The notes below the pieces were generated by a model. It was not told the DNA's origin, ran no database searches, and saw only the letters and a program-made list of their open reading frames with translations. Below, in pieces: positions 1 to 64,000 of a stretch of 64,000 nucleotides of DNA. Made by a program: the position numbers and the translations under genes. Each line of letters starts with the position of its first letter. Positions within the stretch are counted from its first letter, which is position 1. The stretch is taken from assembly GCA_041391605.1 (NCBI GenBank), contig JAWKNQ010000008.1:10732-74731 (forward strand), in the 5' to 3' direction. Origin of the DNA: Bacteroidia bacterium (GTDB lineage Bacteria > Bacteroidota > Bacteroidia > NS11-12g > UBA955).

Positions 1-890
1 ATTTCATTGAAGGTCATTTCAAAACGAATATCAGGCTTATCGTTTCCGTACAAACGCATGGCTTCATCGTAAGTCATTCTTGGAAGTATACCGATGTCAA
101 TACCTTTCACCTCTTGAAACAAATGTTGAATCATGCCTTCAAACAACTCTAAAACATCTTCTTGTTCAACAAAACTCATTTCACAATCAATCTGAGTAAA
201 TTCAGGTTGTCTATCTGCTCTTAAATCTTCATCTCTAAAACATTTTACTATTTGGTAGTAACGATCAAAACCACTTACCATCAATAATTGCTTGAAAGTT
301 TGTGGACTTTGAGGCAAAGCGTAAAACTGTCCTGGATTCATTCTACTCGGCACCACAAAGTCTCTAGCTCCTTCTGGAGTCGACTTTATTAAAACTGGAG
401 TTTCAACTTCAATAAACAATTTTTTATCTAGATATGTTCTAACCTGTTTAGATACTTGATGCCTAAGCACTAGATTATTTCTCACAACATCACGACGTAA
501 ATCCAAATATCTGTATTGCATGCGGAGCTCATCTCCACCATCTGTATCTTCTTCAATTGTGAAGGGTGGAGTTAAAGATTTATTTAAAACCTTCATTTCT
601 GAAACCACCACTTCAATCTCACCTGTATTTATTTTTAGGTTCTTATTACTTCTTTCAGTAACCAAACCTTTAATTTGCACAACAAACTCACGACCTAAAT
701 CTCTTGCCAATTGAAGCAAATCATTGTCAATTTCTTCGCTAAAACTCAATTGAGTTATGCCATATCGATCACGCAAGTCAATAAATGTAATTGCACCAAA
801 ATCTCTTCGTTTGGCCACCCATCCTGCAAGTGTTACTTCTTTTCCTGAATCAGCAATTCGCAATTCGCCGCAATCATGACTTCTATACAT
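1..890 (-). CDS. aspS: aspartate--tRNA ligase, N-terminal ~296 codons (rest lies outside the window)
   Basis: Absent from the ORF track because there is no stop inside the window. My translation of the minus strand from ATG 890-888 gives [44 protein letters not shown]...[52 protein letters not shown], a typical AspRS OB-fold plus class II motif region. Confidence 0.9.
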
Positions 891-1067
891 GGCGGCAAAA
901 TTAAGTATTTCTTGTATTGAATCCTTAGTGAAAATTCAATTTCATAAAATTCACGAGACTTTAATATTTATTTGATTTATAACGCTTCAATACGAGTATC
1001 AATTCTTCCAATCGAATTTATTAAAAAAAATTGACGAACATTGTATAGACAAAATTGTTATTAAATC

Positions 1068-2159
1068 ATGCGCGGTTATAGATTTCAGAAAGCAGACAAA
1101 TCATCGAATCAAAGTCCTTTTGATACGCTTTTTTCTATTTTCAAAGAAGTTTTAGTGCATACCTCAGGCGACATGGCCGAAGCACTTGACTGGATGAATG
1201 AAATCGATCGAGAACATCATATCACAACCAATGCTTATGGCATGGGGCAGTTTATTGAAGACTTAAAAGCTAAAGGATATATCAAACAAAACCCGATTAA
1301 AGGAGATTTTGAAATGAGTGATAAGATGGAACAAACCATTCGGAAAAGTGCTCTAAATGAAATCTTTGGTAAAATAAAAAAATCAAACAAAGGCGATCAT
1401 CAAAGTAAATTGAGTGGAACTGGTGACGAATTATCAGCAGAACAACGCAGTTATCAATTTGGTGATGACTTATCTCAAATTGCAATTACAGAGTCGATAA
1501 AAAACGCGCATGGAATTCTAACAAATACGAATGCGTGGATGAATGATGAGGATTTTGTTGTAAATGAAAAAGAATACAAAGGTCAGGCAAGCACTGTTTT
1601 AATGATAGACATTTCTCATTCCATGATTTTATATGGTGAAGACAGAATAACACCTGCCAAAAAAGTCGCCATGGCATTAGCTGAATTAATCAAAACAAAA
1701 TACCCTAAAGACACCTTAGATATTTTAGTTTTTGGAGATGATGCTTGGAAGATAGAACTCAAGGAATTACCATACTTAAAGGTAGGTCCATATCACACAA
1801 ACACTGTAGCTGGTTTGCAATTAGCTCAGGATTTATTAAGAAGAAGAAAAAACAAAAACAAACAAATATTTATGATAACCGATGGAAAGCCAAGTTGTTT
1901 GAAAGAACCTGGTGGATACTACATGAATAGTTTTGGCTTGGATCGAAAAATAGTTAACAAAACATTAAATGAAGCTGCAATCTGTCGAAGATTAAAAATC
2001 CCTATCACTACTTTTATGATTGCCAAGGACCCATATTTGCAAAACTTCATTGAAGAATTTACAGAAATCAATAACGGTAAAGCATTTTATTCCAGTCTTA
2101 CTGGCTTAGGTGAATATATATTTAAAGATTTCGAAAATAACAAAAGGAAACAATATTAA
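1068..2159 (+). CDS. von Willebrand factor A (VWA) domain protein
   Basis: 363-aa ORF with a MIDAS-like DxSxS (LMIDISHSM) and a later ITDGKPS. It sits directly upstream of an AAA+ partner. Confidence 0.8.
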   Translation: MRGYRFQKADKSSNQSPFDTLFSIFKEVLVHTSGDMAEALDWMNEIDREHHITTNAYGMGQFIEDLKAKGYIKQNPIKGDFEMSDKMEQTIRKSALNEIFGKIKKSNKGDHQSKLSGTGDELSAEQRSYQFGDDLSQIAITESIKNAHGILTNTNAWMNDEDFVVNEKEYKGQASTVLMIDISHSMILYGEDRITPAKKVAMALAELIKTKYPKDTLDILVFGDDAWKIELKELPYLKVGPYHTNTVAGLQLAQDLLRRRKNKNKQIFMITDGKPSCLKEPGGYYMNSFGLDRKIVNKTLNEAAICRRLKIPITTFMIAKDPYLQNFIEEFTEINNGKAFYSSLTGLGEYIFKDFENNKRKQY

Positions 2160-2170
2160 ACTTATACAAA

Positions 2171-3601
2171 GTGAATACAATACAAACATTAGGAGAATTA
2201 AGGAAAAGTGGATATAAGAGCAAATCAATAAAAGATGAATTGCGAGATAATTTGATTTCTAAAATCAAGAACAAAGAAAATATTTTTGAAGGAATACTGG
2301 GATACGAACACACTGTAATTCCAGACATTGAGAGGGCAATTCTTTCCGGACATAGTATTAATATGTTGGGATTGCGAGGTCAAGCTAAAACGAGAATAGC
2401 TCGTCAAATGATTAATTTACTAGATTCACATATTCCAATTATTGAAGGAAGTGAAATTAATGACGACCCTTTAAATCCAATTTCAAAATATGCGATAGAG
2501 CGCATTGAACAAGATGGAGACAGCACCAAAATTGAATGGTTATCGAGAAACGAAAGATATGTAGAGAAGCTAGCAACACCAGATGTTTCAATTGCAGATT
2601 TAATTGGTGACCTTGACCCTGTAAAAGCAATCAATCAAAAATTGAGTTATTCAGACGAAAAGGCCATACATTTCGGATTAATTCCGAGAAGCAACCGTTG
2701 CATATTTGTCATCAATGAATTGCCTGATTTACAAGCAAGAATACAAGTCGCACTTTTTAATATCTTACAAGAAGGCGACATTCAAATTAGAGGTTTTAAA
2801 ATTCGATTGCCACTAGATATTCAATTTGTTTTTACTGCCAATCCTGAAGATTATACCAACCGAGGAAGCATTGTTACTCCATTGAAAGACCGTATAGGTA
2901 GTCAAATCATAACGCATTACCCTAAAACAATTGAAATAGCAAAACAGATTACCAGACAAGAGGCTAAAATCCGTGATGAGCAAAAAGGTATTGTTTCTAT
3001 TTCTCCAATTCTTGAAAACATCATAGAGCAAGTTGTTTTTGAAGCAAGAAAAAGTGAGTATGTTGATTCAAAAAGTGGAGTTTCGGCAAGATTAAGCATC
3101 TCAGCCTATGAAAACTTAGTAAGTGCAGCTGAAAGAAGAGCATTGTTTAACAGTGATAAAACAACTGAAGCACGGATATCTGACTTGCAAGGTATTATTC
3201 CTGCTATTACAGGAAAAGTTGAGATGGTTTATGAAGGAGAACAAGAAGGGCCGTATAAAGTAGCGCAAAACTTAGTTGGCAATGCGATCAAAACAGTTTT
3301 TAGTGAACTATTTCCAAAACTAAATACGAAGAGCAAAAAGAATCAAGAAGTCCCAAATCCATATCAAAGTATTACTGAATGGTTTGACCAAGGTAATCAC
3401 ATCGATTTGCCTAATATGAGTAGCAATGAAGAATTTTATGCAGCCTTGGATAGTTTACCGGCTTTGCGTGAATTTGTAACGACAAATTTCAAAAAACTAG
3501 ATGCAAATGAAACGTATTTGATGATGGAATTGCTTCTATTTGGCTTAAGCGAACACAGCAAACTCAGCAAACATCAATTGGAAACATCTTGTGAGTTTTA
3601 A
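2171..3601 (+). CDS. AAA+ ATPase, Mg-chelatase ChlI/BchI-like (MoxR-related)
   Basis: 476-aa ORF with a GTG start. It has a P-loop-like GLRGQAKT, Walker-B-like CIFVINELPD and TANPEDYTNRG. It is paired with the VWA gene 11 nt upstream. Confidence 0.75.
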   Translation: MNTIQTLGELRKSGYKSKSIKDELRDNLISKIKNKENIFEGILGYEHTVIPDIERAILSGHSINMLGLRGQAKTRIARQMINLLDSHIPIIEGSEINDDPLNPISKYAIERIEQDGDSTKIEWLSRNERYVEKLATPDVSIADLIGDLDPVKAINQKLSYSDEKAIHFGLIPRSNRCIFVINELPDLQARIQVALFNILQEGDIQIRGFKIRLPLDIQFVFTANPEDYTNRGSIVTPLKDRIGSQIITHYPKTIEIAKQITRQEAKIRDEQKGIVSISPILENIIEQVVFEARKSEYVDSKSGVSARLSISAYENLVSAAERRALFNSDKTTEARISDLQGIIPAITGKVEMVYEGEQEGPYKVAQNLVGNAIKTVFSELFPKLNTKSKKNQEVPNPYQSITEWFDQGNHIDLPNMSSNEEFYAALDSLPALREFVTTNFKKLDANETYLMMELLLFGLSEHSKLSKHQLETSCEF

Positions 3602-3662
3602 AGATTTATTTGGAAGTGTATTCTCCGGATTTTCTGAAATGGGGTAAGTTAAACTATACTCA

Positions 3663-4376
3663 TTGAAAGAATTAGAAGATTATACTTGGTTTCCTTCGCA
3701 ATTGCGAAACATGCAAACAGCATTCATCGGATATATTGTTTCAAAATTCAAAATATACAATGCATTTATAAAATATATTAATTCACAGAACCTTGAGTAT
3801 TCAACTCTGTTTGACTTGTGTTCTGGAAGCGGTGAACCAGCAATATCAATATTTAAAGCAAGCCAATCATTTGATCAACTAATATTAAGCGACAAATACC
3901 CAAATACAAAGTTAGCTTTCAATGACCAGGTTAAATATATTAACGAATCAATAGATGTGAACGAATTCAAATTCAAGTCGAATGTTACGTATACTATGTT
4001 CAATGCATTTCATCACTTTTCAGATAAAAAAAAAGAAGACATTGTACAATGCATTATTGAATCTAAAACTGATGCGTATTTTGTTGAAATACTGCGACCT
4101 AATTTATTTTGTTTGATTCAAGTTTTAATTACAACGACACTTGGATGTTTAGTTATCACTCCATTCCTACCTAGTTTTAATTTTAAAACATTTGTATTCA
4201 CCTATATCCTTCCAATCAATTTAATTAGCATAACATTCGATGGAATTGTTTCTGTATTCAAATCTCGCTCTTTGAAACAGTATCAAAACATGACATCCCA
4301 ATTTTCTAACAAAGTTGAAGTATTCAAACTTGGACCTTTACTGGCGCCTTTAATCGTTATACGTATTAAAAAATGA
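3663..4376 (+). CDS. class I SAM-dependent methyltransferase-like protein with C-terminal membrane hairpin
   Basis: 237-aa ORF. It has a motif-I-like FDLCSGSGEP and hydrophobic C-terminal helices. The TTG start is supported by alignment to the paralog at 57674 (MKELEDYTWFPSQLRN vs FEFEDLKWFPTFLRN). Its stop overlaps the next start (ATGA). Confidence 0.65.
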   Translation: MKELEDYTWFPSQLRNMQTAFIGYIVSKFKIYNAFIKYINSQNLEYSTLFDLCSGSGEPAISIFKASQSFDQLILSDKYPNTKLAFNDQVKYINESIDVNEFKFKSNVTYTMFNAFHHFSDKKKEDIVQCIIESKTDAYFVEILRPNLFCLIQVLITTTLGCLVITPFLPSFNFKTFVFTYILPINLISITFDGIVSVFKSRSLKQYQNMTSQFSNKVEVFKLGPLLAPLIVIRIKK

Positions 4377-5263
4377 GAAAAGCAGCGTTAATCTTGTGGA
4401 AATTCAGTAGACCACACACCATTATAGGCAGTGTTGTAAGCATAAGTGCATTGTATGCCATGGTTGCTGAAAATGAAAGTGAACATTTATTATTACTGTT
4501 AACTGCTCTTTTAATTGGAATAAGTTGCAATCTATATATAGTAGGCATTAATCAAATTGAAGACGTTGAGCTTGACAAAATAAACAAACCATTTTTACCC
4601 ATAGCATCTGGAGAATTGAGTGTTAAAAATGCCAAATGGATTGTGTATTCCAGTTTTATTTTCTGCTCCATTTTAGCAAGCATCTTATCACCATTACTTT
4701 TAGCAATTGTAATAATATCAATGGGTATTGGATGGGGGTATTCACGACCGCCATTTTACCTGCGGAAGCACCATCTTCCAGCCGCTCTATCAATTTCAAT
4801 TGTTAGAGGAGTTATGGTGAATTTAGGCGGGTTTTTAGTTTTCCAAAAACTAATTTACAACACGTATAAACTCAATGGAGACATCATTGCATTGGTGTTT
4901 TTTGTTGTCATTTTCAGCGTTGTAATTGCGTGGTTTAAAGACATCCCAGATGTTAAGGGAGATAAGTTATTCAAACTAAAAAGTCTTCCTATACTCTACA
5001 GCAGTAAAACTGTTCTGAATATAGGATTTGGATTAGTGAGTAGTGCGTATATATGCTGTATAGTTTATTTCGGCACTCAACTTGAGAGAAATTTTTCAAG
5101 GTATGACATACTCTTTTACGGACATATAATTGTATTCTTCACCTTTCTGACTTATTTCATAAAGTCGAATAAAAGTGACGAAAAATCCTTGCGCAGATTT
5201 TACAAAACTTATTGGATGTTTTTCTTCGCTGAATATATAGTATTCTTATTAGCTTCTATTTAA
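4373..5263 (+). CDS. UbiA-superfamily aromatic prenyltransferase, homogentisate phytyl/prenyl-transferase-like
   Basis: 296-aa polytopic ORF. The first Asp-rich motif is NQIEDVELDKINKPFLPIASGELS and the second is KDIPDVKGDKLF. Both closely match my recollection of HPT/VTE2-type motifs. Confidence 0.75.
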   Translation: MRKAALILWKFSRPHTIIGSVVSISALYAMVAENESEHLLLLLTALLIGISCNLYIVGINQIEDVELDKINKPFLPIASGELSVKNAKWIVYSSFIFCSILASILSPLLLAIVIISMGIGWGYSRPPFYLRKHHLPAALSISIVRGVMVNLGGFLVFQKLIYNTYKLNGDIIALVFFVVIFSVVIAWFKDIPDVKGDKLFKLKSLPILYSSKTVLNIGFGLVSSAYICCIVYFGTQLERNFSRYDILFYGHIIVFFTFLTYFIKSNKSDEKSLRRFYKTYWMFFFAEYIVFLLASI

Positions 5264-5277
5264 TTGAAGCTAATAAA

Positions 5278-6273
5278 TTAATTATCCTTTTTTGGTGGTT
5301 TAGAGAAAGCATCTCTCATTTCGGTATCGGAAATAATATTTTTCATTTTATAGTAGTCCATAATTCCCATATTTCCACTGCGGAATGCTTCACTCATTGC
5401 TTTTGGAATTTCTGCTTCAGCCTCAATTACTGATGCTCTTGCTTCTTGTGCTTTTGCTTTCATCTCTTGTTCAAGAGCGATTGCCATTGCACGACGTTCT
5501 TCAGCTTTAGCTTGTGCAATATTTTTGTCAGCTTCAGCTTGGTCCATTTGTAGTTTTGCTCCAATATTTTCGCCAATATCAATATCTGCAATATCAATTG
5601 ACAGGATTTCGAACGCTGTACCAGCATCTAATCCCTTTGACAAAACGCCTTTTGATATTCTATCTGGATTTTCGAGCACTTCTTTATGGTTCATTGCTGA
5701 ACCAATTGTAGTTACAATACCTTCACCTACACGCGCTAAAATCGTTTCCTCTCCCGCTCCTCCAACTAATTGAGAAATATTAGCTCGAACAGTTACTCTA
5801 GCTTTTGCAATTAACTGAATTCCATCTTTTGCAACTGCAGAAACTGGAGGTGTATCGATAACCATAGGATTTACGCTCATTTGAACCGCATCAAACACAT
5901 CTCTTCCAGCCAAATCAATAGCTGTTGCTGCGTTAAAATCAAGAGGAATATTAGCTTTGTCTGCACTTATAAGCGCTGCCACAACTTTCATCACATTTCC
6001 TCCAGCGAGGTAATGCGCTTCTAACATATCACTATTGATAACCAAGCCTGCTTTAGTGGCATTTACCATACCTTTGACAATAATCTCTGGTGGCACCTTC
6101 CTCCATCTCATAAAGATAAGATCCAATAAGGATATTTTTACTTTGGATAGAATTGCAGAAAACCACAATCCAAGTGGAACGAAGTACAGAAATAAGAAGA
6201 ATACAATTACGATTCCTATTATTCCACCAATCCCAAAGGGAATACTTGAAATATTTTGTTGAAGTAGTATCAT
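5278..6273 (-). CDS. floA: flotillin-like protein FloA (UPF0365/YqfA family)
   Basis: 331-aa ORF with an N-terminal TM segment and [11 protein letters not shown]...[17 protein letters not shown], followed by an Ala/Glu-rich coiled C-terminus. Confidence 0.85.
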
Positions 6274-6731
6274 GATGAAATTTGTTTTACGTATATTTTG
6301 TTGTTTTCAATTTTTATTATCTCCACAAAAGCTCCTGATTCGATGAATTCACCTGAAGTAGATACTTCAACAGTTAATCCATCAAAAGTCACTTTACCCA
6401 TAGGGCGCAAAGAACTAATTGTGTTTCCTGAGTCTCCAATTTTTACATTCGGTAATATATTGACTTTCCCTTCGGTATTTTTATGCAAAGAAACTTTGTC
6501 CCACATCCCACTTTTAACAGCAATAATGATACATGCTATCAACAAAAGTATAAGGCCTGCTAAAGCCAAATGACCTGAGGTTGTCCCGTAAGCATTATAA
6601 ATATGATAAAGCGCATAAAGCCAAGCTATACCACCTAAGGCACCAGTAATAAAACCTGGAGTTACAAATAATTCGAGCAAGATGAGTATCAAACCCAAAA
6701 TTATCATGATTATAATAATTACTGTAGTCAT
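6270..6731 (-). CDS. nfeD: NfeD family membrane protein
   Basis: 153-aa ORF with three N-terminal TM helices and a C-terminal soluble beta domain. It has a 4-nt overlap with floA, the classical NfeD-flotillin operon arrangement. Confidence 0.8.
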
Positions 6732-6738
6732 TTTAGTC

Positions 6739-7200
6739 TTATTTTAATAGTTCTTTAATCTTGTTCAGGTCGGGAATATCGCTTGAATTTTCCAATATCT
6801 CTGCATATTTTATTTTTCCATCTTCATCAATTACAAATGCAGCGCGTTTTGTAACACGTTTAGTCCCTAAAATAAATTCATCATACAAGGTGTCATAATC
6901 TTCAGAAACTGTTTTATTGTAATCGCTTAGAAGTAAAAAATTTAAGTTTTGGTCTTCTTTATATCGTTTTAAAGAAAACATAGCATCGTTTGAGATTCCA
7001 ATAACTTCAGCATTTAAATCTTTGTAGTTATTAATATCATCTCTCACACTGCACAACTCTGCCGTACAAGTGGAACTAAATGCAAAAGGGAAAAAGAGTA
7101 ACACGACTTGCTTTCCTTTCAGTTGCGATAAAGTAGTTTCAGTTCTATCCGTGTTGTATAAAGTAAAATCTGGTGCGGTGTCTCCAATTTTCAGTGCCAT
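6739..7200 (-). CDS. peroxiredoxin (AhpC/TSA-Bcp type)
   Basis: The ORF track gives 6739..7347, but the conserved N-terminus MALKIGDTAPDFTLYN begins at the ATG at 7200-7198. The peroxidatic Cys context is FPFAFSSTCTAELC. Confidence 0.85.
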   Translation of the reverse strand: MALKIGDTAPDFTLYNTDRTETTLSQLKGKQVVLLFFPFAFSSTCTAELCSVRDDINNYKDLNAEVIGISNDAMFSLKRYKEDQNLNFLLLSDYNKTVSEDYDTLYDEFILGTKRVTKRAAFVIDEDGKIKYAEILENSSDIPDLNKIKELLK

Positions 7201-7246
7201 AGTATCCAATAAAAGATGTGAATGCACGAATTTAAGAATTATTGAT

Positions 7247-8512
7247 TTGATTTGTAAAATAATTTTGAACCTCCGCTCAAAAATATTGCTGTCTATTTTA
7301 ATTGTATTTGCATTATTAAATACTGGAAAATGGCTCATCAATTTCATTTCAACCCCTTATGAACCTATTGATTTCAGAGGTTGCTATTTAAGTGCAGAAG
7401 CCTATTGGAATGGAATGGACCCATATAGTTATGAGGATCAAAAAAAATTGTGGGAACCTATTCAATCTGAGAATCACGATTGGAAAATGATTGAAAATGG
7501 GGTGTATTCCACTCCATTATATCCGCCACAATTTGTTGCATTTTTCGGTTTGTATTCGCTTTTGAGCTTCAAAGTAGCTATTTGGTTACAATGGATATTA
7601 AACATTTTCGCTATTGGTCTTATTATTTGGAGTATAAGTAAACTCAACCAAAACTTGTCCGTTAAATACATTGTTCTTGGAATTATGGCGTTCAGAGGCA
7701 CTTGGTATGCATTAGATACAGGCCAGCCAATGTTACAAGTATTTGCGCTTGCTATGTATGTATTAGTATTAATTGAAAGAAAAAACTTAAGTCTGCTTCC
7801 TGGATTATTACTGGGTTTTATTTCATTTAAATACACTTTACTAATTCCTTTTGGCTTATACTTACTTTACAAAAAAGAATACAAAATTGTTTCAATATGG
7901 ATTGGACTATCCGTATTACTTAATGCTATACTATTGATACTAGACATGAATGCTCAAACACATATCCAATCGTGGTTAAACAGCATGCAATTGATGAACA
8001 ATTATCTACATCAGGACATCAGTAACAATGGACTAGCAATTATAGCAACATCTATTTCAATACCTGTGTCACAGTTGTTTAAGATATCTGAATCCGTTTC
8101 CTCGGGTCCTTTTATGATTTTAGTGCGTATAATACTACCTCTAGTTCCTTTTGTATTTATATGGATGTACAGAAAGAAATTCACTTGGCAGTATTTAATT
8201 TTCATTAGCTCACTTTGTAGCATTTGTTTTGGACATCACCTAATATACGATGTATTAACCTTAATTAGTTTGCGTCTGATTAGTATTGATAAAAATAGTT
8301 CAATTTCTAGTCTAGAATTTACATTACTGATTTTATTAGTAATTCCTTTGGGGAAGCTAGTTGAAATCAGCCATATTAATCAATTGCATTTCTTGCCTGC
8401 AGTTTACTTGTTCTTTTATTTTATCGTTCAAGTAATTCGAATAATTAAGCATCAGAATCTGCCAATACTAAACACAGAAATTGAAAACAAGTCTATAGAA
8501 CAAGACCGGTAA
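7247..8512 (+). CDS. polytopic membrane protein, possibly GT-C type glycosyltransferase (DUF2029/GT87-like)
   Basis: Long hydrophobic ORF with at least 10 predicted TM segments. The track start at 7070 overlaps the peroxiredoxin gene on the other strand. There is no ATG before the first TM, so I propose TTG at 7247. The start is uncertain. Confidence 0.5.
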   Translation: MICKIILNLRSKILLSILIVFALLNTGKWLINFISTPYEPIDFRGCYLSAEAYWNGMDPYSYEDQKKLWEPIQSENHDWKMIENGVYSTPLYPPQFVAFFGLYSLLSFKVAIWLQWILNIFAIGLIIWSISKLNQNLSVKYIVLGIMAFRGTWYALDTGQPMLQVFALAMYVLVLIERKNLSLLPGLLLGFISFKYTLLIPFGLYLLYKKEYKIVSIWIGLSVLLNAILLILDMNAQTHIQSWLNSMQLMNNYLHQDISNNGLAIIATSISIPVSQLFKISESVSSGPFMILVRIILPLVPFVFIWMYRKKFTWQYLIFISSLCSICFGHHLIYDVLTLISLRLISIDKNSSISSLEFTLLILLVIPLGKLVEISHINQLHFLPAVYLFFYFIVQVIRIIKHQNLPILNTEIENKSIEQDR

Positions 8513-9128
8513 TCGCAAAAAACAAGAGTTGAATGATATATAATGGCAAAGCAAGTTTGTTTTTCGAAAGTTTAACAGAATTCACAAATGCCAACTGAAT
8601 AATAAAACCACAAAGAAACCAGCCGGCATAATTGTGCAATGGGACATAACCAATATCCCATAACCACATTTTGTTCGCAATGGCAAAGGGCTCAATAAAG
8701 AAATCTAAGCCGATCATGAAACTGGCTGAAGTAAGAGCAATCAACCATTTTGACTTGACCATTTTCTCTGCAATTTGCCTAGAAATATAAGTGGTTGTTA
8801 TCCAAGTAAGTCCCATTATAAGTGGCGTATCTAAAATTGACCATCCTAGAATACTTCCATATTGATATCGACCAAAGATAAAACCTGTTTTCACACCGAT
8901 AACTTCAATAAAAAAACCAATGCATCCTATACTGAGTAACGCAACAGAAAAATCAAAACTCCAGCTTTTGTGAAAGGAGAATAATAAAACAGCGGAAAAC
9001 ACAATATTTACCCATATTAGTTTGGACATAAGCATTCTCGTTTGAGGGACCAAAAACCCAAGAATACCTACTAGATAAACAATCACCAAAATCAAAATAG
9101 CCTTTTTATCAGATATTTTGATCTGCAT
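8493..9128 (-). CDS. membrane protein, carotenoid-biosynthesis-associated family (DUF422-like)
   Basis: 211-aa ORF with about 7 TM helices. The family call is from remembered sequence similarity only. Confidence 0.45.
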   Translation of the reverse strand: MQIKISDKKAILILVIVYLVGILGFLVPQTRMLMSKLIWVNIVFSAVLLFSFHKSWSFDFSVALLSIGCIGFFIEVIGVKTGFIFGRYQYGSILGWSILDTPLIMGLTWITTTYISRQIAEKMVKSKWLIALTSASFMIGLDFFIEPFAIANKMWLWDIGYVPLHNYAGWFLCGFIIQLAFVNSVKLSKNKLALPLYIIQLLFFAITGLVL

Positions 9129-9425
9129 TTATTTAATTTTCAAATCGGTGATAGCTTCGTAACCCAGTGATTCATTTATCAAATTTATTGCTTTTTCTTT
9201 GTGATAAATCACTTCGTTTTTAACGATAGAGGAGTTAAAGTAAACAATAAGTTCTGTTCCGTTTAAATATAAACCAGTAGTGTGTTTTGAAATAGCTTCT
9301 CCCATTATTTTAGCCCATTCCTGTTTAATTACGCTTTGGTCAAATCCTTTTTTAATGCGTTTATCAGACACCACGAGTTTGAGAGCTTCTTCAATTGTGA
9401 ATAGATGATTTGGTTTCTTTTGCAT
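9129..9425 (-). CDS. DUF721 domain protein
   Basis: 98-aa ORF immediately downstream of recF, a conserved Bacteroidota gene pair. It carries the pattern W..IVG..I...T....L..G.L.V...SS....E. Confidence 0.7.
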   Translation of the reverse strand: MQKKPNHLFTIEEALKLVVSDKRIKKGFDQSVIKQEWAKIMGEAISKHTTGLYLNGTELIVYFNSSIVKNEVIYHKEKAINLINESLGYEAITDLKIK

Positions 9426-9431
9426 TGTGAA

Positions 9432-10507
9432 TTATAAGTCTACGAATTTGATATTTTTCTTTCCATTCTCAAAATGTTTCTTTACTCGATCTGAATGCGT
9501 GTCAGTGATAATTATCTGACCAAACTCCTCTGAATCAAGCAAGTCAATTAGTTTTTGAGCTTTATTTTCATCAATTTTTTCAAACATATCGTCCAAGAGT
9601 AATATAGGTTTAGAACCTAAAAGTTGATTAAAAAGTTTGAATTGGGAGAGTTTGAAGGCAATAATAAATGCCTTACTCTGACCTTGGGATCCAAACTTCT
9701 TAAGAGGATAGTCTCCTATTTCAAAAACAATATCATCTTTATGCACGCCGATAGTAGTGCGTTCTAAAACTAAGTCCTTTTGAATGGAGTCTTTCAACAA
9801 TTCTGAATAATCTTGATCATTCAATTGGCTGCTGTACTTAAAATTTAAAGATTCGTTATTGCTGGTGAGTTCAGAATATATGGTTGTGAAACTTTCATTT
9901 AAGATTGCAAGTATTTCTGACCGTTTCTTGTGTATGTAATTTGCCGCAGGAATTAATTTTGAATTGTAACTTTCAATAATAATTTCATCAAAGTGCTTAT
10001 GTCGAGAGAAAAGTTTCAATTGGCTATTGCGCTGTTCAAGTGTCTTTTGATATTCGTTGAGTGTGTTTAGGTATACACGATCTGTCTGACTGATACAGAT
10101 ATCAATAAATTTGCGTCGAACATCACTGTGACCAATAACAAGCTCAATATCATCAGGTGTAATCATGACAACATTGATCAGGCCAATGTGATAGATTAGT
10201 TTATCGTAGAGCTTATCATTTTTCTTTAATTTCTTTTTTTGCCTTTTTCAAGAATTAATTGCAAATCAATTGGTTTATCTAAAGTAAATTTTGCATTAAT
10301 GGAAGCTAAATCAGTTTCGTGTAAAATCAATTGATAATCGATTGGATTGAAATAACTTTTACATGTACTTAGCATATAAATAGCATCGAGGATATTCGTT
10401 TTACCTTTTCCATTATCCCCTGTAATACAAGTAATATCAGCATCAAAATCAAATTTTACGCCTGAATGATTCTTGAAATTATGTAGACTTAATTGTTGAA
10501 TTTTCAC
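9432..10507 (-). pseudogene. recF: DNA replication/repair protein RecF, split by a frameshift as assembled
   Basis: ORF 10226..10507 is the RecF N-terminus (MKIQQLSLHNFKN...ITGDNGKGKTNILDAIY). ORF 9432..10166 is the RecF C-terminus (LLLDDMFEKID, ITDTH). Reading upstream from 10166 in the second frame gives KKLKKNDKLYDKLIYHIGLINVVMITPDD. The frames meet at an A7 run in the coding strand (T7 at 10234-10240), and A8 would restore one ORF. Confidence 0.85.
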
Positions 10508-10560
10508 TTTTTTGTATGCTCAAAATATTTGATTACTTTTGCCAATATTTAAGAAAAATC

Positions 10561-11562
10561 ATGGCCAAGGCTGCAAAAGTAAATTTTAATAAGGAAACTT
10601 ACCTCAAGTGGTACGAAATAATGTTATTGGTAAGAAAATTTGAGGAGAAATGTGCTCAGTTATATGGGCAACAAAAAATTAAAGGTTTCTGTCACCTATA
10701 TATAGGACAAGAGGCTATTGTTGCTGGAATGATAACTGCCACAACTAAAGATGACAAATTTATCACAGCATATCGCGACCATGGTCACGCCTTAGCACTA
10801 GGTGTTAGTCCTGATGCAGTTATGGCCGAACTCTATGGTAAAATCACTGGTTGTACAAAGGGAAAAGGTGGTAGCATGCATATGTTTAGCAAAGAACACA
10901 ACTTTATTGGAGGGCACGGAATTGTTGGAGCTCAAATACCAATGGGAGCTGGAATAGCATTAGCTGAACAATATAAAGGCACAAAAAATGTGTGTTTAAC
11001 TTTTATGGGAGATGGAGCTGTTAGACAAGGAGCCTTGCATGAAGCGTTTAATATGGCAATGTTGTGGAAACTTCCTGTTGTATTTATTTGTGAGAACAAC
11101 GATTATGCCATGGGAACATCTGTTGAAAGAACAACCAATGTAAAAGACATATACAAAATTGGTTCAGCATATGATATGCCTTCATTTCAAGTTGATGGCA
11201 TGAATTGTGAAACAGTTCACGATGCCATTTTTGAGGCATCAGAGAGAGCAAGAAAAGGTGAAGGACCAACATTTTTAGAAATTAAAACATACAGATATCG
11301 TGGACATAGTATGAGTGATCCAGCTTCATACCGCTCAAAGGAAGAAGTGGAGCATTATAAAACTCTTGACCCATTAGAAACATCAAAAGCGACAATATTG
11401 AAGCAGAAGTTCGCCACAGAGGCTGAGCTAGAAGCAATGGAAGACCAAATATTAGAGCGAGTTGCTAAGTCGGTTGAATTTGCCGAGAATTCAGATTATC
11501 CTGACCCATCTGAACTCTATACAGATGTGTATGAAGGAAATTATCCTTACATTATGGATTAA
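10561..11562 (+). CDS. pdhA: pyruvate dehydrogenase E1 component, alpha subunit
   Basis: Motifs present: GFCHLYIGQEA, YRDHGH, GKGGSMH, and the TPP-binding GDGA...NN..AMGT. I prefer the ATG at 10561 (MAKAAKVNF) over the track start at 10516. Confidence 0.9.
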   Translation: MAKAAKVNFNKETYLKWYEIMLLVRKFEEKCAQLYGQQKIKGFCHLYIGQEAIVAGMITATTKDDKFITAYRDHGHALALGVSPDAVMAELYGKITGCTKGKGGSMHMFSKEHNFIGGHGIVGAQIPMGAGIALAEQYKGTKNVCLTFMGDGAVRQGALHEAFNMAMLWKLPVVFICENNDYAMGTSVERTTNVKDIYKIGSAYDMPSFQVDGMNCETVHDAIFEASERARKGEGPTFLEIKTYRYRGHSMSDPASYRSKEEVEHYKTLDPLETSKATILKQKFATEAELEAMEDQILERVAKSVEFAENSDYPDPSELYTDVYEGNYPYIMD

Positions 11563-11610
11563 TCATAAAAAGTATTATTTTCGCAGCCCTTTTCATTAAA
11601 TTAAATACAA

Positions 11611-12324
11611 ATGAGCGACAACGAAATCATTGAAAACGAAGAACAAGAAGACTATATTGAACAAGAAGAAACCGAGTCTGGTCCTTCCAGTTTTAATCTT
11701 TTTGTAGATGGTATAAAAAAATGGCTTAATTCACAGAATAAAGCTTTGGTATACGGTTTAACATTTGTTATTGTTGCTGTTATAGCATATTTATCATATC
11801 AATACTTTTATAAAATGCCTCTAGAAAAAGAAGCTTTAGGTGCTATTTACATCACACAAGAAAACTTTGATAACGATTCATTTGCATTGGTTGTTAAGGA
11901 TGCTCCTAAATTAGCAGAAAAATACAGTGGCACTAAATCTGGAGAATTAGCTTCATATATGGCTGGAGCTTCTTATTTAAACTTGGGAAATTACACCAAA
12001 GCTATTGAATACTTAAAGGATGTTGATTTTGATGATCAAATCATGAAATACCAAGCAACAGGTTTACTTGGAGATGCCTACATAGAGAATAAAAACTTAG
12101 ACGAAGGGTTAAAAAACTATTTGAAAGCTGCCAAGAATGCAAAAACAGATTTTTCTGAAGTTTGGTGGTACAAAAAAGCAGCTCGCGTATACGAAAAGAA
12201 GGGTGACTGGAAAAATGCACTTGATGTGTACGAAAAACTCAAAAAAGACCATAAAGACGTTGAAGGCACTCAGGATATAGATAAATATATCACTAGAGCT
12301 AAAGCTAAACTTGGAGAATATTAA
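11611..12324 (+). CDS. membrane-anchored tetratricopeptide-repeat protein
   Basis: 237-aa ORF with an acidic N-terminus, one TM helix and TPR-like repeats (GNYTKAIEYL, GDWKNALDVYEKL). It has the conserved position upstream of ribH. Confidence 0.6.
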   Translation: MSDNEIIENEEQEDYIEQEETESGPSSFNLFVDGIKKWLNSQNKALVYGLTFVIVAVIAYLSYQYFYKMPLEKEALGAIYITQENFDNDSFALVVKDAPKLAEKYSGTKSGELASYMAGASYLNLGNYTKAIEYLKDVDFDDQIMKYQATGLLGDAYIENKNLDEGLKNYLKAAKNAKTDFSEVWWYKKAARVYEKKGDWKNALDVYEKLKKDHKDVEGTQDIDKYITRAKAKLGEY

Positions 12325-12326
12325 AA

Positions 12327-12800
12327 ATGGCTACTCGTTTCGATAATTCGAACAATGAGTCTATTGAAGACATTCCGAATGCCGAAGACAAAATCTTTGG
12401 CATTGTGGTTTCTGAATGGAATTCTGATATTACAAATGCATTACTAGATGGATGTCTTGAAAAACTAACGTTGGCAAAAGCAAAACCTGAGAACATTAAA
12501 ATAACATATGTACCAGGTAGTTTTGAATTGCCATTTGGAGCTCAACAATCTATCGTCAAAAACAAACCAAATGCAGTAATTTGTCTTGGTTGTGTCATAA
12601 AAGGGGAAACTCCTCATTTTGATTTTATTTCCCAAGCTGTTGCAAATGGCATAATGAATTTAGGCCTGCAACACCACGTACCAGTAGTGTTTGGAGTATT
12701 AACAACCAACACTTTAGAGCAAGCTCAAGCACGAAGTGGTGGAAAACATGGGAATAAAGGACACGAGGCAGGAATAACCGCCTTAAAAACAATGACTTAG
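12327..12800 (+). CDS. ribH: 6,7-dimethyl-8-ribityllumazine synthase
   Basis: 157-aa ORF with VPGSFELP, LGCVIKGETPHFDFI and GVLT..T.EQA..R. Confidence 0.92.
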   Translation: MATRFDNSNNESIEDIPNAEDKIFGIVVSEWNSDITNALLDGCLEKLTLAKAKPENIKITYVPGSFELPFGAQQSIVKNKPNAVICLGCVIKGETPHFDFISQAVANGIMNLGLQHHVPVVFGVLTTNTLEQAQARSGGKHGNKGHEAGITALKTMT

Positions 12801-12939
12801 AACATGTATTTCATTGTTTTGTATCATAACCTGTAAATTATTTGTCAAATTATTTCAATTTTATTGTGCAATTCTTTGAAATGTATTATAAAAAAATTAG
12901 TTTTGGGTCCTAATTATTAAATTTTAATTGCAACGCATT

Positions 12940-15900
12940 ATGAAAAAAATCTACAAACAATTTCTCTATTTATTCATATTTTTCTTCTTAGGAAGTTCAA
13001 ATTTGTTTAGTCAAATCAATTTAGCGCCTTCTGCAACACCTACATGCACTACAACTCAAGGTGGAACAACTAGTGGTGGAGGTTGGAATTGGACCCAAAT
13101 CAATGATGGTGTAAATTCAGCTTGCAACACACAAGAAGCTTTTATTTGGACCCAAAATCCTCCGGCAAGTACAGATGAAATGGTATGGACTTGGACTTCA
13201 GTTAAAAGCATTAACAAAATAGTGTTTCACAATGCTAATGCTACCTCAAGAAATATGACTGGATGCGATGTTTACTATTGGAATGGGTCAACATATGCGT
13301 ATTGGGCAACTATTGCAATTAAACAACAATGCTTAGATTCTGCAACTTTTGCCACTGTGACAACTAGTCGACTTAAGTTAACTAATATCAGGATGACTGG
13401 AACAGGTCAAACTTCTAATCCTAATTGGAGAGAGATTCAAATTATAAGTGGACCTAGTGTAAACCATGATGCAGGTGTTGCTGGCACTACAGATTTCAAT
13501 TTATGTAACAATTCTCAACCTTTAACGGCAAGAATTTTTAATTTTGGAAAAATTAAAATTGATAGTGTTGATCTTAATTGGTCTTTGAATGGCAACTTGC
13601 AAAGTCCAATTAAAGTTTACGCAAATTTAGCATCTGCTAAAGACACCACAATTGTGATTAATCCAAATTTTTCATTCACGAATAGCACAACATACAATTT
13701 TAAATTTTGGACAAGTTTACCTAATGGCAATTTAGATTCAATAGATGCAAATGATACATTGAACTATGTTCTTAATTTTATGGGTAATCCAACTCCTCCC
13801 ACTACCAACAGTTATACCCAATGTGGTAATGGAAGACCTACTCTCAGTGCAACACCAAACAATTCAGCTGATTCAGTTTTGTGGTATGAACAAAGTTCTG
13901 GAGGTCCAATTTTAGGTATTGGAAAATCAATTCAGGACCTTTTATCACTGCCACTAAAACCTTTTATGCAATAAGCATTAAAACTAGGTAATACATCAAG
14001 GCTTTTTAACCACATTTGGAGGAACAACTCCATTGAGTAATGACATTTCAAATGCAAATGGAGCAATGTTTGATGTTGATGTCATTAATTCAACCAATTT
14101 AGATAGCTTAACTTTTAAGTTAAACCCCAATTTCAATAACGGTAGTAATACCGACTTCCGATTCTATTATAAAACTGGAACACATCAAGGCTTTGAAACA
14201 AATGCAAGTGCATGGACTTTTTAATTAACAGCGGAAAAATAGATTATTTCACAAATGGTGGTAATCAATTTGCTCGAATTGCTGCTAATAACTTATTCTT
14301 AACAGGTGGTCAAAAATATGGATTCTATTACACAACTGATGTTGTGAACGGCACTGGTGGGGACATCATGCTTCAAAATGGGGGTTGTAACTGCAACGAA
14401 CTCAGATGCAACAGTTTCTGGAAGAATTTGTATTTATGGACTATTTGGAACTCAAGGCACATATACAACCTGGTCTGCAAACGTTGAATTATTACTTAAA
14501 AAGCAATGCACAAATCCTACAAGGGTTCCTTTGGTGGTTACTGTTAATCCTCGACCAATCGGAGCCGATGTAGTCAAAGGTTCAACATTCGAAGGTCAAT
14601 TTAGGGTCGGCGATGTTACCACTCCAGACATTACTGAAGTTGGAAATACCATCATTTATGAGTTAGCTCCTCCAACAGGTTTTTCATACAACGACCATGC
14701 GAGTACTTGGGTAATTAATGGTGTACAAGCTACTACCCGTTATGGAGCTGTAGTAGACCCTGCAGATTATACGGTAGCCTATCCTTTCAATGGATCTGCA
14801 GCCACTATTACTTATGTGCCTCAAACAAAATACTTAGATAGCTTTATCACATTTGCACTAACATATTCTGATTTAGGTCCACATTATTGTGATTCTACGG
14901 TTACAAGAACTGTTGTTATTGCCCCAACACCTTGGCCTGACTTCAAATTCCCTTCATCTATCTGTTTAGGTGACGTGATTCTTTTTGATAATACAACTGT
15001 TATTCATTCTGGCAATGCAAACTACATGTGGTATTTCGGTGATGGTGATAGTTCTGACTCTAAATCACCTGTGCATGAGTATAAAAATACTGGTGTATAT
15101 CAAGTAAAACTTGTAGCTACAAGTTTCCCTTGGAATGTCGTGCACGACACTACTATTCAAGTGGAAGTAGGTGAAGTGCCAACTACTCGATTTAGAGCAA
15201 ACAATAAATGTGAAGGTATTGCGGTTAATTTCCAAAACCAAACAACAATTGGAAATGGTGTATTAACTTACGATTGGGATTTTGGTGACAATTCTCCTCA
15301 TAGTACTGCAACTAATCCTTCTCACTTATATGCTGCTCCTGGTGGTTATAAAGTAACACTTACTGCATCTGCTAATGGATGTGTGTCTAAATTGGTTAAG
15401 AATGCTTATACATTCGCTAGACCTGTTCCAAACTTCGCAGCACCTTTAGCTCCTGTTTGTGCTAAATCAGAAGTATCTATGCCAAATACGTCTACTATCG
15501 CTCTTGGTTCTCAAGGTGCTTACTGGTCATTTGGTGATGGTGGCAACTCTACATTATTTGATGGTAATCATACGTATGAAACTCCAGGTACTTATGCTGT
15601 TAAATTATTAGCAGTGTCTGAATTTGATTGCAGAGACTCTATCACTAAGAATGTTACAATTAAACCTACTCCTAATCCAGAGTTCTCTGGTGACCAATTC
15701 TGTGGTAAGATCCCTACTGTATTTACCAATACAACTTTCGAAGTCCTACCTAACCCAGTTTATACTTGGAACTTTAGTGATGGATTTAATTCAACTCAGA
15801 AAAACATAACTCGTACATGGCCGTATGAAGGTCCATTTAACGTTAGTCTGAAAGCTGAATACAGCAACGGTTGTGTCGCTACTGAATCTAAAGTAGTTAC

Positions 15901-16648
15901 TGTTCTTATCCAACCTCAAGCTGATTTCACTGTTCAAGACATTTGCTCTGGTGAAAATGCAAACTTTGTTAACTTGTCTAAAGGTGATATCGGTAATATT
16001 CAATACAATTGGGACTTCGGAAATGGAACGAATAGCACATTAGGAACTCCAATCCGTTTGTACAACCCAACAACAACTACTACATATACAGTTTCACTAG
16101 TAGCTTCTTATATCGGTGGATGTAGCGATACAACTAGCAAAACAATTACTGTTAGTGAAGCTCCAATTTGCGACTTTAACTACAAAGAATTAGGATTCAA
16201 CGAAGCGAGCTTCACCCCTAGCAACAGCTCTTATTCTAAATACGAGTGGTTCTTTGGTGAAGGTGGAACTTCTTTACAAACTAGTCCTACTTACCAATAC
16301 TTATACAGTGGCAACTTTAACGTAACCATGAAAGCGACTAACGCTGCAGGTTGCGATTGTGAAATCACTAAACGTATCAGTGCTACTACTGGAATTGAAA
16401 CAATCGCTAACAACAATGGTGTTCGCATCTACCCAAATCCAAACAGTGGAACATTCAATGTGACCAACGAGGCGAATAACCCAATGTCAATTGAAGTATT
16501 CAATGTAATTGGTGAGAAAGTATTTGCTAAGAATACCAATGAAGGAAGCACAACAATCCAATTGAACAATCATGCAAAAGGTATTTACATGGTAAAAGTT
16601 ACTATTAACGGTGTAACTTCAACTAGTAAGATTACCGTTACAAACTAA
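12940..16648 (+). pseudogene. large secreted PKD-repeat adhesin with T9SS C-terminal sorting domain, frame-disrupted as assembled
   Basis: Track pieces 12928-13974, 14033-14224, 14212-14487 and 14357-16648 alternate between two frames and read as one protein. It has a signal peptide (MKKIYKQFLYLFIFFFLGSSNLFSQ), at least 6 PKD-like repeats (W.FGDG..S....P.H.Y...G.Y.V.L), and the CTD IYPNPNSGTFNV...GIYMVKVTINGVTSTSKITVTN. There are at least 3 frame changes between about 13.93 and 14.49 kb. Confidence 0.8.
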
Positions 16649-16680
16649 TTGTTTAACATAATATAAAATAAAAGGTGAAA

Positions 16681-16712
16681 AGGTCTCTGCTTCGGTAGAG
16701 ACCTTTTTTTTT
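16681..16712 (+). terminator. rho-independent terminator
   Basis: AGGTCTCTGC-TTCG-GTAGAGACCT stem-loop followed by a T9 run, about 30 nt after the adhesin stop. Confidence 0.85.
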
Positions 16713-16763
16713 GCACTCAACTATTGTTTTCATACTTGGTATTATATTTGAACCTTCAATAAC

Positions 16764-17243
16764 ATGAAATACATTCCACTGCTTCTGCTTTCATTACTTG
16801 TTTTGTCATTTGAATGTGTCAAAGACAAAAATCGCGATTTTAAAGTCTTGAAGACGGAGAAACAAGTTATTTATGGTGGATTACCTGGCAGTCCCGTTGT
16901 TGCCCATTACAGCATTCAAGTAAAAGCACGGAGAGATTTTCAAATTGAATTAGACAGTGGATGGGCTGATGGAAAAATAGATCAATTATTTGTTTCAATA
17001 GACAGCTTTCACTCCGACACGAAAGCGGAGTTAAAAAAAGGCGAAATTGTCAATTTGTATTTTGATATAAAAACTGAATCAGAAATTGGAGGTGGAGATT
17101 ATCAATACAAAGTTCCTGGAAGTTTGGATGCCAAGCCACCGATTGAACTAAAAAAAGGTATTCTAATAAGATATTCAGGAGGAAAACATAAATACCTCAC
17201 AATCAATGATATTTCTATCTTAGAACCTATTTTTGGGCAATAA
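16764..17243 (+). CDS. hypothetical secreted protein
   Basis: 159-aa ORF with an N-terminal signal peptide (MKYIPLLLLSLLVLSFEC). I recognise no family. Confidence 0.5.
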   Translation: MKYIPLLLLSLLVLSFECVKDKNRDFKVLKTEKQVIYGGLPGSPVVAHYSIQVKARRDFQIELDSGWADGKIDQLFVSIDSFHSDTKAELKKGEIVNLYFDIKTESEIGGGDYQYKVPGSLDAKPPIELKKGILIRYSGGKHKYLTINDISILEPIFGQ

Positions 17244-17350
17244 AAACTGCTGGGAAGAGGAATGAGAATAAAGCAATCAAAATATTTTGGAAGTATTATT
17301 TGCAAATACCATAAAAAGCCCTAATTTTGCAGTCCAAATTTTTTTAAAGC

Positions 17351-17662
17351 ATGTACGCTATTGTAGAGATTGCTGGCAAGCAGTTCAAAGTTGAAAAAGA
17401 CAAATATATTTACACCCACCGATTAAGCGGGGATGAGGGATCATCTATTACTTTTGATAAAGTGATGTTGCTTGATAACAGTGGTAAAATATCTGTAGGA
17501 CTGCCTAGCATAAAAGGAGCTTCTGTTACTGGTAAAGTAATGGAGCATTTAAAAGACGACAAAATCATCGTTTTTAAGAAAAAACGTAGAAAAGGTTATA
17601 AAAAGAAAAATGGCCACAGACAGTATTTGTCTAAGGTATTAATCGAATCCATTAACGCATAA
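17351..17662 (+). CDS. rplU: 50S ribosomal protein L21
   Basis: [21 protein letters not shown]...KVLIESINA, a typical L21. Confidence 0.93.
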
Positions 17663-17676
17663 TTCAAATTTAGGAA

Positions 17677-17936
17677 ATGGCACACAAAAAAGGAGCAGAA
17701 GTTCGAAAAACGGACGTGAATCGCATAGTAAGAGACTTGGCGTAAAAATTTACGGCGGACAAGTTATTAAAGCGGGAAATATCATCGTAAGACAAAGAGG
17801 TACTAAACACCACCCTTCAGAAAATGTAGGAATTGGTAAAGACCACACTCTTTTCGCTCTTACTGACGGTATTGTAAAATTCAATAAATCAAAAAATAAC
17901 AGATCATTTGTTTCAGTTGTTAAAGCTGAAGCATAA
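17677..17936 (+). pseudogene. rpmA: 50S ribosomal protein L27, reading frame broken by a 1-nt deletion as assembled (probable sequence error)
   Basis: Not in the ORF track. ATG at 17677 gives MAHKKGA, then the frame is lost. The +1 frame from about 17698 reads [63 protein letters not shown]...AEA*. GCAGAAGTTCG should be GCAGGAAGTTCG (GG collapsed to G). The 260-nt length becomes 261 nt (86 aa plus stop) after repair. Confidence 0.9.
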
Positions 17937-17947
17937 ATATACCGACT

Positions 17948-18217
17948 ATGCATTTATCATCACAAGAGAAAAAAGATATTTTTAAGAAATTCGGTGGCTC
18001 AGAAAGCAACACGGGTTCTACTGAAGCTCAAATTGCGTTATTCACCGAAAGAATCAATTTTATCACTGGACACTTGAAACAATATCCTAAAGATTTTGCT
18101 TCTGAGTTAAGCCTTGTAAAATTGGTAGGTAAAAGAAGAGCATTTTTAGACTACTTAGCTAAAAAAGATATCTTCAAATACCGTGACCTTATCAAAGCCT
18201 TAGGCATCAGAAAGTAA
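17948..18217 (+). CDS. rpsO: 30S ribosomal protein S15
   Basis: 89-aa ORF with GSTEAQIALFTERINFITGHLK..PKD and LVKLVGKRRAFLDYL. Confidence 0.93.
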   Translation: MHLSSQEKKDIFKKFGGSESNTGSTEAQIALFTERINFITGHLKQYPKDFASELSLVKLVGKRRAFLDYLAKKDIFKYRDLIKALGIRK

Positions 18218-18246
18218 TTCGCTTACTTTAAACATTTTATAAAAAA

Positions 18247-18272
18247 GCCCCCGATTTTCGTGGGCTTTTTTT
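18247..18272 (+). terminator. rho-independent terminator after rpsO
   Basis: GCCCCCGATTTTCGTGGGC hairpin followed by a T7 run. Confidence 0.7.
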
Positions 18273-18313
18273 GCTTTTTGAAAAGTAAGTTTTAAAGAAA
18301 AATAATTAATTAT

Positions 18314-20470
18314 ATGTCAAATAAACCTCAAGGATTCCGTAGTTCCATCGATATGGGTAACGGTAAATCCATCGAAATTGAAACAGGTATATTAGCCAAA
18401 CAAGCAAACGGAAGTGTAGTTCTTAAATATGGTGATACCATGATTTTAGCTACTGTCGTTTCCAACAAAGAGGCTAAAGAAAACGTGGACTTTCTTCCAC
18501 TATCTGTAGATTATCAAGAAAAATTCGCGGCTGTTGGTAGAATACCCGGTAGTTTCCACAGACGTGAAGCAAGATTAACCGACTACGAAATCCTTATTTC
18601 TAGAATCGTTGATAGAGCATTACGCCCGCTTTTCCCTGAAGACTACCACGCTGATACTCAAGTTGCACTGATGTTGATGAGTAGTGACACAAACTTCCCA
18701 CCTGATTGCCTTGTTGGTCTTGCGGCCTCTTCTGCTCTTATGGTAAGTGATATTCCCTTCCAAGGACCAATATCAGAAGTACGCGTGGCTAAAATCGACG
18801 GCCAACTCGTTATAAACCCTACTGAACCTGAACTCTTAAAAGCTAGTATGGAACTTATTGTTTCTGGTACGGCTAAAGATATTAATATGGTTGAAGGTGA
18901 ATGCGACGAGGTTAGTGAAGCCGATATGGTTGAAGCCATCAAATTTGCACATGAAGCCATTAAGCGTCAATGTCAAATGCAATGGGACCTTTGTGAACAA
19001 ATGGGTGGTAGAAAACCTACTCGTGAATACAACCATGAGAAAAAAGATGAAGAACTCAGAAAAACCATCTGGGATTTAACATACGATAAAGTTTATGCTG
19101 TAGCTAAAAGTGGTGCTCCTAAATCAGAAAGAAGCCAGAACTTTAAAGCCATCATAGACGAATATCTAGAAACCCTCTCTGAAGATGAATTGAAAGAGAA
19201 AGAATTCTTAGCTAAAAAATACTACCATGAAGTAGAAAAAGAAGCTATGAGAAAAATGATACTTGATGAAAGTATTCGTTTAGACGGTAGAGCTCTTGAT
19301 GAAGTTCGTCCAATATGGACTGAAGTTGGATATTTACCAGCTGCTCACGGTTCTGCTGTTTTCTCTCGTGGAGAAACTCAATCTGTTACAACTATTACCT
19401 TAGGTGGTAAATTAGATGAACAATTGCTAGATGCCCCTATGCTTTCTGGTTATAGCCGTCTAATGTTGCACTACAATTTCCCTGCGTATTCAACAGGTGA
19501 AGTAAGACCAAATCGCGGACCAGGACGAAGAGAAATAGGTCACGGTAACTTAGCGCTTAGAGGTATTCGAAAAGCATTGCCTAACGCTGAAGAAAACCCA
19601 TACGTTATTCGTATAGTAAGTGATATCTTAGAATCAAACGGTTCGAGTAGTATGGCAACTGTTTGTGCAGCTAGTTTAGCACTTATGGATGCAGGTATTA
19701 AAGTAAAAAGTGGTGTGAGTGGTGTTGCTATGGGATTGATAAGCGACGAGTCTACTGGAAAATACAAGATCCTTACTGATATCCTTGGCGACGAGGACCA
19801 TCTTGGAGATATGGATTTCAAAGTGGTTGGAACCGATAAAGGTATTACCGCTTGCCAAATGGACATCAAAATAAACGGTTTGAGATGGGAAATGCTTGAA
19901 GAAGCTCTCGACCAAGCGAAAAGAGGTAGAGCTCATATCTTAAACGAAATGAACAAAACCATTAATCAACCAAATACTGATTACAAACCAAATGCGCCTA
20001 GAATTGAGCGTTTAACAATTGACAAAGATCAAATTGGTGCAGTTATTGGACCTGGAGGAAAAGTAATTCAAGGTATTCAAAAAGATACAGGAGCTACAAT
20101 TTCAATTACAGAAGTAGATAACCTTGGTATTGTTGAAATCCTTTCAAGTAACGCTGAAAACATGAATGCTGCCCTTAAAATCATTAAAGGAATAGTTGCT
20201 GTTCCTGAAGTGGGTGAAGTATATGAAGGAAAAGTAAGAAGCATAGTTGAATTTGGTGCTTTCATTGAAATTCTGCCAGGTAAAGACGGTTTATTGCATA
20301 TCAGTGAAATCGACTGGAAGCGTATTCCAAAAATGGAAGGTGTATTCAAAGAAGGAGAAACTGTTAAAGTAAAACTTGTTGAGATAGATAAGAAAACGGG
20401 TAAACTTAGATTGTCGAGGAAGGTATTGCTACCTAAACCAGAACAAGAAGAAAGTAAACCACAAGCATAA
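18314..20470 (+). CDS. pnp: polyribonucleotide nucleotidyltransferase (PNPase)
   Basis: 718-aa ORF with two RNase PH domains, a KH domain ([10 protein letters not shown]) and S1 ([32 protein letters not shown]). Confidence 0.95.
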
Positions 20471-20475
20471 TTTTA

Positions 20476-20502
20476 AAAACCCGCCTTTCAGCGGGTTTTT
20501 TT
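20476..20502 (+). terminator. rho-independent terminator after pnp
   Basis: AAACCCGC-CTTTCA-GCGGGTTT hairpin followed by a T run. Confidence 0.85.
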
Positions 20503-20524
20503 ATAACTAATATTAAATAGCTAC

Positions 20525-20940
20525 TTCTTCGAAAGAGCATTTCGGTTCTCTTTAAGCATTTTCCTTTCAGCATTCGTCTCTGGCTAATAAGATTCTGCTT
20601 TTTGTTTTCATTTTCTTTTGGTGTTGCGTAAAATCTCGAACATAATGCTTTTAAGTTTATTTCTCCGCTTTTGCAACGGGCCGCACTATCTTTTCTTTTG
20701 GTAAAGAAAAGATGGCAAAAGAAAACCTTGCACCTGCATGCATTGTTAGGCAGAGCCTTGCCACGATGTTCGGTAAATCGACCCTATTGAGCCGATCTCC
20801 GCTATCCAGCGGAGCTGTCTCATTGGGTCCCTGATTTCCTCGAACACCGCGTCACCGCAATTCATGAATAGGTGCCGTGTCCTATTCAGCTTTATCGTTT
20901 AGCTCAAAAATCCCATATTCATTCGTTTTCAAAAAGATCA
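20525..20940. repeat. ~416-bp noncoding structured repeat, copy A (tandem with copy B)
   Basis: It begins TTCTTCGAAAGAGCAT, and the same string restarts at 20941, giving a 416-bp period. The GC-rich core at 20662-20885 is nearly identical to those of copies B and C. No ORF of 60 aa or more on either strand. Confidence 0.9.
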
Positions 20941-21353
20941 TTCTTCGAAAGAGCATCTCGATTCTCTTTAAGCGTTTTCCTTATAACATTCGTCTCTGGC
21001 GAATGAAATTCTGCTTTTGTTTTCTTCTTCTTACATTGTTCCGTTGAATTTCAAGCTTAGAACTTCTAACATATTCTCTCCGCTTGTGCAGCGGGCCGCA
21101 CTATCTTTTCTTTTGGCAAAGAAAAGTTAGCAAAAGAAAACCTTGCACCTGCATGCATTGTTAGGCAGAGCCTTACCACGATGTTCGGTAAATCGACCCT
21201 ATTGAGCCGATCTCCGCTATCCAGCGAAGCTGTATCATTGGGTCCCCGATTTACTCGAACACCGCGTCACCACAATCCATGAACAGGTGCTTTGTCTTAT
21301 CCATCATTATTTTTCAGTTCAAAATTCAGTTAGTCATTCATTTTCATTGATGA
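20941..21353. repeat. ~416-bp noncoding structured repeat, copy B
   Basis: Direct tandem repeat of copy A, with its core at about 21077-21296. The flanks are more diverged than the core. Confidence 0.9.
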
Positions 21354-21443
21354 TAATTCGGCTTGGATATATAAATGAGTATTAAAAAACAGATTTAGTG
21401 AAAAGTAAGATAACAAATACTAATTTATTCTTATTTTAGCAGT

Positions 21444-21920
21444 ATGAAAATCCTGAAACTATTTGCATTCATTCTTATTTGCTCTCCATTTTTGTTCTCA
21501 TGCAAAAAGAAAACTGATAAACCCAAAGGTGACCAAATTCATGTTGCCTACAACCAAGACGGTGTTCAAAAAGATTACAGACCACCTTTATACGGTTTGT
21601 CGTGGGACAATCTAGCTGTAAGTTTTCAATTTCATCGTTCTTTTGATTACAATGAAAGTTTTATATTCAGATTATACAAAAGAATTGAAACGGGTAAAAC
21701 CTACACAATTGATAGAAACACATGGTCGCAAATTAATATTTCTTATGAAGACAGTTCTGAAAACTACTATAGACTAAGTGAAGGCGAGTTCTATTTAAGC
21801 GAAAAAGACTCATTGAGTTATTTATACAAAGGAACTTTTTCTGGTCTATTTATTGAAGAAAATGACTTAGATAGTTTCTACGCTAAAAACGGAGAGTTCT
21901 ATTTCAAAAAAACCTTTTAG
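21444..21920 (+). CDS. hypothetical lipoprotein
   Basis: 158-aa ORF with a lipobox-like FLFSCKKK. Confidence 0.55.
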   Translation: MKILKLFAFILICSPFLFSCKKKTDKPKGDQIHVAYNQDGVQKDYRPPLYGLSWDNLAVSFQFHRSFDYNESFIFRLYKRIETGKTYTIDRNTWSQINISYEDSSENYYRLSEGEFYLSEKDSLSYLYKGTFSGLFIEENDLDSFYAKNGEFYFKKTF

Positions 21921-21968
21921 TGATTATACAAGTTCTTTTGCTAAATATTGGTAATATTGTAATTCGAT

Positions 21969-22538
21969 TTGAATAAAGTAATCATTTTTTCAGCACCCTC
22001 TGGAAGCGGTAAAACGACTGTGGTTAATCACCTCTTGTCGATTATTCCTGAACTGGGTTTCTCTGTTTCCGCCACCACCCGCAAGCCGCGTGCAAATGAA
22101 ACCAATGGCAAGGAATACTATTTTTTAGAAACAGAAGATTTTAAACAGAAAATTAAAGACAATGCCTTCCTTGAACACGAAGAAGTGTACAATGGTATTC
22201 TTTATGGAACCCTAAACAGTGAAGTTGAGCGCCTATGGGCTGAAGGCAAAACCGTTATATTCGATGTGGATGTGGTTGGAGGAGTTCACATCAAGGAAAA
22301 ATTTGGCGATAATGCCCTTTCAATCTTCCTTCGTCCTCCTAGCATTGAAATTCTAATGGACCGTTTGCGTAAACGCAGTACTGAAGTGGAACACCAATTG
22401 CAAATGCGTATTGATAAAGCGAAACACGAATTGAAATTTGAAAATAAATACGACATTGTTCTAGTAAACGACAAACTTGAAGAAACGCTTGAAAAAGCTG
22501 AATCTATTGTTAACTCTTTTATTCACAAAAACACATGA
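21969..22538 (+). CDS. gmk: guanylate kinase
   Basis: TTG start. It has the P-loop SAPSGSGKTT and SATTRKPR..E..G.EYYF. Confidence 0.92.
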   Translation: MNKVIIFSAPSGSGKTTVVNHLLSIIPELGFSVSATTRKPRANETNGKEYYFLETEDFKQKIKDNAFLEHEEVYNGILYGTLNSEVERLWAEGKTVIFDVDVVGGVHIKEKFGDNALSIFLRPPSIEILMDRLRKRSTEVEHQLQMRIDKAKHELKFENKYDIVLVNDKLEETLEKAESIVNSFIHKNT

Positions 22539-23092
22539 AAGTAGGATTGTTTTTCGGTTCTTTCAACCCCATACACATGGGACACCTTAGCATAGCTCAA
22601 TACATCTTAAATGAAACTGAAATTGAATCGGTACATTTTGTAGTTTCTCCTCAAAATCCGTTTAAAGAAAAAGACGAATTGATGCAGGCGGAATTGCGTT
22701 TGGAAATGGTAAGAGAATCTATAAGTGACAATCCACATATGAAGGCCTCTGACATTGAATTTAACCTTCCTCTTCCCTCTTACACATTTCAAACCTTAGA
22801 AGAACTCAGCAAAGATGAATCCCCGTTTCAATACTCGATTGTGATGGGAAGCGATACACTTGAAGATTTACCGAAATGGAAATCAGTGGAATCGATACTC
22901 GACTACCCAATTATTGTATTCAAACGCAAGCACGTTTTTAAAAATCCGTTTCCGGATCATCCAAATATCACCATTTTAGATAATCCCATCTTAAATATTT
23001 CATCTACTCTTATACGCAAAATGATTGCTGAGAAGAAAGAAATTAAATATTTGGTACGCGATGAAATCATCAATCTCTTAAATTTTAATTAA
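22535..23092 (+). CDS. nadD: nicotinate-nucleotide adenylyltransferase
   Basis: GLFFGSFNPIHMGHL and ISST.IR. It has an ATGA overlap with gmk. Confidence 0.9.
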   Translation: MKVGLFFGSFNPIHMGHLSIAQYILNETEIESVHFVVSPQNPFKEKDELMQAELRLEMVRESISDNPHMKASDIEFNLPLPSYTFQTLEELSKDESPFQYSIVMGSDTLEDLPKWKSVESILDYPIIVFKRKHVFKNPFPDHPNITILDNPILNISSTLIRKMIAEKKEIKYLVRDEIINLLNFN

Positions 23093-23101
23093 GTTTGTAG
23101 C

Positions 23102-23897
23102 ATGTCACTTGGATTTGAAATAAAAACAGCCGCTCAATACGCCTCAGAAGGCAAAACTCCAGAAGTTCTATTTTACGTAGGATGTGCCGGTAGCTTTGAT
23201 GAACGTGCTCAAAAAATCACAAAGGCATTTGCGAAGATTCTTCACCATTGCCAGGTGGATTTTGCTATCCTGGGAAGTGAAGAAGGTTGTACCGGAGATC
23301 CAGCAAAACGCGCTGGAAATGAATTCTTGTTTCAAATGCTCGCGATGAATAACATCGCTGTATTGAATGGATATGGCATTAAACGAATTGTTACTACCTG
23401 CCCGCATTGTTTCAATACCCTTAAAAACGAATATCCTTCCTTAGGTGGCGATTACCAAGTGATGCATCACACTCAGTTTTTGCAAGACCTCATTAACAAC
23501 GGCAAACTCAAAACAACGGGTGGTAGTTTTAAAGGTAAGAAAATAACCTATCACGATAGTTGTTACTCTCGGTAGAGCCAACAACGAATACATCGCGCCT
23601 AGATCTGTACTTGAAACACTGGATGCCGAATTAGTGGAAATGAAACGCTGTAAAAGCAGTGGTTTCTGTTGTGGCGCTGGTGGTGCTCAAATGTTCAAAG
23701 AAGCTGAGAAAGGTGATAAGGAAGTTAATATAGAACGCGCAGAAGAAGCGTTGTCAACAGGCGCTTCTATTGTTGCAGCTAATTGTCCATTCTGCATGAC
23801 CATGCTTAGAGATGGCGTAAAGCACCACGAAAAAGAATCGGAAGTGGAGGTTTTAGATCTTGCTGAACTTGTTGCTCAAGCAAATGATCTCATTTAA
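23102..23897 (+). pseudogene. (Fe-S)-binding oxidoreductase with two CCG (cysteine-rich) domains, single frameshift as assembled
   Basis: ORFs 23102-23575 and 23634-23897 are two halves of one protein (VGCAGSFD...TTCPHCFNTL / SGFCCGAGG...NCPFCMTML). Removing one base near 23567 (TGTTAC-T-CTCGGT) reads HDSCYLGRANNEYIAPRSVLETLDAELVEMKR and joins them. Confidence 0.85.
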
Positions 23898-23921
23898 TTC
23901 AATTTCCTTTAACCTACTTCA

Positions 23922-24322
23922 TCAAAAAGATAACTCGTTTTTTTATAAGCATTTCTTTTCAGCATTCGTCTCTGGCGAATGAAGTTCTGCTTTAGTTTTC
24001 ATTTTCTTTTAGTGTTTCGTAACATTTCAAACTTAGGACATCTAACATAATTTCTCCGCTTGTGCAGCGGGCCGCACTAACTTTTCTTTTGGTAAAGAAA
24101 AGTTAGCATAAGAAAACCTTGCACCTGCATGCATTGTTAGGCAGAGCCTTGTCACGGTGTCCGGTAAATCGACCCTATTGAGCCGATCTCCGCTATCCAG
24201 CCGAGCTGTCTCATTGGGTCCCCGATTTACTCGAACACCGCGTCACCACAATCCATGAACAGGTGCCGTGTCCTATTCAGCTTTATCGTTTAGCTTAAAA
24301 ATCCAGTTTCCCTTTCGTTTCT
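23922..24322. repeat. ~400-bp noncoding structured repeat, copy C (same orientation as A and B)
   Basis: Its core at about 24053-24275 aligns base-for-base with copies A and B, with a handful of substitutions. It is preceded by TCAAAAAGAT, which is also the A/B junction string. Confidence 0.9.
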
Positions 24323-24431
24323 AGACAGTATAATAGACATGTACTTAAACAGTGATCTAAAAGATCTGATTAAGTTTTAGAAAGAAAATAGATTATTATT
24401 TGATTTGGAAATACTCAAGAACAGCGTTCTG

Positions 24432-24668
24432 CTAATCTTGATTGTCTCTCCATTCGTAGACCCACTGACTCTGGATCATTTCTAAATGCCCCTCATTGCA
24501 CTCTTCTCGTGTGCCTTTGAAGTTCGGAAGCTCCAATACCCATTCTAACAATTCGGTAAAACGAATGCGGTAAATCTTAGGTTCGCCAAACTCGTCTCCA
24601 AATTTTTCATACAATGCAATTGCAATGTCTTCGTAATCCTTCCAGTATATTGGTAATTCGTATGCCAT
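24432..24668 (-). CDS. iscX: Fe-S cluster assembly protein IscX-like
   Basis: 78-aa acidic ORF with the pattern W.DYEDIAIALYEKF......IRFTEL..WV..L..F....E......LE.IQ..W, downstream of fdx. Confidence 0.7.
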   Translation of the reverse strand: MAYELPIYWKDYEDIAIALYEKFGDEFGEPKIYRIRFTELLEWVLELPNFKGTREECNEGHLEMIQSQWVYEWRDNQD

Positions 24669-24695
24669 GTATTTTGTGATTTTAAATTTTAGAAA

Positions 24696-25025
24696 TTAGT
24701 GCCCTATGATTTGTGATTGATCTGGAATGGTTACTACCAAGTCTGTGTCTTCTAATAACACACATTGGCAAGCTAAACGCGAGTTGAACTTCGGATTGCG
24801 AGCGCGGTCTACAAAGTCTTCTTCCTTCTCAGAAATTTCTTCCAATGAATCAGCTCCCTCTTCCACATAGATATGACAGGTAGAACAAGCACAAACAGCA
24901 CCGCAGTTGTGGTGAAGATTTACATCGTTGTCTAATGCAACATCTAAAATCATTTCACCTTTATCCATCTCAACGGTGAGTGAATTCTTGTCCTTTTCTT
25001 CGAAGTTAAATGTAATCTTAGGCAT
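24696..25025 (-). CDS. fdx: 2Fe-2S ferredoxin (adrenodoxin/ISC type)
   Basis: 109-aa ORF with CGAVCACSTCH...LACQ cysteine ligands. Confidence 0.88.
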   Translation of the reverse strand: MPKITFNFEEKDKNSLTVEMDKGEMILDVALDNDVNLHHNCGAVCACSTCHIYVEEGADSLEEISEKEEDFVDRARNPKFNSRLACQCVLLEDTDLVVTIPDQSQIIGH

Positions 25026-25152
25026 ATTTTAATCGCTGCAAAGTTAATTGATTTTCTATCATCTTTATCTCATGTATCACTTTTAACAATACATATATAA
25101 TGCTGGCATATATTGGAACTAAATTCACTTCCAACACTATATCCCGCAGGTG

Positions 25153-26811
<1,659 letters not shown>

Positions 26812-26987
26812 TTATACGCTTGAATTAGAGATTTCATTTTATACAAGTTTAAGACGCTCAAATCCTTGCAAATACAGACCAATTACTCGCCTTTCGTTTA
26901 CATGATAAAGGTCATGAAAAGAACTGAGAACTGTCACTCATTTTCTAATTAATAAAAACGAACTTGGTCCCTTAATTATCACACCTT

Positions 26988-27743
26988 ATGAATAATTCTT
27001 TTAAAGACAAAGTCGTTGTTGTAACTGGCTCATCCTTTGGTATCGGCAGAGCTACTGCTATACATTTCGCCATGAAAGGTGCCAACTTAGTTTTGGCTGA
27101 TTGGGAAGAAGATGTAGATACCATGCATTTTGTTAAAGCACACGGGGTGGATGTTATTTTCGTTAAATGCGATGTGTCCAAAGCAAGTGATGTTCAAAAC
27201 ATGATTCAATCTGCCGTCAAAAAATTCGGTCGCATTGATTATGCTTTTAACAATGCCGGCATCGAAGGTATTCAAGGAAATACGGCAGCTTGCACAGAAG
27301 AAAATTGGGACAAAGTGCTTTCCATTAACCTGAAAGGTGTTTGGTTGTGTATGAAATACGAAATTGAAGAAATGCTAAAGCAAGGCAAAGGTGCCATTGT
27401 AAACAATGCTTCAGTGGCAGGCTTAATCGGCTTTCAAAATGTACCCGCCTATGTTGCGAGCAAACACGGCGTAATCGGTTTAACTAAAACCGCTGCCCTC
27501 GAATACGCCAAACAAGGATTGCGCATCAATGCCGTTTGTCCGGGTGTAATTAAAACAGCCATGATAGATCGCATGACTGGCAAAGAAAAGGAAGTTGAAA
27601 AACAATTTGAAGCAATGGAACCAATTGGTCGCATGGGTGAACCAGTAGAGGTAGCAAATGCTGTTGTTTGGTTGTGCTCGGATGAAGCATCTTTTATAAC
27701 TGGAACTGCCATGCCAGTAGATGGAGGATATGTTGCCGCATAA
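26988..27743 (+). CDS. SDR family oxidoreductase
   Basis: TGSSFGIGRA, NNAG and the catalytic Y..SK (YVASKHG). Confidence 0.88.
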   Translation: MNNSFKDKVVVVTGSSFGIGRATAIHFAMKGANLVLADWEEDVDTMHFVKAHGVDVIFVKCDVSKASDVQNMIQSAVKKFGRIDYAFNNAGIEGIQGNTAACTEENWDKVLSINLKGVWLCMKYEIEEMLKQGKGAIVNNASVAGLIGFQNVPAYVASKHGVIGLTKTAALEYAKQGLRINAVCPGVIKTAMIDRMTGKEKEVEKQFEAMEPIGRMGEPVEVANAVVWLCSDEASFITGTAMPVDGGYVAA

Positions 27744-27744
27744 T

Positions 27745-29070
27745 ATGAATAAAGAAATTCAATACGTCAGTGCCGAAAAGGCCATTCAGAATATTTCTAG
27801 TGGAGATCGCGTGTTTATACATGGAAGCGCTGCCACTCCCCTTACCCTACTTCGTGCACTTGCCAATCGTAAAGATGAATTGCAAGACGTGGAACTTGTT
27901 AGCATGAGTACTTATGGAGGGGACATCTTTTCCGACCCTCAATTCGCTGGTCATTTCTTTATCAATTCTCTTTTTGTCTCTTCCAACGTTCGACATTTAG
28001 TAAATTCAAATGCGGGCGATTACATTCCTGTTTTCTTGAGTGAAATCCCAAGATTATTTAACGACAATATCCTTCCTTTGGATGTAGCCCTTTTAAATGT
28101 TTCACCACCTGACAAACACGGGTATTGTTCTTTGGGAACCTCTGTAGACATATGCCGATCTGCCATTCAAAATGCCACGCATGTTATTGCTCAAGTGAAT
28201 AAAGAAATGCCCCGAACACATGGCGACACGATGATACATGTGAGCAATTTCGACTCCATGGTTTTGGTGGATGAAGAACTTCCTGAGGTGAGTTATCAAA
28301 ACAAAATTGATGATGCCGCCATGAAAATCGGAAATTACTGCGCTGAACTTATTGAAGACCGTTCAACCCTTCAAATGGGCATTGGTCATATACCAGATGC
28401 CGTTTTAAAATGCTTGTCATCACATAAAGATTTAGGCATTCATACTGAAATGTTTTCGGATGGTATTTTGCCTTTAGTGGAACAAGGTATCATCACCAAT
28501 CGCTACAAGAAAAAACACCGCAATAAAATTGTAAGCAGCTTTGTTGTTGGAACTAAAAAACTTTACGATTTCGTGGACGACAACCCCATGATTGCATTTC
28601 TCGACATCGACTATGTAAACGATGCCAAAGTAATTCGAGCCAACCCAAAAGCGGTCTCTATAAATTCAGCATTAGAAATAGACATCACCGGACAAGTCTG
28701 TTCGGATTCAATAGGCACTTATCAATATTCCGGTGTAGGTGGTCAAATTGATTTTATGCGAGGGGCTGCACTTTCGGAAGGCGGCAAACCCATTATTGCT
28801 ATGAAATCGGTTACACATACCGGTGAATCTAAAATTGCAGCCTGTTTAAAAACGGGTGCTGGTGTAGTTACTTCACGTGCTCACATGCATTATATTGTGA
28901 CAGAATATGGTGTTGCTAATTTATTCGGGAAAAACTTAACGCAAAGAGCCAAAGCATTAATTCAAGTAGCACATCCAGATCACAGAGCACACTTAGAAGA
29001 AGAAGTTCTCAAACGTTTTGGAAAACAATACCATCAGATTCCACATTCTTCCAATTCAAGTAAAAATTAA
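27745..29070 (+). CDS. acetyl-CoA hydrolase/transferase family protein (4-hydroxybutyrate CoA-transferase-like)
   Basis: Motifs LQMGIGHIPDAV, INSALEIDITGQV and SGVGGQIDF. The ATG at 27745 lies directly after the SDR stop and is preferred over the track start at 27721. Confidence 0.85.
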   Translation: MNKEIQYVSAEKAIQNISSGDRVFIHGSAATPLTLLRALANRKDELQDVELVSMSTYGGDIFSDPQFAGHFFINSLFVSSNVRHLVNSNAGDYIPVFLSEIPRLFNDNILPLDVALLNVSPPDKHGYCSLGTSVDICRSAIQNATHVIAQVNKEMPRTHGDTMIHVSNFDSMVLVDEELPEVSYQNKIDDAAMKIGNYCAELIEDRSTLQMGIGHIPDAVLKCLSSHKDLGIHTEMFSDGILPLVEQGIITNRYKKKHRNKIVSSFVVGTKKLYDFVDDNPMIAFLDIDYVNDAKVIRANPKAVSINSALEIDITGQVCSDSIGTYQYSGVGGQIDFMRGAALSEGGKPIIAMKSVTHTGESKIAACLKTGAGVVTSRAHMHYIVTEYGVANLFGKNLTQRAKALIQVAHPDHRAHLEEEVLKRFGKQYHQIPHSSNSSKN

Positions 29071-29228
29071 ACCCCTTAAGAGTATGAGCAAAGGAAAAAA
29101 CCCTGAAAAATCTAAAGAAAACTTCAAAATCACTGAAGAAAAACAGTATCAAAAAAAGGTGAAGCGCATTCAAGTGGAGAAACAAACGCAACTCAAAGAA
29201 GAGAAAAAACCGTCGAAGAAATAGAATG

Positions 29229-30074
29229 CTAAGCGCTCGCTAAAGGAACATCTGCTCCTTTGCTGATGTCTGCCCATGCGTCGAAGTCTTTCTTCAAATC
29301 GATTAATTTCTGATTGGCGCCGTTGTATGCACCCATTCCTAGCAAGAGATACAAAGGTGGTTCTGCTGATTCATATGCTGCCACAATTGCTTCTGCTGCT
29401 TTATTAGGATCTCCAGGTTGATTCCCACTGCGACTTCGAATGGCGGCCATATTTGCAGCTGCCGTTTCTTTATAGTCTTCTAGTTCAACTGGTGTCTCAA
29501 ATGCAGAACGCCCTGCCCAATCAGTTCTAAATCCACTTGGACAAATAACAGTGACATGTATATTCAAATGCGCTACTTCTTTTGCCAATGCTTCTGAATA
29601 ACCATTTACAGCAAACTTAGTGGCGTTGTAAAAACTCACGCCTGGGAATCCAACCAAACCTCCAATCGAAGACACATTGAATACATGCCCACTTTTTTGT
29701 TGGCGCATAATCGGCAATAAGCCTGCAGTCAACTCCGTTAATCCAAAGAAATTTACCTCAAACATTTTGCGAGCTATTTTCATCTCAGCTTCTTCGGCAG
29801 ATGAGAAATATCCAATACCAGCATTGTTAACTAAAACATCAATTCGTCCGAAGAACTTTGGAGCTTGCTCGATGCAGTTTTGTATCGATGCTTGATGTTC
29901 TAAATCCAACTGCACCGACTTAGCCGTTTCGGGATATTCGGAAACTAAATCCTGAACGTCTTCTAATTTACGTGCACTTAATATTGCTTTGTATCCTGTT
30001 TTTAAAACATGTATGGCGAGTGCTCGTCCAAATCCTGTTGAGCAACCGCTAATAAACCAAACTTTATCTATCAT
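29229..30074 (-). CDS. SDR family oxidoreductase
   Basis: SGCSTGFGRA, NNAG and YNATKFAV. Confidence 0.85.
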   Translation of the reverse strand: MIDKVWFISGCSTGFGRALAIHVLKTGYKAILSARKLEDVQDLVSEYPETAKSVQLDLEHQASIQNCIEQAPKFFGRIDVLVNNAGIGYFSSAEEAEMKIARKMFEVNFFGLTELTAGLLPIMRQQKSGHVFNVSSIGGLVGFPGVSFYNATKFAVNGYSEALAKEVAHLNIHVTVICPSGFRTDWAGRSAFETPVELEDYKETAAANMAAIRSRSGNQPGDPNKAAEAIVAAYESAEPPLYLLLGMGAYNGANQKLIDLKKDFDAWADISKGADVPLASA

Positions 30075-30088
30075 TTTAATTTTAAATC

Positions 30089-31489
30089 TTAAACTGTCAC
30101 ATCAGAACCGCTTGTTTTTGCAACGGCAGTTTCTGAAATTGCTTTATACCCACCATCTACTTCAACGAAATTGTGTATGCCTCTTGCCTTCAATATGGAA
30201 GCTGCAATCATACTTCTATAACCGCCTTGACAATGCAAGACAAATTCCTTTTTCGGCGTTTCGTCAAACCAATTGTTGATGTATGCCAATGGATGATTCA
30301 CTGCCCCTTTTACATGCTCAGCAGCGTATTCTGTTTCTTTTCTGACATCTATAACATCCACATCTGCATTAGACACCATGTTCTCAAACTCACTTGCTTC
30401 AATGCGATCAACGGTATCTATTTCTTTTCCTGCTTTTATCCATGCCTCTATTCCACCTTCTAAATACCCCAAGACATTGTCAAAGCCAACACGCGCTAAA
30501 CGTGTTATAGTTTCTTCTTCATCTCCAGGATTAGACACAAACACGATTGTTTGTATCACATCTACAATCATAGAACCTACCCATGGAGCAAAGTCTCCTT
30601 TCAGTCCGATGTTGATGGAACGCGGAATAAATCCTTTTGCAAAATCTCCTGCAGAACGCACATCCAAGACCAAAGCATCTGTTAAGTTAACCACTTGTTC
30701 TAATTTCTCAGGGTCTAGTGCTTGCAAGCCTTTTTCTAAAACCGAATCAAAACTGTCGTAGCCTTTTTTATTCATGGCCACATTCATTCCGAAGTATCCT
30801 GGAGGAGGTGTTAAGCCTTCTGTCACAGCTTCAATGAACGCTTGCTTATTCGGTTGGTTGAGGGCGTAATTCATTTTCTTTTGATTGCCTAATACATCCA
30901 AAGTTTCCTTCATCATATTCTTACCACAGGCAGAACCAGCACCGTGAGCAGGATACACTGTAATATCATCTGCTAGCGGCATAATTTTAGTCATTAAACT
31001 GTCGTAGAGCAAACCAGCAAGGTCTTCTTGAGTCATATCTGCAGCTTTTTGAGCTAAATCTGGGCGACCTACATCCCCTAAGAAAAGGGTATCACCACTA
31101 AATATAGCATGGTCTTTTCCATTCTCATCTTTTAGAAGATAAGTGGTACTTTCCATAGTATGACCAGGCGTGTGTAGTACCTGAATGGTAAGCGCGCCTA
31201 TTTTAAATTCTTGTCCGTCTGTTGCGATGATGCAATCAAACTCAGGAGTAGCAAGCGGACCGTATACGATTTGAGCACCGGTCTTACGACTTAAATCCAA
31301 ATGACCAGACACAAAGTCGGCGTGGAAATGGGTTTCAAAGATGTATTTGATTTTTGCACCTGCTTTTTCGGCCATATCGATATAGGGCTGAACTTCACGA
31401 AGGGGATCAAAGATGGCAGCTTCGCCATTGCTTTCAATATAGTAGGCTCCTTGAGCCAAACAACCGGTGTATATTTGTTCGATTTTCAT
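30089..31489 (-). CDS. MBL-fold persulfide-dioxygenase-like hydrolase fused to two rhodanese domains
   Basis: 466-aa ORF with ETHFHADFVSG, HTPGHT and D.LF.GDVGRPDL, followed by two rhodanese-like modules. The last has an active-site-like CQGGYRS. Confidence 0.8.
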   Translation of the reverse strand: MKIEQIYTGCLAQGAYYIESNGEAAIFDPLREVQPYIDMAEKAGAKIKYIFETHFHADFVSGHLDLSRKTGAQIVYGPLATPEFDCIIATDGQEFKIGALTIQVLHTPGHTMESTTYLLKDENGKDHAIFSGDTLFLGDVGRPDLAQKAADMTQEDLAGLLYDSLMTKIMPLADDITVYPAHGAGSACGKNMMKETLDVLGNQKKMNYALNQPNKQAFIEAVTEGLTPPPGYFGMNVAMNKKGYDSFDSVLEKGLQALDPEKLEQVVNLTDALVLDVRSAGDFAKGFIPRSINIGLKGDFAPWVGSMIVDVIQTIVFVSNPGDEEETITRLARVGFDNVLGYLEGGIEAWIKAGKEIDTVDRIEASEFENMVSNADVDVIDVRKETEYAAEHVKGAVNHPLAYINNWFDETPKKEFVLHCQGGYRSMIAASILKARGIHNFVEVDGGYKAISETAVAKTSGSDVTV

Positions 31490-31595
31490 AACGCTAAAAT
31501 GAACAACAAAGGTAAGAGAAAAAGCTAATTTTGAGCTAAAGAAAAATCTATACGGTGATAAATGAATCGATTTAGGCTTACAGGGAAAGCCCTCT

Positions 31596-31931
31596 TTAAT
31601 TCTGAGCAGAATTCCACTCTAAAATACCTCCGCGAAGGTTGTAGAGCTTAGTAAATCCGTGAGCAGCTAAATATTCGCAAGCATAAGCACTGCGAACACC
31701 ACTGCGGCAATATATCAAGTAAGTTTTAGAGGTATCTAAGTTTTTTACTTTCTCGGCAAACTCCCCGCTTTTGTAATCCATTTCAACACGAGCATTTGGA
31801 ATATAACCCGTATCTACTTCTTGAGCTGTTCGAACATCTAGAACCACGGTATCTGGCTCCGACATCTTTGCTTTAAATTCTTCAGCCGACAGATTCACGT
31901 AAACAGTATCTTTTTTTGAGTTATTAAACAT
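31596..31931 (-). CDS. single-domain rhodanese sulfurtransferase
   Basis: 111-aa ORF with the active-site loop CRSGVRS. Confidence 0.85.
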   Translation of the reverse strand: MFNNSKKDTVYVNLSAEEFKAKMSEPDTVVLDVRTAQEVDTGYIPNARVEMDYKSGEFAEKVKNLDTSKTYLIYCRSGVRSAYACEYLAAHGFTKLYNLRGGILEWNSAQN

Positions 31932-32254
31932 AACTGAATTAAACTATTAAACTGCAAAAGTAGTTGTTTCCAATTAAATAGAAGGAAATGTTTGTGTCAT
32001 ATTTTGGATGAAGCAGCTTGATTATGGCAAATAAGCAATATAACGAAACTCGCATAACGAATGCCAACTCCGAATCAGCCTAAGGCTGACGGAGAGGTTA
32101 AAGGAGAATGAGAACGAAAGCGGAAGGTTCAATTCTAGAATGGACTTCCAAGTTATCTACTTCACGTTTGGCAATATGTTTGGTGTTGTATCAGCCTAAG
32201 GCTGATGAGAAAAGTTCACCAACCAATTACCAGCATTTGTCGCTCGCGTATGTG

Positions 32255-32392
32255 TCTGAACTTGGATTTGGGGAGATTATAATGATTAACGAGAATCTAA
32301 GGCAAAAACTTCTAGCAAATCCCAGAAACGTGTCCGCCTGCGGAGGATCTCAGGAATCCAAGTTCAGACGATCGCATCACGGATGCCTTTTT
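32255..32392 (+). ncRNA. candidate small structured RNA (unclassified)
   Basis: A perfect 14-bp inverted repeat, TCTGAACTTGGATT (32255-32268) / AATCCAAGTTCAGA (32355-32368), encloses smaller hairpins (TCCGC-CT-GCGGA). It is followed by GCATC-ACG-GATGC plus CTTTTT (32374-32392), which looks like a terminator. Strand and function are inferred only. Confidence 0.3.
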
Positions 32393-32926
32393 GAACCTTC
32401 CTTTTTATGATTCCCTGTAGCAGAGTGCTGCGCTGCGCTCCGCACACGCTACAGGGTAAGCAAATTGGTATGAAAGTTTAAGGTTGATGTAAATACTCCA
32501 AATTTCGTTTAAACTTTCATGCAATTTGCTAAAATTTAACTTGTATTTCTTAGCCCAATTTCGTAACTTAATTACTGCGGCGTGCGTTTGCGATTTTCTT
32601 GTATTTTTTTTCATTTTTATTATGGTTTTTTAATTTTAGTGTTTTAACTTTGGTATAGATACTTCAAACTAAAACTATTGAAGCACTATAAAGTGGGAAG
32701 CCTTATTTTAAAAACTTCTAAGGCTCCCCCACTTTTTTAAAACTATGAAAACACTAAGGAAACATATCACCTTAAACCCAGTACACTTTGTACAAAAAAC
32801 TGAAAATGAATTTCGTCCTTTATTAAAAGGATTAATTCTTTTTCTAATTGTTTTCATTCGTTGCTTAAAAGCTTCCCTTTCTTCCTTTGTTACTTTATTC
32901 CAATCTCAAGACTACTTCGTATGTTC

Positions 32927-33395
32927 TCAAAGACGTTTTTATACGTTTCAAAGACAAATCAATCTCCTTCAAAGACGCTATACTAAGTTCATTGGTTTCT
33001 ATACTTTTTTCCCTAAGCTCTGTATAAAACATCTGATGTTCTGTATAAATCACCTAAAGTCCTATATAAAAAGTATGAAGTCCTATATAAAACACCCAAT
33101 GTTCTATATAAATTGCCTAAAGTCCTATATAAAAAGTGTGAAGGCCTATATAAAACACCCAATGTTCTATATAAAATGCCTAAAGTCCTATATAAAAAAT
33201 GTGAAGGCCTATATAAAACTCCTAAAGCTCTATAAAAAAAGTGTGAAGGCCTATATAAAACACCCAATGTTCTGTATAAATCACCTAAAGGACTATATAA
33301 AATGTGTGAAGGCCTATATAAAACTTGCTAAGTCCTGTACTTTTTTCCCGAGTGTCTATATAATTTGGTGGAAGTCCTATATAAATTATACGAGT
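32927..33395. repeat. 21-bp-phased direct-repeat (iteron-like) array
   Basis: TCAAAGAC occurs 3 times at exactly 21-bp spacing (32927, 32948, 32969). Then about 18 units with core (C)CTATATAAA occur every 20-22 bp (33018-33395), organised as a 63-bp higher-order repeat with three unit subtypes. Confidence 0.9.
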
Positions 33396-33857
33396 CCATT
33401 TAAGATGATGTTAAGACTTTTCATTTACCCCATAACCCACTATTTTAGAACGCATTGCACCTATAATTTAGATTCAAGTTCCACAATGCACCAAACAAGC
33501 AACTCCTTATTAAGTTTTATGCTTAACCATATAAACCGCATTGCTAAAAATACTATTCAAGAAGGGAAAACTGTATTTAAACTCCCCAGAGGAGATACGG
33601 ATGATTGGCGATTTGCGCGACCCATGTTGTTGCCTTAGCTTTATCCAAGTAATTGTATGCTGAATACAGATCGTACAAACTAAATTTTATTCAAAACTCA
33701 ATTGAAGCAAGTTCTTGCTTTCGCCAAAACGAAAAACGGAACTCTACCTGGAACCTTCTTGCCCAAACTGAAGCAATTCATTTTGGAAACAAGAGAAAAA
33801 AAATGATGGTAGTCCATTAAAATAAAAATAAAAAATAACCTTAAAAAAAATAAAATT

Positions 33858-34814
33858 ATGAAAAAATCATTTTCTTGTACCGAGCGCGAATTGTATGCGC
33901 TGTGTTTATCAGGCTTGGAAACATGTTCTCAAAACATCGACAGCCTAAAACGTATTAGTCCGCTTTACACGCCTGAATATGTGGAAACACAAAAAAGGCG
34001 TGTGATAGAGACTATGAACTCCTTTGACCATCGACAAAGGGTTGCTCAAAAAGGCAAATTAAGAGCCTTATTGAGTACATCTGCTGAGATGGCATTGGGA
34101 GTTTGGAGACGACTTCGCTTGTATGTGAAGAACAGCTCCGACCCAGATATATTGAAGCAGAATCTCAATGAGATGGGCTTGATGTATCTCGAGAAAGCCA
34201 AACGTCAACAGTGGGAGGAGTATTTAAAGATGCTGCAATCTGGGCAGTCATATATCGTCAACAACAAAGCGGCATTGCTTGAGAATCAAAACATGCCAGA
34301 GAGTTTTGAAGACGAATATGCGGCTGCCCAGGCAGATTTCCTCTCTAAGTACGACGCCTATTTGCGAACGACTATAGAGGGTAAATTGAGTACAGAAAAT
34401 CATATAGAATCTCTAAACGAAATGTACGAAGATTTACAGAAGATGTTTGCTGCGGGAAGGGAGGCATTTGCCGACGATAAAACCAAGGCAAATCTCTTCA
34501 GAATTACCTCTACCTTAAACGCCATCAACAACACAGGTTGGGCTGGCATTAAGGGAAAGGTGAAAGACACTCAAGGCAATCTTGCCGTAATTGAGGGTCT
34601 TGAGATAGAGGTCGTCGAGACCGACGACTTGGTGTTACAGGAACCCGACGGAAGCTTTATGTTCAACCACATGGCTGCGGGAACTTACACCCTCCTCTTA
34701 AGAGCCCCTGGCTACAAAGAGGAGCTTGCCCCGGTGGAAGTAAAAACCGACACCTACACCAACATCGAAATCGAGATGTTTGCCGATGAGGTGGATGACC
34801 CTGTAGAAGACTAA
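33858..34814 (+). CDS. hypothetical protein with C-terminal carboxypeptidase-regulatory-like beta-sandwich
   Basis: 318-aa ORF with a helical N-terminal part. The C-terminus GIKGKVKDTQGNLAVIEGLEIEVVETDD...DGSFMFNHMAAGTYTLLLRAPGYKE is CarbopepD_reg-like. It is visibly more GC-rich than its neighbours. Confidence 0.6.
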   Translation: MKKSFSCTERELYALCLSGLETCSQNIDSLKRISPLYTPEYVETQKRRVIETMNSFDHRQRVAQKGKLRALLSTSAEMALGVWRRLRLYVKNSSDPDILKQNLNEMGLMYLEKAKRQQWEEYLKMLQSGQSYIVNNKAALLENQNMPESFEDEYAAAQADFLSKYDAYLRTTIEGKLSTENHIESLNEMYEDLQKMFAAGREAFADDKTKANLFRITSTLNAINNTGWAGIKGKVKDTQGNLAVIEGLEIEVVETDDLVLQEPDGSFMFNHMAAGTYTLLLRAPGYKEELAPVEVKTDTYTNIEIEMFADEVDDPVED

Positions 34815-34834
34815 AACTATAAACAACACAACTA

Positions 34835-34865
34835 TACCCCTGCAGGAAACTGTAGGGGTATTTTT
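34835..34865 (+). terminator. rho-independent terminator
   Basis: TACCCCTGCAG-GAAA-CTGTAGGGGTA (11-bp stem, GAAA loop) followed by T5. Confidence 0.85.
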
Positions 34866-34947
34866 ATGGGTGACATGTAAAATTAAATCAAAACTACTAT
34901 TTTTGAAGAATAAGGAGTAGAATTAAATTCTTAAACGTAACTCTATC

Positions 34948-35436
34948 ATGACAGACAAACAAAAGGAAATGGACTATTTATTTTTTATGTTTCATGATTT
35001 TGAAATTACAGAATTAACATATAATACTGCAGTCCTTAATATGACAATACGCATACCTTGGGGACAACTTTGGAATGACCATGACTACTTGATTAAACTA
35101 GAATTAACAGGTTGTAACGAGATGAATTGTGTATATTCAGAATTCTTAAACACAGTAGAAAACCTTGCTACAAACTTCCTTTCTTCTGAAGACAAATCGA
35201 CCAATGATTCTAAAGTAATTACATATCTTGGTTTAGAAGTTCAGCGACACATATTTCATCCTCCGAACAAATACGAATTATTATGCAACAGCTCGAAAAA
35301 TCAAATATACGGTGGCGGTCATTTAACATTTACGGCCGAAAATTATAAGCTATTCAATAAAGAAGGAATTCAAGTTGAATTACAACAAATGGAAAAATGG
35401 TTTGATGAATATTGGAAGGAGGATGAAGTGACATAA
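34948..35436 (+). CDS. hypothetical protein
   Basis: 162-aa ORF with no signal peptide and no recognisable family. Confidence 0.5.
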   Translation: MTDKQKEMDYLFFMFHDFEITELTYNTAVLNMTIRIPWGQLWNDHDYLIKLELTGCNEMNCVYSEFLNTVENLATNFLSSEDKSTNDSKVITYLGLEVQRHIFHPPNKYELLCNSSKNQIYGGGHLTFTAENYKLFNKEGIQVELQQMEKWFDEYWKEDEVT

Positions 35437-35519
35437 ATAAAAACATCCCAAACAACTTATAGAACATAACGATTTATTTAAAAACTCTTAAATATTCTAT
35501 GATAACAATATTTGAGAAA

Positions 35520-36233
35520 TCAAAGTATTACCCCCAACTTTAAATGCAAGGTAGAATAATTTCTTGAAGGCCTAAAATTAAAATCATTGGGATCAATATT
35601 CCTATTTGGTTGCCTTCTCACTTTTTCATAATTATAATTATATGTTCCTTCAATTGATATTGAAAAATGATTCTTTATTAGTATTCCAACACTATTGCCT
35701 ACTCCTATTCCTATACTGTTATATGGATTTCGTGAAGTGACAAATTCTCCCCATAAAGAAGCTCTTATGTAGTCTACAAAATATTCTTCTCCTAATCCAT
35801 ACCTATAGTTGGCTGATATATTTGGAGACATGTAAAACATTTTATATCTAAATGTTCGTCCTGTTCCTAATCTAAAAGATTTAAAACCATATGTTATAGT
35901 TTTACCAGGCTCCATTTCAGGTCTATCAGGCTGAGATCTATCTATAAAATAATCTGTGGTACTATAAATTGAATAATAATCCAATTTGGCAAAACACTTT
36001 CTCCAATAATACACGGATAAGGAATAATATTTCGTTGATTCAGCTCTTTTTAAATTGTCTCCATCACCATTGAAAAAATCAACATAATTATTACCTAATT
36101 CGAAAAGAATTCTGCTATTTCGTTTGACAGGTGCAATTGAATCTGTGTCATTTGATGAATAGATACTAGACTTCAATAGGAATAAAAAAAGAAAAAGAAG
36201 CAAAACCTTAATACCATTCATAAGTAAAATCAC
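35520..36233 (-). CDS. hypothetical outer-membrane beta-barrel-like protein
   Basis: 237-aa ORF with a signal peptide and an alternating aromatic/polar pattern rich in Tyr, Gly and Asn. It is the only sizeable minus-strand gene in the island. Confidence 0.5.
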   Translation of the reverse strand: MILLMNGIKVLLLFLFLFLLKSSIYSSNDTDSIAPVKRNSRILFELGNNYVDFFNGDGDNLKRAESTKYYSLSVYYWRKCFAKLDYYSIYSTTDYFIDRSQPDRPEMEPGKTITYGFKSFRLGTGRTFRYKMFYMSPNISANYRYGLGEEYFVDYIRASLWGEFVTSRNPYNSIGIGVGNSVGILIKNHFSISIEGTYNYNYEKVRRQPNRNIDPNDFNFRPSRNYSTLHLKLGVIL

Positions 36234-36584
36234 TATAAATTGAACTTAAATATACTCATCTCCGAATTCAAATATAAATCATTAGTTTAAAGTTTGCTAT
36301 CTTTTGAATATTATTCATGGTATTTTCAATAACACATATTAAGAAAACATACTCTTTGATGCTCGCTAACGCATCCCACCACAACATACCAAGAAACTAC
36401 CCTTCCACAACCTTATTAATTAGCAAAACTCCTAACAGTCTGTCGTAACTATAAATAGGTATTTTGGGGAAATAAAGGGGTAAAAACTTGTTTATGTTGC
36501 CCGTAAGTTTGAAATTGCAAATCAAACACTTACAAACACTTGAATTGCTTAATCAAAAAGAACACAAGCAATTAAATCAACCCT

Positions 36585-38680
36585 ATGGAACAAGAAGGAG
36601 GAAATGGAGGAAAGGAAGATGGAGGTATGAGTAAGTTAGCAGATATTTTAGAACAGACCCCAAATCACACATCAAGCAATACGAAAATAAGTAATGACAA
36701 TAGGCGTAAATCAGACAGTATCACCAATAAAATTTTGTTTTCTAATTGAGCTGCTCTGAAAGCAAATTTGAACGAGCGGTTAAAATTGCGTTTTCGTATT
36801 AGAGGTGGAATTTTCAGCCCAATTTTACCTCTTCATTCTGTATTGCCAGACGAATTTAAAAATGAATATGCTATTAGAGTATGACGCTTTAAATTACTAT
36901 AAAAACACAATAGACAATTTTGACCCTGACATTATTCTTTACGACAATTCTTTGGACGTAGAATATGCTAAGACATTAATTGGAACAGGACTTTACTAAC
37001 AATTGAAGACTTTCTTGCTGACACTGAAAAGGCGAAATTAAATACGGAATAAGTGTTCCTGAACTAATTTCCAACATTATTGAAACAGAGTTTAAGTTTG
37101 TAAGAAATGACAATTTAAAACTTTCCTTAAACCTTACACAAAATTCAGGCTTATTCTTAAAATCATTTATAGGTTTGCTTTGTAGATAGCTTTCAAACGG
37201 AAATAAGTAATCCAATTAAAAATCGTATCCTCATTTTGAACAACCCGAAATAACTTTTGAAAATATTACTGACCATTTTCAAATGAAATAGTAGCACGTT
37301 GGACATCAATATGCAAGAAATCAAATCGTTTCCCGAAGGAAGAGCGTTGGTTTAAGGGCGAAGGTGTTTATTTTCTCAATGAAACAAGGCTAAACGACAT
37401 TATTAACTATTGGAATTTGAGGGCACTTGGTTGGAGTATTATTCCTATACCGTTAAGCCAAATTGACAACCCATATTTTTGCTGGTTTTATAGAAAGATT
37501 TAGTAAATATCAATTAGCAAAATCAGAAAATTTATCAATGTCAATTATTAGCTTTCAAATCAGCGTAACAACGACAACTGAACAAAGGCAAAAAATTGAC
37601 CAAAAGCTCAAGAAATAGAGGAACAAGATTGATGTCAAACTGAATTTTGCATTTCGAGCTGGTTTCCCAGATATTGGGCGGAAGAAAAGTCTGTTTTAGA
37701 AGCCGACAAAGTTTTATGTGGAAAAACACAAATTAGCTCTGCATATTCGCAAGTGGAAGTTCAAGAAAATCGGGTAAAGTTCCAAAACCGATGATTTACC
37801 ATTCAAACTTAAATACAATTACAACCTGACAGCCTCTCATAAAGAAGTAAATCTCATTCAATTACTTTGACGAGTATTTGAACAGATGCAGGCCTGATAT
37901 ATGGTATAGAAACTATTGATTGGGTAAGATTGACACATTCTTTTGGTCGAGATAAGTGGCGATTATCTAAAACTGGTCTAAGCCACTGCGTTAGACGAGA
38001 CGATAGTGAAGTGTATTTTTATGTTCCCAAAGCAAAAGATTTTTCAAAGTGTTTTTCTCTAAAGCTGGAAATAAATTAAATGAAACTTGAAATGGTCGTT
38101 TAGCAAATGAAGTATTAAAAAATATTGGAGGCATACAAGGTTCATATTTTTTGCAAAATAAATCTTCTCTCAAAATACTTGAGTTAATTGAAGACGGAAG
38201 AAAACTGTTTATCACCCACAATTAGTTGGAGAAATAAGAAAAGTTTAAAGACCAATGATAATGAACAAGTAAACTCTTATGTTAAAAGAATAATAGAAAA
38301 CAAAATAATTGAGTTTGGTTCAATTCTACAATGTGAGGTTTGTCATCAGCACGCATTTTATCTTCCATCAAATTGAGGGGAAACAATGCCTTGTGCTATT
38401 TGCAGAAATAATTTTAGTCTGCCAATGCACCACAAACCAAATAAAATGGAAGCAGCATCGTGGAATTGGACCCTTCAGTAAAAACAATAAAGTAGGTGGT
38501 GTAATAACAGTATTTTTAACTCTAAAAGTTATTCAACCAGAGATTGCTGACACTACAGGTAATATGTCTGCACTAATCGGTTTTGAGCTTTTAAAAGACA
38601 ACAATATAAAAAGAAGTTGACCTTGCAGTTATGCTTCAGGAAAAACACAAAGACAGTGTTCCACCCGACTTAATTTTTTA
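36585..38680 (+). pseudogene. heavily frame-disrupted remnant of a large gene (Zn-ribbon plus nuclease-like C-terminus)
   Basis: About 2.1 kb with no ORF over 103 aa, yet protein-like stretches hop among the three + frames. Examples are YVPKAKDFSKCFSLK / AGNKLNETWNGRLANEVLKNIGGIQGSYFLQNKSSLKILELIEDGRKLFITHN / KIIEFGSILQCEVCHQHAFY / MPCAICRNNFSLP / GIGPFSKNNKVGGVITVFLTLKVIQPEIADTTGNMSALIGFELLKD / EVDLAVMLQEKHKDSVPPDLIF. Confidence 0.55.
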
Positions 38681-39067
38681 ATGGAATGTAAAACATATAA
38701 AAACTTCACCTCTGACGATGCAGATAAAATGATTGAATTGAACAGAATTTCCCAATTCAATTCTGACTTACCTACAACACTAAATGACGAATTAACAGAA
38801 AATGAAAAAACGGAAATTTTACGAGTTGTAAATAATTTTAGAACTGGTTACGGTCACCGACCAACAAATCCTGTTCTTATTTTAACCGCAAAGGAATTGT
38901 TACCAAAAGACTTTTGGGGACATTTTTCCGAATACGAAAATGAAGCCAAAACTTATCACAAATACAACGACTGGATTGGAAATTTATGTGAGTTTACCGT
39001 AAAGAAACACTTGAACGTCAAAACTTGGGGTGAAATACAAAGTGAATTATGGCGAAAGCGGAAATGA
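38681..39067 (+). CDS. hypothetical protein, probably the still-open 3' end of the decayed upstream gene
   Basis: 128-aa ORF. Adding one T to the T6 run at 38674-38679 fuses ...EVDLAVMLQEKHKDSVPPDLIF to LMECKTYKNF, creating a D...ExK pattern that resembles PD-(D/E)xK nucleases. Confidence 0.5.
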   Translation: MECKTYKNFTSDDADKMIELNRISQFNSDLPTTLNDELTENEKTEILRVVNNFRTGYGHRPTNPVLILTAKELLPKDFWGHFSEYENEAKTYHKYNDWIGNLCEFTVKKHLNVKTWGEIQSELWRKRK

Positions 39068-39120
39068 AGAAACGAAATGAAGCAATGCAAGACAAGCAAA
39101 CGACCGAATAAAAAAACATC

Positions 39121-39252
39121 TGCTAACAGCATCTACCCAAAAGTGGCGCTTCAGTGGTTAAATCAAGCTTTGTGCTACTATCAAAGTTTGTGCTTGGTTG
39201 ACAGTGAAGTGCTTCGAAATCGCCACCTTCGGGTAGCTGCAAAACGTTAGAA
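39121..39252 (+). mobile_element. candidate integron attC site 1 (132 bp)
   Basis: It has a 5' inverse-core-like TGCTAAC and a 3' core-like GTTAGAA. The imperfect inverted arms are GCATCTACCCAAAAGTGGCG / CGCCACCTTCGGGTAGCTGC. It starts 53 nt after the stop of the preceding ORF. Confidence 0.65.
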
Positions 39253-39285
39253 GACAGTTTAAAACAACCAGATTAAAGACAAAAA

Positions 39286-39921
39286 ATGGAAACCCACATA
39301 TCCTATAGTCTAACAAAGACAATACCAGGTCCAAAACTAAAAACTGAAGGAGTAGAACAAGGTTTTGAGGTTTTAATGAATTGGTGTAAAAAATATACGA
39401 TAGGAACTTTTTATAGTATTGATTTACATTTAACCGTAAATGAAAAGGAAAAAGTTAATTTCGATTTTTTAGATAATGAATTTCTTTTAAAACCTGTCAC
39501 CGGAACAATAGAAGGCAACGAAGGAAAATACAATATCATAGAATGGAAAGTTGTGATTTCAAGATTGCCAACTTTGTTCAAATTCATTTCTGAAAAATTA
39601 GATTTTTTTGAAAAATATAAATCTCAAATTCTTTTCAGCATTGATTTTATTTTATTAAAAGAAGATGGAAATGCCTTAAAAGGACAAAGTCTTTACGATG
39701 AAAATAAACATTCAAGTTTTTTAGTCTTTATAGAGAACAATCTAATATCTTTAGAGCCACATTTTTATCTGCCATTTGAAAAAGATGACGAAGAATTTGA
39801 TAAATTTTTTAATTATCTAAAAGGCAATTTCCCATTTAAATTAGATGATAAAAATTTATATATTTCAATAAAAAATAGAAAATCCAAATGGGGTTTTACA
39901 AGGACAAAATTAAGAAAATAA
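39286..39921 (+). CDS. hypothetical protein (cassette ORF)
   Basis: 211-aa ORF bounded by attC-like sites 1 and 2. I recognise no family. Confidence 0.55.
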   Translation: METHISYSLTKTIPGPKLKTEGVEQGFEVLMNWCKKYTIGTFYSIDLHLTVNEKEKVNFDFLDNEFLLKPVTGTIEGNEGKYNIIEWKVVISRLPTLFKFISEKLDFFEKYKSQILFSIDFILLKEDGNALKGQSLYDENKHSSFLVFIENNLISLEPHFYLPFEKDDEEFDKFFNYLKGNFPFKLDDKNLYISIKNRKSKWGFTRTKLRK

Positions 39922-39929
39922 AAACCGTC

Positions 39930-40061
39930 TTCTAACAGGCGTTTGGCAAAAAAGCGGGTTTAGTGTTTAATTGAAAAATCTACCTCGTATCAACTTTTTT
40001 GTTGGGTTGACAGTTTTGTGCTTCGAAATCCACTTCTTCGCCAAGCGTCAAAACGTTAGGT
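39930..40061 (+). mobile_element. candidate integron attC site 2 (132 bp)
   Basis: TTCTAAC ... GTTAGGT is a perfect GTTRRRY core. The arms are GGCGTTTGGCAAAAAAGCGGG / CCACTTCTTCGCCAAGCGTC. It is gap-free colinear with site 1 and shares the central block GGTTGACAGT..GTGCTTCGAAATC and CAAAACGTTAG, but the arm sequences differ. Confidence 0.7.
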
Positions 40062-40071
40062 TCAAATAGAA

Positions 40072-40815
40072 ATGATGAAATCGAGAAAAGAAATATTAGA
40101 GATTAATCCAACGTTCACAAAATTCATTTTGGACTTGCAGTTGAGTTATAAACCTGAACCATTTGAGGCAGGCGATAGCGTAGCACTTGAATTAAATGAC
40201 GTTGAAGGCACTACTCTAACCAAAGAGTTAGCGGAGAAATTAAATAGAGATCAATATGATGAATTTGAGACAAACAGAGATATAAATCCATTTCCATATT
40301 CAGAAGAATTAGTGTTTATTGAAAATCGTTTGATAATATCTTCAAAGGACAATACAAGCGAATACTTGTCTGATATTGCAAATTCTATAGAAAAAATTAG
40401 ACTTGAATTAAAAGAAACTGACTTGATAGTTTTAGGCGTTCAGAATACGCCTTGGCTTTACCAAGAAAATGATTATTTACCTGCAAAAAACGCTTTAAAC
40501 TATTTAAAACAAAGAGTAAATTCTGAATTTAATGGTGGGTTTTTATTAAAAGAAGAGAGCCTTTTAGAATTTATTCCACACCTTTTTTGGCTAACAAGAT
40601 GTAATACGAGTCTGCCTCATTTTTATATGTCATTTCCAAAATCAAAAACAATAATTTCAATTTGTAAATATGGGGTTCTACACTTTGAGTTCTATAATCA
40701 AGAAGAGAAAATGAGAATACTTCAAATCTTATCAGGCTTAAACTTCAAAGAACTTGATAACTGTGGAGACCCAATTGAATTTGACAATTTTGATGGAAGA
40801 AGAATTGAAATATAA
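40072..40815 (+). CDS. hypothetical protein (cassette ORF)
   Basis: 247-aa ORF bounded by attC-like sites 2 and 3. Confidence 0.55.
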   Translation: MMKSRKEILEINPTFTKFILDLQLSYKPEPFEAGDSVALELNDVEGTTLTKELAEKLNRDQYDEFETNRDINPFPYSEELVFIENRLIISSKDNTSEYLSDIANSIEKIRLELKETDLIVLGVQNTPWLYQENDYLPAKNALNYLKQRVNSEFNGGFLLKEESLLEFIPHLFWLTRCNTSLPHFYMSFPKSKTIISICKYGVLHFEFYNQEEKMRILQILSGLNFKELDNCGDPIEFDNFDGRRIEI

Positions 40816-40821
40816 ATCAGT

Positions 40822-40878
40822 AGCTAACAAAACCTATATGCAATGCTTCGGGACACTGCTATAGCCAAAACGTAATAA
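40822..40878 (+). mobile_element. candidate short attC site 3 (57 bp, degenerate 3' core)
   Basis: AGCTAAC-AAAAC-CTATATGCAATG...CACTGCTATAG-CCAAAAC-GTAATAA. The arms pair as CTATA(T)GCAATG / CACTGCTATAG with one extra T. The 3' core is GTAAT rather than GTTRR. Confidence 0.45.
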
Positions 40879-40880
40879 TT

Positions 40881-41615
40881 ATGATTAAATATTCCCACAT
40901 AGCATTAGTTATCCTGTTTATCTTGACAGGTTGTTCGGGTTATGTAGTTGAAGATGAAGGTGTGTACTATAAAGATTGGAATGAAGCGAGAGGATCTAGT
41001 AAAAGATTATTAAAAGACCTAGACCCAAAGACATTTGAAGTACTGGACGATGATGATTATGGTAAAGATTTCAAATTTGTTTATTATCATGGAAATCCGA
41101 TAATCGGTGCAGACCCTAAAACATTTAAGGTTGTTGGGGACCAATATGCAATAGACAAGAATAGAGCTTATTATGCAGGTCTTGCTATTGAAACATCAAG
41201 TAGTAAAGGCTTTAAAATCATTGACAGTTATTACTCTTGCGACAACAAGGACTATTATTACACAACTAAACCACTTCATGTTTGCTCAACAAAAGATTTT
41301 AAAATATTTCCTAATCCGAACAACGAAAGCGAATATCAGCGTTGGGCAACAGATGGATGTTATTATTATTATATGAATTTTAAAATCCCTTCAGACGATT
41401 ATAAAAATGTTACCTTGTTTAAAGGAAGTCATGGATTTGCTAAAGACAAAAGTTGGGTTTATTGTATGGATAGAAAAATTAATTTTGATGCTGAAGGAAA
41501 TAAAATCATTGACACAGTAGATGTAGCCACATTTACAGTTACAAACTACCTTGATTGTAGAGACAAATTTGGCTGCATAAACCCTTATCATGGACGAGAA
41601 GATTGTACTGAATAA
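40881..41615 (+). CDS. DKNYY-repeat lipoprotein (cassette ORF)
   Basis: 244-aa ORF with the lipobox LTGCSG and repeated D.NYYY/DKN.AYY-type motifs (AIDKNRAYYAG, CDNKDYYY, AKDKSWVY). Confidence 0.65.
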   Translation: MIKYSHIALVILFILTGCSGYVVEDEGVYYKDWNEARGSSKRLLKDLDPKTFEVLDDDDYGKDFKFVYYHGNPIIGADPKTFKVVGDQYAIDKNRAYYAGLAIETSSSKGFKIIDSYYSCDNKDYYYTTKPLHVCSTKDFKIFPNPNNESEYQRWATDGCYYYYMNFKIPSDDYKNVTLFKGSHGFAKDKSWVYCMDRKINFDAEGNKIIDTVDVATFTVTNYLDCRDKFGCINPYHGREDCTE

Positions 41616-41620
41616 TGGCA

Positions 41621-41665
41621 ACCTAACAAAGGGAAATTGCATATTATTATCGCATTTTGTTAGAG
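41621..41665 (+). mobile_element. candidate short attC site 4 (45 bp)
   Basis: ACCTAAC (a perfect RYYYAAC) -AAAGGGAAATTGCAT...ATCGCATTTT- GTTAGAG. It starts 5 nt after the stop of the DKNYY ORF and is shorter than classical attC sites. Confidence 0.4.
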
Positions 41666-42045
41666 TTGAAAAATACACCATCAAACTAAATACTTGCGTT
41701 AAAATTTGTAAAAGCTCCCGTGAAGTTCTTAATTGCATATCAATTACTTGCAAACACTATATATACTGCTTAAGATTGAAAGCAAAAGCAATGAAATCAA
41801 GTTTAGCATGTACCGATGTGGGAATTGGATAGGAAAATGGGATAAGCACCATTGGTGCGATTTTATTGATGTCCTAAATAAACATAAAACCAAACAAATA
41901 GAAAGACAGCAAAAAACCTCTAATGCAAAAGAAAAGTCAGTAGTAAAAATTGTCCATCTACTTGCGTAAATTATCCATTTTAAGAATATATATGTCATAT
42001 CATCTTTGCATCGTCAATGATGACATACATTAAAAAAAAATACAA

Positions 42046-42579
42046 ATGGTAAATTTTAAAGTTCCAAGCAGAGGAGAAGTATCTGCGAACAATCAAGAGA
42101 TTTTTGACAATCTAAACAAGGGTCTAGGTATGGTTCCTAACCTTTATGCAGTTATGGCACTATCTGATACAGCCTTAGAAAATTATCTTGCTTTCCAAAA
42201 TGCTAAAACCACTTTTTCAAACAAAGAAAAGCAAGCAGTTAATTTAGTTGTTAGTCAAGCTAATGAATGTCACTACTGTCAATCTGCACATACCTTATTA
42301 GGTAAAATGAATGGTTTAACTGAAGAGCAAACAATTGAAATTAGAAAAGGAAATGCTTCTTTTGATATTAAATTGAATGCCTTGGTTATCCTCGCAAAAG
42401 AAATAACTTCAAAGAAAGGCTTTGCTTCAACTGAAGCTGTGGATGCTTTTATAGAAGCTGGTTACTCAAAAGGTCAAGTTGTTGAATTGGTATTTTTAGT
42501 TGCAGAAAAAACTGCAATGAATTATGTTCAAGCGATTACAAAGGTGGAAATAGACTTTCCCCTTGCTGAAGAAATATAA
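42046..42579 (+). CDS. carboxymuconolactone decarboxylase (AhpD-like) family protein
   Basis: 177-aa ORF with ECHYCQSAHT, the CxxC-type core motif. Confidence 0.8.
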   Translation: MVNFKVPSRGEVSANNQEIFDNLNKGLGMVPNLYAVMALSDTALENYLAFQNAKTTFSNKEKQAVNLVVSQANECHYCQSAHTLLGKMNGLTEEQTIEIRKGNASFDIKLNALVILAKEITSKKGFASTEAVDAFIEAGYSKGQVVELVFLVAEKTAMNYVQAITKVEIDFPLAEEI

Positions 42580-42585
42580 TTAAAT

Positions 42586-42625
42586 AAAGGGATTACCTTA
42601 TTTCCTTTAAGGTAATCCCTTTTTA
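42586..42625 (+). terminator. rho-independent terminator
   Basis: AAAGGGATTACCTTA-TTTCCTT-TAAGGTAATCCCTTT (15-bp stem) followed by TTT. Confidence 0.85.
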
Positions 42626-42639
42626 AAACAAATAGAAAA

Positions 42640-43056
42640 ATGGAAAATATACGACACCCGATTCCCCCATTTAACATGGATACTGCTTTAAAGAAAGTGC
42701 AATCAGCCGAAGACACCTGGAATACAAAAGACCCTGAAAATGTTTCAATGGCCTACACTCTTGATACAGAATGGAGAAACAGAACCGAGTTTATAAATGG
42801 CAGAAATGAAGTTAAACAATTTCTAAAACGAAAATGGGAAAAAGAGTTGAAATACAAACTCAAAAAGGAATTGTGGGGGTTTCGAGAAAATAGAATTGCA
42901 GTTCGTTTTGAGTATGAGTGGCACGACATTAAAGGTCAATGGTTTCGTAGCTATGGTAATGAACTTTGGGAGTTTGACGAAAACGGATATATGAAAAAAC
43001 GATTTGCGAGTATTAATGATTTACCCATTAAAGAAACAGAACGCAAACTAAAATAA
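42640..43056 (+). CDS. DUF1348 (NTF2-like fold) family protein
   Basis: 138-aa ORF with [40 protein letters not shown]...RIAVRF.YEW. Confidence 0.7.
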
Positions 43057-43068
43057 TATCTTTGTAAA

Positions 43069-43945
43069 ATGACAAACCAAACAGTTTTCACATTGATAAA
43101 TCCTCAAAACGGAAACTTAGCATTTAAGCTTTTTTCATTTCAAGACAATTGTTATTTTGATCACATTCAACGTAACAATTACTATTCACTTATTTGGTTT
43201 ACACAAGGTAGCGGAAAAGTAAAAGTAGATTTTTTGGAATATGATTTTATTGCAAATAGTTTATTTGCATTTTCGCCATATCAACCCTTTATGTTGTCCA
43301 GATAATAATACAATTGGTGTCGCTTTGCAATTTCACCCTGACTTTTTTGCATTCACAAACATCAGGCAGAAGTTGCCTGCAATGTGCGTACTATTTAATA
43401 ATATTTACGCTCCACCATTTATTACTATGGACAAAAATTCCGCGTCAATATTTGAAATGTTGTTGAGCCAAATGAAAGCCGAAATGCAGAATCAAGAATT
43501 AGCACAATATGAACTATTAATTTCATACTTAAAAATATTTTTAATTAGAGCATCACGACTTAAAACTGAACAAGATCCACAGACATTGCAAGCAATCGCT
43601 CACATAAAAGAACCTTTTATCCTTCAAAGTTTGAAAGAAGCTATTGAAAAAGATTTTAAAACAAAACACTCTGCAAGCGATTACGCAAAAACATTAAACA
43701 TTTCATCCAAAGCTCTAGCCAAAATTACTAAGGCACATTTTAATAAAACGCTAACAGATTTAATTTCAGAAAGAATAATTATTGAAGCCAAACGAGAATT
43801 GTATTTAACCAACAAAACAGTAAAAGAAATTGCTTATGAATTGGGCTATCAAGATGAATACTATTTTAGTCGTTTCTTTAAAACCAATGCCGATATTTCA
43901 CCACAAATGTATCGTGATACAGTTGGATTTGGACGAGGTGTATAA
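43069..43945 (+). pseudogene. AraC family transcriptional regulator, single frameshift as assembled
   Basis: ORF 43069-43305 is the cupin-like N-terminus. ORF 43241-43945 carries the C-terminal HTH (SASDYAKTLNIS...EIAYELGYQDEYYFSRFFK). The frames meet near 43298-43301 (FMLS|DNNTIGVALQFHPDFF), where there is a 1-nt excess. Confidence 0.8.
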
Positions 43946-44218
43946 ATGAAATTAAAACAGTATTCTTCATCAAATGAAGATAACAAAACAAACATCCTCG
44001 GCTAAACACACCAGTACCTAACTGGTTTTTTGCAATAATGAGATATTTGTACTTAATTTGAGCATTGTACTTATAATGAACTGCGGTGCTAAATTGAAGG
44101 TTTGTTCTTCGGTTTCCCCATCTTCATATAGTTTGAAAACGTATTTCAAACTAATTAAATTTAAATTCCTGTTTATTGTAATCCATACCAAGAAAAACCC
44201 AAGTGAAAACCAAGACTC

Positions 44219-45073
44219 ATGAAACATCTATTTAATATACTATTCCTTACAGCAACCCTATCCTCTTATTCACAGTCTGTGCTAAAAGGCGACAATCTGT
44301 TCACTGAGTTCAATAAAATAAGTACCCCTTATTATTTTGATGCACCAAACTTCACAACTTGGGCTGAAGGTGAAAACATGCTTTTAATTGGTAACAAACC
44401 CGATATTAACGCTTGCAACTACGTTTTTCTCGCTTTGAAAGACACAAGTTTAATTGGTGTTTATAAAACTAAAGCACCTAGCTTTTTTCTGTTTGACACA
44501 AACGGCGATTCTATTTTAAACAGATCTTCCGAGTTATTTTATCTTCCTCTGTGGACAGTAAAAAACACGGCCAAGATTGATTCTTCTGATAAAACCATTT
44601 TAACAGTTCTTGACAAGCTGTATGAGAAAACCATGCAAGCGGACGAATTAGAACTAGACCAAGAAACGATTAATCAGTATCAGCAGTTTCAAACCGACAC
44701 TACTTTAGCAAACAGACATATTGCTTTACTTTTCGATACTTACCAAACCATTATAACTCAAACAACGGCTAAGGGAGTAGCCCCCCCTGCAAGTGTATGT
44801 ATTCCGTTAATGAAGTCTTTATCCGAAGAATGCATTATGCTTTACGAAAGCATACCAGTTATAGTGTGTATCTACATGGGTGAAACTCTTCAAAGCGCGG
44901 AAATGACAGATAAAGCAAGAGAGCACTTTAACTTGTCCTTACAGTTTTACCCTAACTCAATTCCATTATTGGTTTATCAAAATAAACTTGAGCAAGACCC
45001 CAAAAAGCAAAAAGAACAATTAAAAGCACTAAAAAAAAAGCACGGCAAACATTGGATGGTTAAAGGCTTGTAG
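44219..45073 (+). CDS. hypothetical secreted protein
   Basis: 284-aa ORF with a signal peptide (MKHLFNILFLTATLSSYSQ). Confidence 0.5.
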   Translation: MKHLFNILFLTATLSSYSQSVLKGDNLFTEFNKISTPYYFDAPNFTTWAEGENMLLIGNKPDINACNYVFLALKDTSLIGVYKTKAPSFFLFDTNGDSILNRSSELFYLPLWTVKNTAKIDSSDKTILTVLDKLYEKTMQADELELDQETINQYQQFQTDTTLANRHIALLFDTYQTIITQTTAKGVAPPASVCIPLMKSLSEECIMLYESIPVIVCIYMGETLQSAEMTDKAREHFNLSLQFYPNSIPLLVYQNKLEQDPKKQKEQLKALKKKHGKHWMVKGL

Positions 45074-45125
45074 ATTCGGATTTCTGAATCAGATTTTAGG
45101 TATAAAAAATAAACTCTAAATATAT

Positions 45126-45153
45126 GGTTAACAAAACTAGAAACAAACTATTG
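45126..45153 (+). promoter_or_regulatory. conserved island motif, instance H (partial)
   Basis: GGTTAACAAAACTAGAAACAAACTATTG lies about 58 nt upstream of the 45211 start and matches the first half of the motif. Confidence 0.4.
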
Positions 45154-45210
45154 AAAACAAAAAACCCTAATCAACTCGGTCGATTGAACAACTTATAAGA
45201 ATTACTCCCA

Positions 45211-46131
45211 ATGAAACGCCTAGTTCTATTCACGCTCATTCATACATTGCTTGCTCAAATTTCAATTGCACAAACCGTTAGCGATTTTGATGGTAATGTG
45301 TACTCAACTATTCAAATTGGTAATCAAACTTGGATGAAGGAGAATTTGAAAACAACCCACTTCAATAATGGAGTCCCTATTCCAAGTACTACATCAAATG
45401 TATTGGTCGACTCGACTTCTTTATTTCAATGGGCTTACAACAACGACACCTCTAATATCCCAATTTACGGAAGACTTTATACATGGTTTGCAGTTGTAAA
45501 CGCCCAAAATGTTTGCCCAAGCGGATGGCATGTTCCAGATAATTCAGAATGGGTAGAATTAAGTAATTTCTTAGGAGGGGACACCGTTGCAGGAGGAAAA
45601 ATGAAAGAAACTGGACAAACACATTGGGCCCTTACGGATAGCTCGGTCGACAATTCTAGTCAATTTACTGGTCTTCCGGCTGGCTTTCGCGGCAATCCAT
45701 CTGGTTTCAGTCAACTTACTACTTTAGGAGCCTTTTGGAGCACTACACCATTTGGAAGTAGCTCATTTCAAAGAGGCTTTAGATATGAATTAAAAGCGGG
45801 GAACAGTCAATTCACGGAAAATATCGCAGTTGCAAACTGTGGTTTCTCGGTTCGATGTATAAAAAACGCAACTACAAAACTTGATGACGTAGAGATGAAG
45901 AGCACAATACAAGTCTTTCCAAATCCAAGCTCAACAAGTCTTCAAGTGTCCAAAGAAAAACAGAATGTCTTAGCCTACTACATATACAATGCAGAAGGAA
46001 AACTAATCGTTCATGAAAATATATTTAATGCACTTGAACCTATTCCAGTACAAACATTAGAAAAAGGAATATACATCATCCGCATAGTTTTTAAAGATTA
46101 TGAAATTGAACGCAAATTTATAAAGGAGTAG
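45211..46131 (+). CDS. FISUMP (Fibrobacter succinogenes major paralogous) domain protein with T9SS C-terminal domain
   Basis: DFDGNVYSTIQIGNQTWMKENL, YGRLYTW, CPSGWHVPDNSEW and GLPAGFR. The CTD is VFPNPSSTSLQV...GIYIIRIVF. Confidence 0.8.
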   Translation: MKRLVLFTLIHTLLAQISIAQTVSDFDGNVYSTIQIGNQTWMKENLKTTHFNNGVPIPSTTSNVLVDSTSLFQWAYNNDTSNIPIYGRLYTWFAVVNAQNVCPSGWHVPDNSEWVELSNFLGGDTVAGGKMKETGQTHWALTDSSVDNSSQFTGLPAGFRGNPSGFSQLTTLGAFWSTTPFGSSSFQRGFRYELKAGNSQFTENIAVANCGFSVRCIKNATTKLDDVEMKSTIQVFPNPSSTSLQVSKEKQNVLAYYIYNAEGKLIVHENIFNALEPIPVQTLEKGIYIIRIVFKDYEIERKFIKE

Positions 46132-46225
46132 TAAATAGGAAAATCATAACAATTAAAACTATGAGCTGAGGTGATTGGGGTTTATTAATGGATAAAAGAG
46201 GCTTTTTATAGAATTAGCAAATTAG

Positions 46226-46263
46226 TTTGGAGAACAAAACTAGAAATAGGAAATTGCAGAAGG
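46226..46263 (+). promoter_or_regulatory. conserved island motif, instance A (reference copy)
   Basis: TTTGGAGAACAAAACTAGAAATAGGAAATTGCAGAAGG ends 54 nt upstream of the 46318 start. Confidence 0.8.
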
Positions 46264-46317
46264 AAATGAATTCATTCCGCAAATTTAAATTGACATTAAA
46301 AATTGTAAATCAATAAA

Positions 46318-48102
46318 GTGAACTTGAATAAACTTGTATTAATTTCTGTTTTCTTAATTCAAAACTGTATTGGTTTATTGAGTCAAAACAAAAGCTTTCA
46401 TTCGAAAGAACTGACTAAGCATGAATTGTCCAACATTGCAGCCTTTGCCAAGTTATATGGCTATGTTAGACATTTCTACCCTTCCACTGAGGTAGAAGAA
46501 ATGAGGAATTGGGAACAACTGATAGCAGTTAACCTTCCATACATAGAACAGTCGCAAGATGTATTGGATTTGAAAAGAAACTTTATCCAAATATTCTCAC
46601 CTTATGCACCACTTTTAAGAATTAATGACACTATTGATTCTGTATATAAATTCCCTCAAAAACAATACATTGTTTATAGAAAAAATAAAGGCTGGGGAAA
46701 TAGAGGAGAAAATGCCACTCGAGTTAATTTTATTTACACATCAGAATTAATTTGGGTTCCAATAGACAGTGTATTGCCTGATGGCATCCTATCTCCAAAC
46801 CAAAGATTAAATAAAAAAGTTAACAACGACATTAGCATTTCATGGCCTATGTCGGTTTATGCTGATGACAGCTTTACACTTCCTCATAATTCAGCTTTTA
46901 AACTTGATACAAGCAAATACAACTTCACGGTCGAAAACAGATTTGTTAGAATGGGTTGTATCATTGAATTGTGGAATGTTATGCAACACTTTTATCCCTA
47001 CATGGATGTCATGAAAATTCAGAATGATTCTCTTCTAGAAAAATACTTACAACTTGCATCTGAAGCACAAAATGAAAACGATTTCTTTCATATATTAGAA
47101 CTATTTGGGGCAGAATACAAGGATGGTCATGCGGCATTTATGCCTTATCCATATTCAAGTTGGGAAGATTATGTGCCTCCAATTCGCTTGGATTGGATTG
47201 AAAACAAATTAATAGTAACATATTCTGAATACAGCGACTCATCGAATTTAAAAGTTGGTGATGAAGTCATTTACATTGACTATATTTCATCAGAAGAATA
47301 TTTCAAGAACAAAAGTGCAAGAGTTTCATCAGCTACAGCCACATGGAATTCATACTATAGTTGTAAAGAGATACTATGCGGCAAACTAAATAGCACAATA
47401 TCACTTCAAATTAAAACCGAAAATGGCAAAATTAGAACAAGAACATTCAAAAGAACTTTAAAAGTTGATGGACTAGAAAAAAAAGCAAATACAAGAACAC
47501 TTATCAATGAGTATTCTCCTGCTTATTATTATATTGACTTATGCAATTTAACTGATTCTATTCTCCAAGAATTAGAACAATCTATACTTCCTTTGGCAAA
47601 AGGAATAGTGTTTGATATGCGCGGATATCCCAGGATTCATGTAGAGAAATTATTTCGACATTTATACCAAGACACCATGTATTCTGCAATTTGGCAAATT
47701 CCAATTTCATATTTCCCAGATCAAGATAAGCGCAATGTGCAAATGGATACTTCAGGTCGGTGGATAATTGCTCCTTCCCTACCTCGATTCACGAATAATG
47801 TTGTTTTTATAATAGATGGCAGAGTGATTAGTGCTGCTGAAACAGAAATGGGAATTGTAGAAAACTACAAATTAGGCAAAATAATTGGTGAGCAGAGTGC
47901 AGGGACTAACGGGAATGTTAATTCGTTTAAAATTTACGGATTGTATATGTTTTGGTTTACAGGAATGAAGGTAATAAAACACGATGGAAGCAGACATCAT
48001 GGTGTAGGCATACTTCCAAATGTCATTGTCAAAAAAACCATTCAAGATGTAAGAGAAGGGCGAGATCCTTTCATTGAAACAGCAAAAAGACAACTGCATT
48101 AA
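46318..48102 (+). CDS. S41-family (tail-specific/C-terminal processing) peptidase-like protein
   Basis: 594-aa ORF with a GTG start and a signal peptide. It has IVFDMRGYPR and VVFIIDGRVISAAETEMG...GEQSAGTNG, which resemble the S41 catalytic-region motifs. Confidence 0.6.
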   Translation: MNLNKLVLISVFLIQNCIGLLSQNKSFHSKELTKHELSNIAAFAKLYGYVRHFYPSTEVEEMRNWEQLIAVNLPYIEQSQDVLDLKRNFIQIFSPYAPLLRINDTIDSVYKFPQKQYIVYRKNKGWGNRGENATRVNFIYTSELIWVPIDSVLPDGILSPNQRLNKKVNNDISISWPMSVYADDSFTLPHNSAFKLDTSKYNFTVENRFVRMGCIIELWNVMQHFYPYMDVMKIQNDSLLEKYLQLASEAQNENDFFHILELFGAEYKDGHAAFMPYPYSSWEDYVPPIRLDWIENKLIVTYSEYSDSSNLKVGDEVIYIDYISSEEYFKNKSARVSSATATWNSYYSCKEILCGKLNSTISLQIKTENGKIRTRTFKRTLKVDGLEKKANTRTLINEYSPAYYYIDLCNLTDSILQELEQSILPLAKGIVFDMRGYPRIHVEKLFRHLYQDTMYSAIWQIPISYFPDQDKRNVQMDTSGRWIIAPSLPRFTNNVVFIIDGRVISAAETEMGIVENYKLGKIIGEQSAGTNGNVNSFKIYGLYMFWFTGMKVIKHDGSRHHGVGILPNVIVKKTIQDVREGRDPFIETAKRQLH

Positions 48103-48179
48103 AAATCTACTGAATAAGCATTCAAAACAACTAAAACCAACTAAGTTCTTTTACAACCTATAAATTAAATATACAATAA

Positions 48180-48217
48180 TTTGGAGAACAAAACTAGAAA
48201 TAGGAAATTGCAAAGTG
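48180..48217 (+). promoter_or_regulatory. conserved island motif, instance B
   Basis: TTTGGAGAACAAAACTAGAAATAGGAAATTGCAAAGTG is identical to instance A over the first 34 nt. It ends 17 nt upstream of the 48235 start. Confidence 0.8.
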
Positions 48218-48234
48218 AAAATTGAATCAACTCA

Positions 48235-49374
48235 ATGAAAAAACTTCTTCTTTTAAATGTCTTATTCCTACTCTCCACAGTTTCGTATGCTCAGAATCTT
48301 TCTCCGCTAGGTGAACTTGAAAATATAGAAACGTATGAAGTCCATGATTATGCAAAGTATAAAAGCTTAACTGAATTGACAAAGGATGTAGAGTCTGATT
48401 CTATAAAGAGTCTACTATTTCACGATCAAAGTAAATTCCCTACTGGTCTTGGCAAGCTTAAAAACCTGCAAAGTGTAGAGTTCTATTCCTGTGAGGATTT
48501 AAATTACAGCGACTTATTAAAGGAATGCCTTAAGCTTAATCATTTAATTGAGTTAACTCTTTCTGGTCTATCAGAACAAGAATTTCCTCTCGAAATTTAT
48601 CAACTCACTAAACTTAAAAAACTGACGCTTGCTGGAAATAATTTCAAGACCCTTCCTACAGGTTTGGATAAACTTAGCAACTTAGAAATTCTTATTTTAG
48701 GTGACCATCTAACAGGAGGCAACGATATCCAGACTTTCCCTCAAGAAATAGTCAATCTTAAAAACTTGAGAATTCTCAGCTTGGTAGGGAATACTGAGCT
48801 TATCCTTGATAGTAATTTTTATGGCTTACATCAATTAGAAGAACTCAATTTGAGTTTTGTATCGAATTTAGATTTTAATAAAACTTGTAATTCATTTCCC
48901 AACCTAAAAAAACTAATTATAACCGGAATAGACCAAAGGACATGGGAAGGCATCTCAGGTTTAAGTCAATTGGAATTTCTTTCAATGGATTACGATTCTG
49001 AATTACACAGTTTAGGTAAAGATTTTTCAAAGTTGTCTAATTTAGAAACATTGGATATTCACATAGATAGTCAGTTAAACTTTAATGAGGAGATTGCAAA
49101 AATTGCCGCATTACCTAAACTTAAGTCGCTATCACTTACAATTACCAATCGCGAAAAGTTTGAATTACCGACGGATGGATTTAAATCTCTACGGATGCTA
49201 AGAATAGACAATAGAACTAAAACAAGTATAAGTCAAGTTATTGAAATGGTATCCCAATACCCGAGTTTGGAACGTCTAGATTTGATGCTTCGATTTCGCA
49301 ATCTTACCCATGAAGAAGAGATTGCATTACAGAAACTGTCAGAAACAATTGAGGTGGTAGGATTGAAGAATTAA
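48235..49374 (+). CDS. leucine-rich repeat (LRR) protein, secreted
   Basis: 379-aa ORF with a signal peptide and tandem repeats of the type L..L..L.L..N. Confidence 0.8.
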   Translation: MKKLLLLNVLFLLSTVSYAQNLSPLGELENIETYEVHDYAKYKSLTELTKDVESDSIKSLLFHDQSKFPTGLGKLKNLQSVEFYSCEDLNYSDLLKECLKLNHLIELTLSGLSEQEFPLEIYQLTKLKKLTLAGNNFKTLPTGLDKLSNLEILILGDHLTGGNDIQTFPQEIVNLKNLRILSLVGNTELILDSNFYGLHQLEELNLSFVSNLDFNKTCNSFPNLKKLIITGIDQRTWEGISGLSQLEFLSMDYDSELHSLGKDFSKLSNLETLDIHIDSQLNFNEEIAKIAALPKLKSLSLTITNREKFELPTDGFKSLRMLRIDNRTKTSISQVIEMVSQYPSLERLDLMLRFRNLTHEEEIALQKLSETIEVVGLKN

Positions 49375-49608
49375 GAGTAATATTTATTAAATTGATATCT
49401 AATTTGATTGGAGAATCAAAAAGAATTGAAGAAACCTATTAAATTAATTGCCATACTTGAGAAAAGCTACTACTACAAAACACGAATAAGTGATACATGC
49501 ACTTCGCAAATTGCTATGACGACTAAAAAATATATTATTAGACAAAATGACGAATAGATACTCTTAATAAAATAAATCTTAAAACGTTAGGAAATCAAGG
49601 ATAGATAA

Positions 49609-49624
49609 TAGAAATTGCAGAAGG
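49609..49624 (+). promoter_or_regulatory. conserved island motif, instance C (second half only; the first-half-like GATTGGAGAATCAAAAAGAA lies about 200 bp upstream at ~49405)
   Basis: TAGAAATTGCAGAAGG ends 51 nt upstream of the 49676 start. It is preceded at 49582-49592 by AAAACGTTAGG, the same string that ends attC sites 1 and 2. Confidence 0.45.
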
Positions 49625-49675
49625 AACAGGTTTGAGTTAACAATAGAAATTTAAATAATAAAGAAAGTTCATTCG

Positions 49676-50395
49676 ATGAAATTGACATCAATAAATAGCC
49701 TTTTGCTTTGGTTAATCATCTTTACCGCTTGTTCTCCAAATAGATCAGAAGACAATTTAAAGGTTAGCAAATATTGCGCAAATGAAATAAGTCTTTTTTC
49801 AGTTCCAGACTCCCTTCAAAGTATAAAAATAGACTACAGTTTGAAGCCTGATTCATTTTTTAACACCATCGCAAATAAACTTAACAAAGATTTATGTTGG
49901 AAAATGACAAGTTTCGGATTAAAGTTAAACACTAGTGAACCTATTAAAGTTCAACTTTTTGACAAATGTGAGGATGGAATAAATAGATGTGGATTTCGCA
50001 GACCTGAAGTTAGAATTCTATTGAACCAAACTGGCAAGTTAATGATTGAACGTGATATTATTCCTATAGATTCAGTCAAATACTGGATCTATAAACATTT
50101 CCCAAATAGTGTAGAATATGATTTGGAAGAAATCTCATTTGAATGGGCAATTGAAGCAAATAAAGATAGTATAGAAAAAGTATTTTCCAATATCATTGAT
50201 GGATATTTATTGAAATATGAGAAACTGGCTAAGGTTTCTTTCTCAAAAAACATTTGCAATATATCCAAGTCACAAGTAGACAGTTTAAAATCAATTCTTC
50301 CTTTTAAAGTAAGATTAGGGATAAAAAGGATAATAAAACTCCCCCCAATCCCATCTTCAGAAAAATTAAAAACTAAATATAAACTAGATAAATAA
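49676..50395 (+). CDS. hypothetical lipoprotein
   Basis: 239-aa ORF with the lipobox IIFTACSP. Confidence 0.5.
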   Translation: MKLTSINSLLLWLIIFTACSPNRSEDNLKVSKYCANEISLFSVPDSLQSIKIDYSLKPDSFFNTIANKLNKDLCWKMTSFGLKLNTSEPIKVQLFDKCEDGINRCGFRRPEVRILLNQTGKLMIERDIIPIDSVKYWIYKHFPNSVEYDLEEISFEWAIEANKDSIEKVFSNIIDGYLLKYEKLAKVSFSKNICNISKSQVDSLKSILPFKVRLGIKRIIKLPPIPSSEKLKTKYKLDK

Positions 50396-50413
50396 AGAAA
50401 CAATCAAGAAAAC

Positions 50414-51037
50414 ATGATAAATAAATTTTTAAAAGCAAAGCATTGGCAATTATTTCTTATGACTTTTGGGATACCATTGGTGATTCATTCAATCGTAATG
50501 GCGACTATAATTGAAAAATTAGAATCCAAAGTCAACCCAGATCCTGAACTTCTATTCAACTATCTTCAAATTTTCACCTTAATGATGATACTTTTCATGG
50601 CTGTTTTCCTTGGGTGGTTCTGGTCGGTGGCTATTGGATTACAAAGACTAATTCCGAGTAATTTAAAATTGAATGTCAATAAATTTAAAGTTTTTCTTTT
50701 AATTCCAGCGGTTTACATTTTACTTTTTCTTGCATATTTCATGACGGCTTTCACTGCTGGAAACCCAGTATTAGGGATGTTTTTTATAATCATTCCTCTT
50801 CATTTGTTTTCGATGTTTTGCTTATTCTACTGCCTATACTTTGTTGCTAAAACTATAAAAATAGCAGAATTAAAACGTCAAGTTTCCTTCGGCGATTTCG
50901 CAGGAGAATTTTTCTTAATATGGTTCTACCCAGTTGGAATTTGGATTGTTCAACCAAAGATTAATGCTATGATGAAGGAAATAGAAGATAATACTGATGA
51001 CAATTTGAACATAAATCAACACCTTAAGTCTTTTTAA
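50414..51037 (+). CDS. hypothetical integral membrane protein
   Basis: 207-aa ORF with 5-6 hydrophobic helices. Confidence 0.5.
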   Translation: MINKFLKAKHWQLFLMTFGIPLVIHSIVMATIIEKLESKVNPDPELLFNYLQIFTLMMILFMAVFLGWFWSVAIGLQRLIPSNLKLNVNKFKVFLLIPAVYILLFLAYFMTAFTAGNPVLGMFFIIIPLHLFSMFCLFYCLYFVAKTIKIAELKRQVSFGDFAGEFFLIWFYPVGIWIVQPKINAMMKEIEDNTDDNLNINQHLKSF

Positions 51038-51073
51038 TTACACCTAGCTTACAAAGAAGAATTACTAAAAACC

Positions 51074-51101
51074 TTTAGAATTCAAAGTAGAAATTGCAAG
51101 G
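51074..51101 (+). promoter_or_regulatory. conserved island motif, instance D (shortened)
   Basis: TTTAGAATTCAAAGTAGAAATTGCAAGG lies about 90 nt upstream of the 51193 start. Confidence 0.45.
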
Positions 51102-51192
51102 AATTTCATAGATCGCAAACCAAAGGTATTTGATTGCTTCTTTCATTAGGAAGATTAATAGATGCAAAACAAAAACAATTAAATAAATATAA

Positions 51193-51759
51193 ATGGAAAA
51201 ACACAAGGTAATTGGCATTGTAATCCTAGTGATTCTGATGTCCTGCAATTCAACGAAAAAATCGATTTCCTCAACTGATGAAACAGTAAATGAAGTTTCT
51301 GAATTTGAACGCATATACGATGATCAATTTATTAATGTAATCCCTACTCTTCAATTACCATTTACAATTAATTGTGGTCATGTCGAATTTATTATGGATG
51401 AAAGTTCTAGAGAAAACTTAAGACCATTTTGTCCAGCTGGATACAATTTAATAGGAAAGATTGGGACAAAAGGCACAAACAATTTAGTGCTTTATATAGA
51501 AGATAATCCTGAGGCTAAACCTGTCCTGACTATCACAGACAATGCAGGAACTAATATGAAATTTTATAGTTTATATAAAAATCCGTGTTATGAATCAGAT
51601 ACAGTTGCTTTTTACTCTACCGCAACCATTATTTCCGACAAGTTAATTTCAATTGAAAATTCAATGGTGTTTAAAAATGGGCTTCGCGACTCAATGATAG
51701 TCAGAAAAAAAGCACTTGATATCATAAACACCGACATACTTGAAAGAAATATCGAATAA
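51193..51759 (+). CDS. hypothetical lipoprotein
   Basis: 188-aa ORF with the lipobox ILMSCNS. Confidence 0.5.
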   Translation: MEKHKVIGIVILVILMSCNSTKKSISSTDETVNEVSEFERIYDDQFINVIPTLQLPFTINCGHVEFIMDESSRENLRPFCPAGYNLIGKIGTKGTNNLVLYIEDNPEAKPVLTITDNAGTNMKFYSLYKNPCYESDTVAFYSTATIISDKLISIENSMVFKNGLRDSMIVRKKALDIINTDILERNIE

Positions 51760-51763
51760 GTAA

Positions 51764-52300
51764 ATGGGTTTTGGCTTTTATATACTATTTGTATTTGTTG
51801 TTATTCCTCTGACAGTAGTCCTTGGAGTAATTTGGTTGCTTACACATAATAGAATCTACGGTACCATGATTGCCATTGTCTGGCTATTGATTATAGGACT
51901 CGTTTTGTTTGTCTTGACCGCTAATTTTTTCACAGCACCAAAAAGCATTACAAAGGAAGACATTTATGGCGAATATGTAATTGATCGAGACAAATACCCC
52001 GGTTATCAAGCGGATTGGCAATACAATCATTTTCGTTTTGAGATTACCAAAGACAATGCCTTTGTTTTTCATGAAACGGATAAAGACAAAATCACAAAGA
52101 CATATACAGGTACTGTTTCCTTCAGAGAATCAAATGTTGCCCCGAGAATCACGCTCCACGTCGACTTACCTAGAAACCATATTATCGAAAATGAGCCAAC
52201 ACTTTATCGAAAAGCATTCTCGTTTTACTATGTCTTTAAATCGCCGAAATTTGGAAACGTCTTTTTCACAAAGGGGAAATGGAAACCCTTTGAATACTAA
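51764..52300 (+). CDS. hypothetical membrane-anchored protein
   Basis: 178-aa ORF with two N-terminal TM helices. Confidence 0.5.
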   Translation: MGFGFYILFVFVVIPLTVVLGVIWLLTHNRIYGTMIAIVWLLIIGLVLFVLTANFFTAPKSITKEDIYGEYVIDRDKYPGYQADWQYNHFRFEITKDNAFVFHETDKDKITKTYTGTVSFRESNVAPRITLHVDLPRNHIIENEPTLYRKAFSFYYVFKSPKFGNVFFTKGKWKPFEY

Positions 52301-52315
52301 ATATTTGTCAAATGG

Positions 52316-52354
52316 TTTGGAAAACATCAATGGAAATAGAGAATTGTATAGGGG
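52316..52354 (+). promoter_or_regulatory. conserved island motif, instance I
   Basis: TTTGGAAAACATCAATGGAAATAGAGAATTGTATAGGGG lies about 78 nt upstream of the 52433 start. Confidence 0.55.
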
Positions 52355-52432
52355 AATTAAAATACACTTATTATTCAGAACAGAAGAGAAAAACAAAGTG
52401 ATACAATAAGTAGATTATTATTTATATAAGAA

Positions 52433-52912
52433 ATGCAAGATTCATTTAACACTAATTTGAAAGAATACTTTCTTGAGATGAAAAAATTAGTTCAAGATAA
52501 AAGTGACTTAAAAACTTTAACAGAGTTGTTAAGTAATAATTCATTCACAGAAACGAAACCATATTTAACAAGACGAAAATTGAATGCGGAAGACAAAAGG
52601 TTTAAATACATTGAACTAGTTTATGAATCTCCTGAACAAGTTGGGAAAATTTTCTGGCACTTAGACATCAATCTTTCAAGATTAATTGAATATTTTGGAA
52701 ACCCAAGATTTCATTTTACTCCACACGGAAACTCAACAAGCATAGGCTTCTTTGATGTTGAAAATCAATTTACTGGGTTTGAAACTCGTTACCCAGGAGA
52801 AGTAAATGTCAAAGGCAGTAAATATGAGGTTATCCACGAAAAGGGCTTAACAGAACTAAAAGATGAATTAAATATATCATTTGTCTCTTATTATATTGGA
52901 AGCGGACTTTAA
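52433..52912 (+). CDS. hypothetical cytoplasmic protein
   Basis: 159-aa ORF with no signal peptide and no recognisable family. Confidence 0.5.
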   Translation: MQDSFNTNLKEYFLEMKKLVQDKSDLKTLTELLSNNSFTETKPYLTRRKLNAEDKRFKYIELVYESPEQVGKIFWHLDINLSRLIEYFGNPRFHFTPHGNSTSIGFFDVENQFTGFETRYPGEVNVKGSKYEVIHEKGLTELKDELNISFVSYYIGSGL

Positions 52913-52927
52913 AATTACCAATGTAGA

Positions 52928-52964
52928 TTGGAGTGCAGAAATGGAAACAGCAAATTGCAGAAGG
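52928..52964 (+). promoter_or_regulatory. conserved island motif, instance E
   Basis: TTGGAGTGCAGAAATGGAAACAGCAAATTGCAGAAGG is followed at 53002-53008 by GTTAGAA, which lies 10 nt before the ATG at 53018. Confidence 0.55.
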
Positions 52965-53017
52965 TGCTGGTAATTGAGCAAAGTCAAGTACTTATAAACA
53001 AGTTAGAATATTTAAAA

Positions 53018-53701
53018 ATGACAATAAAACAAACTTTATATTGGATCTTGATTCTTTTTTCAATAAGTAGTTGTGAAAGAAATCAAATTTCTAACGAGAA
53101 GATCCTATCTGATATATTTCCTCAATTAATTGACAGTTTATATATAAAGTGGAACCCTATACCACCTCCACCTCATAGATCTATTTACGACAAGGATTCA
53201 AATATAATTGGTATAGATTCAATGCAATTGAAATTTGACCTTGCAGCATATCAAAAATTTTTAAACAGATTTGACTCATTAGATTCAAGAACAATGATTG
53301 GTATAAAAGATTCTTGTTTTCTTATTGATTGGAATGATTTGAAATCCAGAAATTATAGTGAAGATATTCAAATAAAGAGAATTTTAGAACTAAGCAACAG
53401 TAAATCAAAAGAATCAAATAAGTTAAATCTGAATCAGATAGATATTCCAAATGATTTTAAGTTAATTTCAGAATCAGAAATCACAAAGAATTATCCATGG
53501 ATTTGGAAAAATTCGAAATACTATAAGATTGCTGGAAAACTAGAAACATCAAAAATATATCTCACAACAAACAAGAAATTCGGAATTTTGCAAGTGAATT
53601 ACAGATGTGAGTACTGGTGTGGATATGGGTATTATATTTTAATTGAAAAGACAAATGAAAAATGGTATGTGAAAAGAATATTGCCCATGTGGGTTTCTTA
53701 A
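53018..53701 (+). CDS. hypothetical lipoprotein
   Basis: The track ORF starts at 52928 inside the motif. The internal ATG at 53018 gives MTIKQTLYWILILFSISSCERN, a signal peptide with a lipobox. Confidence 0.55.
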   Translation: MTIKQTLYWILILFSISSCERNQISNEKILSDIFPQLIDSLYIKWNPIPPPPHRSIYDKDSNIIGIDSMQLKFDLAAYQKFLNRFDSLDSRTMIGIKDSCFLIDWNDLKSRNYSEDIQIKRILELSNSKSKESNKLNLNQIDIPNDFKLISESEITKNYPWIWKNSKYYKIAGKLETSKIYLTTNKKFGILQVNYRCEYWCGYGYYILIEKTNEKWYVKRILPMWVS

Positions 53702-53758
53702 ATAACACGTTTACCAATTCTTAATGAAAAATAATCTAAAAAATTTATTGCGTAGTCG

Positions 53759-53795
53759 AGTAACTACACTTACATTTGTAGCCAAGTAACTACAC
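53759..53795 (+). promoter_or_regulatory. putative ArsR-type operator (direct repeat)
   Basis: AGTAACTACAC occurs twice (53759-53769 and 53785-53795, 26-bp spacing), with TGTAG in between. The second copy abuts the arsR-like start codon. Confidence 0.35.
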
Positions 53796-53796
53796 A

Positions 53797-54129
53797 ATGA
53801 ATTTAAGAAGAGATGTATTTCAAGCCATAGCAGATCCAACACGACGAGCAATTCTCCTTTTGCTTACTTCTCAATCGATGACCGCTGGGGCAATCGCTTC
53901 CAACTTCGACACCGCAAGACCTACAGTTTCAAAACATCTTCAAATATTAACTGAATGTGAACTTCTTAAACAAGAACAACAAGGCAGAGAGGTATATTAT
54001 CACTTCAACCCAAAGCGAATGAAAGAAATTGCAGATTTCTTAGAACCCTTCCGACAACATTGGGATAGTAAATTCAATAAACTTGAATCTGTCATGAAAA
54101 AACATAAACACAAATCGAATGGAAAATAA
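53797..54129 (+). CDS. ArsR/SmtB family transcriptional regulator
   Basis: [16 protein letters not shown]...[24 protein letters not shown] winged helix-turn-helix. Confidence 0.88.
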
Positions 54130-54583
54130 AACACATATTAATGCCGAAGAAGGCAGACAAGATCTACTCATCACTCGTGAATTTGACCTGCCTCTTGAAT
54201 TGTTATTTAAAGCTTACTCTGAAGCTGAATTTATAGAAGAATGGATGGGCACAAAAGTTGTAAAACTTGAAAACAAAATTCATGGAAGCTATCAATTCGA
54301 AACTTCACACAACGGTAAGTTAGTCTTTAAGGCACATGGAACTATTCACAATTTTGTTTCCAATCATTGCATAACTCGAACCTTTGAAATGGAAAACATG
54401 CCTATAGGTGTTCAACTTGAATTCTTGGAATTTGAAGCACTTACAGCAAACACAAGTAAACTAGGAATTCATATTATTTATAAGTCGGAGAAACATCGAG
54501 CCGAACAACTCAAACTCCCATTTGCATACGGACTTAATATGGCACACAACAAACTTCAAGAACTTTCAATTAATTTAAAATAA
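54119..54583 (+). CDS. SRPBCC (AHSA1/START-like) domain protein
   Basis: 154-aa ORF overlapping the arsR-like gene by 11 nt, with a typical L.ITREFD.P.ELLF.A....E....W start. Confidence 0.75.
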
Positions 54584-54584
54584 G

Positions 54585-54962
54585 ATGACAAAAAGAAATA
54601 AAATTATTTACTGGATCTCCACTGCCCTACTTTCCTTTGGAATGTTAGGAAGTGGTATTTCACAAATTCTTCATCTTGAAGAAATGAAGGAATTAATTGC
54701 TCACGTAGGTTACCCGATGTATTTTATGTACATCATTGGTATATGGAAAATACTTGGAGTAATTGCGATTCTCATACCAAAATATCCCCTTTTAAAAGAA
54801 TGGGCTTATGCTGGGTTCTTTTTTGTGATGTCTGGAGCTTTAATCTCTCATTTATTTATGGGCGACAGCGGTAGTGCTGTTTTTGGACCCTTGTTTCAAA
54901 CTATTTTTGTAGTGTTATCTTGGTATTTTAGACCCGAAGACCGAAAATTAAAGCTAAAATAA
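54585..54962 (+). CDS. DoxX-like membrane protein
   Basis: 125-aa ORF with 4 TM helices and KEWAYAGFFF. Confidence 0.7.
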   Translation: MTKRNKIIYWISTALLSFGMLGSGISQILHLEEMKELIAHVGYPMYFMYIIGIWKILGVIAILIPKYPLLKEWAYAGFFFVMSGALISHLFMGDSGSAVFGPLFQTIFVVLSWYFRPEDRKLKLK

Positions 54963-54972
54963 TCACGGCAAT

Positions 54973-55551
54973 ATGAACCCTGAACTTGATTGGTTTTTTA
55001 ACAAAACTTCTAAATGGCAAGAAGCTTATTCAGAATTGAGAGCACTTGTGCTTTCCTGCAAACTAAGTGAGGAACTCAAATGGGGCTGTCCATGTTACAC
55101 CAACAACTCCAATAATATTGTTTTGATTCATGGCTTCAAAGACTATTGTGCTTTACTGTTTATGCAAGGCACATTATTGAAAGACCCTAAAAAGATATTA
55201 ATTCAGCAAACACGTAATGTGCAAGCGGCTAGGCAAATTCGATTTAAAAACTTGGAAGAAATCATAAAGCATAAGTCGACCATAAAACTGTATATAAAAG
55301 AAGCTATTGCAATAGACAATGCTGGCTTAAAAGTAATCTATAAGCCAACCAAAGAATACGAGATTCCTGAAGAGTTCAAAACGGTTTTAGATGAAATGCC
55401 AGAACTAAAAAAGGCCTTTCAAGCTCTTACACCCGGACGACAGCGAGGGTATTTGCTTTATTTCTCATCAGCCAAACAAGCCAAGACCAGAGAATCAAGA
55501 ATTGAAAAACACTTGCAACATATACTGGATGGGAAAGGATTAGATGACTGA
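54973..55551 (+). CDS. YdeI/OmpD-associated (DUF1801) family protein
   Basis: LKWGCPCYT and a C-terminal LTPGRQRGYLLYFSSAKQAKTRESRIEK. Confidence 0.75.
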   Translation: MNPELDWFFNKTSKWQEAYSELRALVLSCKLSEELKWGCPCYTNNSNNIVLIHGFKDYCALLFMQGTLLKDPKKILIQQTRNVQAARQIRFKNLEEIIKHKSTIKLYIKEAIAIDNAGLKVIYKPTKEYEIPEEFKTVLDEMPELKKAFQALTPGRQRGYLLYFSSAKQAKTRESRIEKHLQHILDGKGLDD

Positions 55552-56106
55552 TTAAACCATTTTAAATAATTGGTAAATAAAGCCATAAAGAAAAATAGAA
55601 ATTATCATTTATTAAATTATCTTTACATTAAAGAATTGAACTCCATAAATAGTAATTAAATGATTATCCTCGAAATAGTAATAGAGACATTGTTTTCAGA
55701 TATCATATGGGGTTCCATTAAACGAATTGGTTCTGGAGTGCGGTGGTTGATTCTTAATCGAAAGTACTCCTACAAGGAAATTTATAAACAAGAATGGAAC
55801 GGAAGAGTGGGAGTTTTAACTATTTGCATAATTGCTGCCGGTTTTTTGTTTTTCAACTTTTAAATCGAATCAGATCAAAACACCATTAATAACAATAAAA
55901 CCAATTCTCAACAGATCAGCCACCACAATTCATCACAAGAACTTATAAAAAAAGTTTACCAATGCTATTCTGAAAACATCTTAGTACATGAAACCGTTGA
56001 ATCTTCTAAAGTAAAATTTAACACAAGTAGTAAAGTCGAACTAAAGATACAGAATTCTCAATAACAAGCACAAAAGCTCATAGCAATTTCTTATGTAAAT
56101 AGTTGA

Positions 56107-56144
56107 TTTGGAGAAAAGAGAATAATGCAAGATATTGCAAAAAG
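56107..56144 (+). promoter_or_regulatory. conserved island motif, instance F (diverged)
   Basis: TTTGGAGAAAAGAGAATAATGCAAGATATTGCAAAAAG ends 15 nt upstream of the ATG at 56160. Confidence 0.45.
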
Positions 56145-56159
56145 AAAAAATTACTCCTT

Positions 56160-56855
56160 ATGAATATTGAACACTTAACACAGGATCAGATAAAACTTGA
56201 GCAAGCCAGTTTTATGACTAAAGTGTATGGCTGGATGTCTTTCGCTTTGTTAGTTACAGGCCTTGTTGCTTACTGGGTTTCTGTTACGCCTGAATTAATC
56301 ACTTTGATATTTAGCAATCGCCTTGTTTTTTACGGTTTACTTATTGGTGAAATTCTTTGTGTTGGGTATTTAGTAACCGTAATTCAAAAAATATCCGCTC
56401 GAACTGCAACTCTCATATTTATTGGATATTCTATACTTAACGGATTAACATTAGCTGTAATCTTTTTAGCTTTCACAAGTGCATCTATAACTACAACTTT
56501 TTTAATCACTGCAGGCACCTTTGGCATCATGAGCATTTATGGATATTACACCAAGCAAGATTTAACCACTATAGGCAATCTAGCGTTTATGGCATTAATT
56601 GGTCTTATCATTGCTTCTGTTGTCAATATGTTTTTTCAAAACGAAATGCTGTATTGGATTACCACCTATGTGGGCATATTAATATTCGTAGCACTAGTTG
56701 CCTATGATACTCAAAAAATAAAAGAGATGAACATCATTGGCAATGAAGGAACTGAAGAAGACAGAAAAGAGGCTATTCTAGGTGCATTGAGTCTATATCT
56801 CGACTTTATTAATTTGTTTTTACTGCTCTTGAGATTATTTGGAAATAGAAAATAA
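56160..56855 (+). CDS. Bax inhibitor-1/YccA family membrane protein
   Basis: The internal ATG at 56160 (MNIEHLTQDQ...FMTKVYGWMSFALLVTG) is preferred. The protein has 7 TM helices and a C-terminal LYLDFINLFLLLLRL. Confidence 0.82.
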   Translation: MNIEHLTQDQIKLEQASFMTKVYGWMSFALLVTGLVAYWVSVTPELITLIFSNRLVFYGLLIGEILCVGYLVTVIQKISARTATLIFIGYSILNGLTLAVIFLAFTSASITTTFLITAGTFGIMSIYGYYTKQDLTTIGNLAFMALIGLIIASVVNMFFQNEMLYWITTYVGILIFVALVAYDTQKIKEMNIIGNEGTEEDRKEAILGALSLYLDFINLFLLLLRLFGNRK

Positions 56856-56867
56856 GTGTTCTTTAAA

Positions 56868-56905
56868 TTTGGAGAACGAAACTAGAATTTGCAAATTGCG
56901 TGAGG
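56868..56905 (+). promoter_or_regulatory. conserved island motif, instance G
   Basis: TTTGGAGAACGAAACTAGAATTTGCAAATTGCGTGAGG ends 21 nt upstream of the ATG at 56927. Confidence 0.65.
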
Positions 56906-56926
56906 ATATTGATCAACAGCTCAACC

Positions 56927-57645
56927 ATGCATAAATTCTCTTTATTTATACTTTTGCTTTTTGTCCCCATTTTGCTTTTTGCACAAGACTTTCAAAAACT
57001 TCGCATTCAGCATTTGAACGATAATTTTTATGTGTACACCACTTATAAAGATTTAAATGGATTTATGTTTCCGTCAAATAGTATGTATCTTGTTACTGAT
57101 TCAGGTGTAGTTCTTTTTGACACACCTTGGGACAGCACACAATTTCAGCCTTTACTTGACAGTATTCAAGCTAGACACAATAAAAAAGTTGTACTTGCGA
57201 TCTCAACACATTACCACGACGACCGAACTGCAGGACTAGAATTTTTGAAACAAAATGGCGTCAAAACTTACAGCTCTAAACTCACTTACAGCTTGTGTAT
57301 GGAACACCATGAAAAACAAGCCCAATTCTATTTTAATACGGATACTGTATTCACTATCGGAAACTATAAACTTGAAACCTATTATCCTGGGGAAGGACAT
57401 ACAAAGACAACATTGTTATTTGGTGCAGGCAAACAAAGTCCTATACAGAGGATGTTTTTAATAAAAAGCACGGAAAATAAAAACCTCAGGAGCCAGCTGA
57501 TGCAAATATGAGCGAATGGCCTTCAACAATTAAGAATGTTATGAAGAAATACCGCAAACCCAACTTTGTTATCCCAGGACATTTTGGATGGACCAGCAAG
57601 AAAGCACTGAAGCACACCTTGAAACTCTTGCGACAGAGAAAATAA
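56927..57645 (+). pseudogene. subclass B1 metallo-beta-lactamase, multiply frameshifted as assembled
   Basis: It has a signal peptide, HYHDDRTAG (the HxHxD zinc motif) and YYPGEGHTK. Within about 57400-57510 the conserved continuation is spread over three frames (DNIVIW / QANKVLYRGCF / LIKSTENKNL / ADANMSEWPSTIKNVMKKYRKPNFVIPGHFGW...LLRQRK*), which implies about 4 indels. Confidence 0.8.
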
Positions 57646-57673
57646 AACACTTCCAATTTAGCTCAATTAAAAC

Positions 57674-58447
57674 ATGAAGAGAATACATGCTTTTGAATTT
57701 GAAGACTTAAAATGGTTTCCTACATTTTTAAGAAATTATGGAACAGACTTTTTACAGTTTTTATCAAACAAAACAAAAATGTATAAGCCAATAATACCGA
57801 TACTAAAAAAAGGTTTAGAAAAAAGTGGCAGCAAACAAATTATTGATATTGGGTCGGGTGGCGGCGGTGGACTAATATGGTTAAATTCCGAGTTGAAAAA
57901 GGAGATTCCTGATTTGAAAATCATTTTAACAGACTTTTACCCAAACATTTCTGCTTTTAATTTCACTAAAAAGCAAGCAGACAATATCGAATTTATTGAG
58001 AAACCGATAGATGCCAGAAATGTGCCTTCAGATTTGCTTGGATTAAGAACTCAATTCTTAGCTCTACATCATTTTAGGCCAAAAGATGCTGAGCAAATTC
58101 TTCAAAATACTATTAATTCCAATAGTTCAATTGCGATTTTTGAAGCACAAGAAAGAAGTGTATCAAGTATCTTAGCAATGTTATTTTCTCCAATTACAGT
58201 TTTATTGATAACCCCTTTTATAAGACCATTCAAAATTTTTCGAATTGTATTTACATACTTAATTCCAATTGTGCCAATATTTGTCTTATGGGATGGTGTT
58301 GTTTCATCATTAAGGACATATTCTATTAAAGAAATGAATGAACTTGTTTCAAAGTTAGACGGAAAAGAGCTTTATGACTGGGAAATTAACAAAATAAAAT
58401 CTGGACCAAGTGTAATTTTATATTTACTTGGAACTAAAAAGCAATAA
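57674..58447 (+). CDS. SAM-dependent methyltransferase-like protein with C-terminal membrane hairpin (paralog of 3663..4376)
   Basis: 257-aa ORF with IIDIGSGGGGG. Blocks shared with the 3663 ORF are WFP..LRN, (F/L)HHF, ITPF, VFTY(I/L)(L/I)PI and DG(I/V)VS. Confidence 0.65.
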   Translation: MKRIHAFEFEDLKWFPTFLRNYGTDFLQFLSNKTKMYKPIIPILKKGLEKSGSKQIIDIGSGGGGGLIWLNSELKKEIPDLKIILTDFYPNISAFNFTKKQADNIEFIEKPIDARNVPSDLLGLRTQFLALHHFRPKDAEQILQNTINSNSSIAIFEAQERSVSSILAMLFSPITVLLITPFIRPFKIFRIVFTYLIPIVPIFVLWDGVVSSLRTYSIKEMNELVSKLDGKELYDWEINKIKSGPSVILYLLGTKKQ

Positions 58448-58697
58448 AATTACATTTACACGAAGCAATATTTTTATTCAATGTAGCAATTAAACATATC
58501 GCAAGGTGTTTTATCGTTGAACATGGAAGTGCCATAAAACTAAAGAAAATGTAAGGTGAATTATTATGACTCTTCTAATGGAAAGTAAACACAAATACAT
58601 TAAGCAAAAATAGAAATGAGACTTTCAAGGATGTTGGGGAGTTTGTTCACTATAAAAACTCCTAAACGGGTAAGCCTTAAAGACAAAATGACAATCT

Positions 58698-59216
58698 ATG
58701 ACACTAGAACAAATATTTGAAGACAAAACAATAAAAGCAAAATCCAAAGTTTCACAAATTGGGAACTGGCTTCTCGAAGGCACACTCCCTATCGACGAAC
58801 TTTTGGCGTTTTGCGAGAATCAGACAAAACCTATCAAAGCCACATGCATTGAAGCCATAGAATATGCAACAAAGAGGGAGGCTAAAATTGCAGATGAAAC
58901 AGTATTAACTTTTGTCACTGAAGCTCTTAAAGAAGATGAAGCTCGGATAAAATGGGAAAGTGCAAAAGTAATCGGCAACACAGCAAGTTTGTTTCCCAAT
59001 GAACTTACAAATGCAGTTGACGGTTTATTGATAAATGCAAAATCCGATGGAACTGTTGTCAGGTGGGCTAGTGCTTTTGCATTAGGAGAAATATTAAAAC
59101 TAAAGCTAGCATACAATTCAAAACTAATCCCCCAAATTGAGAAATTATGTGCGTCTGAAAAGGATAATGGCGTAAAGAATAAATATCTAGGAGCGCTGAA
59201 GAAAATAAAAAAATAA
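58698..59216 (+). CDS. HEAT/ARM-like repeat protein
   Basis: 172-aa all-helical ORF with (V/I)RW(E/A)SA repeats (ARIKWESAKVIGN, VVRWASAFALGEI). Confidence 0.5.
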   Translation: MTLEQIFEDKTIKAKSKVSQIGNWLLEGTLPIDELLAFCENQTKPIKATCIEAIEYATKREAKIADETVLTFVTEALKEDEARIKWESAKVIGNTASLFPNELTNAVDGLLINAKSDGTVVRWASAFALGEILKLKLAYNSKLIPQIEKLCASEKDNGVKNKYLGALKKIKK

Positions 59217-59317
59217 AGATTAAAATTAGGAGAGTTTTAAAATATGAATAATATTCCTCACATTGCTGCAAAACACTTTCCATTTTATTTATCATTAATA
59301 TGTTTTAACTTTGCATT

Positions 59318-59665
59318 GTGAGAGTTTTTTCAATCGTCTTAGCACTTATAGCATTTTGTCTATCCTTGGCACCTTGCTGTACACCTATTGCGAAAGGTAT
59401 AACCCAAACTTGTACTCAAGCACAAGACGATTCAGATTGCTGCAGTAAGAAAAACAAAACAGAAGGTGAATCTTCTGAAGACAACTCTTGTGGAGTCTGC
59501 TCCCCTTTCTATACTTGTGGCACCTGTACGGGGATTACTCTTCAAAACTCAAGCTTTTCATTATCCTCTGTCTCTTTTTTAGAAGAAAAATTGTACCTCG
59601 ATTACAATCTCTTTTTTGATTCTGAATATTTTAATAAAACGTGGCAACCTCCTAAAATAGTTTAG
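59318..59665 (+). CDS. small Cys-rich secreted protein (possibly DUF6660-like)
   Basis: 115-aa ORF with a GTG start and a signal/anchor sequence ending LAPCC. It has 12 Cys residues including CC, CC and C..C......C..C. It heads the HMA/TonB-receptor cluster. Confidence 0.5.
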   Translation: MRVFSIVLALIAFCLSLAPCCTPIAKGITQTCTQAQDDSDCCSKKNKTEGESSEDNSCGVCSPFYTCGTCTGITLQNSSFSLSSVSFLEEKLYLDYNLFFDSEYFNKTWQPPKIV

Positions 59666-59713
59666 TTTTACACTCGACTAATTTACTTTCCACTTAAAAT
59701 AAAACAGAATAAA

Positions 59714-60058
59714 ATGAATAATTTAATAATTAAAGCAAGTTCATTGCTTATACTTTTTTGCAGTATTGTCGCTGCAAACAACGCTCAGGCAGAAACGAAA
59801 GACAAATCAAAACCAAAAACTAGTACCGTTGTATTCTCAGTCACCGAAATGGGTTGTGGCACCGATAGAAAAATGGTTGAAACCGCACTTTACAGAAAAA
59901 AAGGGGTTAAAACCGTTAAGATTGAAGGAGAAACAATTACAGTAACCTATGTCACTTCCAAAGTGAAACCGGAAGACTTAAAGGAAGTGATTGAAAACAC
60001 TGGAACTTGCGAAGACCCCAATGCCAAAGTTCATAAAGTGAAGATTAAAACCGATTAA
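59714..60058 (+). CDS. heavy-metal-associated (HMA) domain protein, secreted, non-canonical metal site
   Basis: It has a signal peptide and a ferredoxin-like HMA pattern (VVFSVTEMGCGTDRKMVETAL.K..GV..V.I). The usual M.C..C is MGCGTD, so the second Cys is missing. Confidence 0.65.
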   Translation: MNNLIIKASSLLILFCSIVAANNAQAETKDKSKPKTSTVVFSVTEMGCGTDRKMVETALYRKKGVKTVKIEGETITVTYVTSKVKPEDLKEVIENTGTCEDPNAKVHKVKIKTD

Positions 60059-60067
60059 TCCATTCTG

Positions 60068-62304
60068 ATGAAATCATTTTGTGTTGCAGCAATTTTATTG
60101 CTGTTTCCTTCTCTGCTGTTTTGTCAAGAACAAATTGAAGGTAAGGTTACGGACAAAGGCAATTCTCCTGTTGCGAATTGTACCGTAAAACTCCTGAACT
60201 CTGATTTTGAAACAATCACCGATTCTCTAGGTGTGTTCAAACTTAACAACGTAAGTTCTATGAAGCCATATGTCTTGGTGTTTTCACACAAAGGCTACCT
60301 CACTGATACCATCGAATATTCAGGGAACAAAGTTGTCAAAATACGCCGGAAGTTTACGAAAACATCTCCTGGATTTTACAGTTTAAAACAAGCGGAGATC
60401 GTAAGACATCTTATGGATGCTTAAACGAAGACAAGGTAATTACTGCTGGCGAATTAAAAAAGCGGCTTGTTGTGATTTAGCTGGATGTTTTTGAAACTCA
60501 AAACACAGTTCAACCCATGACAACCAATATCATTACCAATTCAAAAGAACTGCGAATTCTAGGATTGTCGGGGGTGTATAATCAAGTCTTAATTGATGGC
60601 ATGCCGCTCATTCAGGGTTTGAGTTTCACCTACGGCATCAGCAGTATTCCAGGCACACTAGTTGAGAACATATACGTGGCTAAAGGAACTACTTCAGTGC
60701 TCCAAGGTTATGAAAGTATGGTTGGGCAAATCAATGTGATTCCCAAACGACCGGATAAAAATGATCGAATGCTTTTTAACTTTTACGTCAACAGTTTTGG
60801 CGAGAATCAATACAACATCAATTACCATTTTGGAAAAGGGAAATGGAAAAACCTTATTTCTGCTCACATGGTTCAGCCTGCTCAAAAATGGGATAGAAAT
60901 AAAGACAACTTCTTAGACCTTCCCAAACTCACTCGTTACATGCTTTACAACAAGTTTCAATTTGGTGACGACACCAAGAAAGGCTTGAACAGCATCATTG
61001 GTTTGCGTTATTTATGGGAACAGCGAATAGGAGGGCAATTAAACTACAACCCGAAAACAGATAAAGGGAGTACCCAAGTGTACGGACAATCTATCAACTA
61101 CCAACAACCTGAAATATACACCAAAACGGCCTACAGAATTCGAAGCAATAAAAAGATAGTCTTGATTGCTTCTGGATTTATGCAAAACCAAGAATCGTGG
61201 ATAGGAACTGTAAACTACAAGGCGAAACAAGAAAATGCATACGCTAATCTGCAATACGAATTGGATTGGAAAGGAAAACACGCCTTTAAAACAGGTGTGA
61301 GCTACAGGCATTTTGCACTCAATGAAAGCATTGCCTTTTCTGACACAAATTTAAAACGCACTTACAATGGAGCTTACAATAAGCTAGAAAACATACCTGG
61401 TTTTTTTGCAGAAAACACGTTTAGTTGGCGTGGGGATATCATCACTTTAATTACTGGAATTCGCGCTGACAATCACAATCAATTTGGATGGCAGGTGACA
61501 CCGAGAACCATGTTGAAATACGACTTAACCGAGAAATCCATACTTAGAGTGTCTGTTGGAACAGGATGGAGAACAGTTAATTTATTTTCAGAAAACATTG
61601 GTTTATTAGTGAGTTCAAGGAATATTATTTTCACGGAATCCTTGAATCCAGAAAAGGCAGTCAATTGGGGTGTCAACTTCTTACAGAAATTCAAGAAAAA
61701 GAACATTGATGGCTTTATAACTTTTGATTTTTACCAAACGCGATTCCAAAATCAGTTTTTCCCAGATTACGACACCGAACCGACTAAAATATACGTTGGG
61801 AATTTCACAGGTCCATCTATCTCCAATGGATTCCAGACGGATGTAAGTGCAAAGTTTTACAAACTGTTTGAAGCCAAATTGGCTTACAATTATCTCGATG
61901 TGTATCGTATAATAAATGGAAGCAAGCGAGTACTTCCTTTTAATGCCAAACACAAATTTCTGTTGTCACTTTCGTATGCACCCAAAAACAAAAAGTGGAG
62001 GTTCGACATCAACAGCCATTGGTTTGGGAAACAACGACTGCCAAACACCTTAAACAATCCAGAGGAATACAGGCAAGCGGAGTATTCAAGATCATATACA
62101 ACTTTCAATCTACAAGCCACTAAAAGCTGGAAGAAAGTTGAGTTGTATGGGGGTTGTGAAAACCTATTCGACTTCCGACAATTACGACCAATTGTGAGTT
62201 GGCAGAATCCTTTTAGTCCTTATTTCGACACCTCTTTCAATTGGGGACCGACACGTGGAAGGGAAATATACATCGGGGTGAGGTATAAGCCGTTTAAGAA
62301 GTAA
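60068..62304 (+). pseudogene. TonB-dependent receptor with N-terminal carboxypeptidase-regulatory-like domain, frameshifted as assembled
   Basis: ORF 60068-60424 carries the signal peptide and CarbopepD_reg domain (GKVTDKGNSPVANCTVKLLNSDFETITDSLGVFKL). ORF 60517-62304 carries the plug and barrel and ends in the terminal RYKPFKK. The linking sequence DALNEDKVITAGELKKAACCDLAGCFETQNTVQPMTT requires three homopolymer corrections: TT at 60421-22, A6 at 60456-61 and T5 at 60488-92. Confidence 0.85.
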
Positions 62305-62357
62305 GAATTCCTTTTAAAAAATAAATTTTGTATTTTTACATGGTTAAAGAGTAACTT

Positions 62358-62858
62358 GTGTCGTTTAAATTTATTCCTCTCTTTCTAATTGTAGTTTTAA
62401 TAATTTACTGTAAAAGCAAGAAAACTAATCTTGTTCAGGATAAACTTAAAATAAATGACACATTAATGATTTTGGTGGAAATTGATTCAAGTAATTTGAA
62501 TCCAATATCGTCAAACTTTCCCAGTCACACAATAACTGAGTGCACACTTTCCAAGGAAGAATTAAAAAATATAGAGAATAAAGTGTACAAAAAACTAGTA
62601 TCTGACACTAGTTTTACTCATAGCGTTTTATTAGATAGCTTTTTTAATTTTTACAGGCAATACATTATACTAAATTCAAATTCAACGAATGAAAAAACAC
62701 TCTTTATCAATTACACATTACTGCTAAGAAATCAAAAGTTACCACCTAGATGGTTTAAAGGTGTTGGTAATAGAACTAGTGAGAATGTCTACACTTATGA
62801 CGCATATTATCATTTCAGTTCTGAAGGAATTCATATAACAGCCTATCGAAGAGAATGA
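62358..62858 (+). CDS. hypothetical lipoprotein/secreted protein
   Basis: 166-aa ORF with a GTG start and a hydrophobic N-terminus ending IIYCKSK. Confidence 0.45.
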   Translation: MSFKFIPLFLIVVLIIYCKSKKTNLVQDKLKINDTLMILVEIDSSNLNPISSNFPSHTITECTLSKEELKNIENKVYKKLVSDTSFTHSVLLDSFFNFYRQYIILNSNSTNEKTLFINYTLLLRNQKLPPRWFKGVGNRTSENVYTYDAYYHFSSEGIHITAYRRE

Positions 62859-63328
62859 GCAAAAAAACCCTATATTTATTAGCATTCCTCTTACTTTTCA
62901 ATAAAACGAATGCTCAAACTGTTGACTTTTTACCGTTAAGCTATATTTTATTTGATAAAGATATACTATACCAAGATTCATCAATCCAAGACAAGCGACT
63001 TGAACTATTTTACTGCGATAAACATGGAAATATTCTTGATTCGAATTCAGGGTTATTTTTGATAAAAATTAAAAAGTTCAGTTTTGTTTTAAATTTGCGT
63101 AATGATCAAAAATATCTCTCTGACACAATAAAAAGGCAAGCTTGCCTCCCTTCCATCTCAATTAAGTATTTCAGAAGAACCCGAAACGACAAGATTAGCA
63201 AAAAACGTGTCAAATCTATTGTAAATTTGTATTTTCAAGTTCCATGCATAATGTTTTGTGGAGGAGGCTATACATTTAATGAAACCCTTTATAAAGACAC
63301 AATAAAAACAGTGAACTTTAGATTGTAA
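62855..63328 (+). CDS. hypothetical secreted protein
   Basis: 157-aa ORF with a signal peptide (LLAFLLLFNKTNAQ) and a 4-nt overlap with the upstream ORF. Confidence 0.45.
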   Translation: MSKKTLYLLAFLLLFNKTNAQTVDFLPLSYILFDKDILYQDSSIQDKRLELFYCDKHGNILDSNSGLFLIKIKKFSFVLNLRNDQKYLSDTIKRQACLPSISIKYFRRTRNDKISKKRVKSIVNLYFQVPCIMFCGGGYTFNETLYKDTIKTVNFRL

Positions 63329-63332
63329 ACAC

Positions 63333-64000
63333 ATGAAAAACCTATTATTCCTTTTAACTTTTACCATAATGCATTCTGTTTCTGCCCAATACTTAGACAC
63401 CAACAACGTTAATTTCTTATATCATTCTGATGGATTAAGTGCCAGAGTTGCTTGTGATTCGACGATCTTAATAAAACTCGATTCCAATGAAGAAATCTAT
63501 AAAGTGTATCGTGTGAATTCTAGGCAAATCTTCAAGAGTAATTTTGCTAGCATCAAGAAAGTGGATAGCCTTTTATTTTTCAAATTGGACCTAAACAGTG
63601 CCGATACCAACTATCATTTTTTGTATAACTTAAATTTCAAAGTAGGTGATTCATTTTATTTAAAATCCTACCCAAAGGAAAGGTATTTTTACAGAAACAA
63701 TTCAAACCCATCCATTGTCTACGATTCTGTCTTAATGAAAATCGATAGCATTAAACTCGTAAATTATTATGGGCGATATTTAAAAACAACGTACTTTAAA
63801 CAAAATGCAACAAACTTTTCCTATAGGTTTATTGACAGCATTGGATACGTTGATTTTGGAAATTTTGGAATTGGAAAAGGCGATGAGAATTCAATAACAT
63901 ACATCTGTAAGGATGGTCAAGTGGTTTATAAGAATAATTTCCTTGAACCTTATTGCGATAAAAACACTTTTTACTCTAAATATATTTACTCGGGTTCCAT
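63333..64000 (+). CDS. hypothetical secreted protein, 5' part (continues past the window end)
   Basis: Not in the ORF track because there is no stop in the window. My translation from the ATG at 63333 gives MKNLLFLLTFTIMHSVSAQYLDTNNVNFLYHSDG... and stays open to position 64000. Confidence 0.55.
   Translation, partial: MKNLLFLLTFTIMHSVSAQYLDTNNVNFLYHSDGLSARVACDSTILIKLDSNEEIYKVYRVNSRQIFKSNFASIKKVDSLLFFKLDLNSADTNYHFLYNLNFKVGDSFYLKSYPKERYFYRNNSNPSIVYDSVLMKIDSIKLVNYYGRYLKTTYFKQNATNFSYRFIDSIGYVDFGNFGIGKGDENSITYICKDGQVVYKNNFLEPYCDKNTFYSKYIYSGS

Follow-up and report, generated by a model that had tools for sequence, protein, structure and literature searches.

What is a noncoding, self-complementary sequence of about 420 bp that stands three times between the genes of a Bacteroidia bacterium: a mobile element, a family of RNA genes, or an intergenic repeat whose core is kept for its fold? 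The question arises from a window of 64,000 nucleotides (64 kb), by which the whole stretch of DNA analysed is meant. Three units in one orientation were delimited on a three-way alignment, with boundaries that lie about 10 nt or less from the earlier coordinates:

20521 to 20940, + strand: repeat copy A, first unit of a head-to-tail dimer (three-way alignment, nhmmer)
20941 to 21360, + strand: repeat copy B, second dimer unit, abutting A without a spacer (three-way alignment, nhmmer)
23914 to 24333, + strand: repeat copy C, a monomer (three-way alignment, nhmmer)

Start-to-start spacing is 415/416 and 2976 nt. Two core words, a 32-mer and a 31-mer, were counted exactly three times each across the 64 kb, where zero are expected, and nhmmer --max over the window returned A, B and C only, without fragments. 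The three copies are thus beyond chance and constitute a genuine repeat, which confirms the same-orientation copies and the head-to-tail A-B pair described in the sequence-only reading, as does the longest start-codon ORF within any copy (56 aa) its statement that none reaches 60 aa. Coding interpretations were rejected, as the longest shared frames carry mostly non-synonymous substitutions and copy A has a frameshift in a small - strand ORF (MKTKAE...). Private differences number 14, 17 and 15 in the left arm, so that the three copies are about equidistant, and 9, 5 and 6 in the core, a star-like pattern; this equidistance suggests that all copies arose in one burst and not by a recent tandem duplication.

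The repeat occupies two intergenic sites, each behind a housekeeping gene, with these neighbours:

18314 to 20470, + strand: pnp (PNPase), upstream neighbour of the A-B dimer
20476 to 20502, + strand: canonical intrinsic terminator of pnp (CCCGC-loop-GCGGG, then T7), directly upstream of A and outside the repeat
23102 to 23897, + strand: CCG-domain Fe-S oxidoreductase gene, upstream neighbour of C
24432 to 24668, - strand: Fe-S assembly (PF04384) gene, convergent with the CCG-domain gene

Copies had been placed just downstream of a terminator or a stop codon, and indeed A starts about 19 nt past the T-run of the pnp terminator and C 17 nt past the stop codon of the CCG-domain gene. Copy B ends 83 nt before the start of a 158-aa gene, and copy C, lying between convergent genes, is also downstream of the 3' end of the PF04384 gene on the - strand. 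The CCG-domain gene itself is frameshifted by one extra T near 23566.

In relatives with the same gene order and 81-88% PNPase identity, a gene of 146-163 aa or gmk follows about 100-260 bp after pnp. The gap between the CCG-domain and Fe-S assembly genes, 534 bp in the present window, measures 11-191 bp in six of ten syntenic relatives and 380-2322 bp in the other four, where it holds sequence unrelated to the repeat; an eleventh relative (L108) carries about 6.5 kb of extra genes there. The pnp loci compared came from GTDB species (80 loci, 1.3 Mb) and from ENA, Logan and JGI assemblies (8 loci). No repeat copy was found by blastn and nhmmer in the first 89 relatives' loci, nor by covariance model R1 (156 nt, 56 pairs) in all relatives' loci (about 1.6 Mb). 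The nearest recorded relative (PNPase identity 97%, ANI about 90%) is represented by a 4-kb contig that ends 38 nt after pnp, and pnp dS is saturated against L002. As both sites are mostly short and copy-free in the closest relatives examined, the units appear to be lineage-specific gains. A 355-bp GC-rich stretch at the C site of L002 was considered as a relative of the repeat and rejected, being dissimilar, unrepeated and poorly folded. The left and right unit ends showed no similarity to the pnp-downstream intergenic sequence of L105, L106 and L110 (all p >= 0.09), and a gapped, AT-rich alignment of the A/B junction with the same sequences (p 0.017-0.05) was judged to be chance. When the two small proteins encoded on the flanks were used as queries, protein matches were limited to the MAG's own protein and to distant homologues of the Fe-S assembly type.

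In A, B, C and the A-B array, the left end matched the reverse-complemented right end no better than shuffles (p 0.15-0.99), in line with the earlier impression that terminal inverted repeats (TIRs) are lacking. Likewise, no common k-mer of 6 nt or longer, only chance 4-5-mers, was found at the boundaries with a tolerance of +/-6 nt, which leaves no target-site duplication (TSD). The repeat shares with classical MITEs (Correia, RUP, Nezha and others) a size below 500 bp (about 420 bp), the lack of a transposase ORF (the longest ORF being the 56-aa one), an intergenic position and long RNA stem-loops, but those elements are defined by TIRs and TSDs; with neither present, the units are not classical MITEs. 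The scan of 20 window ORFs yielded no transposase, TnpB, IscB or DEDD gene. Apart from CTAC(TT) on the left, which is common to A and C and absent at the A/B junction, the flanks of A and C are mutually unrelated. The one resemblance in a terminal-direct-repeat test, between the A/B junction and the left end of C (13/15, p about 0.03), is weak. Elements derived from IS200/IS605 (PATEs) would have like subterminal hairpins at both ends and a conserved target of 4-5 nt on the 5' side of the left end; in the present repeat the left arm contains the small hairpins AAAGAG/CTCTTT and CATTCG/CGAATG, with no similar hairpin near the right end. Without TIRs, TSDs, a transposase in the window or a homologue, mobility is deduced only from the short, copy-free sites in distant relatives.

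The units are not uniform along their length, and a central segment stands out:

20663 to 20876, no strand assigned: conserved GC-rich core of copy A (alignment, GC, column variability)
21078 to 21291 in B and 24054 to 24267 in C, no strand assigned: core equivalents (alignment)

This core of 214 bp (columns 159-372 of alignment A1) has 20 variable columns among 214 (9.3%), against 74 of 202 in the arms (Fisher p=1.7e-11), which are AT-rich and vary at 35-40% of their columns. Its GC content is 0.47-0.57, compared with 0.35 for the 64-kb window, so the claim that the core is both better conserved and GC-richer than its flanks holds. Elevated GC is typical of structured RNA in AT-rich genomes. 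Per copy, divergence amounts to about 11% in the arms and about 3% in the core. As judged from the alignment, the core sequence is constrained relative to the arms, and this constraint probably acts at the level of RNA. Variable columns are about equally frequent at paired and unpaired core positions. GC-biased ectopic gene conversion is a process that could both homogenise a core and raise its GC.

Folding of the core gave z-scores of -3.7 to -6.6 on both strands, with none of 200 shuffles equally stable, and resolved it into three predicted elements:

20664 to 20680, no strand assigned: hairpin H1, CCGCT / AGCGG, with a 5-nt loop and a closing U-G pair (predicted fold)
20686 to 20715, no strand assigned: hairpin H2, (A/T)CTTTTCTTT-TGGT-AAAGAAAAG(A/T) (predicted fold)
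20730 to 20875, no strand assigned: 146-nt imperfect palindrome, a predicted three-way junction (single-sequence folding, RNAalifold, nhmmer)
21145 to 21290 in B and 24121 to 24266 in C, no strand assigned: equivalents of the palindrome

In the junction, P1 pairs GCACCTG-CATG-ATTGT with ACAAT-CATG-CAGGTGC, P2 is a long hairpin (TGTTCG / GTAAATCG / GACCC / TGAG / CTCCGC, loop TATCCA) and P3 a small one (GGCAGAGCC). H2 has 13 predicted pairs on the + strand and perfect arms of 11-13 nt, and in copy A one pair of H1 is C.A on the + strand and G.U on the - strand. The reverse strand of the palindrome matches both the repeat's own profile (nhmmer E about 1e-6) and covariance model R1. Standard pairs occupy 96% of pair cells; in controls with the 3' partners shifted by 1-3 columns the share falls to 36-42%. 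In these models the core is strongly self-complementary and its fold is real.

All helices named in the sequence-only reading were recovered by single-sequence folding and RNAalifold, and the double change that it had noticed in H2, with copy B as intermediate, is exactly as claimed (T-A in A, T.T in B, A-T in C). The further step, taking this change as a sign of selection on structure, is not supported: covariation measures were matched by 322 of 500 column shuffles on the + strand and 319 of 500 on the - strand, and seven predicted + strand pairs are each broken in one copy, with three more kept by wobble only. The covariation check that it had suggested, made on the three aligned copies, thus yields a single compensatory pair and is not significant, because there are only three sequences. 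Wobble-compatible changes number three on the + strand and five on the - strand, with breaks similar in number on both. The 5' arms of the palindrome are invariant in the three-way alignment, and most changes sit in the 3' arms.

Known families offer no identity for the repeat. Rfam 15, whose range covers RNase P, tmRNA, SRP, 6S, group I/II introns, HEARO/omega-RNA, riboswitches and ribozymes, gave nothing at gathering score over the whole window and no match inside them at E up to 10 over 20400-24400; copy C alone (441-nt query, E up to 10) gave only a chance hairpin match, mir-2041 (E 0.29). ARAGORN detected no tRNA or tmRNA. The core had no blastn match (word size 11) in PLSDB plasmids or INPHARED phages. 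An exact 20-mer was found in no GTDB genome, an exact 19-mer met seven loci in JGI metagenomes, all chance matches of 19-20 nt, and of four exact words searched in IMG/VR, two 20-mers gave none and an 18-mer and a 16-mer only chance matches. The six stop-free frames, concatenated and compared with 5.8 billion proteins with a view to spurious ORF calls, found no homologue. Hence the repeat matches no known family in Rfam, ARAGORN, plasmids, phages, GTDB, JGI and IMG/VR word searches, proteins or relatives' loci, and the earlier failure to assign it to a known RNA is borne out. A group II intron domain V reading of GAGCCGAU...CUGUCUC was rejected for misfit of pairing and loop and lack of an Rfam signal, as was, by inspection, an integron attC reading (GTTAGGC core site) for wrong position and orientation.

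The account favoured here, tentatively and at somewhat less than an even chance, is that the sequence belongs to the ERIC/bcr/REPIN kind of structured intergenic repeat, noncoding and restricted to one lineage, with a core that is functional, most likely at the RNA level. Through duplication or transposition, a unit of about 420 bp would have reached at least two intergenic sites at gene 3' ends in this Bacteroidia lineage, one of them now holding a precise head-to-tail dimer. After this spread the AT-rich arms would have drifted, while the GC-rich 214-bp core, with its two hairpins and 146-nt three-way-junction palindrome, would have been held. Divergence of about 3% per copy in the core, with arms drifted to about 11%, is best explained if the core is the functional part. 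Transcription may occur by read-through from the preceding gene or from a promoter within the unit's own arm, and the transcribed core may fold into a stable module that serves as a 3'-end structure (exonuclease barrier, processing site or termination aid) or as a small RNA. Transcription of the repeat, its strand, the mobilising enzyme and the physiological role are matters that we infer.

Signals for expression bear on the first rival, by which the copies are paralogous, independently transcribed small RNA genes acting in trans and the repeat is a product of gene duplication, each unit combining an AT-rich promoter region, a weak terminator and, between them, a structured RNA of about 220-260 nt. 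The conserved core between more variable arms, its strong predicted fold and its retention in all three copies despite old divergence suit such genes, as does a + strand hairpin followed by GCUUUAUCGUUU at the 3' edge of the core:

20865 to 20888, + strand: alternative 8-bp hairpin TGAATAGG / CCTATTCA, then GCTTTATCGTTT, weakly terminator-like and overlapping the 3' arm of P1

The core has no canonical terminator behind it, and this hairpin is perfect in A but disrupted in B and, in C, carries one C.A mismatch on the + strand (G.U on the - strand). By inspection, copies A and B have, on the - strand and upstream of the core, a -7-like box close to consensus (gATTTTTG or gAATTTTG), which again would fit; yet the Bacteroidota promoter box TAnnTTTG is not conserved across all three copies, its sole exact match, on the - strand of copy C, pointing away from the core. 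Moreover, neither site has an orthologous gene in the relatives examined, and an RNA family limited to one species-level lineage, three-fold within 4 kb, would be unusual. Separate small RNA genes are rather unlikely.

A second possibility, which is unlikely, is selfish or neutral DNA without RNA function, its cores kept alike by GC-biased ectopic gene conversion or as the hairpin substrate of a trans-acting transposase or recombinase (RAYT/IS200-IS605-like or similar). The hairpins are true DNA palindromes, and the compensatory change preserves such a palindrome equally well; the spacer-free dimer fits end-targeted insertion or accretion, and Y1/HUH-type mobilisation would be expected to leave neither TIRs nor TSDs. 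Helix-breaking substitutions are as common as helix-preserving ones, and invariant 5' with changed 3' palindrome arms would be unexpected if pairing alone mattered. On the other side, subterminal hairpins of similar form are missing from the two unit ends, CTAC(TT) is all that the left flanks have in common, and that in two of three cases, and the scanned ORFs include no transposase. Conversion alone would leave the 146-nt palindrome and two hairpins, with z to -6.6, unexplained, and the star-like core indicates no recent conversion between any pair.

Very improbable is an orphan guide-RNA module of an insertion sequence (TnpB/IscB omega-RNA, IS110 bridge or seek RNA) that lacks its protein gene and was either left behind or moved non-autonomously: there is a general likeness (structured, multi-helix RNA of about 200 nt, no TIRs or TSDs, a junction mimicking a circle junction), but HEARO and the rest of Rfam gave no match, the scanned ORFs include no TnpB, IscB or DEDD gene, flanking target sequences are not conserved, and the core shows no match of 8 nt or longer, as bridge-RNA loops require, to the flanks or the A/B junction on either strand, only AAAAGAT-type low-complexity 7-mers.

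The structured intergenic repeat of the ERIC/bcr/REPIN kind has several precedents, and the present one is, like bcr and ERIC, multi-copy, noncoding, intergenic, present or absent between relatives and predicted to fold stably. The bcr repeats of Bacillus cereus are also lineage-restricted and intergenic, with a non-conserved genomic distribution and stable multi-helix or cruciform-like RNA folds; bcr1 is transcribed and shows base-pair compensatory changes (PMC3184786). They are smaller (bcr1 about 155 bp, the family roughly 100-400 bp), bcr1 bears flanking 5-bp direct repeats of which none was found here, and there is no sequence similarity, a GC-rich core between AT-rich arms being distinct. 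ERIC, or enterobacterial RU-1, a 127-bp imperfect palindrome, lies intergenically at gene 3' ends and is close in size to the 146-nt palindrome, although the latter sits within a longer unit with two extra hairpins and about 200 bp of non-palindromic arms, in another host phylum and without sequence similarity. ERIC-type elements bear TIRs, target duplications and flanking TA, and the ends of the present unit show no TIRs or TSDs. ERIC, REP and bcr1 are on record as lying at gene 3' ends, being co-transcribed and influencing mRNA stability, and ERIC, when co-transcribed, can modulate mRNA decay (PMC3184786). REPs and REPINs, mobilised by RAYT (TnpA-REP), are likewise GC-rich extragenic palindromes without TIRs or TSDs, often between convergent genes or after gene 3' ends, which persist vertically within a lineage and form composite head-to-tail or alternating arrays, BIMEs (PMC3184786). 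Their palindromes of 20-40 nt (REPs), inverted pairs of about 100 nt (REPINs) and usually more than 100 copies differ from a 420-bp unit with a 146-nt palindrome and three copies in 64 kb; no RAYT gene is seen in the window, and a REPIN hairpin is simpler than the three-way-junction core.

A bolder form of the idea, quite improbable on present evidence, is that the 214-nt core represents a previously undescribed class of structured RNA, maintained in each copy by purifying selection and travelling on a unit that propagates itself without TIRs or TSDs, all within one uncultured lineage of freshwater Bacteroidia; it could then be a mobile-element RNA (guide-, ribozyme- or retro-type) or a host-domesticated 3'-end module.

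The three-copy finding is a lead, not a discovery. If the repeat is only a selfish palindromic one, it would be an ordinary lineage-specific intergenic repeat, as in many bacteria, of practical interest as a marker and because it breaks assemblies. If the core is instead a transcribed RNA under selection, it would add a structured RNA absent from Rfam from an uncultured Bacteroidia clade, and a dispersed repeat would have been retained for its fold rather than decaying.

The three-copy repeat described in the sequence-only reading is borne out. A repeat search of the window, which comes from an uncultured Bacteroidia MAG, recovered three copies in direct orientation whose starts lie 415/416 and 2976 nt apart, and a profile search at maximum sensitivity found no further copies or fragments in the 64 kb. 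Two long core words, including the 32-mer CCTTGCACCTGCATGCATTGTTAGGCAGAGCC, occur three times each against zero expected. The three-way alignment places the copies as follows, in window coordinates.

Copy A: 20521-20940, + strand
Copy B: 20941-21360, + strand, head-to-tail with A with zero spacer
Copy C: 23914-24333, + strand

As had been noticed, the copies lie just downstream of a terminator or stop codon: A starts ~19 nt past the T-run of the canonical pnp terminator, and C starts 17 nt past the stop of the gene for a CCG-domain Fe-S oxidoreductase (CCG gene), in the gap between it and a convergent Fe-S assembly gene. The window PNPase and the neighbouring 158-aa protein are MEZ4804693.1 and MEZ4804694.1 in NCBI, encoded on a contig of 74,921 bp. 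The copies were said to lack an ORF of 60 aa or more, and the longest one with a start codon is indeed 56 aa. The left end of C (23914-23940, TCAAAAAGATAACTC) resembles the A/B junction (20925-20950, TCAAAAAGATCATTC) at 13/15 positions (p ~0.03), which hints either that C derived from a unit with a former upstream neighbour or that units bear a short imperfect terminal direct repeat. Directly upstream of C, the CCG gene (23102-23897) carries one extra T near 23566 (TGTTACTCTCGG, against TGTTAC-CTCGG in the relative's locus L002), and the resulting frameshift splits a protein of 263-264 aa in all relatives into ORFs of 157 and 87 aa; the gene is either a pseudogene or a MAG consensus error.

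Each unit consists of a GC-rich core between AT-rich arms, with the following parts.

Left arm: ~140 bp, AT-rich, with two small hairpins
Core: 20663-20876 in copy A, 214 bp, 47-57% GC
Right arm: ~60 bp, AT-rich
H1: first element of the core, hairpin CCGCT/AGCGG
H2: second element of the core, perfect 11-13-bp A/T-rich palindrome
Three-way junction: third element of the core, a 146-nt imperfect palindrome
P1: closing helix of the junction, GCACCTG-CATG-ATTGT pairing with ACAAT-CATG-CAGGTGC
P2: long segmented hairpin of the junction, containing exactly the nested helices of the sequence-only reading
P3: small hairpin of the junction

The core is thus GC-rich relative to the genome, as claimed, the window standing at 35% GC. 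Folding is more stable than that of dinucleotide shuffles on the + strand (z = -3.7 and -6.2) and on the - strand (z = -4.7 and -6.6), none of 200 shuffles matching the native stability, and standard pairs make up 96% of pair cells, a share that drops to 36-42% once partners are shifted by 1-3 columns. The - strand is slightly more stable and contains more G than the + strand. An alternative 8-bp hairpin at the core's 3' edge overlaps the P1 3' arm and is followed on the + strand by GCTTTATCGTTT, a weak candidate for a terminator-like site.

Conservation is concentrated in the core, again in accord with the earlier description: variable columns number 20/214 in the core and 74/202 in the arms (Fisher p=1.7e-11), and any two copies share 93-95% identity in the core, against 75-77% for the left arm and 59-82% for the right. 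Counted per copy, the left arm has 14, 17 and 15 private differences, and the core 9, 5 and 6. Because A, B and C are mutually equidistant, the tandem pair is at least as old as the dispersed copy, and one burst appears to have produced all three. At ~11% per copy, arm divergence is comparable in magnitude to half the synonymous divergence from the closest recorded relative (dS 0.55 for pnp and 0.25 for rpsO). The core is constrained at the sequence level: in each of the three copies it has evolved ~3-4-fold more slowly than the arms. Once a burst is over, resident copies are not all under selection for transposability, and the uniform slowness of the core is therefore an argument either for a function in place or for gene conversion that homogenised the copies.

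Whether pairing as such is selected is a separate matter. The double change in H2 runs as described, T-A in A, T.T in the intermediate B and A-T in C, and is the sole one. When the covariation check was made on the aligned copies, column shuffles equalled the score in 322/500 cases on the + strand and 319/500 on the - strand, so that the compensatory pair is no evidence by itself; of the earlier inference of selection on structure, what stands is a constrained, structured and unclassified element. Among variable pairs, on the + strand three are retained through wobble pairing and seven are each disrupted in a single copy; on the - strand five are retained in this way and ~7 are disrupted. Variable columns are about equally frequent at paired and unpaired core positions. 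Pairing and covariation tests on the three copies thus gave no support, on either strand, to selection on structure itself. In the palindrome the 5' arms show no variation, with most of the changes located in the 3' arms, a pattern suggesting that sequence constraint on the core goes beyond pairing.

Searches for a known identity leave the repeat unclassified, as first stated. No Rfam family matched at any threshold tried, no tRNA or tmRNA was found in the repeat, its translated open frames have no protein relatives, and the repeat has no plasmid or phage relatives; exact-word scans of GTDB genomes, JGI metagenomes and IMG/VR returned zero or chance matches alone. The absence of MITE-type terminal inverted repeats was confirmed at the unit ends, and neither these nor target-site duplications occur at unit ends and flanks, so the repeat lacks what defines a MITE. 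The flanks of the units have at most CTAC in common and no matching subterminal hairpins are present at unit ends, which leaves an IS200/IS605-type origin as no more than a possibility. A scan of 20 window ORFs turned up neither a transposase nor a nuclease.

Several other features were seen in the window. A ~40-nt motif, GTTTGGAGAACAAAACTAGAAATAGGAAATTGCAGAAGG, occurs seven times on the + strand (45122-45162, 46225-46265, 48179-48219, 49586-49626, 52315-52355, 52926-52966 and 56867-56907), mostly preceding, by no more than ~120 nt, ORFs on the same strand (S41 peptidase, LRR protein and others), and could serve a co-regulated gene cluster as a common promoter, operator or 5'-UTR element. The stretch 32050-32460 is free of ORFs and locally GC-rich (up to 54%) and contains several strong hairpins, with ATCAGCCTAAGGCTGA twice and long inverted repeats at ~32245-32375 and 32413-32457; it has no Rfam match and no relation to the repeat. 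Within the ORF at 32745-33638 (297 aa), 32934-33395 comprises at least 13 units of a 21-nt (7-aa) tandem repeat. The ~2.4 kb at 36233-38681 are AT-rich and lack ORFs of at least 120 aa, with just 51-103-aa fragments on both strands, and may represent decayed genes or a noncoding island.

The comparison set for the insertion sites comprised the pnp loci of 88 relatives, 80 of them GTDB species representatives and the other eight ENA, Logan or JGI contigs (~1.4 Mb in total). Most relatives at 84-88% PNPase identity keep the order rpsO-pnp-(146-163-aa gene)-gmk-nadD-CCG, then convergent Fe-S assembly, Fer2 and ABC-F. In order-keeping relatives at 81-88% PNPase identity, the next gene lies ~100-260 bp past pnp with a terminator alone between, against a gap of 973 bp here, of which the A-B dimer makes up 840 bp. 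The CCG/Fe-S assembly gap is 534 bp here against 11-191 bp in six relatives; since it is larger in five others, with unrelated content (380-2322 bp in four, ~6.5 kb of extra genes in L108), it is a permissive spot that tolerates insertions. Neither blastn and nhmmer searches of the first 89 loci nor a covariance model of the 156-nt junction (56 pairs) run on all fetched loci found a copy of the repeat in relatives. The contig of the closest relative (97% PNPase identity, ~90% nucleotide identity) is 4 kb long and ends 38 nt past pnp, and is therefore uninformative on the presence of a copy. The comparison indicates that the repeat was gained at sites that are short in relatives.

Across relatives, including L010, L015 and L108, the distance separating the convergent CCG and Fe-S assembly genes ranges from 11 bp to ~6.5 kb. 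In this interval, L002 (6989-7343) and L013 (~7250-7480) hold orphan GC-rich stretches of up to 56% and 61% GC, which resemble neither each other nor the repeat. Between the window (18218-18313) and relative L001 (1864-1959), the 96-nt rpsO-pnp intergenic leader, hairpin included, is identical at 95/96 positions despite a pnp dS of 0.55, which indicates that the pnp leader is under strong constraint.

The best-supported reading, held tentatively, is a lineage-restricted structured intergenic repeat with a core putatively acting as RNA. That the copies are independently transcribed paralogous sRNA genes is rather unlikely, and a DNA-level selfish element or gene conversion, the latter offering the other account of the slow core, is unlikely. 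An orphan IS guide-RNA module is highly improbable. On neither strand does the core have a word of at least 8 nt in common with the flanks or with the A/B junction, a result that speaks against a module of the bridge-RNA kind. These readings overlap, since bcr1, for instance, is both mobile and transcribed. As a structured, intergenic and lineage-restricted repeat, the element is of the same kind as the bcr repeats of the B. cereus group, ERIC and REP/REPIN, which lie at gene 3' ends with stable folds, differ in distribution among related genomes, and are often co-transcribed and able to affect mRNA decay (PMC3184786). There is, finally, a modest chance that the core represents a new class of structured RNA.

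What the first reader, a model, noticed from the sequence alone, without database searches (positions are those of the whole stretch)
32927..33395. Dense 21-bp-phased iteron-like array at the left edge of the accessory island
Seen in the sequence:
- Three TCAAAGAC boxes lie exactly 21 bp apart.
- They are followed by about 18 boxes with core (C)CTATATAAA every 20-22 bp.
- The boxes are arranged as a 63-bp super-repeat of three unit subtypes (...AAAGTGTGAAGG / ...ACACCCAATGTT / ...TGCCTAAAGT).
- The array itself is partly duplicated. TACTTTTTTCCC(T/G)A precedes both 33018 and 33356.

Established knowledge: a 21-bp spacing is two helical turns, so all boxes face one side of the DNA. This is the geometry of plasmid or phage iterons (R6K, P1, F, pSC101) and of centromere-like par sites (sopC, parC).

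Inference:
- I recognise no Rep, Par or recombinase gene nearby.
- The only adjacent candidate is a 69-aa basic ORF on the minus strand (32405-32614).
- The 297-codon ORF that the track calls across the array (with an ORF on the opposite strand too) looks like a by-product of a 21-bp (7-codon) periodicity.
- The location between the conserved rhodanese genes and the foreign-looking island suggests a relic origin or partition site of an integrated element, or a multi-site binding platform for an unknown protein.
Basis: partly seen in the sequence, partly recalled or inferred. Interest (0 to 1): 0.65.

Follow-up and report, generated by a model that had tools for sequence, protein, structure and literature searches.

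The report
Conserved 21-bp array plus partner gene
The 21-bp repeat array is real, and similar arrays sit just upstream of relatives of the neighbouring 318-residue protein gene in many uncultured Bacteroidia, so it looks like half of an undescribed array-plus-protein module of unknown function, not a leftover plasmid origin.

Summary
Units stay in an exact 21-bp register from 32927 to about 33395, with 15 CTRTATAAA boxes and a 63-bp super-repeat.

The origin or partition-relic reading is not supported. The 64-kb window has no Rep, Par or integrase gene and no cluster of DnaA boxes.

The array does have a conserved partner: the gene just downstream (33858-34814, 318 aa). It encodes a helical N-domain with no database match and a C-terminal CarboxypepD_reg beta-sandwich.
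- A 21/42/63-bp periodic array lies directly upstream of its homologue (down to about 25% identity) in 11 other independent metagenomic loci, with a weak one in a twelfth.
- Two more gene calls carry heptad-repeat N-terminal extensions.
- Two loci have no array.
- Unit sequences differ between loci; period and position are kept.
- No other neighbouring gene is shared.

The 297-codon ORF has no homologues. The reading frame is not conserved across the family: four loci have no frame spanning the array on the gene's strand. The ORF is therefore mostly a by-product.

Close relatives nevertheless share a promoter-like box and an identical ATG context upstream of the array, which I cannot explain.

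How the module works is unresolved. The array is most likely a multi-site binding platform, at DNA or RNA level.

The parts
32641..32657 (+). Conserved promoter-like block TTTTAACTTTGGTATAG. It contains a perfect Bacteroidota-type -7 box (TAnnTTTG).
   Evidence: The exact 13-mer TAACTTTGGTATA sits 282, 352 and 283 bp upstream of the array in the window, L015 and L016. That it acts as a promoter is inferred from the motif and its conservation.
32690..32744 (+). Leader hairpin followed by a T-run (AAAGTGGGAAGCCTTA...TAAGGCTCCCCCACTTTTTT). It looks like an intrinsic terminator or attenuator.
   Evidence: The fold of 32658-32760 gives -21.7 kcal/mol, z = -3.84, and 0 of 200 shuffles fold as well. 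L015 also has a hairpin here, read by eye from the alignment, but with no T-run. Its role is not established.
32741..32752 (+). Conserved 12-mer AACTATGAAAAC, which contains the ATG of the array-spanning ORF.
   Evidence: Identical in the window (32741), L015 (617) and L032 (2932).
32745..33638 (+). 297-codon open frame that spans the array. It is mostly a by-product of the 7-codon period; it may be translated as a leader with no constraint on its sequence.
   Evidence: No Pfam family and no homologue at E<=0.001. Equivalent frames are absent in L019, L020, L021/L025 and L028. In L030 the frame reads the repeat unit in three different registers. The frame nevertheless extends 215 nt upstream and 243 nt downstream of the array.
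32927..32989 (+). Degenerate left edge of the array: three TCAAAGAC units in 21-bp register.
33011..33395 (+). Core of the array: about 18 units of 21 bp with the box CTRTATAAA, organised as a 63-bp higher-order repeat of three unit subtypes.
33396..33857 (+). Spacer between array and gene. It ends in an A-rich stretch just before the start codon.
   Evidence: Only the A-rich stretch before the ATG is shared with other loci. A weak terminator-like hairpin lies at 33617-33633.
33858..34814 (+). Partner gene, 318 aa: an all-helical N-domain of about 220 residues with no database match, followed by a CarboxypepD_reg-like beta-sandwich.
   Evidence: Pfam PF13620/PF13715 match residues 231-309 only. 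AlphaFold2 models have pLDDT 84.9 (whole protein) and 92.1 (N-domain). The N-domain has no fold match: best E-value 0.2 against PDB and 0.07 against BFVD. The sequence is 100% identical to P0001 from 'MAG: Bacteroidia bacterium'. The top 150 hits of a profile search include about 80 full-length members, each representing a 50%-identity cluster.
34834..34861 (+). Intrinsic-terminator-like hairpin that closes the unit.
   Evidence: 12-bp stem with 6 G-C pairs, followed by TTTTAT.

Best explanation
The array is the cis-acting half of a conserved, self-contained two-part module: a 21-bp-phased tandem array followed on the same strand by a gene for a protein of about 315 residues (helical N-domain with no known relative, plus a CarboxypepD_reg beta-sandwich).

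Shown:
- The module recurs in many uncultured Bacteroidia, in unrelated genomic neighbourhoods.
- Period and position are kept while unit sequences change.
- The one pair of closely related proteins that could be tested (L018 and L019, 69% identical) has related units in the same orientation.

Inferred:
- Each unit (a short conserved core plus a variable spacer, one per two helical turns) is a binding site, so the array is a multivalent platform that co-evolves with a protein.
- That protein is most likely the adjacent gene product, and the array controls or is controlled by it.
- I favour recognition at the DNA level, as an operator or roadblock-like nucleoprotein array lying inside or just before the transcription unit (about 0.4).
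- The second choice is a co-transcribed repeat RNA leader that binds or titrates the protein, as in type III toxin-antitoxin systems (about 0.25).

It is not a replication origin or a centromere relic. The 297-codon ORF is largely a by-product of the 7-codon period.
For: Association of array and gene:
- The downstream gene has homologues of 21-60% identity at L013-L032.
- A periodic array (lags 21, 42 or 63) lies directly upstream in the window, L013/L014, L015, L016, L018, L019, L020, L021/L025, L026, L029, L030, L031 and L032. L028 has a weak one.
- P0046 and P0074 carry heptad-repeat N-terminal extensions in their gene calls.
- In 181 kb of window plus these loci, the only segments with lags of 21, 42 or 63 are these arrays.
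- No other neighbouring gene is shared.

Evolution of the units:
- Unit consensus sequences are unrelated between loci, except L018 and L019, whose proteins are 69% identical. Those two match in the same orientation, z = 3.

Not a conserved coding repeat: frames not conserved; L030 reads the unit in three registers.

Geometry:
- The period is 21 bp, with occasional 22-bp units tolerated in L021 and L030.
- Each unit has a short conserved core.
- Cores show weak dyad symmetry: Fisher combined p = 2e-4, driven by 3-5 of 13 arrays.
- In several loci the array ends only 27-70 nt before the ATG.

Transcription unit in the window's clade: a conserved -7-type box lies upstream of the array and a terminator follows the gene.

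Against an origin or centromere.
Against: - No binding has been shown.
- The protein has no recognisable DNA- or RNA-binding domain.
- The family is not basic: median pI 5.9, and 4.9 for the window's protein.
- Two homologues (L023, L027) have no array.
- In the window's clade the array lies 280-350 bp downstream of the conserved promoter-like box and 360-850 bp upstream of the gene. That is unusual for an operator.
- Open frames on the gene's strand span the array in 10 of 14 loci (6 of 14 on the opposite strand). In several loci they extend well beyond the array, from a conserved ATG context. This hints at translation, which the binding model does not need.
- Between two near-identical loci (L021 and L025) the array has diverged 4.2% and the gene 0.6%. 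Sequence constraint on the array is therefore weak.
Confidence: 0.55

Rival explanations
1. [quoted passage not shown] The array is transcribed from the conserved upstream promoter together with the gene. The repeated 21-nt RNA units bind and neutralise or regulate the protein. The module acts as an addiction or defence element.
For: - It has the type III layout: a tandem array directly upstream of a single protein gene on the same strand, with a promoter upstream of the array (features listed in PMC3401426; conserved box).
- Units diverge together with the protein.
- It is an autonomous two-part module with no shared neighbour and a patchy, rare distribution.
- Several loci sit among restriction-modification, RES, HNH or P4-cII-like genes.
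Against: - Units are 21 nt in 8-29 copies. Known families have units of 31-62 nt in 1.9-5.6 copies.
- No terminator is consistently present between array and gene. L018 has only a 27-nt gap.
- Arrays show no consistent RNA structure: z-scores of -3.2, +1.05, -1.5 and +3.3.
- The protein is not ToxN-like. It has no PADLOC or Pfam nuclease match.
- No catalytic-type residue is conserved across the family apart from one aspartate.
Confidence: 0.25
2. Translated leader or genuine repeat protein. The array-spanning ORF is translated, either as a heptad-repeat protein or as a leader whose translation (not its sequence) is what matters, for example to keep transcription going into the downstream gene.
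For: - The period is exactly 7 codons in all loci.
- An open frame on the gene's strand spans the array in 10 of 14 loci. It extends far beyond the array in the window (215 nt upstream, 243 nt downstream), L015 (255 and 795 nt), L016 and L032.
- The ATG context AACTATGAAAAC is identical in three loci.
- The ORF ends 13-56 nt before the partner gene's ATG in L015, L018, L026, L029 and L030.
Against: - ORF297 has no homologue in 5.8 billion proteins, and the ORFs of different loci share no similarity.
- L019, L020, L021/L025 and L028 have no spanning frame on the gene's strand. L020 and L021/L025 have stops in all six frames.
- In L030 a single ORF reads the unit in three registers.
- Opposite-strand frames are open in 6 of 14 arrays.
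- The predicted peptides have odd composition, rich in Cys, His and Tyr.
Confidence: 0.12
3. Functionless minisatellite that persists by slippage or unequal crossing-over and simply travels with the gene. Alternatively, an iteron origin or centromere relic.
For: - The array has a higher-order (42/63-bp) structure with degenerate edges, typical of unequal crossing-over.
- Divergence is near neutral in the L021-L025 pair.
- Unrelated 21-bp arrays with a CTATATAAA core exist in diverse genomes.
- A 21-bp spacing is the classic iteron geometry (established knowledge).
Against: - A functionless 170-600-bp array would not be expected to persist upstream of one protein family down to about 25% identity, in 12 independent loci with different neighbours.
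- Phase is kept almost free of indels in degenerate arrays.
- For the origin or centromere version: no Rep, Par, integrase or transfer genes and no DnaA-box cluster in 64 kb, and no plasmid or phage homologue of the partner.
Confidence: 0.08

Closest known systems
Iteron arrays with an adjacent cognate initiator gene (R6K, pPS10, F, P1, pSC101) and centromere arrays placed upstream of their own operon (R1 parC-ParR, pSK41 parC, tubC-TubR)
   Same: - Direct repeats with about two helical turns between sites.
- A short conserved core plus a spacer.
- The array lies immediately next to, and evolves with, a specific protein gene.
- The array sits upstream of that gene, where it could also act as an operator.
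   Different: - 8-29 units, where iteron arrays usually have 3-10.
- The partner protein has no winged-helix, ribbon-helix-helix or helix-turn-helix domain and is acidic to neutral.
- No NTPase or Rep partner is present.
- The setting is chromosomal and non-mobile.
- No DnaA boxes.
- In the window's clade the array lies inside the putative transcription unit.
Type III toxin-antitoxin loci (ToxIN, CptIN, TenpIN; PMC3401426)
   Same: - Order of parts: promoter, tandem nucleotide array, then a single protein gene on the same strand.
- Array sequences are specific to their locus.
- An autonomous two-part module, often found in variable or defence-rich neighbourhoods.
   Different: - Units of 21 nt (known: 31-62 nt) in 8-29 copies (known: 2-6).
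- No obligatory terminator between array and gene.
- No conserved RNA fold.
- The protein is about 315 aa, with a helical bundle and a transthyretin-like sandwich, not a ToxN or AbiQ endoribonuclease.
Coding tandem repeats with unit lengths divisible by three (for example Borg tandem repeats, bioRxiv 10.1101/2022.05.18.492195, seen only as a listing)
   Same: - The unit length is a multiple of three.
- The array evolves fast.
- Gene callers place an ORF across it.
   Different: - The frame is not conserved across the family.
- Some arrays have stops in all six frames.
- What is conserved is the position upstream of one particular gene family.

Membership tests
Iteron-type replication origin (plasmid or phage) | Direct repeats of 17-22 bp phased at about 21-22 bp | tested here: met
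   Exact 21-bp register over about 22 units.
Iteron-type replication origin (plasmid or phage) | Adjacent rep gene encoding a winged-helix initiator | tested here: not met
   No Rep family anywhere in the window. The adjacent protein is a helical bundle plus beta-sandwich with no fold match.
Iteron-type replication origin (plasmid or phage) | DnaA boxes or a host-factor site cluster next to the iterons | tested here: not met
   The window has 12 TTATCCACA-like sites at one mismatch or fewer. The nearest is at 37717, and none lies within 4 kb of the array.
Iteron-type replication origin (plasmid or phage) | Resides on a plasmid, phage or integrated element | tested here: not met
   No integrase, transfer or partition genes in 64 kb. 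The partner protein is absent from PLSDB, INPHARED and IMG/VR.
Iteron-type replication origin (plasmid or phage) | Supports autonomous replication | not testable with these tools
   Needs a cloning experiment.
Partition centromere (parC, parS, sopC, tubC) | Adjacent ParA, ParM or TubZ NTPase and a centromere-binding protein | tested here: not met
   No such families found. Homologous loci share only the single partner gene.
Type III toxin-antitoxin | Tandem nucleotide array upstream of the protein gene on the same strand, with a promoter upstream of the array | tested here: met
   Layout conserved in 12 loci. A conserved -7-type box lies upstream of the array in the window, L015 and L016. The criteria come from PMC3401426.
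Type III toxin-antitoxin | Repeat unit of 31-62 nt in 1.9-5.6 copies | tested here: not met
   21 nt in 8-29 copies.
Type III toxin-antitoxin | Terminator between the repeats and the toxin gene | tested here: inconclusive
   The window has only a weak hairpin at 33617-33633. L018 has a 27-nt gap with no hairpin.
Type III toxin-antitoxin | ToxN, CptN or TenpN-type endoribonuclease toxin | tested here: not met
   No Pfam, PADLOC or NCBIfam match and no fold match.
Type III toxin-antitoxin | The protein is toxic and array RNA neutralises it | not testable with these tools
   Needs expression experiments.
Genuine tandem-repeat protein | Reading frame and repeat peptide conserved among homologous loci, with detectable protein homologues | tested here: not met
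   No homologue. No spanning frame on the gene's strand in L019, L020, L021/L025 or L028. The register changes inside the L030 ORF.
CRISPR or other guide-RNA arrays | Conserved repeats interspersed with unique spacers, plus cas or tas genes | tested here: not met
   The variable parts of the units are degenerate copies of one another, not unique spacers. No cas-like genes. Rfam finds nothing.

The most novel reading that the evidence does not exclude
The module is a new class of two-component system in Bacteroidia. A long 21-nt or 21-bp phased array is specifically recognised by a new fold of nucleic-acid-binding protein (helical bundle plus transthyretin-like domain). One possibility is a type III-like repeat-RNA/protein toxin-antitoxin or defence module with far shorter and more numerous units than any known. 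Another is a self-assembling nucleoprotein filament on DNA that gates its own expression.
Probability: 0.3. Interest if true: 0.85.

Novelty: new variant of a known kind. Interest (0 to 1): 0.64.

Why it matters
If the pairing is functional, it defines an uncharacterised protein family. About 80 full-length members, each representing a 50%-identity cluster, appear in the top 150 hits, and the list was cut off well above threshold. All are metagenomic Bacteroidia. Each member comes with its own rapidly evolving cognate repeat array.

That makes it a ready-made set of orthogonal array-protein pairs. It may also be a new nucleic-acid recognition fold, or a new toxin-antitoxin or defence-like architecture.

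There is a practical point too. Gene callers routinely annotate these arrays as 130-490-aa hypothetical proteins, and the arrays break metagenome assemblies: in several loci the contig ends inside or just next to the array.

Tried and rejected
- **Searching by the box itself.** I scanned for three CTATATAAA boxes at 21-bp phase in 596 Gb of genomes and in IMG/VR. This returned 12 loci with 21-bp arrays from Bacteroidota, cyanobacteria, Rickettsiaceae, an archaeon and a virus. None has a gene related to anything in the window, and their neighbouring genes differ. I treat them as unrelated small tandem repeats.
- **Rfam** over 31.5-38.5 kb: nothing credible.
- **Protein homologues of ORF297:** none.
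- **Exact-sequence look-up of the rhodanese gene:** not on record.
- **Fold searches of the N-domain** against PDB and BFVD: only generic long-helix matches, E > 0.06.
- **PADLOC, PHROGs, NCBIfam:** nothing for the N-domain.
- **Conserved element between array and gene:** only the A-rich stretch before the ATG. The 'ARSD' motif shared by L013, L015 and L016 is not present in the window.
- **Shared unit motif across loci:** none, apart from L018 and L019.
- **RNA structure of the arrays:** inconsistent.
- **Chromosomal origin** (the cumulative GC-skew minimum lies near 36-37 kb): no DnaA-box cluster.
- **Literature searches:** no description of this module found.

Full report
**1. The observation**

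The region 32927-33395 is a strictly phased tandem array.
- Printing it in 21-base rows keeps every box in the same column for about 22 units, with no indel.
- TCAAAGAC occurs at 32927, 32948 and 32969.
- CTRTATAAA occurs 15 times between 33020 and 33377, always at multiples of 21 bp. The window has 16 matches against 2.3 +/- 1.4 expected, and none of 100 shuffles reached 16.
- Tandem Repeats Finder reports periods of 21, 42, 63 (85-88% matches, 3.8-4.8 copies) and 105.
- TACTTTTTTCCC occurs only at 33002 and 33338, which are 16 units apart.
- It is the only periodic segment in the 64-kb window.

The description is confirmed. The one correction is that spacing is exactly 21 bp, not 20-22.

**2. 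Context in the window**

The window comes from an uncultured Bacteroidia genome. The downstream protein is 100% identical to an NCBI entry from 'MAG: Bacteroidia bacterium' on a 74.9-kb contig.
- Left of the array are housekeeping genes: PNPase, guanylate kinase, a cytidylyltransferase, FloA, an E1 dehydrogenase, an ABC-F protein, short-chain dehydrogenases and the two rhodanese genes.
- Right of it are ordinary Bacteroidota accessory genes: cargo proteins of the type IX secretion system (T9SS), AraC and ArsR regulators, DoxX, Bax1-I, an S41 peptidase, a leucine-rich-repeat protein and a TonB-dependent receptor.
- The window has no Rep, Par, integrase, relaxase or transfer gene, no tRNA gene, and no DnaA-box cluster. 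The nearest one-mismatch box is 4 kb from the array.

An origin or centromere relic therefore has nothing to support it beyond the geometry.

**3. The key result: the array has a conserved partner**

The gene immediately downstream (33858-34814, +, 318 aa) has a C-terminal CarboxypepD_reg-like domain and an N-terminal region of about 220 residues with no Pfam match.

A word-indexed search found only three homologues (44-46% identity). In all three loci the gene caller had placed an ORF directly upstream on the same strand. Each of those ORFs turned out to be a 21-bp tandem array with a completely different unit:
- L015: ATGTACTCnGTCnCGCAyGyA, 21 units.
- L016: core GCTACAAC, 29 units.
- L013: cut off by the contig end.

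I then fetched more distant relatives through a metagenome scan, a profile search and a full HMMER scan of 1.84 billion cluster representatives.
- The top 150 hits of that scan include about 80 full-length members, each representing a 50%-identity cluster. The list was still at E = 1e-65 when it was cut off, so the family is larger.
- Every further locus with enough upstream sequence was examined: L018, L019, L020, L021/L025, L026, L029, L030, L031 and L032. All carry a 21/42/63-periodic array of 5 to 24 or more units directly upstream.
- L028 has a weak array of 5-9 units.
- L023 and L027 have none.
- L017 and L022 are cut off by contig ends.
- Two further cluster representatives (P0046, P0074) have N-terminal extensions made of 7-residue repeats, meaning the array was fused into the gene call.

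In 181 kb of window plus family loci, the only segments with lags of 21, 42 or 63 are these upstream arrays. No other gene is shared between the loci. The conserved unit is therefore array plus this one gene.

**4. How the arrays evolve**

- Unit consensus sequences are unrelated between loci. The exception is L018 and L019, whose proteins are 69% identical and whose units match in the same orientation (z = 3).
- Each array has a short conserved core of 5-10 bp and a looser remainder. Many arrays have a 42- or 63-bp higher-order structure.
- Phase is kept almost perfectly even in degenerate arrays, with occasional 22-bp units in L021 and L030.
- Between two near-identical loci from different samples (L021 and L025), the array differs at 4.2% of positions, the spacer at 6.9% and the gene at 0.6%. 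There are no indels and the copy number is the same.

So the sequence evolves fast while period, position and length persist. This is the pattern expected of binding sites that co-evolve with their binder. It is not expected of a coding repeat or of junk DNA.

**5. Coding or not**

Against a conserved coding repeat:
- ORF297 has no homologue at E <= 0.001 and no family match.
- Across the family, a frame on the gene's strand spans the whole array in 10 of 14 loci, and a frame on the opposite strand in 6 of 14.
- L020 and L021/L025 have stops in all six frames. L019 is open only on the opposite strand.
- In L030 a single ORF passes through three different registers of the unit, reading I-Q, then H-P, then A-S.
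- ORFs from different loci share no similarity.

One thing remains unexplained. In the window's own clade the frame on the gene's strand extends far beyond the array:
- Window: 215 nt upstream and 243 nt downstream. L015: 255 and 795 nt.
- It begins at an ATG inside a 12-mer (AACTATGAAAAC) that is identical in the window, L015 and L032.
- In several loci it ends 13-56 nt before the partner gene's ATG.

Translation of a leader with no constraint on its peptide sequence cannot be excluded.

**6. The transcription unit in the window**

- The 13-mer TAACTTTGGTATA contains a perfect Bacteroidota -7 box (TAnnTTTG; the motif itself is established knowledge). It lies 282, 352 and 283 bp upstream of the array in the window, L015 and L016.
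- In the window it is followed by a strong hairpin with a T-run (z = -3.84), then the conserved ATG context.
- No comparable box lies between array and gene in any locus.
- A strong terminator follows the partner gene at 34834-34861.

I infer a unit spanning roughly 32640-34865 in which the array lies inside the transcribed leader. In other clades the array ends 27-70 nt before the ATG, where it could overlap the promoter.

**7. The protein**

- AlphaFold2 gives a confident model: pLDDT 84.9 for the whole protein and 92.1 for the N-domain alone. It consists of long helices (including residues 58-93 and 150-203) followed by a seven-stranded sandwich.
- Only the sandwich has structural relatives, the transthyretin-like domains of carboxypeptidases and the N-terminal extension of SusC.
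- The N-domain matches nothing in PDB or BFVD.
- Family-wide near-invariant residues are mostly hydrophobic or aromatic, plus R61, D199 and an N-x-N-M-P motif. Nothing suggests an active site.
- The proteins are not basic: median pI 5.9.
- I see no signal peptide in the N-terminal sequence.

These data are neutral or mildly unfavourable for direct nucleic-acid binding.

**8. DNA or RNA?**

For DNA:
- One site per two helical turns.
- Tolerance of 22-bp units.
- Cores that are often palindromic with no loop (TATATA, TGTACA, CCAATTGG, ATTTCGGAAAT). A permutation test for dyad symmetry gives Fisher p = 2e-4, driven by 3-5 of 13 arrays.

For RNA:
- The conserved promoter-like box upstream of the array.
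- The type III toxin-antitoxin-like layout (criteria in PMC3401426).
- Defence- or mobility-flavoured neighbours in some loci: HsdR and DUF5131 in L013, a Bpu10I restriction-modification pair in L028, and P4-cII-like, RES and HNH genes in L031.

Against RNA:
- No consistent fold. Array z-scores range from -3.2 to +3.3.
- Units are far shorter and more numerous than in any type III family.
- No obligatory terminator between array and gene.

I put the DNA platform at about 0.4, repeat RNA at 0.25, translated leader at 0.12 and no function or origin relic at 0.08. The rest is unassigned.

**9. Verdict**

- The feature is real.
The 'relic origin or partition site' idea and the 69-aa ORF as partner do not.
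- What is there is the upstream half of a conserved, apparently undescribed array-plus-protein module of uncultured Bacteroidia. Four literature searches found no description of it.
- It resembles iteron-Rep, parC-ParR and ToxI-ToxN pairs in logic, but fails the membership tests for each.

Noticed in passing
window 32060-32420: A strongly structured stretch just left of the module. It has two exact copies of the hairpin ATCAGCCTAAGGCTGA (32074, 32190). It also has a perfect 15-nt inverted repeat (32254-32268 / 32355-32369) nested inside a 16-nt one (32117-32132 / 32391-32406). Folded as RNA it gives -113 kcal/mol, z = -3.8. Rfam has no match. A 100-codon ORF (32108-32410) overlaps it. It could be a non-coding RNA or a small transposon remnant.
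   Followed up: partly
It overlaps a block (TAACTTAAT at 32564) that is conserved on the plus strand upstream of the module in L015 and L016. It is probably not a gene.
   Followed up: partly
window 36233-38300: About 2 kb with no stop-to-stop frame longer than 80 codons on either strand (GC 32%). It lies near the cumulative GC-skew minimum, and almost every ORF to its right is on the plus strand. There is no DnaA-box cluster. It may be decayed genes or an unannotated non-coding region.
   Followed up: partly
L004 4337-4505 and L009 3346-3564: Two related Bacteroidota MAGs (L004 is labelled Raineyaceae) share an orthologous 21-bp array, CTATATAAAAGATAGGATTTC, with 9 and 11 units. It lies upstream of a conserved 352-aa gene (94% identical) whose product starts with a hydrophobic, lipoprotein-like N-terminus. 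This gene is unrelated to the family studied here. It is a second example of a conserved 21-bp array upstream of a gene.
   Followed up: partly
L008 11-100 and L011 3186-3465: Two cyanobacterial MAG contigs carry related 21-bp arrays, CTATATAAAAG(A/C)CTC(G/A)TTCAT, and both lie at contig ends. In L011 the array alternates with a GAGTATAAAAGCCTCATTAAA variant.
   Followed up: no
L013, L014, L017, L022, L031 (contig ends): Several contigs carrying the family gene end inside or just next to the array. These repeats therefore seem to break short-read assemblies, so the family's arrays are probably under-sampled in metagenomes.
   Followed up: no
L018 about 2620, L019 about 1835, L027 about 70: In three loci the gene just upstream of the module appears to end in a T9SS C-terminal sorting domain (judged by eye, not scanned). 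T9SS cargo genes also occur near the module in L015, L030 and the window. This may be coincidence, given how common such genes are in Bacteroidota.
   Followed up: no
window 33368-33390 and 33462-33484: The last array unit can pair with a sequence 71 nt downstream (23 nt, 78% complementary). If the array is transcribed, this could hide the final unit.
   Followed up: no

Follow-up and report, generated by a model that had tools for sequence, protein, structure and literature searches.

The window, by which we mean the whole 64,000-nt stretch of a Bacteroidia genome that was analysed (contig JAWKNQ010000008.1), carries on its + strand two intact 132-nt elements of the attC type, each lying behind an ORF, together with remnants of others. 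The following features have been located. Bit scores are those of R1, a covariance model built in this analysis from a 106-site alignment, and flank pairing is the score of the junction test described below.

36624-36635, + strand: remnant of an attI-like junction, GGTATGAGTAAG, whose last letter is the G of G|TTA
36636-39246, + strand: cassette 1, 2611 bp, starting with TTAGCAGATATTT... and closing with the G of the R' core in site 1
38681-39067, + strand: cassette 1 ORF, 128 aa, no family (Pfam, sub-threshold DUF6937 match only)
39121-39252, + strand: site 1, attC type, with TAAC at 39124-39127, a 20-bp stem, a centre of about 74 nt, an AAAAC spacer and GTTA at 39246-39249; 160.7 bits
39247-40055, + strand: cassette 2, 809 bp, flank pairing 9/10
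39286-39921, + strand: cassette 2 ORF, 211 aa, no family (Pfam search)
39930-40061, + strand: site 2, attC type with another arm type, TAAC at 39933-39936 and GTTA at 40055-40058; 144.9 bits
40072-40815, + strand: ORF, 247 aa, no family; limits of a cassette could not be shown
40822-40878, + strand: site 3, with TAAC, a 10-bp stem (one bulged T, one A.C), CCAAAAC and a GTAA core; 14.8 bits, E 0.61; fold z -0.6
40881-41615, + strand: ORF, 244 aa, DKNYY family (Pfam PF13644, E 1.9e-29)
41620-41665, no strand assigned: 'site 4' hairpin CTAACAAA/TTTGTTAG; no R1 match, family membership unsupported
44002-44156, + strand: fossil copy of the 132-nt site, after CMD-DUF1348-AraC genes; 39.9 bits, E 1.7e-6

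The first-pass annotation had described four consecutive + strand ORFs, each followed by an attC-like element, and its core reading of integron-type sites bounding cassettes in a Bacteroidota genome, with no integrase in view, is supported. The four elements do follow their ORFs within 4-53 nt and have a ..TAAC 5' end, but the strict consensus RYYYAAC...GTTRRRY read into them fits 0 of 4, and only TAAC and GTTA are conserved. Sites 1 and 2 match R1 far beyond chance, while site 3, with its GTAA core, scores poorly and site 4 is not matched by the model. Site 3 is probably a decayed short site with a mutated GTT triplet, and the left half of site 4 resembles another repeat of the window, AAACTAGAAATAGGAAATTGCA (family D5; GGAAATTGCA motif). 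A degraded copy of the site at 44002-44156, with many pairs of the stem disrupted and one nucleotide deleted from the R' core, had been overlooked, as had position 36636, where cassette 1 really begins.

Sites 1 and 2, as noted earlier, are both 132 nt long and align without gaps (66% identity), having the central block and CAAAACGTTAG in common. Their arms differ and are nevertheless self-complementary within each site; the centre is sequence-conserved, unlike that of classical attC. Copies of site 1 occur in other Bacteroidota at 86-94% identity, including one on a Chryseobacterium plasmid (93.7%, E 3e-47), and the arms of site 2 are of a common 'type B' seen in many loci. The non-Watson-Crick positions in the 20-bp stem of site 1 are T.C, A.C and A.C on the top strand, so two of three are A.C, as originally read. 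In computed folds, the bottom strand of site 1 gives a hairpin (-23.3 kcal/mol, z -3.7), and the minimum-free-energy DNA structure of site 2 does not form the long hairpin. The crossover of site 1 would lie at 39246/39247.

Site family in other genomes

At least 119 loci with sites of this family, nearly all in Bacteroidota, were found by a strict pattern search, and a scan with R1 gave 323 sites across 119 loci. The sites form same-strand arrays in other genomes, spaced by 0.5-1.5 kb and with up to 10 sites per 8 kb. No copy was found in viral contigs, and a search of full-text literature, with the site sequence itself included as a query, found no published description of these arrays.

Read along the top strand, a site has an R'' box (a variable flank plus TAAC) followed by one unpaired A, then two arms of 20 nt on either side of a centre of about 74 nt, and lastly an AAAAC spacer and an R' box (GTTA plus a variable flank). 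TAAC is kept in 185 and GTTA in 204 of 219 sites, with a TAAC-to-GTTA span of 126 nt. Length variants with 1-2 nt shifts or 37-nt deletions are present, as are hybrid sites with non-matching arms (L030, L050 and L070).

Covariation between the arms is strong. In the 106-site alignment, RNAalifold gave compensatory pairs at 11 of 13, and 84.2% of the cells are paired in comparison with 66.6% after shuffling and 28-41% in slid controls; arm covariation is 0.399 against 0.116 for shuffled data, and none of 500 shuffles reached the real value. Like attC, the element is an imperfect inverted repeat with AAC/GTT ends, keeps its pairing as arm sequence varies and has a length within about 57-141 bp, with the qualification that its centre and spacer are sequence-conserved, the former across orders, and that the strict RYYYAAC/GTTRRRY consensus does not match. 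The extrahelical bases that the first-pass annotation proposed to look for are absent: the 20-bp stem is gapless in the alignment and has no bulged bases. Family sites thus have neither the extrahelical L-box bases nor the roughly symmetric unpaired central spacer that determine the choice of strand in classical attC; in place of the spacer there is an asymmetric internal loop of 1 nt versus 5 nt (AAAAC). They show fixed mismatches instead. Of the 106 sites, none has a Watson-Crick pair at 74-162 and 78 have a non-Watson-Crick one at 71-165, both being A.C in the consensus arm types, and in the R stem an unpaired A is fixed at flank position 7 as an invariant mismatch.

The bottom strand is the more stable one in 142 of 206 sites (p 1e-9), with a mean advantage of 1.1 kcal/mol, and A.C on the top strand is found 298 times versus 98 times for G.T, an asymmetry favouring the strand antisense to the ORFs. 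Circular junctions, once rebuilt, fold 7 kcal/mol better than array sites as found. We somewhat favour the folded bottom strand as the recombination substrate.

Other readings of the element itself were tried. A small protein on the bottom strand, whose reading frame stays open for about 43 codons through the site, was rejected on account of an unconserved start codon, varying lengths and compensatory changes in the arms. A MITE or REP was also rejected, since window copies are confined to 39.1-44.2 kb on one strand and other genomes contain ordered arrays with co-oriented single ORFs, and the earlier view that this is not a generic repeat is borne out.

Cassettes and their junctions

The junction test compared, for 91 cassettes, the 10 nt that follow GTTA in one site with the 10 nt that precede TAAC in the next. 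Flanks of the same cassette pair at 6.93 of 10 positions on average (67% with 7 or more), in comparison with 3.54 for flanks of the same site (5.9%), 3.36 for the wrong direction (1.9%) and 3.26 for random flanks (2.7%). As pairing is between the R' flank of one site and the R'' flank of its successor, the cassette is a circularly permuted unit exchanged at G|TT. The median cassette length is 984 bp (n=94), and in 90 of these 94 the longest ORF points in the direction of the array. Together with the exact homology limits of cassette 2 and the better folding of rebuilt junctions, the junction test and the ORF orientation are the properties of gene cassettes. One cassette is common to a Sediminibacterium MAG and a Flavobacteriales MAG with 94-97% identity.

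Within the window, 8/8 flank pairing and the A.C signature are combined in two pairs only, which are those of cassettes 1 and 2. The R' flank of site 2, counted from the sequence, pairs at 5/10 with site 3 and at 6/10 with site 4, and the latter two were rejected as cassette ends because these values are within background. Of the four single-gene cassettes proposed earlier, the first two are therefore upheld by flank pairing, and cassettes with demonstrable boundaries number two, not four.

Cassette 1 starts 2 kb upstream of its own ORF, at the attI-like junction. Its 5' end, predicted from the R'' flank of site 1, is found at 36636 with 0 mismatches (about 6e-4 expected by chance), and 36636-38680 contains short broken ORFs only. 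Rebuilding its circular junction gives -32.6 kcal/mol, compared with -25.3 as found in the array. The remnant GGTATGAGTAAG matches the left half-site GGTATAAGTAAG| / GGTATAAAYRAG| preceding the first cassette in L071, L087, L028, L013, L096, L081 and others; in the window the junction GGTATGAGTAAG|TTAG is kept at 36635|36636 and the adjacent recombinase gene is absent.

The cassette 2 protein has four homologues at 75-98% identity in a large protein database, and all three that were looked up are followed by a family site. Homologues of cassette 2 on three metagenome contigs agree with it exactly in extent, amid unrelated flanks. In L123 (86.7% identity) and L125 (79.8%), DNA homology covers exactly positions 1-809 of cassette 2, from G|TTAG to AAAACG|, and the flanks beyond are unrelated to the window. 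This result and the flank pairing over 91 cassettes accord with gain or loss of cassettes at precise boundaries, which the first-pass annotation had named as a check. A metagenome scan found no relatives of cassette 2, none of the window cassette ORFs is in common with the 119 loci, and no PADLOC defence match was obtained for the cassette ORFs.

As stated in the earlier note, the window contains no tyrosine recombinase: tblastn found neither a gene nor a remnant in the 64 kb, and no recombinase remnant in the ORF-poor stretch at 36.2-38.7 kb. Because of this, and with two intact sites plus remnants on the + strand, the window resembles, with respect to this site family, a CALIN, a cluster of two or more attC sites on one strand lacking an integron integrase nearby. 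There is no IS91 in the window. As to taxonomy, the window has a 100% identity match to an NCBI 'MAG: Bacteroidia bacterium' protein, and one of its encoded proteins has a T9SS sorting domain. Queried by identical sequence, eight proteins (seven window ORFs and P0121) gave no match.

Recombinases of related loci

In 18 loci there is a gene for an IntI-like tyrosine recombinase, in most cases preceding the array and reading in its direction. At least 12 loci have 60-190 nt between this gene and the 5' end predicted for the first cassette, which invariably follows a G, and in several loci an attI-like left half-site is located 60-190 nt 3' of the recombinase stop codon. G|TT was found at 51 of 51 located array starts. 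Related loci accordingly possess what characterizes attI, namely an insertion site adjoining the integrase gene where the first cassette is joined at G|TT. Thirty located 'array starts', some of them really other site types or deletions, have 1 kb or more of sequence upstream, and in nine of these a recombinase is present within 1.5 kb.

The catalytic halves of the array-linked recombinases are mostly 45-81% identical and form one IntI/XerA-like clade without the IntI insertion. All eight that were tested fall below the TIGR02249 cutoff (196-219 vs 265 bits) and match in two stretches, and there is a gap of about 44 residues relative to IntI1. When the L024 recombinase was compared with PDB sequences, residues ~210-242 of IntI4 (2A3V) were unmatched, and the best match was XerA (5HXY; 167 bits, one stretch). 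The domains are PF13495 and PF00589, the cutoff of NF040815 is passed by four of the eight tested, and scores are far below the equivalog cutoffs of XerC and XerD (TIGR02224, TIGR02225). NCBI names these proteins 'site-specific tyrosine recombinase/integron integrase', and several have N-terminal extensions with borderline HARP-domain similarity. An intI with the additional domain around patch III, as in canonical integrons, was found neither in the window nor in the related loci tested. According to the account given in PMC9668308, Messier and Roy (2001) reported that this insertion is necessary for IntI activity. We consider the insertion-less recombinases likely to be the cognate enzymes of the cassette arrays.

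Interpretation and relation to known systems

The two 132-nt elements are very probably recombination sites of an integron-like gene-cassette system. A tyrosine recombinase would exchange strands at G|TT of the R' box, so that a cassette would comprise TTA plus a flank, one co-oriented ORF and the sequence up to the next ...AAAACG. The circular cassette would rebuild a site having an R stem of about 14-16 bp with one conserved unpaired A, and new cassettes would enter at the attI-like site (..GGTATAAAYRAG|TTA) just downstream of the recombinase gene, where present. The window would then represent the attI-like junction 36635|36636, two intact cassettes and decayed remnants beyond, and since it has no recombinase, its array would be frozen unless a recombinase acts in trans. 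The system is presumably still active in some hosts. As judged from sequence, it would function like an integron yet be an integron-like variant and not a canonical member, because the recombinase lacks the IntI-specific insertion and the sites lack extrahelical bases.

The G|TT crossover, co-oriented single-ORF cassettes and CALIN-like window are all classical, and a recombinase adjoins only a minority of located array starts, as would suit ordinary attC sites of a canonical integron that is served by a classical IntI elsewhere in trans, the neighbouring insertion-less recombinases being bystanders. This is improbable in view of the TIGR02249 scores and two-stretch matches of all eight enzymes, the unmatched IntI4 residues in L024, the single clade of array-linked recombinases, their proximity to the first-cassette junction in at least 12 loci and the lack of bulged bases in the sites, as well as the near-absence of integrons from Bacteroidetes in IntegronFinder surveys (PMC9024848). 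Cassettes might instead be exchanged on double-stranded core sites in the Xer/dif manner without folding of DNA, the palindrome being incidental. That many arm types keep their pairing via double changes across 74 nt, and that flanks pair within the same cassette only, argues for selection on pairing and not on a protein-binding sequence, and the non-Watson-Crick positions are fixed and strand-asymmetric; we therefore regard exchange without folding as quite improbable, even though XerA is the closest solved relative of the recombinase, site 2 does not form the long hairpin and the bottom-strand advantage is small.

It is highly improbable that we are dealing with signals in structured RNA (a terminator, a 3' UTR element or an antisense sRNA) or with non-autonomous MITE/REP elements, whose position after ORFs would reflect a transcript function or an insertion preference. 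A conserved, co-varying secondary structure just 3' of stop codons would suit such signals, and such a hairpin might serve as a transcription terminator as well, but Rfam 15 gave 0 matches at the gathering score and nothing above noise with E relaxed to 10, the strand asymmetry favours the antisense strand, and an RNA function leaves unexplained the circular permutation of flanks and the exact limits of cassette homology. Terminal inverted repeats with target-site duplications are absent, and copies are not scattered in the window.

Returning to the integron-like system, we lean towards the view that Bacteroidota own a deep-branching lineage of it, missed by standard tools as judged from published surveys. 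Its enzyme would be XerA/IntI-like, lack the additional domain, sometimes have N-terminal modules resembling HARP, and read fixed mismatches, an asymmetric loop and a conserved centre instead of extrahelical bases; the lineage would move cassettes between orders of the phylum, and would already have brought together cassettes for beta-lactamase and acetyltransferase on a clinical plasmid of Myroides. What defines integrons is an integrase, and its extra domain is regarded as a requirement if folded attC sites are to recombine. If the arrays are active, both this requirement and the near-absence of integrons from Bacteroidetes need revision, a phylum-wide cassette system would operate with a domain-less recombinase and a differently built site, and a natural comparison would be available for tyrosine recombinases reading folded DNA. 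Surveys of resistance or accessory genes based on IntegronFinder-type models would miss Bacteroidota cassette genes, such as blaOXA and blaMYO-1 of Myroides. Since complete elements are present in several cultured type strains, the question is directly testable; Algoriphagus yeomjeoni, Pedobacter glucosidilyticus DSM 23534 and Kaistella palustris DSM 21579 are among the cultured carriers. This cassette-site family is common in Bacteroidota, in contrast to the near-absence of integrons in the surveys cited above (PMC9024848).

The present system has much in common with classical integrons (mobile class 1-5 and the sedentary chromosomal ones of Vibrio and Xanthomonas) and CALIN elements: the ORFs of an array are mostly single, point the same way and seem to lack promoters, and behind each is an imperfect palindrome with conserved ends, ...AAC and GTT.... 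Exchange at G|TT, which assigns the final bases of a site to the cassette that follows, an insertion site adjoining the recombinase gene, arm pairing kept under sequence change, hints of bottom-strand preference, recombinase-free arrays (as in the window) and resistance cassettes on a plasmid are likewise in common. Unlike in classical integrons, the Bacteroidota recombinase has no IntI-specific additional domain and is located upstream of the cassettes in the same direction, and the R stem of about 14-16 bp in the circular cassette and the centre conserved across orders also set the sites apart from classical attC.

In 'reverse' integrons of the Treponema denticola type, intI is upstream of and co-oriented with the cassettes and the insertion site is at its 3' side, an arrangement like that of Bacteroidota. 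As far as known, their IntIs have the additional domain, which the Bacteroidota enzymes lack, and their attC sites are found by standard models. XerA, XerC and XerD (NF040815, TIGR02224, TIGR02225) have the same two-domain architecture, whereas the Bacteroidota recombinases adjoin cassette arrays and have no role at a chromosomal dif site. 'Complex' integrons are ISCR/IS91-linked resistance regions, and the xerD-tet(X)-ISCR2 context is of this type. Rolling-circle mobilisation by IS91 yields no single-gene units with circularly permuted hairpin ends, unlike the present system. The clinical Myroides plasmid p63039 resembles such regions in that, on either side of its GNAT-blaOXA-blaMYO-1-aadS cassettes, which carry resistance genes, an insertion-less tyrosine recombinase is paired with an IS91-family transposase.

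Sites and cassettes in the window

Four + strand ORFs at 38.7-41.7 kb are each trailed by an element beginning with ..TAAC, as the first-pass annotation had described and sequence inspection confirms. These elements and the related features are listed below; R1 is a covariance model built from a 106-site alignment.

36636-39246, cassette 1: predicted 5' end found, and 8/8 flank pairing with A.C
39121-39252, site 1: R1 160.7 bits
39247-40055, cassette 2: 8/8 flank pairing with A.C
39930-40061, site 2: R1 144.9 bits
40822-40878, site 3: R1 only 14.8 bits (E 0.61)
41620-41665, site 4: no R1 match
44002-44156, + strand, degraded site copy: R1 39.9 bits, E 1.7e-6

Sites 1 and 2 are 132 nt each, with a gapless identity of 66%, and have in common a central block as well as their 3' end (CAAAACGTTAG); their arms differ between the two sites, yet self-pair within each. 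None of the four sites matches the strict consensus RYYYAAC...GTTRRRY that had been proposed for the boxes. When the bottom strands were folded as DNA, the expected single long hairpin was obtained for site 1 (-23.3 kcal/mol, z -3.7, equalled by 0 of 200 shuffles), and several G.T pairs keep the minimum-free-energy structure of site 2 from reaching it. Site 3 does not hold up as an intact site and looks like a remnant, resembling a short site with GTT mutated to GTAA. Site 4 is unsupported; it is a simple hairpin, the left half of which resembles another repeat in the window. No Rfam family matches the site elements, even at E up to 10. For sites 1 and 2 the reading as attC-type sites with cassettes is supported, and it extends well beyond the window. 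The reported absence of a tyrosine recombinase from the window was reproduced, as tblastn with IntI1 and eight Bacteroidota recombinases gave only noise. Taken as a whole, this window of a Bacteroidia MAG is an array that lacks a recombinase and has partly decayed.

The 5' end of cassette 1 was predicted from the flank of the TAAC-side box (R'') of site 1 (TTAGCAGATATTT) and was found at 36636 with 0 mismatches, the chance expectation for a zero-mismatch match derived from TTAGCAGATATTT being about 6e-4. When the entire window was scanned blind for GTT(A/G) plus flank paired with flank plus (T/C)AAC, just two pairs combined 8/8 pairing with the A.C signature, one from 36635 to 39127 and the other from 39246 to 39936; all remaining pairs were 7/8 background lacking this signature. 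Two cassettes are therefore demonstrable in the window. Although all four ORFs had been taken as cassettes, this stands for 36636-39246 and 39247-40055, and the ORFs at 40072 and 40881 are not demonstrable as such. Cassette 1 is atypical, with a clean ORF in its last 0.4 kb only. The preceding 2 kb (36636-38680) contains only short, broken reading frames, with no homology found to the other loci analysed, and may represent pseudogene debris or fused decayed cassettes.

A site family across Bacteroidota

Species-representative genomes were scanned with the exact block of sites 1 and 2 (TGCTTCGAAATC N17-21 CAAAACGTTAG), and at least 119 stretches matched. Among the matches listed, hosts are almost all Bacteroidota and include cultured type strains; the host groups are Flavobacteriales, Sphingobacteriales, Chitinophagales, Cytophagales, Bacteroidales, Ignavibacteria, Chloroherpeton, and Balneolales, and the few outlier hosts are represented by short, probably misbinned contigs. 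Alignment separates the sites into several discrete arm types, in which both arms change in concert. RNAalifold gave 13 pairs for the 106-site alignment, 11 of them with double compensatory changes. For a 25-pair structure, 84.2% of cells were paired (66.6% when shuffled) and the covariation score was 0.399 versus 0.116 for shuffled alignments, a value reached by 0 of 500 shuffles; sliding the partner by 1-3 columns reduced pairing to 28-41%. The pair 74-162 is Watson-Crick on the top strand in none of the 106 sites, and the consensus arm types carry top-strand A.C at this pair, equivalent to bottom-strand G.T. The bottom strand was favoured over the top in stability at 142 of 206 sites (p 1e-9), the mean difference being 1.1 kcal/mol, and within the 20-bp stem top-strand A.C (bottom-strand G.T) occurs 298 times versus 98 for top-strand G.T. 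Bottom-strand folding, as in integrons, is thus probably favoured, with a modest margin.

Searching the 119 listed loci with R1 at E up to 0.01 detected 323 sites, and the sites within any one locus are all on the same strand. Some 8-kb loci contain up to ten sites at a spacing of 0.5-1.5 kb. The median length of 94 inter-site units was 984 bp; the longest ORF was co-oriented with the site in 90 of them, and the median coverage was 88% of the unit.

In the site centre (A2 alignment; 39148-39221 in the window), four same-strand GTGNT motifs are found about 18-20 nt apart, e.g. TTTGTGCTTCGTATC and TTAGTGCTTCGAAATC. While the loop of classical attC sites is variable, this centre is conserved in sequence, and the motifs suggest a putative protein-binding array. 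Three loci (L030, L050, and L070) contain hybrid sites, whose left and right arms belong to different types and therefore cannot form the 20-bp stem; such sites may have arisen by homologous exchange within the conserved centre. Other site types, alike in architecture and different in sequence and spacer, precede cassettes in the loci L077, L098, L057, L002, L104, L059, and L009 (e.g. ...CCCAACCG|TTA and ...CCAGAACG|TTA); their spacers include CAACC and CAGAAC. Since R1 missed these types, arrays and prevalence are underestimated.

The family site was also found on Chryseobacterium, Emticicia, and Myroides plasmids; no site copies were found in viral contigs. In the Myroides odoratimimus clinical plasmid p63039 (NZ_CP013691.1, 49361-63478), the genes for GNAT, blaOXA, and blaMYO-1 each have a family site behind them (80, 106, and 48 bits, respectively), and one more site lies ahead of the second aadS copy. 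The array and aadS copies are flanked by repeated pairs of an insertion-less tyrosine recombinase and an IS91-family transposase. The Chryseobacterium sp. SNU WT5 plasmid (NZ_CP041688.1) has a group II intron reverse transcriptase gene on the opposite strand within the array; three + strand sites each have, after 5 nt or less, a 172-nt GC-richer element, which gives a weak - strand match to the model.

Probable cassette exchange and the associated recombinase

Under an integron-like exchange at G|TT, the bases that follow GTTA in one site would be part of the next cassette, and should pair with the bases before TAAC of the following site, not with those of the same site. The flank pairing data agree with G|TT cassette exchange.

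Table. Flank pairing by comparison: n; mean; share with at least 7 paired
Same cassette: 91; 6.93/10; 67%
Same site: 219; 3.54/10; 5.9%
Wrong direction: 103; 3.36/10; 1.9%
Random other locus: 19838; 3.26/10; 2.7%

Pairing of 10/10 was never found, as flank position 7 is always mismatched (A in the GTTA-side box R' versus C or G in R''). Closing a cassette into a circle would thus restore a site whose R stem is 14-16 bp long and has one fixed unpaired A. For the rebuilt junctions of the two window cassettes, the bottom-strand fold improved from -25.3 to -32.6 and from -14.8 to -21.9 kcal/mol.

The ORF of cassette 2 has four homologues (75-98% identity) in a large protein collection, and three of them could be placed, each on its own contig in a single metagenome and each with a family site after it (110-133 bits). 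Two of these three give independent evidence of mobility: the DNA homology to the window is exactly cassette 2 positions 1-809, beginning at the T next to G| and ending with the G next to |TT, and the flanks are unrelated. As separate evidence, another cassette is common to a Sediminibacterium MAG and a Flavobacteriales MAG (94-97% identity).

An IntI-like gene was present in 18 of the 119 listed loci, usually directly upstream of the array and co-oriented with it, and a complete element is found in the finished genome of Algoriphagus yeomjeoni (CP187512.1). The first cassette is predicted to start 60-190 nt past the recombinase gene, in every case after a G; the base before the first detected cassette was G in all 51 loci with a located start. 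Many first-cassette junctions have the left half GGTATAAAYRAG| in common, with a local inverted repeat before it, and the window junction GGTATGAGTAAG|TTAG fits this consensus. Several loci without the recombinase retain only the last codons of its gene, showing that gene loss is common.

The array-linked recombinases consist of PF13495 and PF00589, and are named "site-specific tyrosine recombinase/integron integrase" by NCBI. They score 196-219 bits, in two separate stretches, against TIGR02249 "integron integrase" (cutoff 265), and 194-231 bits against NF040815 "XerA/integron integrase" (cutoff 220). A gap of about 44 residues was seen relative to IntI1. Among PDB sequences, the recombinase of locus L024 matched XerA (5HXY) best, in a single stretch, and IntI4 (2A3V) in two stretches with chain residues ~210-242 unmatched. 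The two-stretch TIGR02249 match, the gap, and these unmatched residues therefore identify recombinases without the additional domain that defines IntI. Identities between their catalytic halves, mostly 45-81% even from different orders, mark them as a coherent clade. Some of these recombinases (L068:6271-7893, L106:2409-3788, and those of L043, L024, and L071) are extended at the N terminus by one or two ~90-aa modules with the motif W..W.(V/L)P, and HARP-domain matches were borderline (27.6 bits in L068 versus a cutoff of 25; 21.9 bits in L106). HARP domains in SMARCAL1 bind branched DNA.

Relation to integrons and other repeats of the window

The system resembles integrons in its attI-like site, attC-like sites, G|TT exchange, co-oriented single-ORF cassettes, and recombinase-less arrays. 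However, the integron-defining IntI insertion is absent from the recombinase, and in place of the extrahelical bases that define integron sites there are fixed mismatches, a 1x5 loop, and the sequence-conserved centre. The system is best regarded as an integron variant rather than a canonical integron. For Bacteroidetes, only In0 elements (2016 survey) and one complete integron, in Salinibacter (IntegronFinder 2.0, PMC9024848), have been reported. Recombinases without the intI_Cterm domain were counted as "not IntI" (Cury et al. 2016, PMC4889954), and incomplete conservation of the insertion has been noted for an "integron-like" subgroup (Smyshlyaev et al. 2021, PMC8138268). No published description of these arrays or of the site sequence was found in the literature searched, the coverage of which is incomplete, and novelty is provisional.

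Other repeats were found in the window.

20515-20915, 20930-21320, and 23915-24310: intergenic repeat of ~390 nt, three copies ~91% identical
45120-45163, 46223-46266, 48177-48220, 49584-49627, ~51090, and 56856-56899 (and 41620-41641): motif GGAGAACAAAACTAGAAATAGGAAATTGCA

The ~390-nt repeat, which has no Rfam match, contains two strong hairpins and is GC-richer in its 3' half; a tandem pair of copies follows the PNPase gene. The motif GGAGAACAAAACTAGAAATAGGAAATTGCA, which the left half of site 4 resembles, is located 0-90 nt upstream of successive + strand genes and may be a shared promoter or operator. In addition, 21-nt tandem repeats with at least 13 registers are present at 32934-33395, within the ORF 32745-33638.

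Follow-up and report, generated by a model that had tools for sequence, protein, structure and literature searches.

A 38-nt repeat preceding unrelated genes in an integron-type cassette array of a Bacteroidia bacterium

How do unrelated, adjacent genes come to be preceded by the same 38 nucleotides, and what might that sequence do there? The window (the whole 64,000-nt stretch of DNA, from an uncultured Bacteroidia bacterium, that was analysed) raises the question with a repeat, here called M, whose reference copy, TTTGGAGAACAAAACTAGAAATAGGAAATTGCAGAAGG, lies at 46226-46263. The window contains an integron-type cassette array with no integrase in view (CALIN), and this context of M is a new observation. 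Our favoured, though tentative, reading of the sequence is that M represents a shared promoter module at the 5′ boundaries of cassettes or transcription units in a decayed array.

Copies of the repeat and the genes they precede

A preliminary description placed a ~38-bp motif upstream of at least nine genes. The motif is real, but the count was too high: five copies are statistically robust (46226, 48180, 52316, 52927 and 56868), a sixth (49587) is counted on its 3′ block only, and four are weak.

46226 to 46263, + strand: reference copy of M; 54 nt 5′ of the S41 peptidase start (46318); nhmmer E = 3.9e-9
48180 to 48217, + strand: copy of M; 17 nt 5′ of the LRR protein start (48235)
49587 to 49624, + strand: copy of M; 5′ half diverged (TTAGGAAATC...), 16-nt 3′ block exact; 51 nt 5′ of a 239-aa lipoprotein gene
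52316 to 52353, + strand: more diverged copy of M; starts 15 nt past the preceding stop codon and ends 79 nt 5′ of the 159-aa gene (52433); E = 1e-6
52927 to 52964, + strand: copy of M, preceded by the R″ stub of the preceding cassette; 53 nt 5′ of a lipoprotein start (53018); E = 4.7e-8
56868 to 56905, + strand: copy of M; starts 12 nt past the BI-1 stop and ends 21 nt 5′ of the frameshifted B1 metallo-beta-lactamase start (56927); E = 3.3e-8
45123 to 45160, + strand: weak M-like sequence; 14-nt exact core AACAAAACTAGAAA and an ATTG block; nhmmer E = 37; 5′ of the Fib_succ_major/T9SS gene (45211)
49407 to 49444, + strand: weak M-like sequence; 5′ block ATTGGAGAATCAAAAAG only, no nhmmer match; starts 33 nt past the LRR gene stop
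51074 to 51103, + strand: weak M-like sequence; 3′ block GTAGAAATTGCAAGGAA, spacer 8 nt shorter; nhmmer E = 6.8; 5′ of a 188-aa/178-aa gene pair
56107 to 56144, + strand: weak M-like sequence; only the end blocks kept (TTTGGAG...ATATTGCA), not significant; ends 15 nt 5′ of the BI-1 start (56160)

The 48180 copy matches the reference at 35 of 38 positions, and their first 33 nt are identical (34 had been reported). M has no match in 100 dinucleotide-preserving shuffles. An HMM built from the copies at 46226, 48180, 56868, 52927, 52316 and 49587 recovers these six alone across the window, each on the + strand, at E-values of 4e-9 to 4e-5; the next-best match has an E-value of about 1. Within the window the matches lie only in 45-57 kb. 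In leave-one-out searches, 46226 is regained at E = 4.7e-6, 48180 at 5e-5, 52927 at 9e-4 and 56868 at 2e-3, while 52316 is marginal (E = 0.08; 10 bits vs 8 bits for the top unrelated match) and 49587 is not regained. Support for the last comes from its 16-nt exact 3′ block, GAAATTGCAGAAGGAA, with a chance expectation estimated from base composition at ~7e-5. The four further positions (45126, 49405, 51074 and 56107) are partial matches made by eye, with nhmmer E > 5 or no match.

Conservation has sharp edges at positions 1 and 38. Positions G4, G5, C10, G18, G31 and G38 are invariant, TTGG and AATTGC are the best-conserved blocks, and spacer residues C10 and T16-R17-G18-A19 are kept even in diverged copies. 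The copies stand one per transcription unit, with none between tightly linked genes, and are confined to 45-57 kb of the 64 kb. As first described, all are on the + strand and end 15-90 nt 5′ of start codons, the downstream proteins are unrelated (no matches in all-vs-all BLASTP), and the gene identities agree with Pfam assignments. Most of the products are envelope or secreted proteins. Beyond the window, no further copies of M came to light.

The S41 peptidase gene lacks close relatives (best matches ≤35% identical, from other phyla) and sits between the two most similar copies, 33 nt identical and sharp-edged, as expected after insertion by site-by-site recombination. M might be an att-like recombination site of a non-integron gene-capture system, with genes inserted or swapped between copies, a reading that we consider improbable. 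The comparable system is rAID-1 of gut Bacteroidales, whose hallmarks are a tyrosine recombinase, short genes in one orientation and repeated motifs between the genes (Ross et al., bioRxiv 10.1101/471110; PMC12247911), and the island resembles it in its co-oriented low-G+C genes, conserved intergenic motifs and Bacteroidota host. Unlike rAID-1, compared here by description, the island has no XerD-like recombinase in view, and its genes, up to 594 aa, are not immunity-like. A Pfam search for a recombinase within the window, covering most ORFs ≥90 aa and the + strand frames of the ORF-free 36.2-38.7 kb, returned none; nor did Pfam identify an immunity-type domain in the scanned island genes, leaving the rAID-like organisation first suggested unsupported. 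M also lacks the dyad symmetry normal in double-strand tyrosine-recombinase core sites, and no second array carrying M was found for a test of modularity.

The attC array and the left edge of the repeat

The attC sites and related elements of the window are listed below, with junctions in sequences marked by a slash.

39121 to 39252, + strand: attC site 1, long (~130-nt) family; R″ TGCTAAC to R′ GTTAGAA; −24.3 kcal/mol, z = −3.4; canonical attC fold of the bottom strand
39930 to 40061, + strand: attC site 2, long family; TTCTAAC ... AAAACGTTAGGT; E = 1e-45; weaker predicted fold
40821 to 40877, + strand: attC site 3, short class; GCTAACAAAACCTATATGCA...TGCTATAGCCAAAACG/TAAT; homologous to short attCs in metagenomic arrays L148 and L149 (E = 1.4e-13)
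41622 to 41663, + strand: short hairpin (site 4), possibly a minimal or relic attC; CCTAACAAA...TTTGTTAGAG; fold z = −2.8
44008 to 44142, + strand: attC site 5, long-family homolog; E = 1e-6 and 6e-28; poor fold; 3′ of an AraC-family gene
46144 to 46159, + strand: R″-like block, TCATAACAATTAAAAC, shortly past the preceding stop codon; no hairpin predicted
52913 to 52926, + strand: R″ stub of the ancestral attC of the 159-aa gene; adjoins M at 52927

The attC family of the array is also present in metagenomic arrays L017-L020 and L148-L151. Site 5 is probably decayed, since it folds poorly, and the R″-like block at 46144, together with similar blocks at 48119-48140 and 55884-55904, probably represents remnants of decayed attCs. 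Neither the long- nor the short-class attC HMM has a match in 45-57 kb.

One of the flanked genes is a cassette elsewhere. Homologs of the 159-aa gene (65-66% identity by tblastn) occur as cassettes that have a downstream attC whose R″ reads TTGCCAAC, and the stub in the window, AATTACCAATGTAG, matches ATTGCCAACAATGTAT in L017 and TTGCCAAC in L148 and L149. The junction after the L148 homolog reads CCAAACCG/TTGGAGG; in the window, the 159-aa gene is followed by the R″ stub and then by A/TTGGAG, the start of M. M seems to begin at an attC R′ half-site (G/TTGGAG). This assignment is based on two junctions, 52927 and 49587; the latter copy directly follows the array's canonical R′ spacer, AAAACG/TTAGG, and its 5′ half is the diverged one. 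When the 52927 junction was aligned with the orthologous L017 attC, 30 of 500 shuffles scored as well, so the match lacks significance. In arrays L017 and L018, three different cassettes are preceded by copies of an unrelated ~125-nt module that has a canonical TATATTTG box, and these copies start ~16-20 nt after an R′-like GTT (judged by eye). Integron rules do not account for unrelated cassettes having 32 nt in common on the right of the crossover.

M as an attC was rejected: it forms no hairpin, folds no better than shuffled sequence, and has neither R″/R′ pairing nor HMM similarity to the attCs of the array. Statistics lend no support to its proposed likeness to the 5′ halves of attC sites 3 and 4. 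The suggestion that M is a cassette-junction relic fares better in other respects, given the genuine attCs, the cassette status of the 159-aa gene elsewhere and the start of M at a would-be R′. M could be a non-functional relic, the best-kept stretch of an attC/junction repeat family that was once as homogeneous as the VCRs of Vibrio arrays and whose stems decayed or were deleted, its promoter look being coincidental. In keeping with this, GAGAACAAAAC resembles the R″-plus-spacer boxes GCTAACAAAAC (attC3) and GATAACAAAAC (attC5), R″-like and AAAATTG/(T)AATCAA R′-like blocks flank several copies, and the array looks decayed, with the poor fold of attC5, a 2-kb pseudogene stretch, and broken metallo-beta-lactamase and TonB receptor genes. 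No integrase is in view. We nonetheless judge a non-functional relic unlikely. The attC HMM, L017 alignment and folding results all count against it, and neutral decay would not yield sharp-edged conservation with promoter geometry and one copy per unit.

Promoter-like geometry

The two most conserved blocks of M have the −33/−7 spacing of Bacteroidota promoters. TTG at positions 2-4 and TTG at positions 29-31 are 24 nt apart (TTG-N24-TTG), exactly as in the TTG-N19-TAnnTTTG of three canonical promoters in the window (12876, 17300 and 53748). Genes bearing M have no canonical TAnnTTTG promoter, and the sole island operon lacking M (ArsR, 53797) has one. In Flavobacterium psychrophilum, strong promoters have a TTTG box at −33, promoter class SM5 is defined by TAnnTTGY at −12 to −5, and the remF promoter, confirmed by mutagenesis, reads TTAGAAACTTGCAG (PMC9723704). 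The 3′ block of M, ATAGGAAATTGCAG, resembles SM5 and is closely similar to the validated remF promoter: M has the TTGC(A) core, A at −11 and a −33 TTTG at the canonical distance. Unlike SM5 promoters, it has no T at −12, has a conserved spacer, and is clustered in one island instead of dispersed. With a −7 box that lacks the T of TA and has ATTG instead of TTTG, M is not a canonical sigma-A promoter, and the 33-nt identity of two copies points to shared descent or another ligand. The conserved spacer (C10, T16-R-G18-A19) is not needed by a promoter.

As a promoter module, M would stand at the 5′ edge of every transcription unit in the distal part of the array (45-57 kb), where the attCs have decayed. 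Its first 6-7 nt, TT(T)GGAG, would be the right half of the attC R′ core site, doubling as the −33 TTTG element; positions 25-32, nAAATTGC, would make up a TAnnTTGY-type −7 box; and RNA polymerase would start near positions 37-39, producing leaders of 15-80 nt. The copies would share ancestry, the two flanking the S41 peptidase gene being the most recent.

The preliminary description had proposed a dedicated promoter or operator. The −33/−7 geometry and SM5 likeness agree with the promoter part; the analysis did not turn up a dedicated sigma factor or regulator. Recognition of M by one dedicated factor (a sigma of the alternative or ECF kind, or an activator of the AraC or response-regulator type), which would make the island a single regulon, appears quite unlikely to us. 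The conserved spacer residues would then be contacts, M is asymmetric with purine-rich heptad-like repeats (TAGAAAT/AGGAAAT) over its 38 nt, the array also includes an AraC-family gene (43241-43945), and the mostly envelope or secreted products would suit a regulon. However, the window yielded no sigma or anti-sigma gene, M has no ECF-type CGT −10 element, and regulons are usually dispersed rather than contained within 12 kb. A sigma-54 reading of M also fails, as the GG-to-GC spacing is 12 nt, not 10, and GG is not conserved.

M could also be read in a second promoter register, the −7 box being nTAnTTTGG at its left edge. M would then be mostly transcribed 5′ leader, starting near position 10, and we give this little credence; equally improbable is the associated proposal that positions 10-38 have a role in the RNA, such as stability, processing or the binding of protein at GGA/purine-rich repeats. 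TA occurs 1-2 nt before TTTGG or TTGG in four of eight copies, in L148 a canonical −7 box, TATATTTGGATAG/TTGG, sits directly at a cassette boundary, and the + strand is rich in purines, with no structure predicted. Against these points, TA is not conserved, there is no Rfam match even at E ≤ 1, no conserved fold or uORF is present, and M lies at a variable distance, 15 to 89 nt, from the start codon.

Relation to integron arrays

M resembles the attC families of sedentary chromosomal integrons (e.g., VCR) in being repeated and co-oriented at inter-cassette junctions of an array with true attCs, and its opening 6 nt resemble an R′ half-site; unlike attCs, it has no imperfect palindrome. Integron arrays also contain cassette-borne or internal promoters, as in toxin-antitoxin cassettes and the Vibrio chromosomal arrays, and those known are specific to individual cassettes. 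Like them, M would be a putative transcription signal between cassettes of a co-oriented array, independent of the platform promoter Pc. Unlike them, a single 38-nt module is common to at least five unrelated adjacent units, it appears to start at an R′ half-site, and the attC sites adjoining it are decayed or deleted. As a promoter, M would supply transcription to cassettes, which are normally promoterless in integrons.

Motif copies and their conservation

A 38-nt motif recurs in front of the co-oriented, plus-strand genes of the island. It is placed by a repeat finder, and by an HMM trained on six copies, at 46226 (the reference copy, 46226-46263), 48180, 49587, 52316, 52927 and 56868, all on the plus strand. 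Neither strand of the 64 kb has a comparable sequence elsewhere (the next HMM match has an E of about 1), and no housekeeping gene within the window carries the motif. The reference 38-mer has no matches among shuffles; it differs from the 48180 copy at three of 38 positions and is identical to it over the first 33 nt, so that the near-exact repeat of the preliminary description stands, with an identical stretch shorter than the 34 nt reported there. Because the HMM had been trained on the same copies that it later found, each copy was retested by leave-one-out. Four are recovered clearly (E = 5e-6 for 46226, 5e-5 for 48180, 9e-4 for 52927 and 2e-3 for 56868). The copy at 52316 is borderline (E = 0.08; 10 bits vs 8 bits for the top unrelated match), and that at 49587 is missed, though it shares an exact 16-nt block, GAAATTGCAGAAGGAA, with 46226. 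Further partial matches at 45126, 49405, 51074 and 56107 are individually non-significant. The earlier count of at least nine copies therefore reduces to five or six robust ones and four that are weak by HMM and leave-one-out. Other particulars of that account are borne out: every copy is on the plus strand, the distance from its 3' end to the start codon is 15-89 nt, and the downstream proteins are mutually unrelated and belong to the Pfam families previously assigned. Per-column information content shows conservation spanning positions 1 to 38 exactly, with G4, G5, C10, G18, G31 and G38 invariant. It is a genuine, local repeat with sharp boundaries.

Outside the window the motif was not recovered. 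No contig of the metagenome collection matches a 41-bit IUPAC pattern which covers five of the six copies. A looser 34-bit pattern yields seven viral and 120 metagenomic single matches and no multi-copy ones, all at 17.7 bits or below and consistent with chance. None of the related metagenomic loci with cassette arrays (L015-L020 and L148-L151) contains a copy, and the motif strings have no match in the literature searched.

The interval between the reference copy and the S41 peptidase start (46264-46317) holds a 16-codon uORF with its ATG at 46264, which contains a GGAAATGAATTCATTCC hairpin and whose TAA lies 1 nt ahead of the GTG start codon of the peptidase. In a scan of a genome collection, the S41 peptidase has distant relatives only, at 35% identity or less and in other phyla.

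The cassette array and its relatives

All sizeable ORFs from 38.3 to 63.3 kb lie on the plus strand, and the 1-35 kb region holds housekeeping genes, for example those for PNPase, guanylate kinase, FloA and an ABC-F protein. An integron attC site has an imperfect palindrome that folds when single-stranded, bordered by R'' (RYYYAAC) and R' (GTTRRRY), its inverse core sites. Sites of this kind occur in the proximal part of the island (38600-44200):

attC sites in the window (coordinates, strand, description)
39121-39252, plus strand, attC site 1: from TGCTAAC to CAAAACG|TTAGAA; the bottom strand forms a canonical long imperfect hairpin (-24.3 kcal/mol, z = -3.4)
39930-40061, plus strand, attC site 2: homolog of the 39121-39252 site
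40821-40877, plus strand, attC site 3: short class
41622-41663, plus strand, putative attC site 4: minimal hairpin
44008-44142, plus strand, attC site 5: probably decayed homolog of the 39121-39252 site

The island thus contains the at least two attC sites by which a cassette array or CALIN (a cluster of attC sites without an integrase) is recognized. Between 38.7 and 44.2 kb, the co-oriented ORFs are each followed by an attC site; from 45 to 57 kb the ORFs remain co-oriented, and only R''-like and R'-like putative remnants are discernible. A complete integron needs intI and attI beside the array, and a CALIN has neither. No integrase or tyrosine recombinase (Pfam Phage_integrase) is found among the window ORFs scanned, which comprise most ORFs of at least 90 aa, nor is an integrase detected by Pfam in the three plus-strand frames of the ORF-free 36.2-38.7 kb stretch. 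With attC sites present and no integrase among the scanned ORFs and frames, the island is a CALIN, at least within the window, which covers 64 kb of a 74.9-kb contig.

The preliminary description had likened this organization to recombinase-associated arrays of orphan immunity genes in gut Bacteroidales, for which rAID-1 (recombinase-associated acquired interbacterial defence) served as the comparison. In rAID-1, a XerD-family tyrosine recombinase heads an array of orphan immunity genes. No XerD-family tyrosine recombinase appears in the window (most ORFs of at least 90 aa, plus the plus-strand frames of 36.2-38.7 kb), and no immunity families are identified by Pfam in the island, whose content is peptidase S41, LRR, Fib_succ_major, BI-1, metallo-beta-lactamase, an ArsR operon and unknowns. 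Within the window, the likeness fails on both the recombinase and the gene content.

Several other features of the window were recorded. Immediately upstream of the first cassettes, 36234-38308 is a 2-kb stretch without an ORF of at least 90 aa; its long plus-strand frames, broken by stops, suggest a decayed gene, and the plus-strand frames have no Pfam match. The B1 metallo-beta-lactamase gene after the 56868 copy (56927-57673) is broken: its ORF stops at 57511 and its C-terminal motif, ...NFVIPGHFGW..., lies in another frame, reflecting either a pseudogene or an assembly error. At 60068-62304, the CarboxypepD_reg ORF (60068-60424) and the Plug/barrel ORF (60517-62304) are apparently the two parts of a split TonB-dependent receptor. 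Three non-coding copies of a repeat of at least 300 nt (20561-20860, 20976-21275 and 23952-24251; 79-90% identity) flank the guanylate kinase/NadD region; they match nothing in Rfam, contain no ORF longer than 56 aa, and may represent an uncharacterized RNA or a repeat element. Finally, about 13 or more tandem 21-nt repeats (32934-33395, in ORF 32745-33638) encode a protein repetitive in 7-residue units and without a Pfam match.

The 159-aa gene (start at 52433), which has a motif copy on both sides, connects the island to other arrays. Its homologs, 65-66% identical by tblastn, reside in long co-oriented arrays of small function-unassigned genes that also hold toxin-antitoxin modules (ParDE, HigBA, HepT/MNT), DarT and Fic. 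Such content is typical of sedentary chromosomal integrons. The long and short attC families are common to the window and these arrays, and three distinct arrays (L017-L020, L148 and L149-L151) carry the 159-aa family together with an attC of its own (R'' TTGCCAAC), this recurrence in different contexts being the mark of a mobile cassette. In the related arrays the clean cassette reads G|TTGGCAATAAT, a 24-nt leader, the 159-aa homolog and then the attC with R'' TTGCCAAC. At L148 the junction after the homolog is ...CCAAACCG|TTGGAGGCAACC. In the window, the sequence 3' of the gene is AATTACCAAT-GTAG-A|TTGGAGTGC..., in which an R'' stub is followed directly by TTGGAG, the start of the 52927 motif copy; the L arms and loop of the attC are missing. 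The 49587 copy has the array's canonical R' spacer, CTTAAAACG|TTAGGAA, directly 5'. From the 52927 and 49587 junctions we infer that the left edge of the motif is the R' crossover point, with the caveat that the 5' half of the 49587 copy is its diverged half.

Two related loci have further features at the array ends. In L148 (9960-10000) the first cassette adjoins a divergent mreBCD operon, and GTTAGTATATTTGGATAG|TTGGCAATAAT stands in front of it; here a canonical -7 box abuts the cassette boundary, which makes this a candidate attI/Pc region. In L149 (15287-16046), five or six tandem repeats of about 125 nt, each with an apparent tRNA 3' part, border what appears to be a tRNA gene where the array ends, and look like repeated integration scars.

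A promoter reading of the motif

In position, the motif is nearest to an attC R' junction; in function, it is nearest to integron cassette-internal promoters and to flavobacterial SM5 or sigma-A promoters. The resemblance to the 5' halves of attC-like sites 3 and 4 proposed in the preliminary description is not statistically supported. The motif with its flanks folds no better than shuffles on either strand, and the pairs are inconsistent between copies. Neither the long-class nor the short-class attC HMM (nhmmer) has a match in 45-57 kb, the motif HMM has none to the attC sites, and, aligned pairwise, the 52927 junction and the orthologous L017 attC show no significant similarity (p ~0.06).

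Other candidates were likewise rejected. A double-strand recombinase core site would usually have dyad symmetry, and the motif has none. A known RNA family is not indicated, since Rfam 15 gives no match over the whole window at gathering thresholds and none at E <= 1 in 44.9-57.1 kb. A conserved uORF within the motif is discounted by an ATG in two copies only. For a sigma-54 promoter (TGGCAC-N5-TTGC), TGG occurs in only two copies, GG is not conserved and the elements stand 2 nt too far apart. A divergent minus-strand promoter would rely on TAGTTTTG, the reverse complement of CAAAACTA, which occurs in three copies only and lacks a -33 element; no minus-strand genes lie close to the motif copies. 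A generic 'AnnTTGCR' box ahead of other genes is ubiquitous as a loose pattern, and AAATTGCA in an upstream intergenic position is nearly exclusive to the island.

The likeliest reading of the motif, at somewhat less than even confidence, is a shared promoter module at the cassette boundaries of a decaying integron-type array. Its best-conserved blocks are TTGG (positions 2-5) and AATTGC (27-32), and its TTG-N24-TTG spacing is exactly that of the three canonical Bacteroidota promoters in the window, which have the form TTG-N19-TAnnTTTG. Compared with the primary-sigma promoter (-33 TTTG/-7 TAnnTTTG), the motif has the -33 TTG and the spacing. The consensus -7 box TAnnTTTG is not found in it: copies read G/C/A-A-A-A-T-T-G, without TA at the consensus offset and with ATTG for TTTG. 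A closer counterpart is SM5, a promoter class of Flavobacterium psychrophilum defined by Guérin et al. as 'TAnnTTGY' at -12 to -5 and validated through mutagenesis of the remFG-sprCDBF promoter (PMC9723704). All six main copies carry the SM5 core (A at -11, TTG at -8 to -6, pyrimidine at -5) as nAAATTGC/nAAATTGT, and the partial copy at 56107 has an SM5-like nATATTGC. The T at -12 is missing from the motif, as it is from the validated remF promoter; the remFG-sprCDBF promoter reads TTAGAAACTTGCAG, against ATAGGAAATTGCAG in the 3' block of the motif. The strongest F. psychrophilum promoters have a TTTG box at -33 (PMC9723704).

If C32 is set at -5, the start site would fall at motif positions 37-38 and T1-G4 would occupy -36 to -33, so that the conserved 38 nt would form a single promoter from the -33 element through +1. 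Such an arrangement would explain why there is one copy per transcription unit, why the motif is missing between tightly linked genes and why its distance to the start codon varies. The ArsR operon, the only island operon without the motif, has one of the three canonical promoters in front, with a palindromic operator. There, at 53748-53796, a TTG-N20-TACATTTG promoter overlaps the repeated operator-like sequence AGTAACTACA before ArsR-AHSA1-DoxX-YdeI. What the promoter reading leaves unexplained are the conserved spacer positions and the 33-nt identity of the copies around the S41 peptidase gene, features indicative of shared descent, of recent copying or of some further ligand.

Spread of the motif and its implications

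Under integron rules, all sequence on the right-hand side of G|TT is part of the downstream cassette, and 32 nt shared by unrelated cassettes are therefore unexpected. The 159-aa cassette bears on how the motif came to stand there. Its ancestral 5' end (TTGGCAATAAT...) seems to persist, degraded, about 94 nt downstream of the first base of the 52316 copy; given this offset, the motif plus about 55 nt resembles a later addition rather than the start that the cassette first had. The related arrays offer an analogy. In L017 and L018, a module of about 125 nt, unrelated to the motif, precedes three different cassettes:

Copies of the ~125-nt module
L017: 7243-7367, 9853-9979 and 11646-11771
L018: 3507-3631, 8755-8879 and 10546-10671

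Besides a canonical TATATTTG -7 box, the module contains a GATTGCCGC...GCGGCAATC hairpin, and its copies start, by eye, about 16-20 nt after an R'-like GTT. This placement suggests that promoter-bearing, ORF-less units can fuse to cassette starts in these arrays. The units carrying the 38-nt motif might themselves be, or derive from, short ORF-less promoter cassettes, or an att half-site that includes a promoter, copied by the integron machinery before successive cassettes; we consider this unlikely.

Among complete genomes, only one complete integron has been found in Bacteroidetes (Néron et al. 2022, PMC9024848). Given this rarity, the array is of some interest beyond the motif, as it adds integron-type arrays, from a window of a Bacteroidia MAG, to a phylum in which they are scantly documented. 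Were the motif only a relic, the value of the finding would be limited to the annotation of a decayed array.

Integron cassettes are generally assumed to lack promoters and to stay silent at large distances from Pc. For the distal cassettes of large chromosomal arrays, a shared promoter module sited at cassette boundaries would, if real, be a simple answer to how they come to be expressed. If the promoter-cassette reading also proved true, Bacteroidota chromosomal arrays would shuffle promoters as well as genes and otherwise silent cassettes would be woken, with the ~125-nt module of L017 and L018 as a second example.
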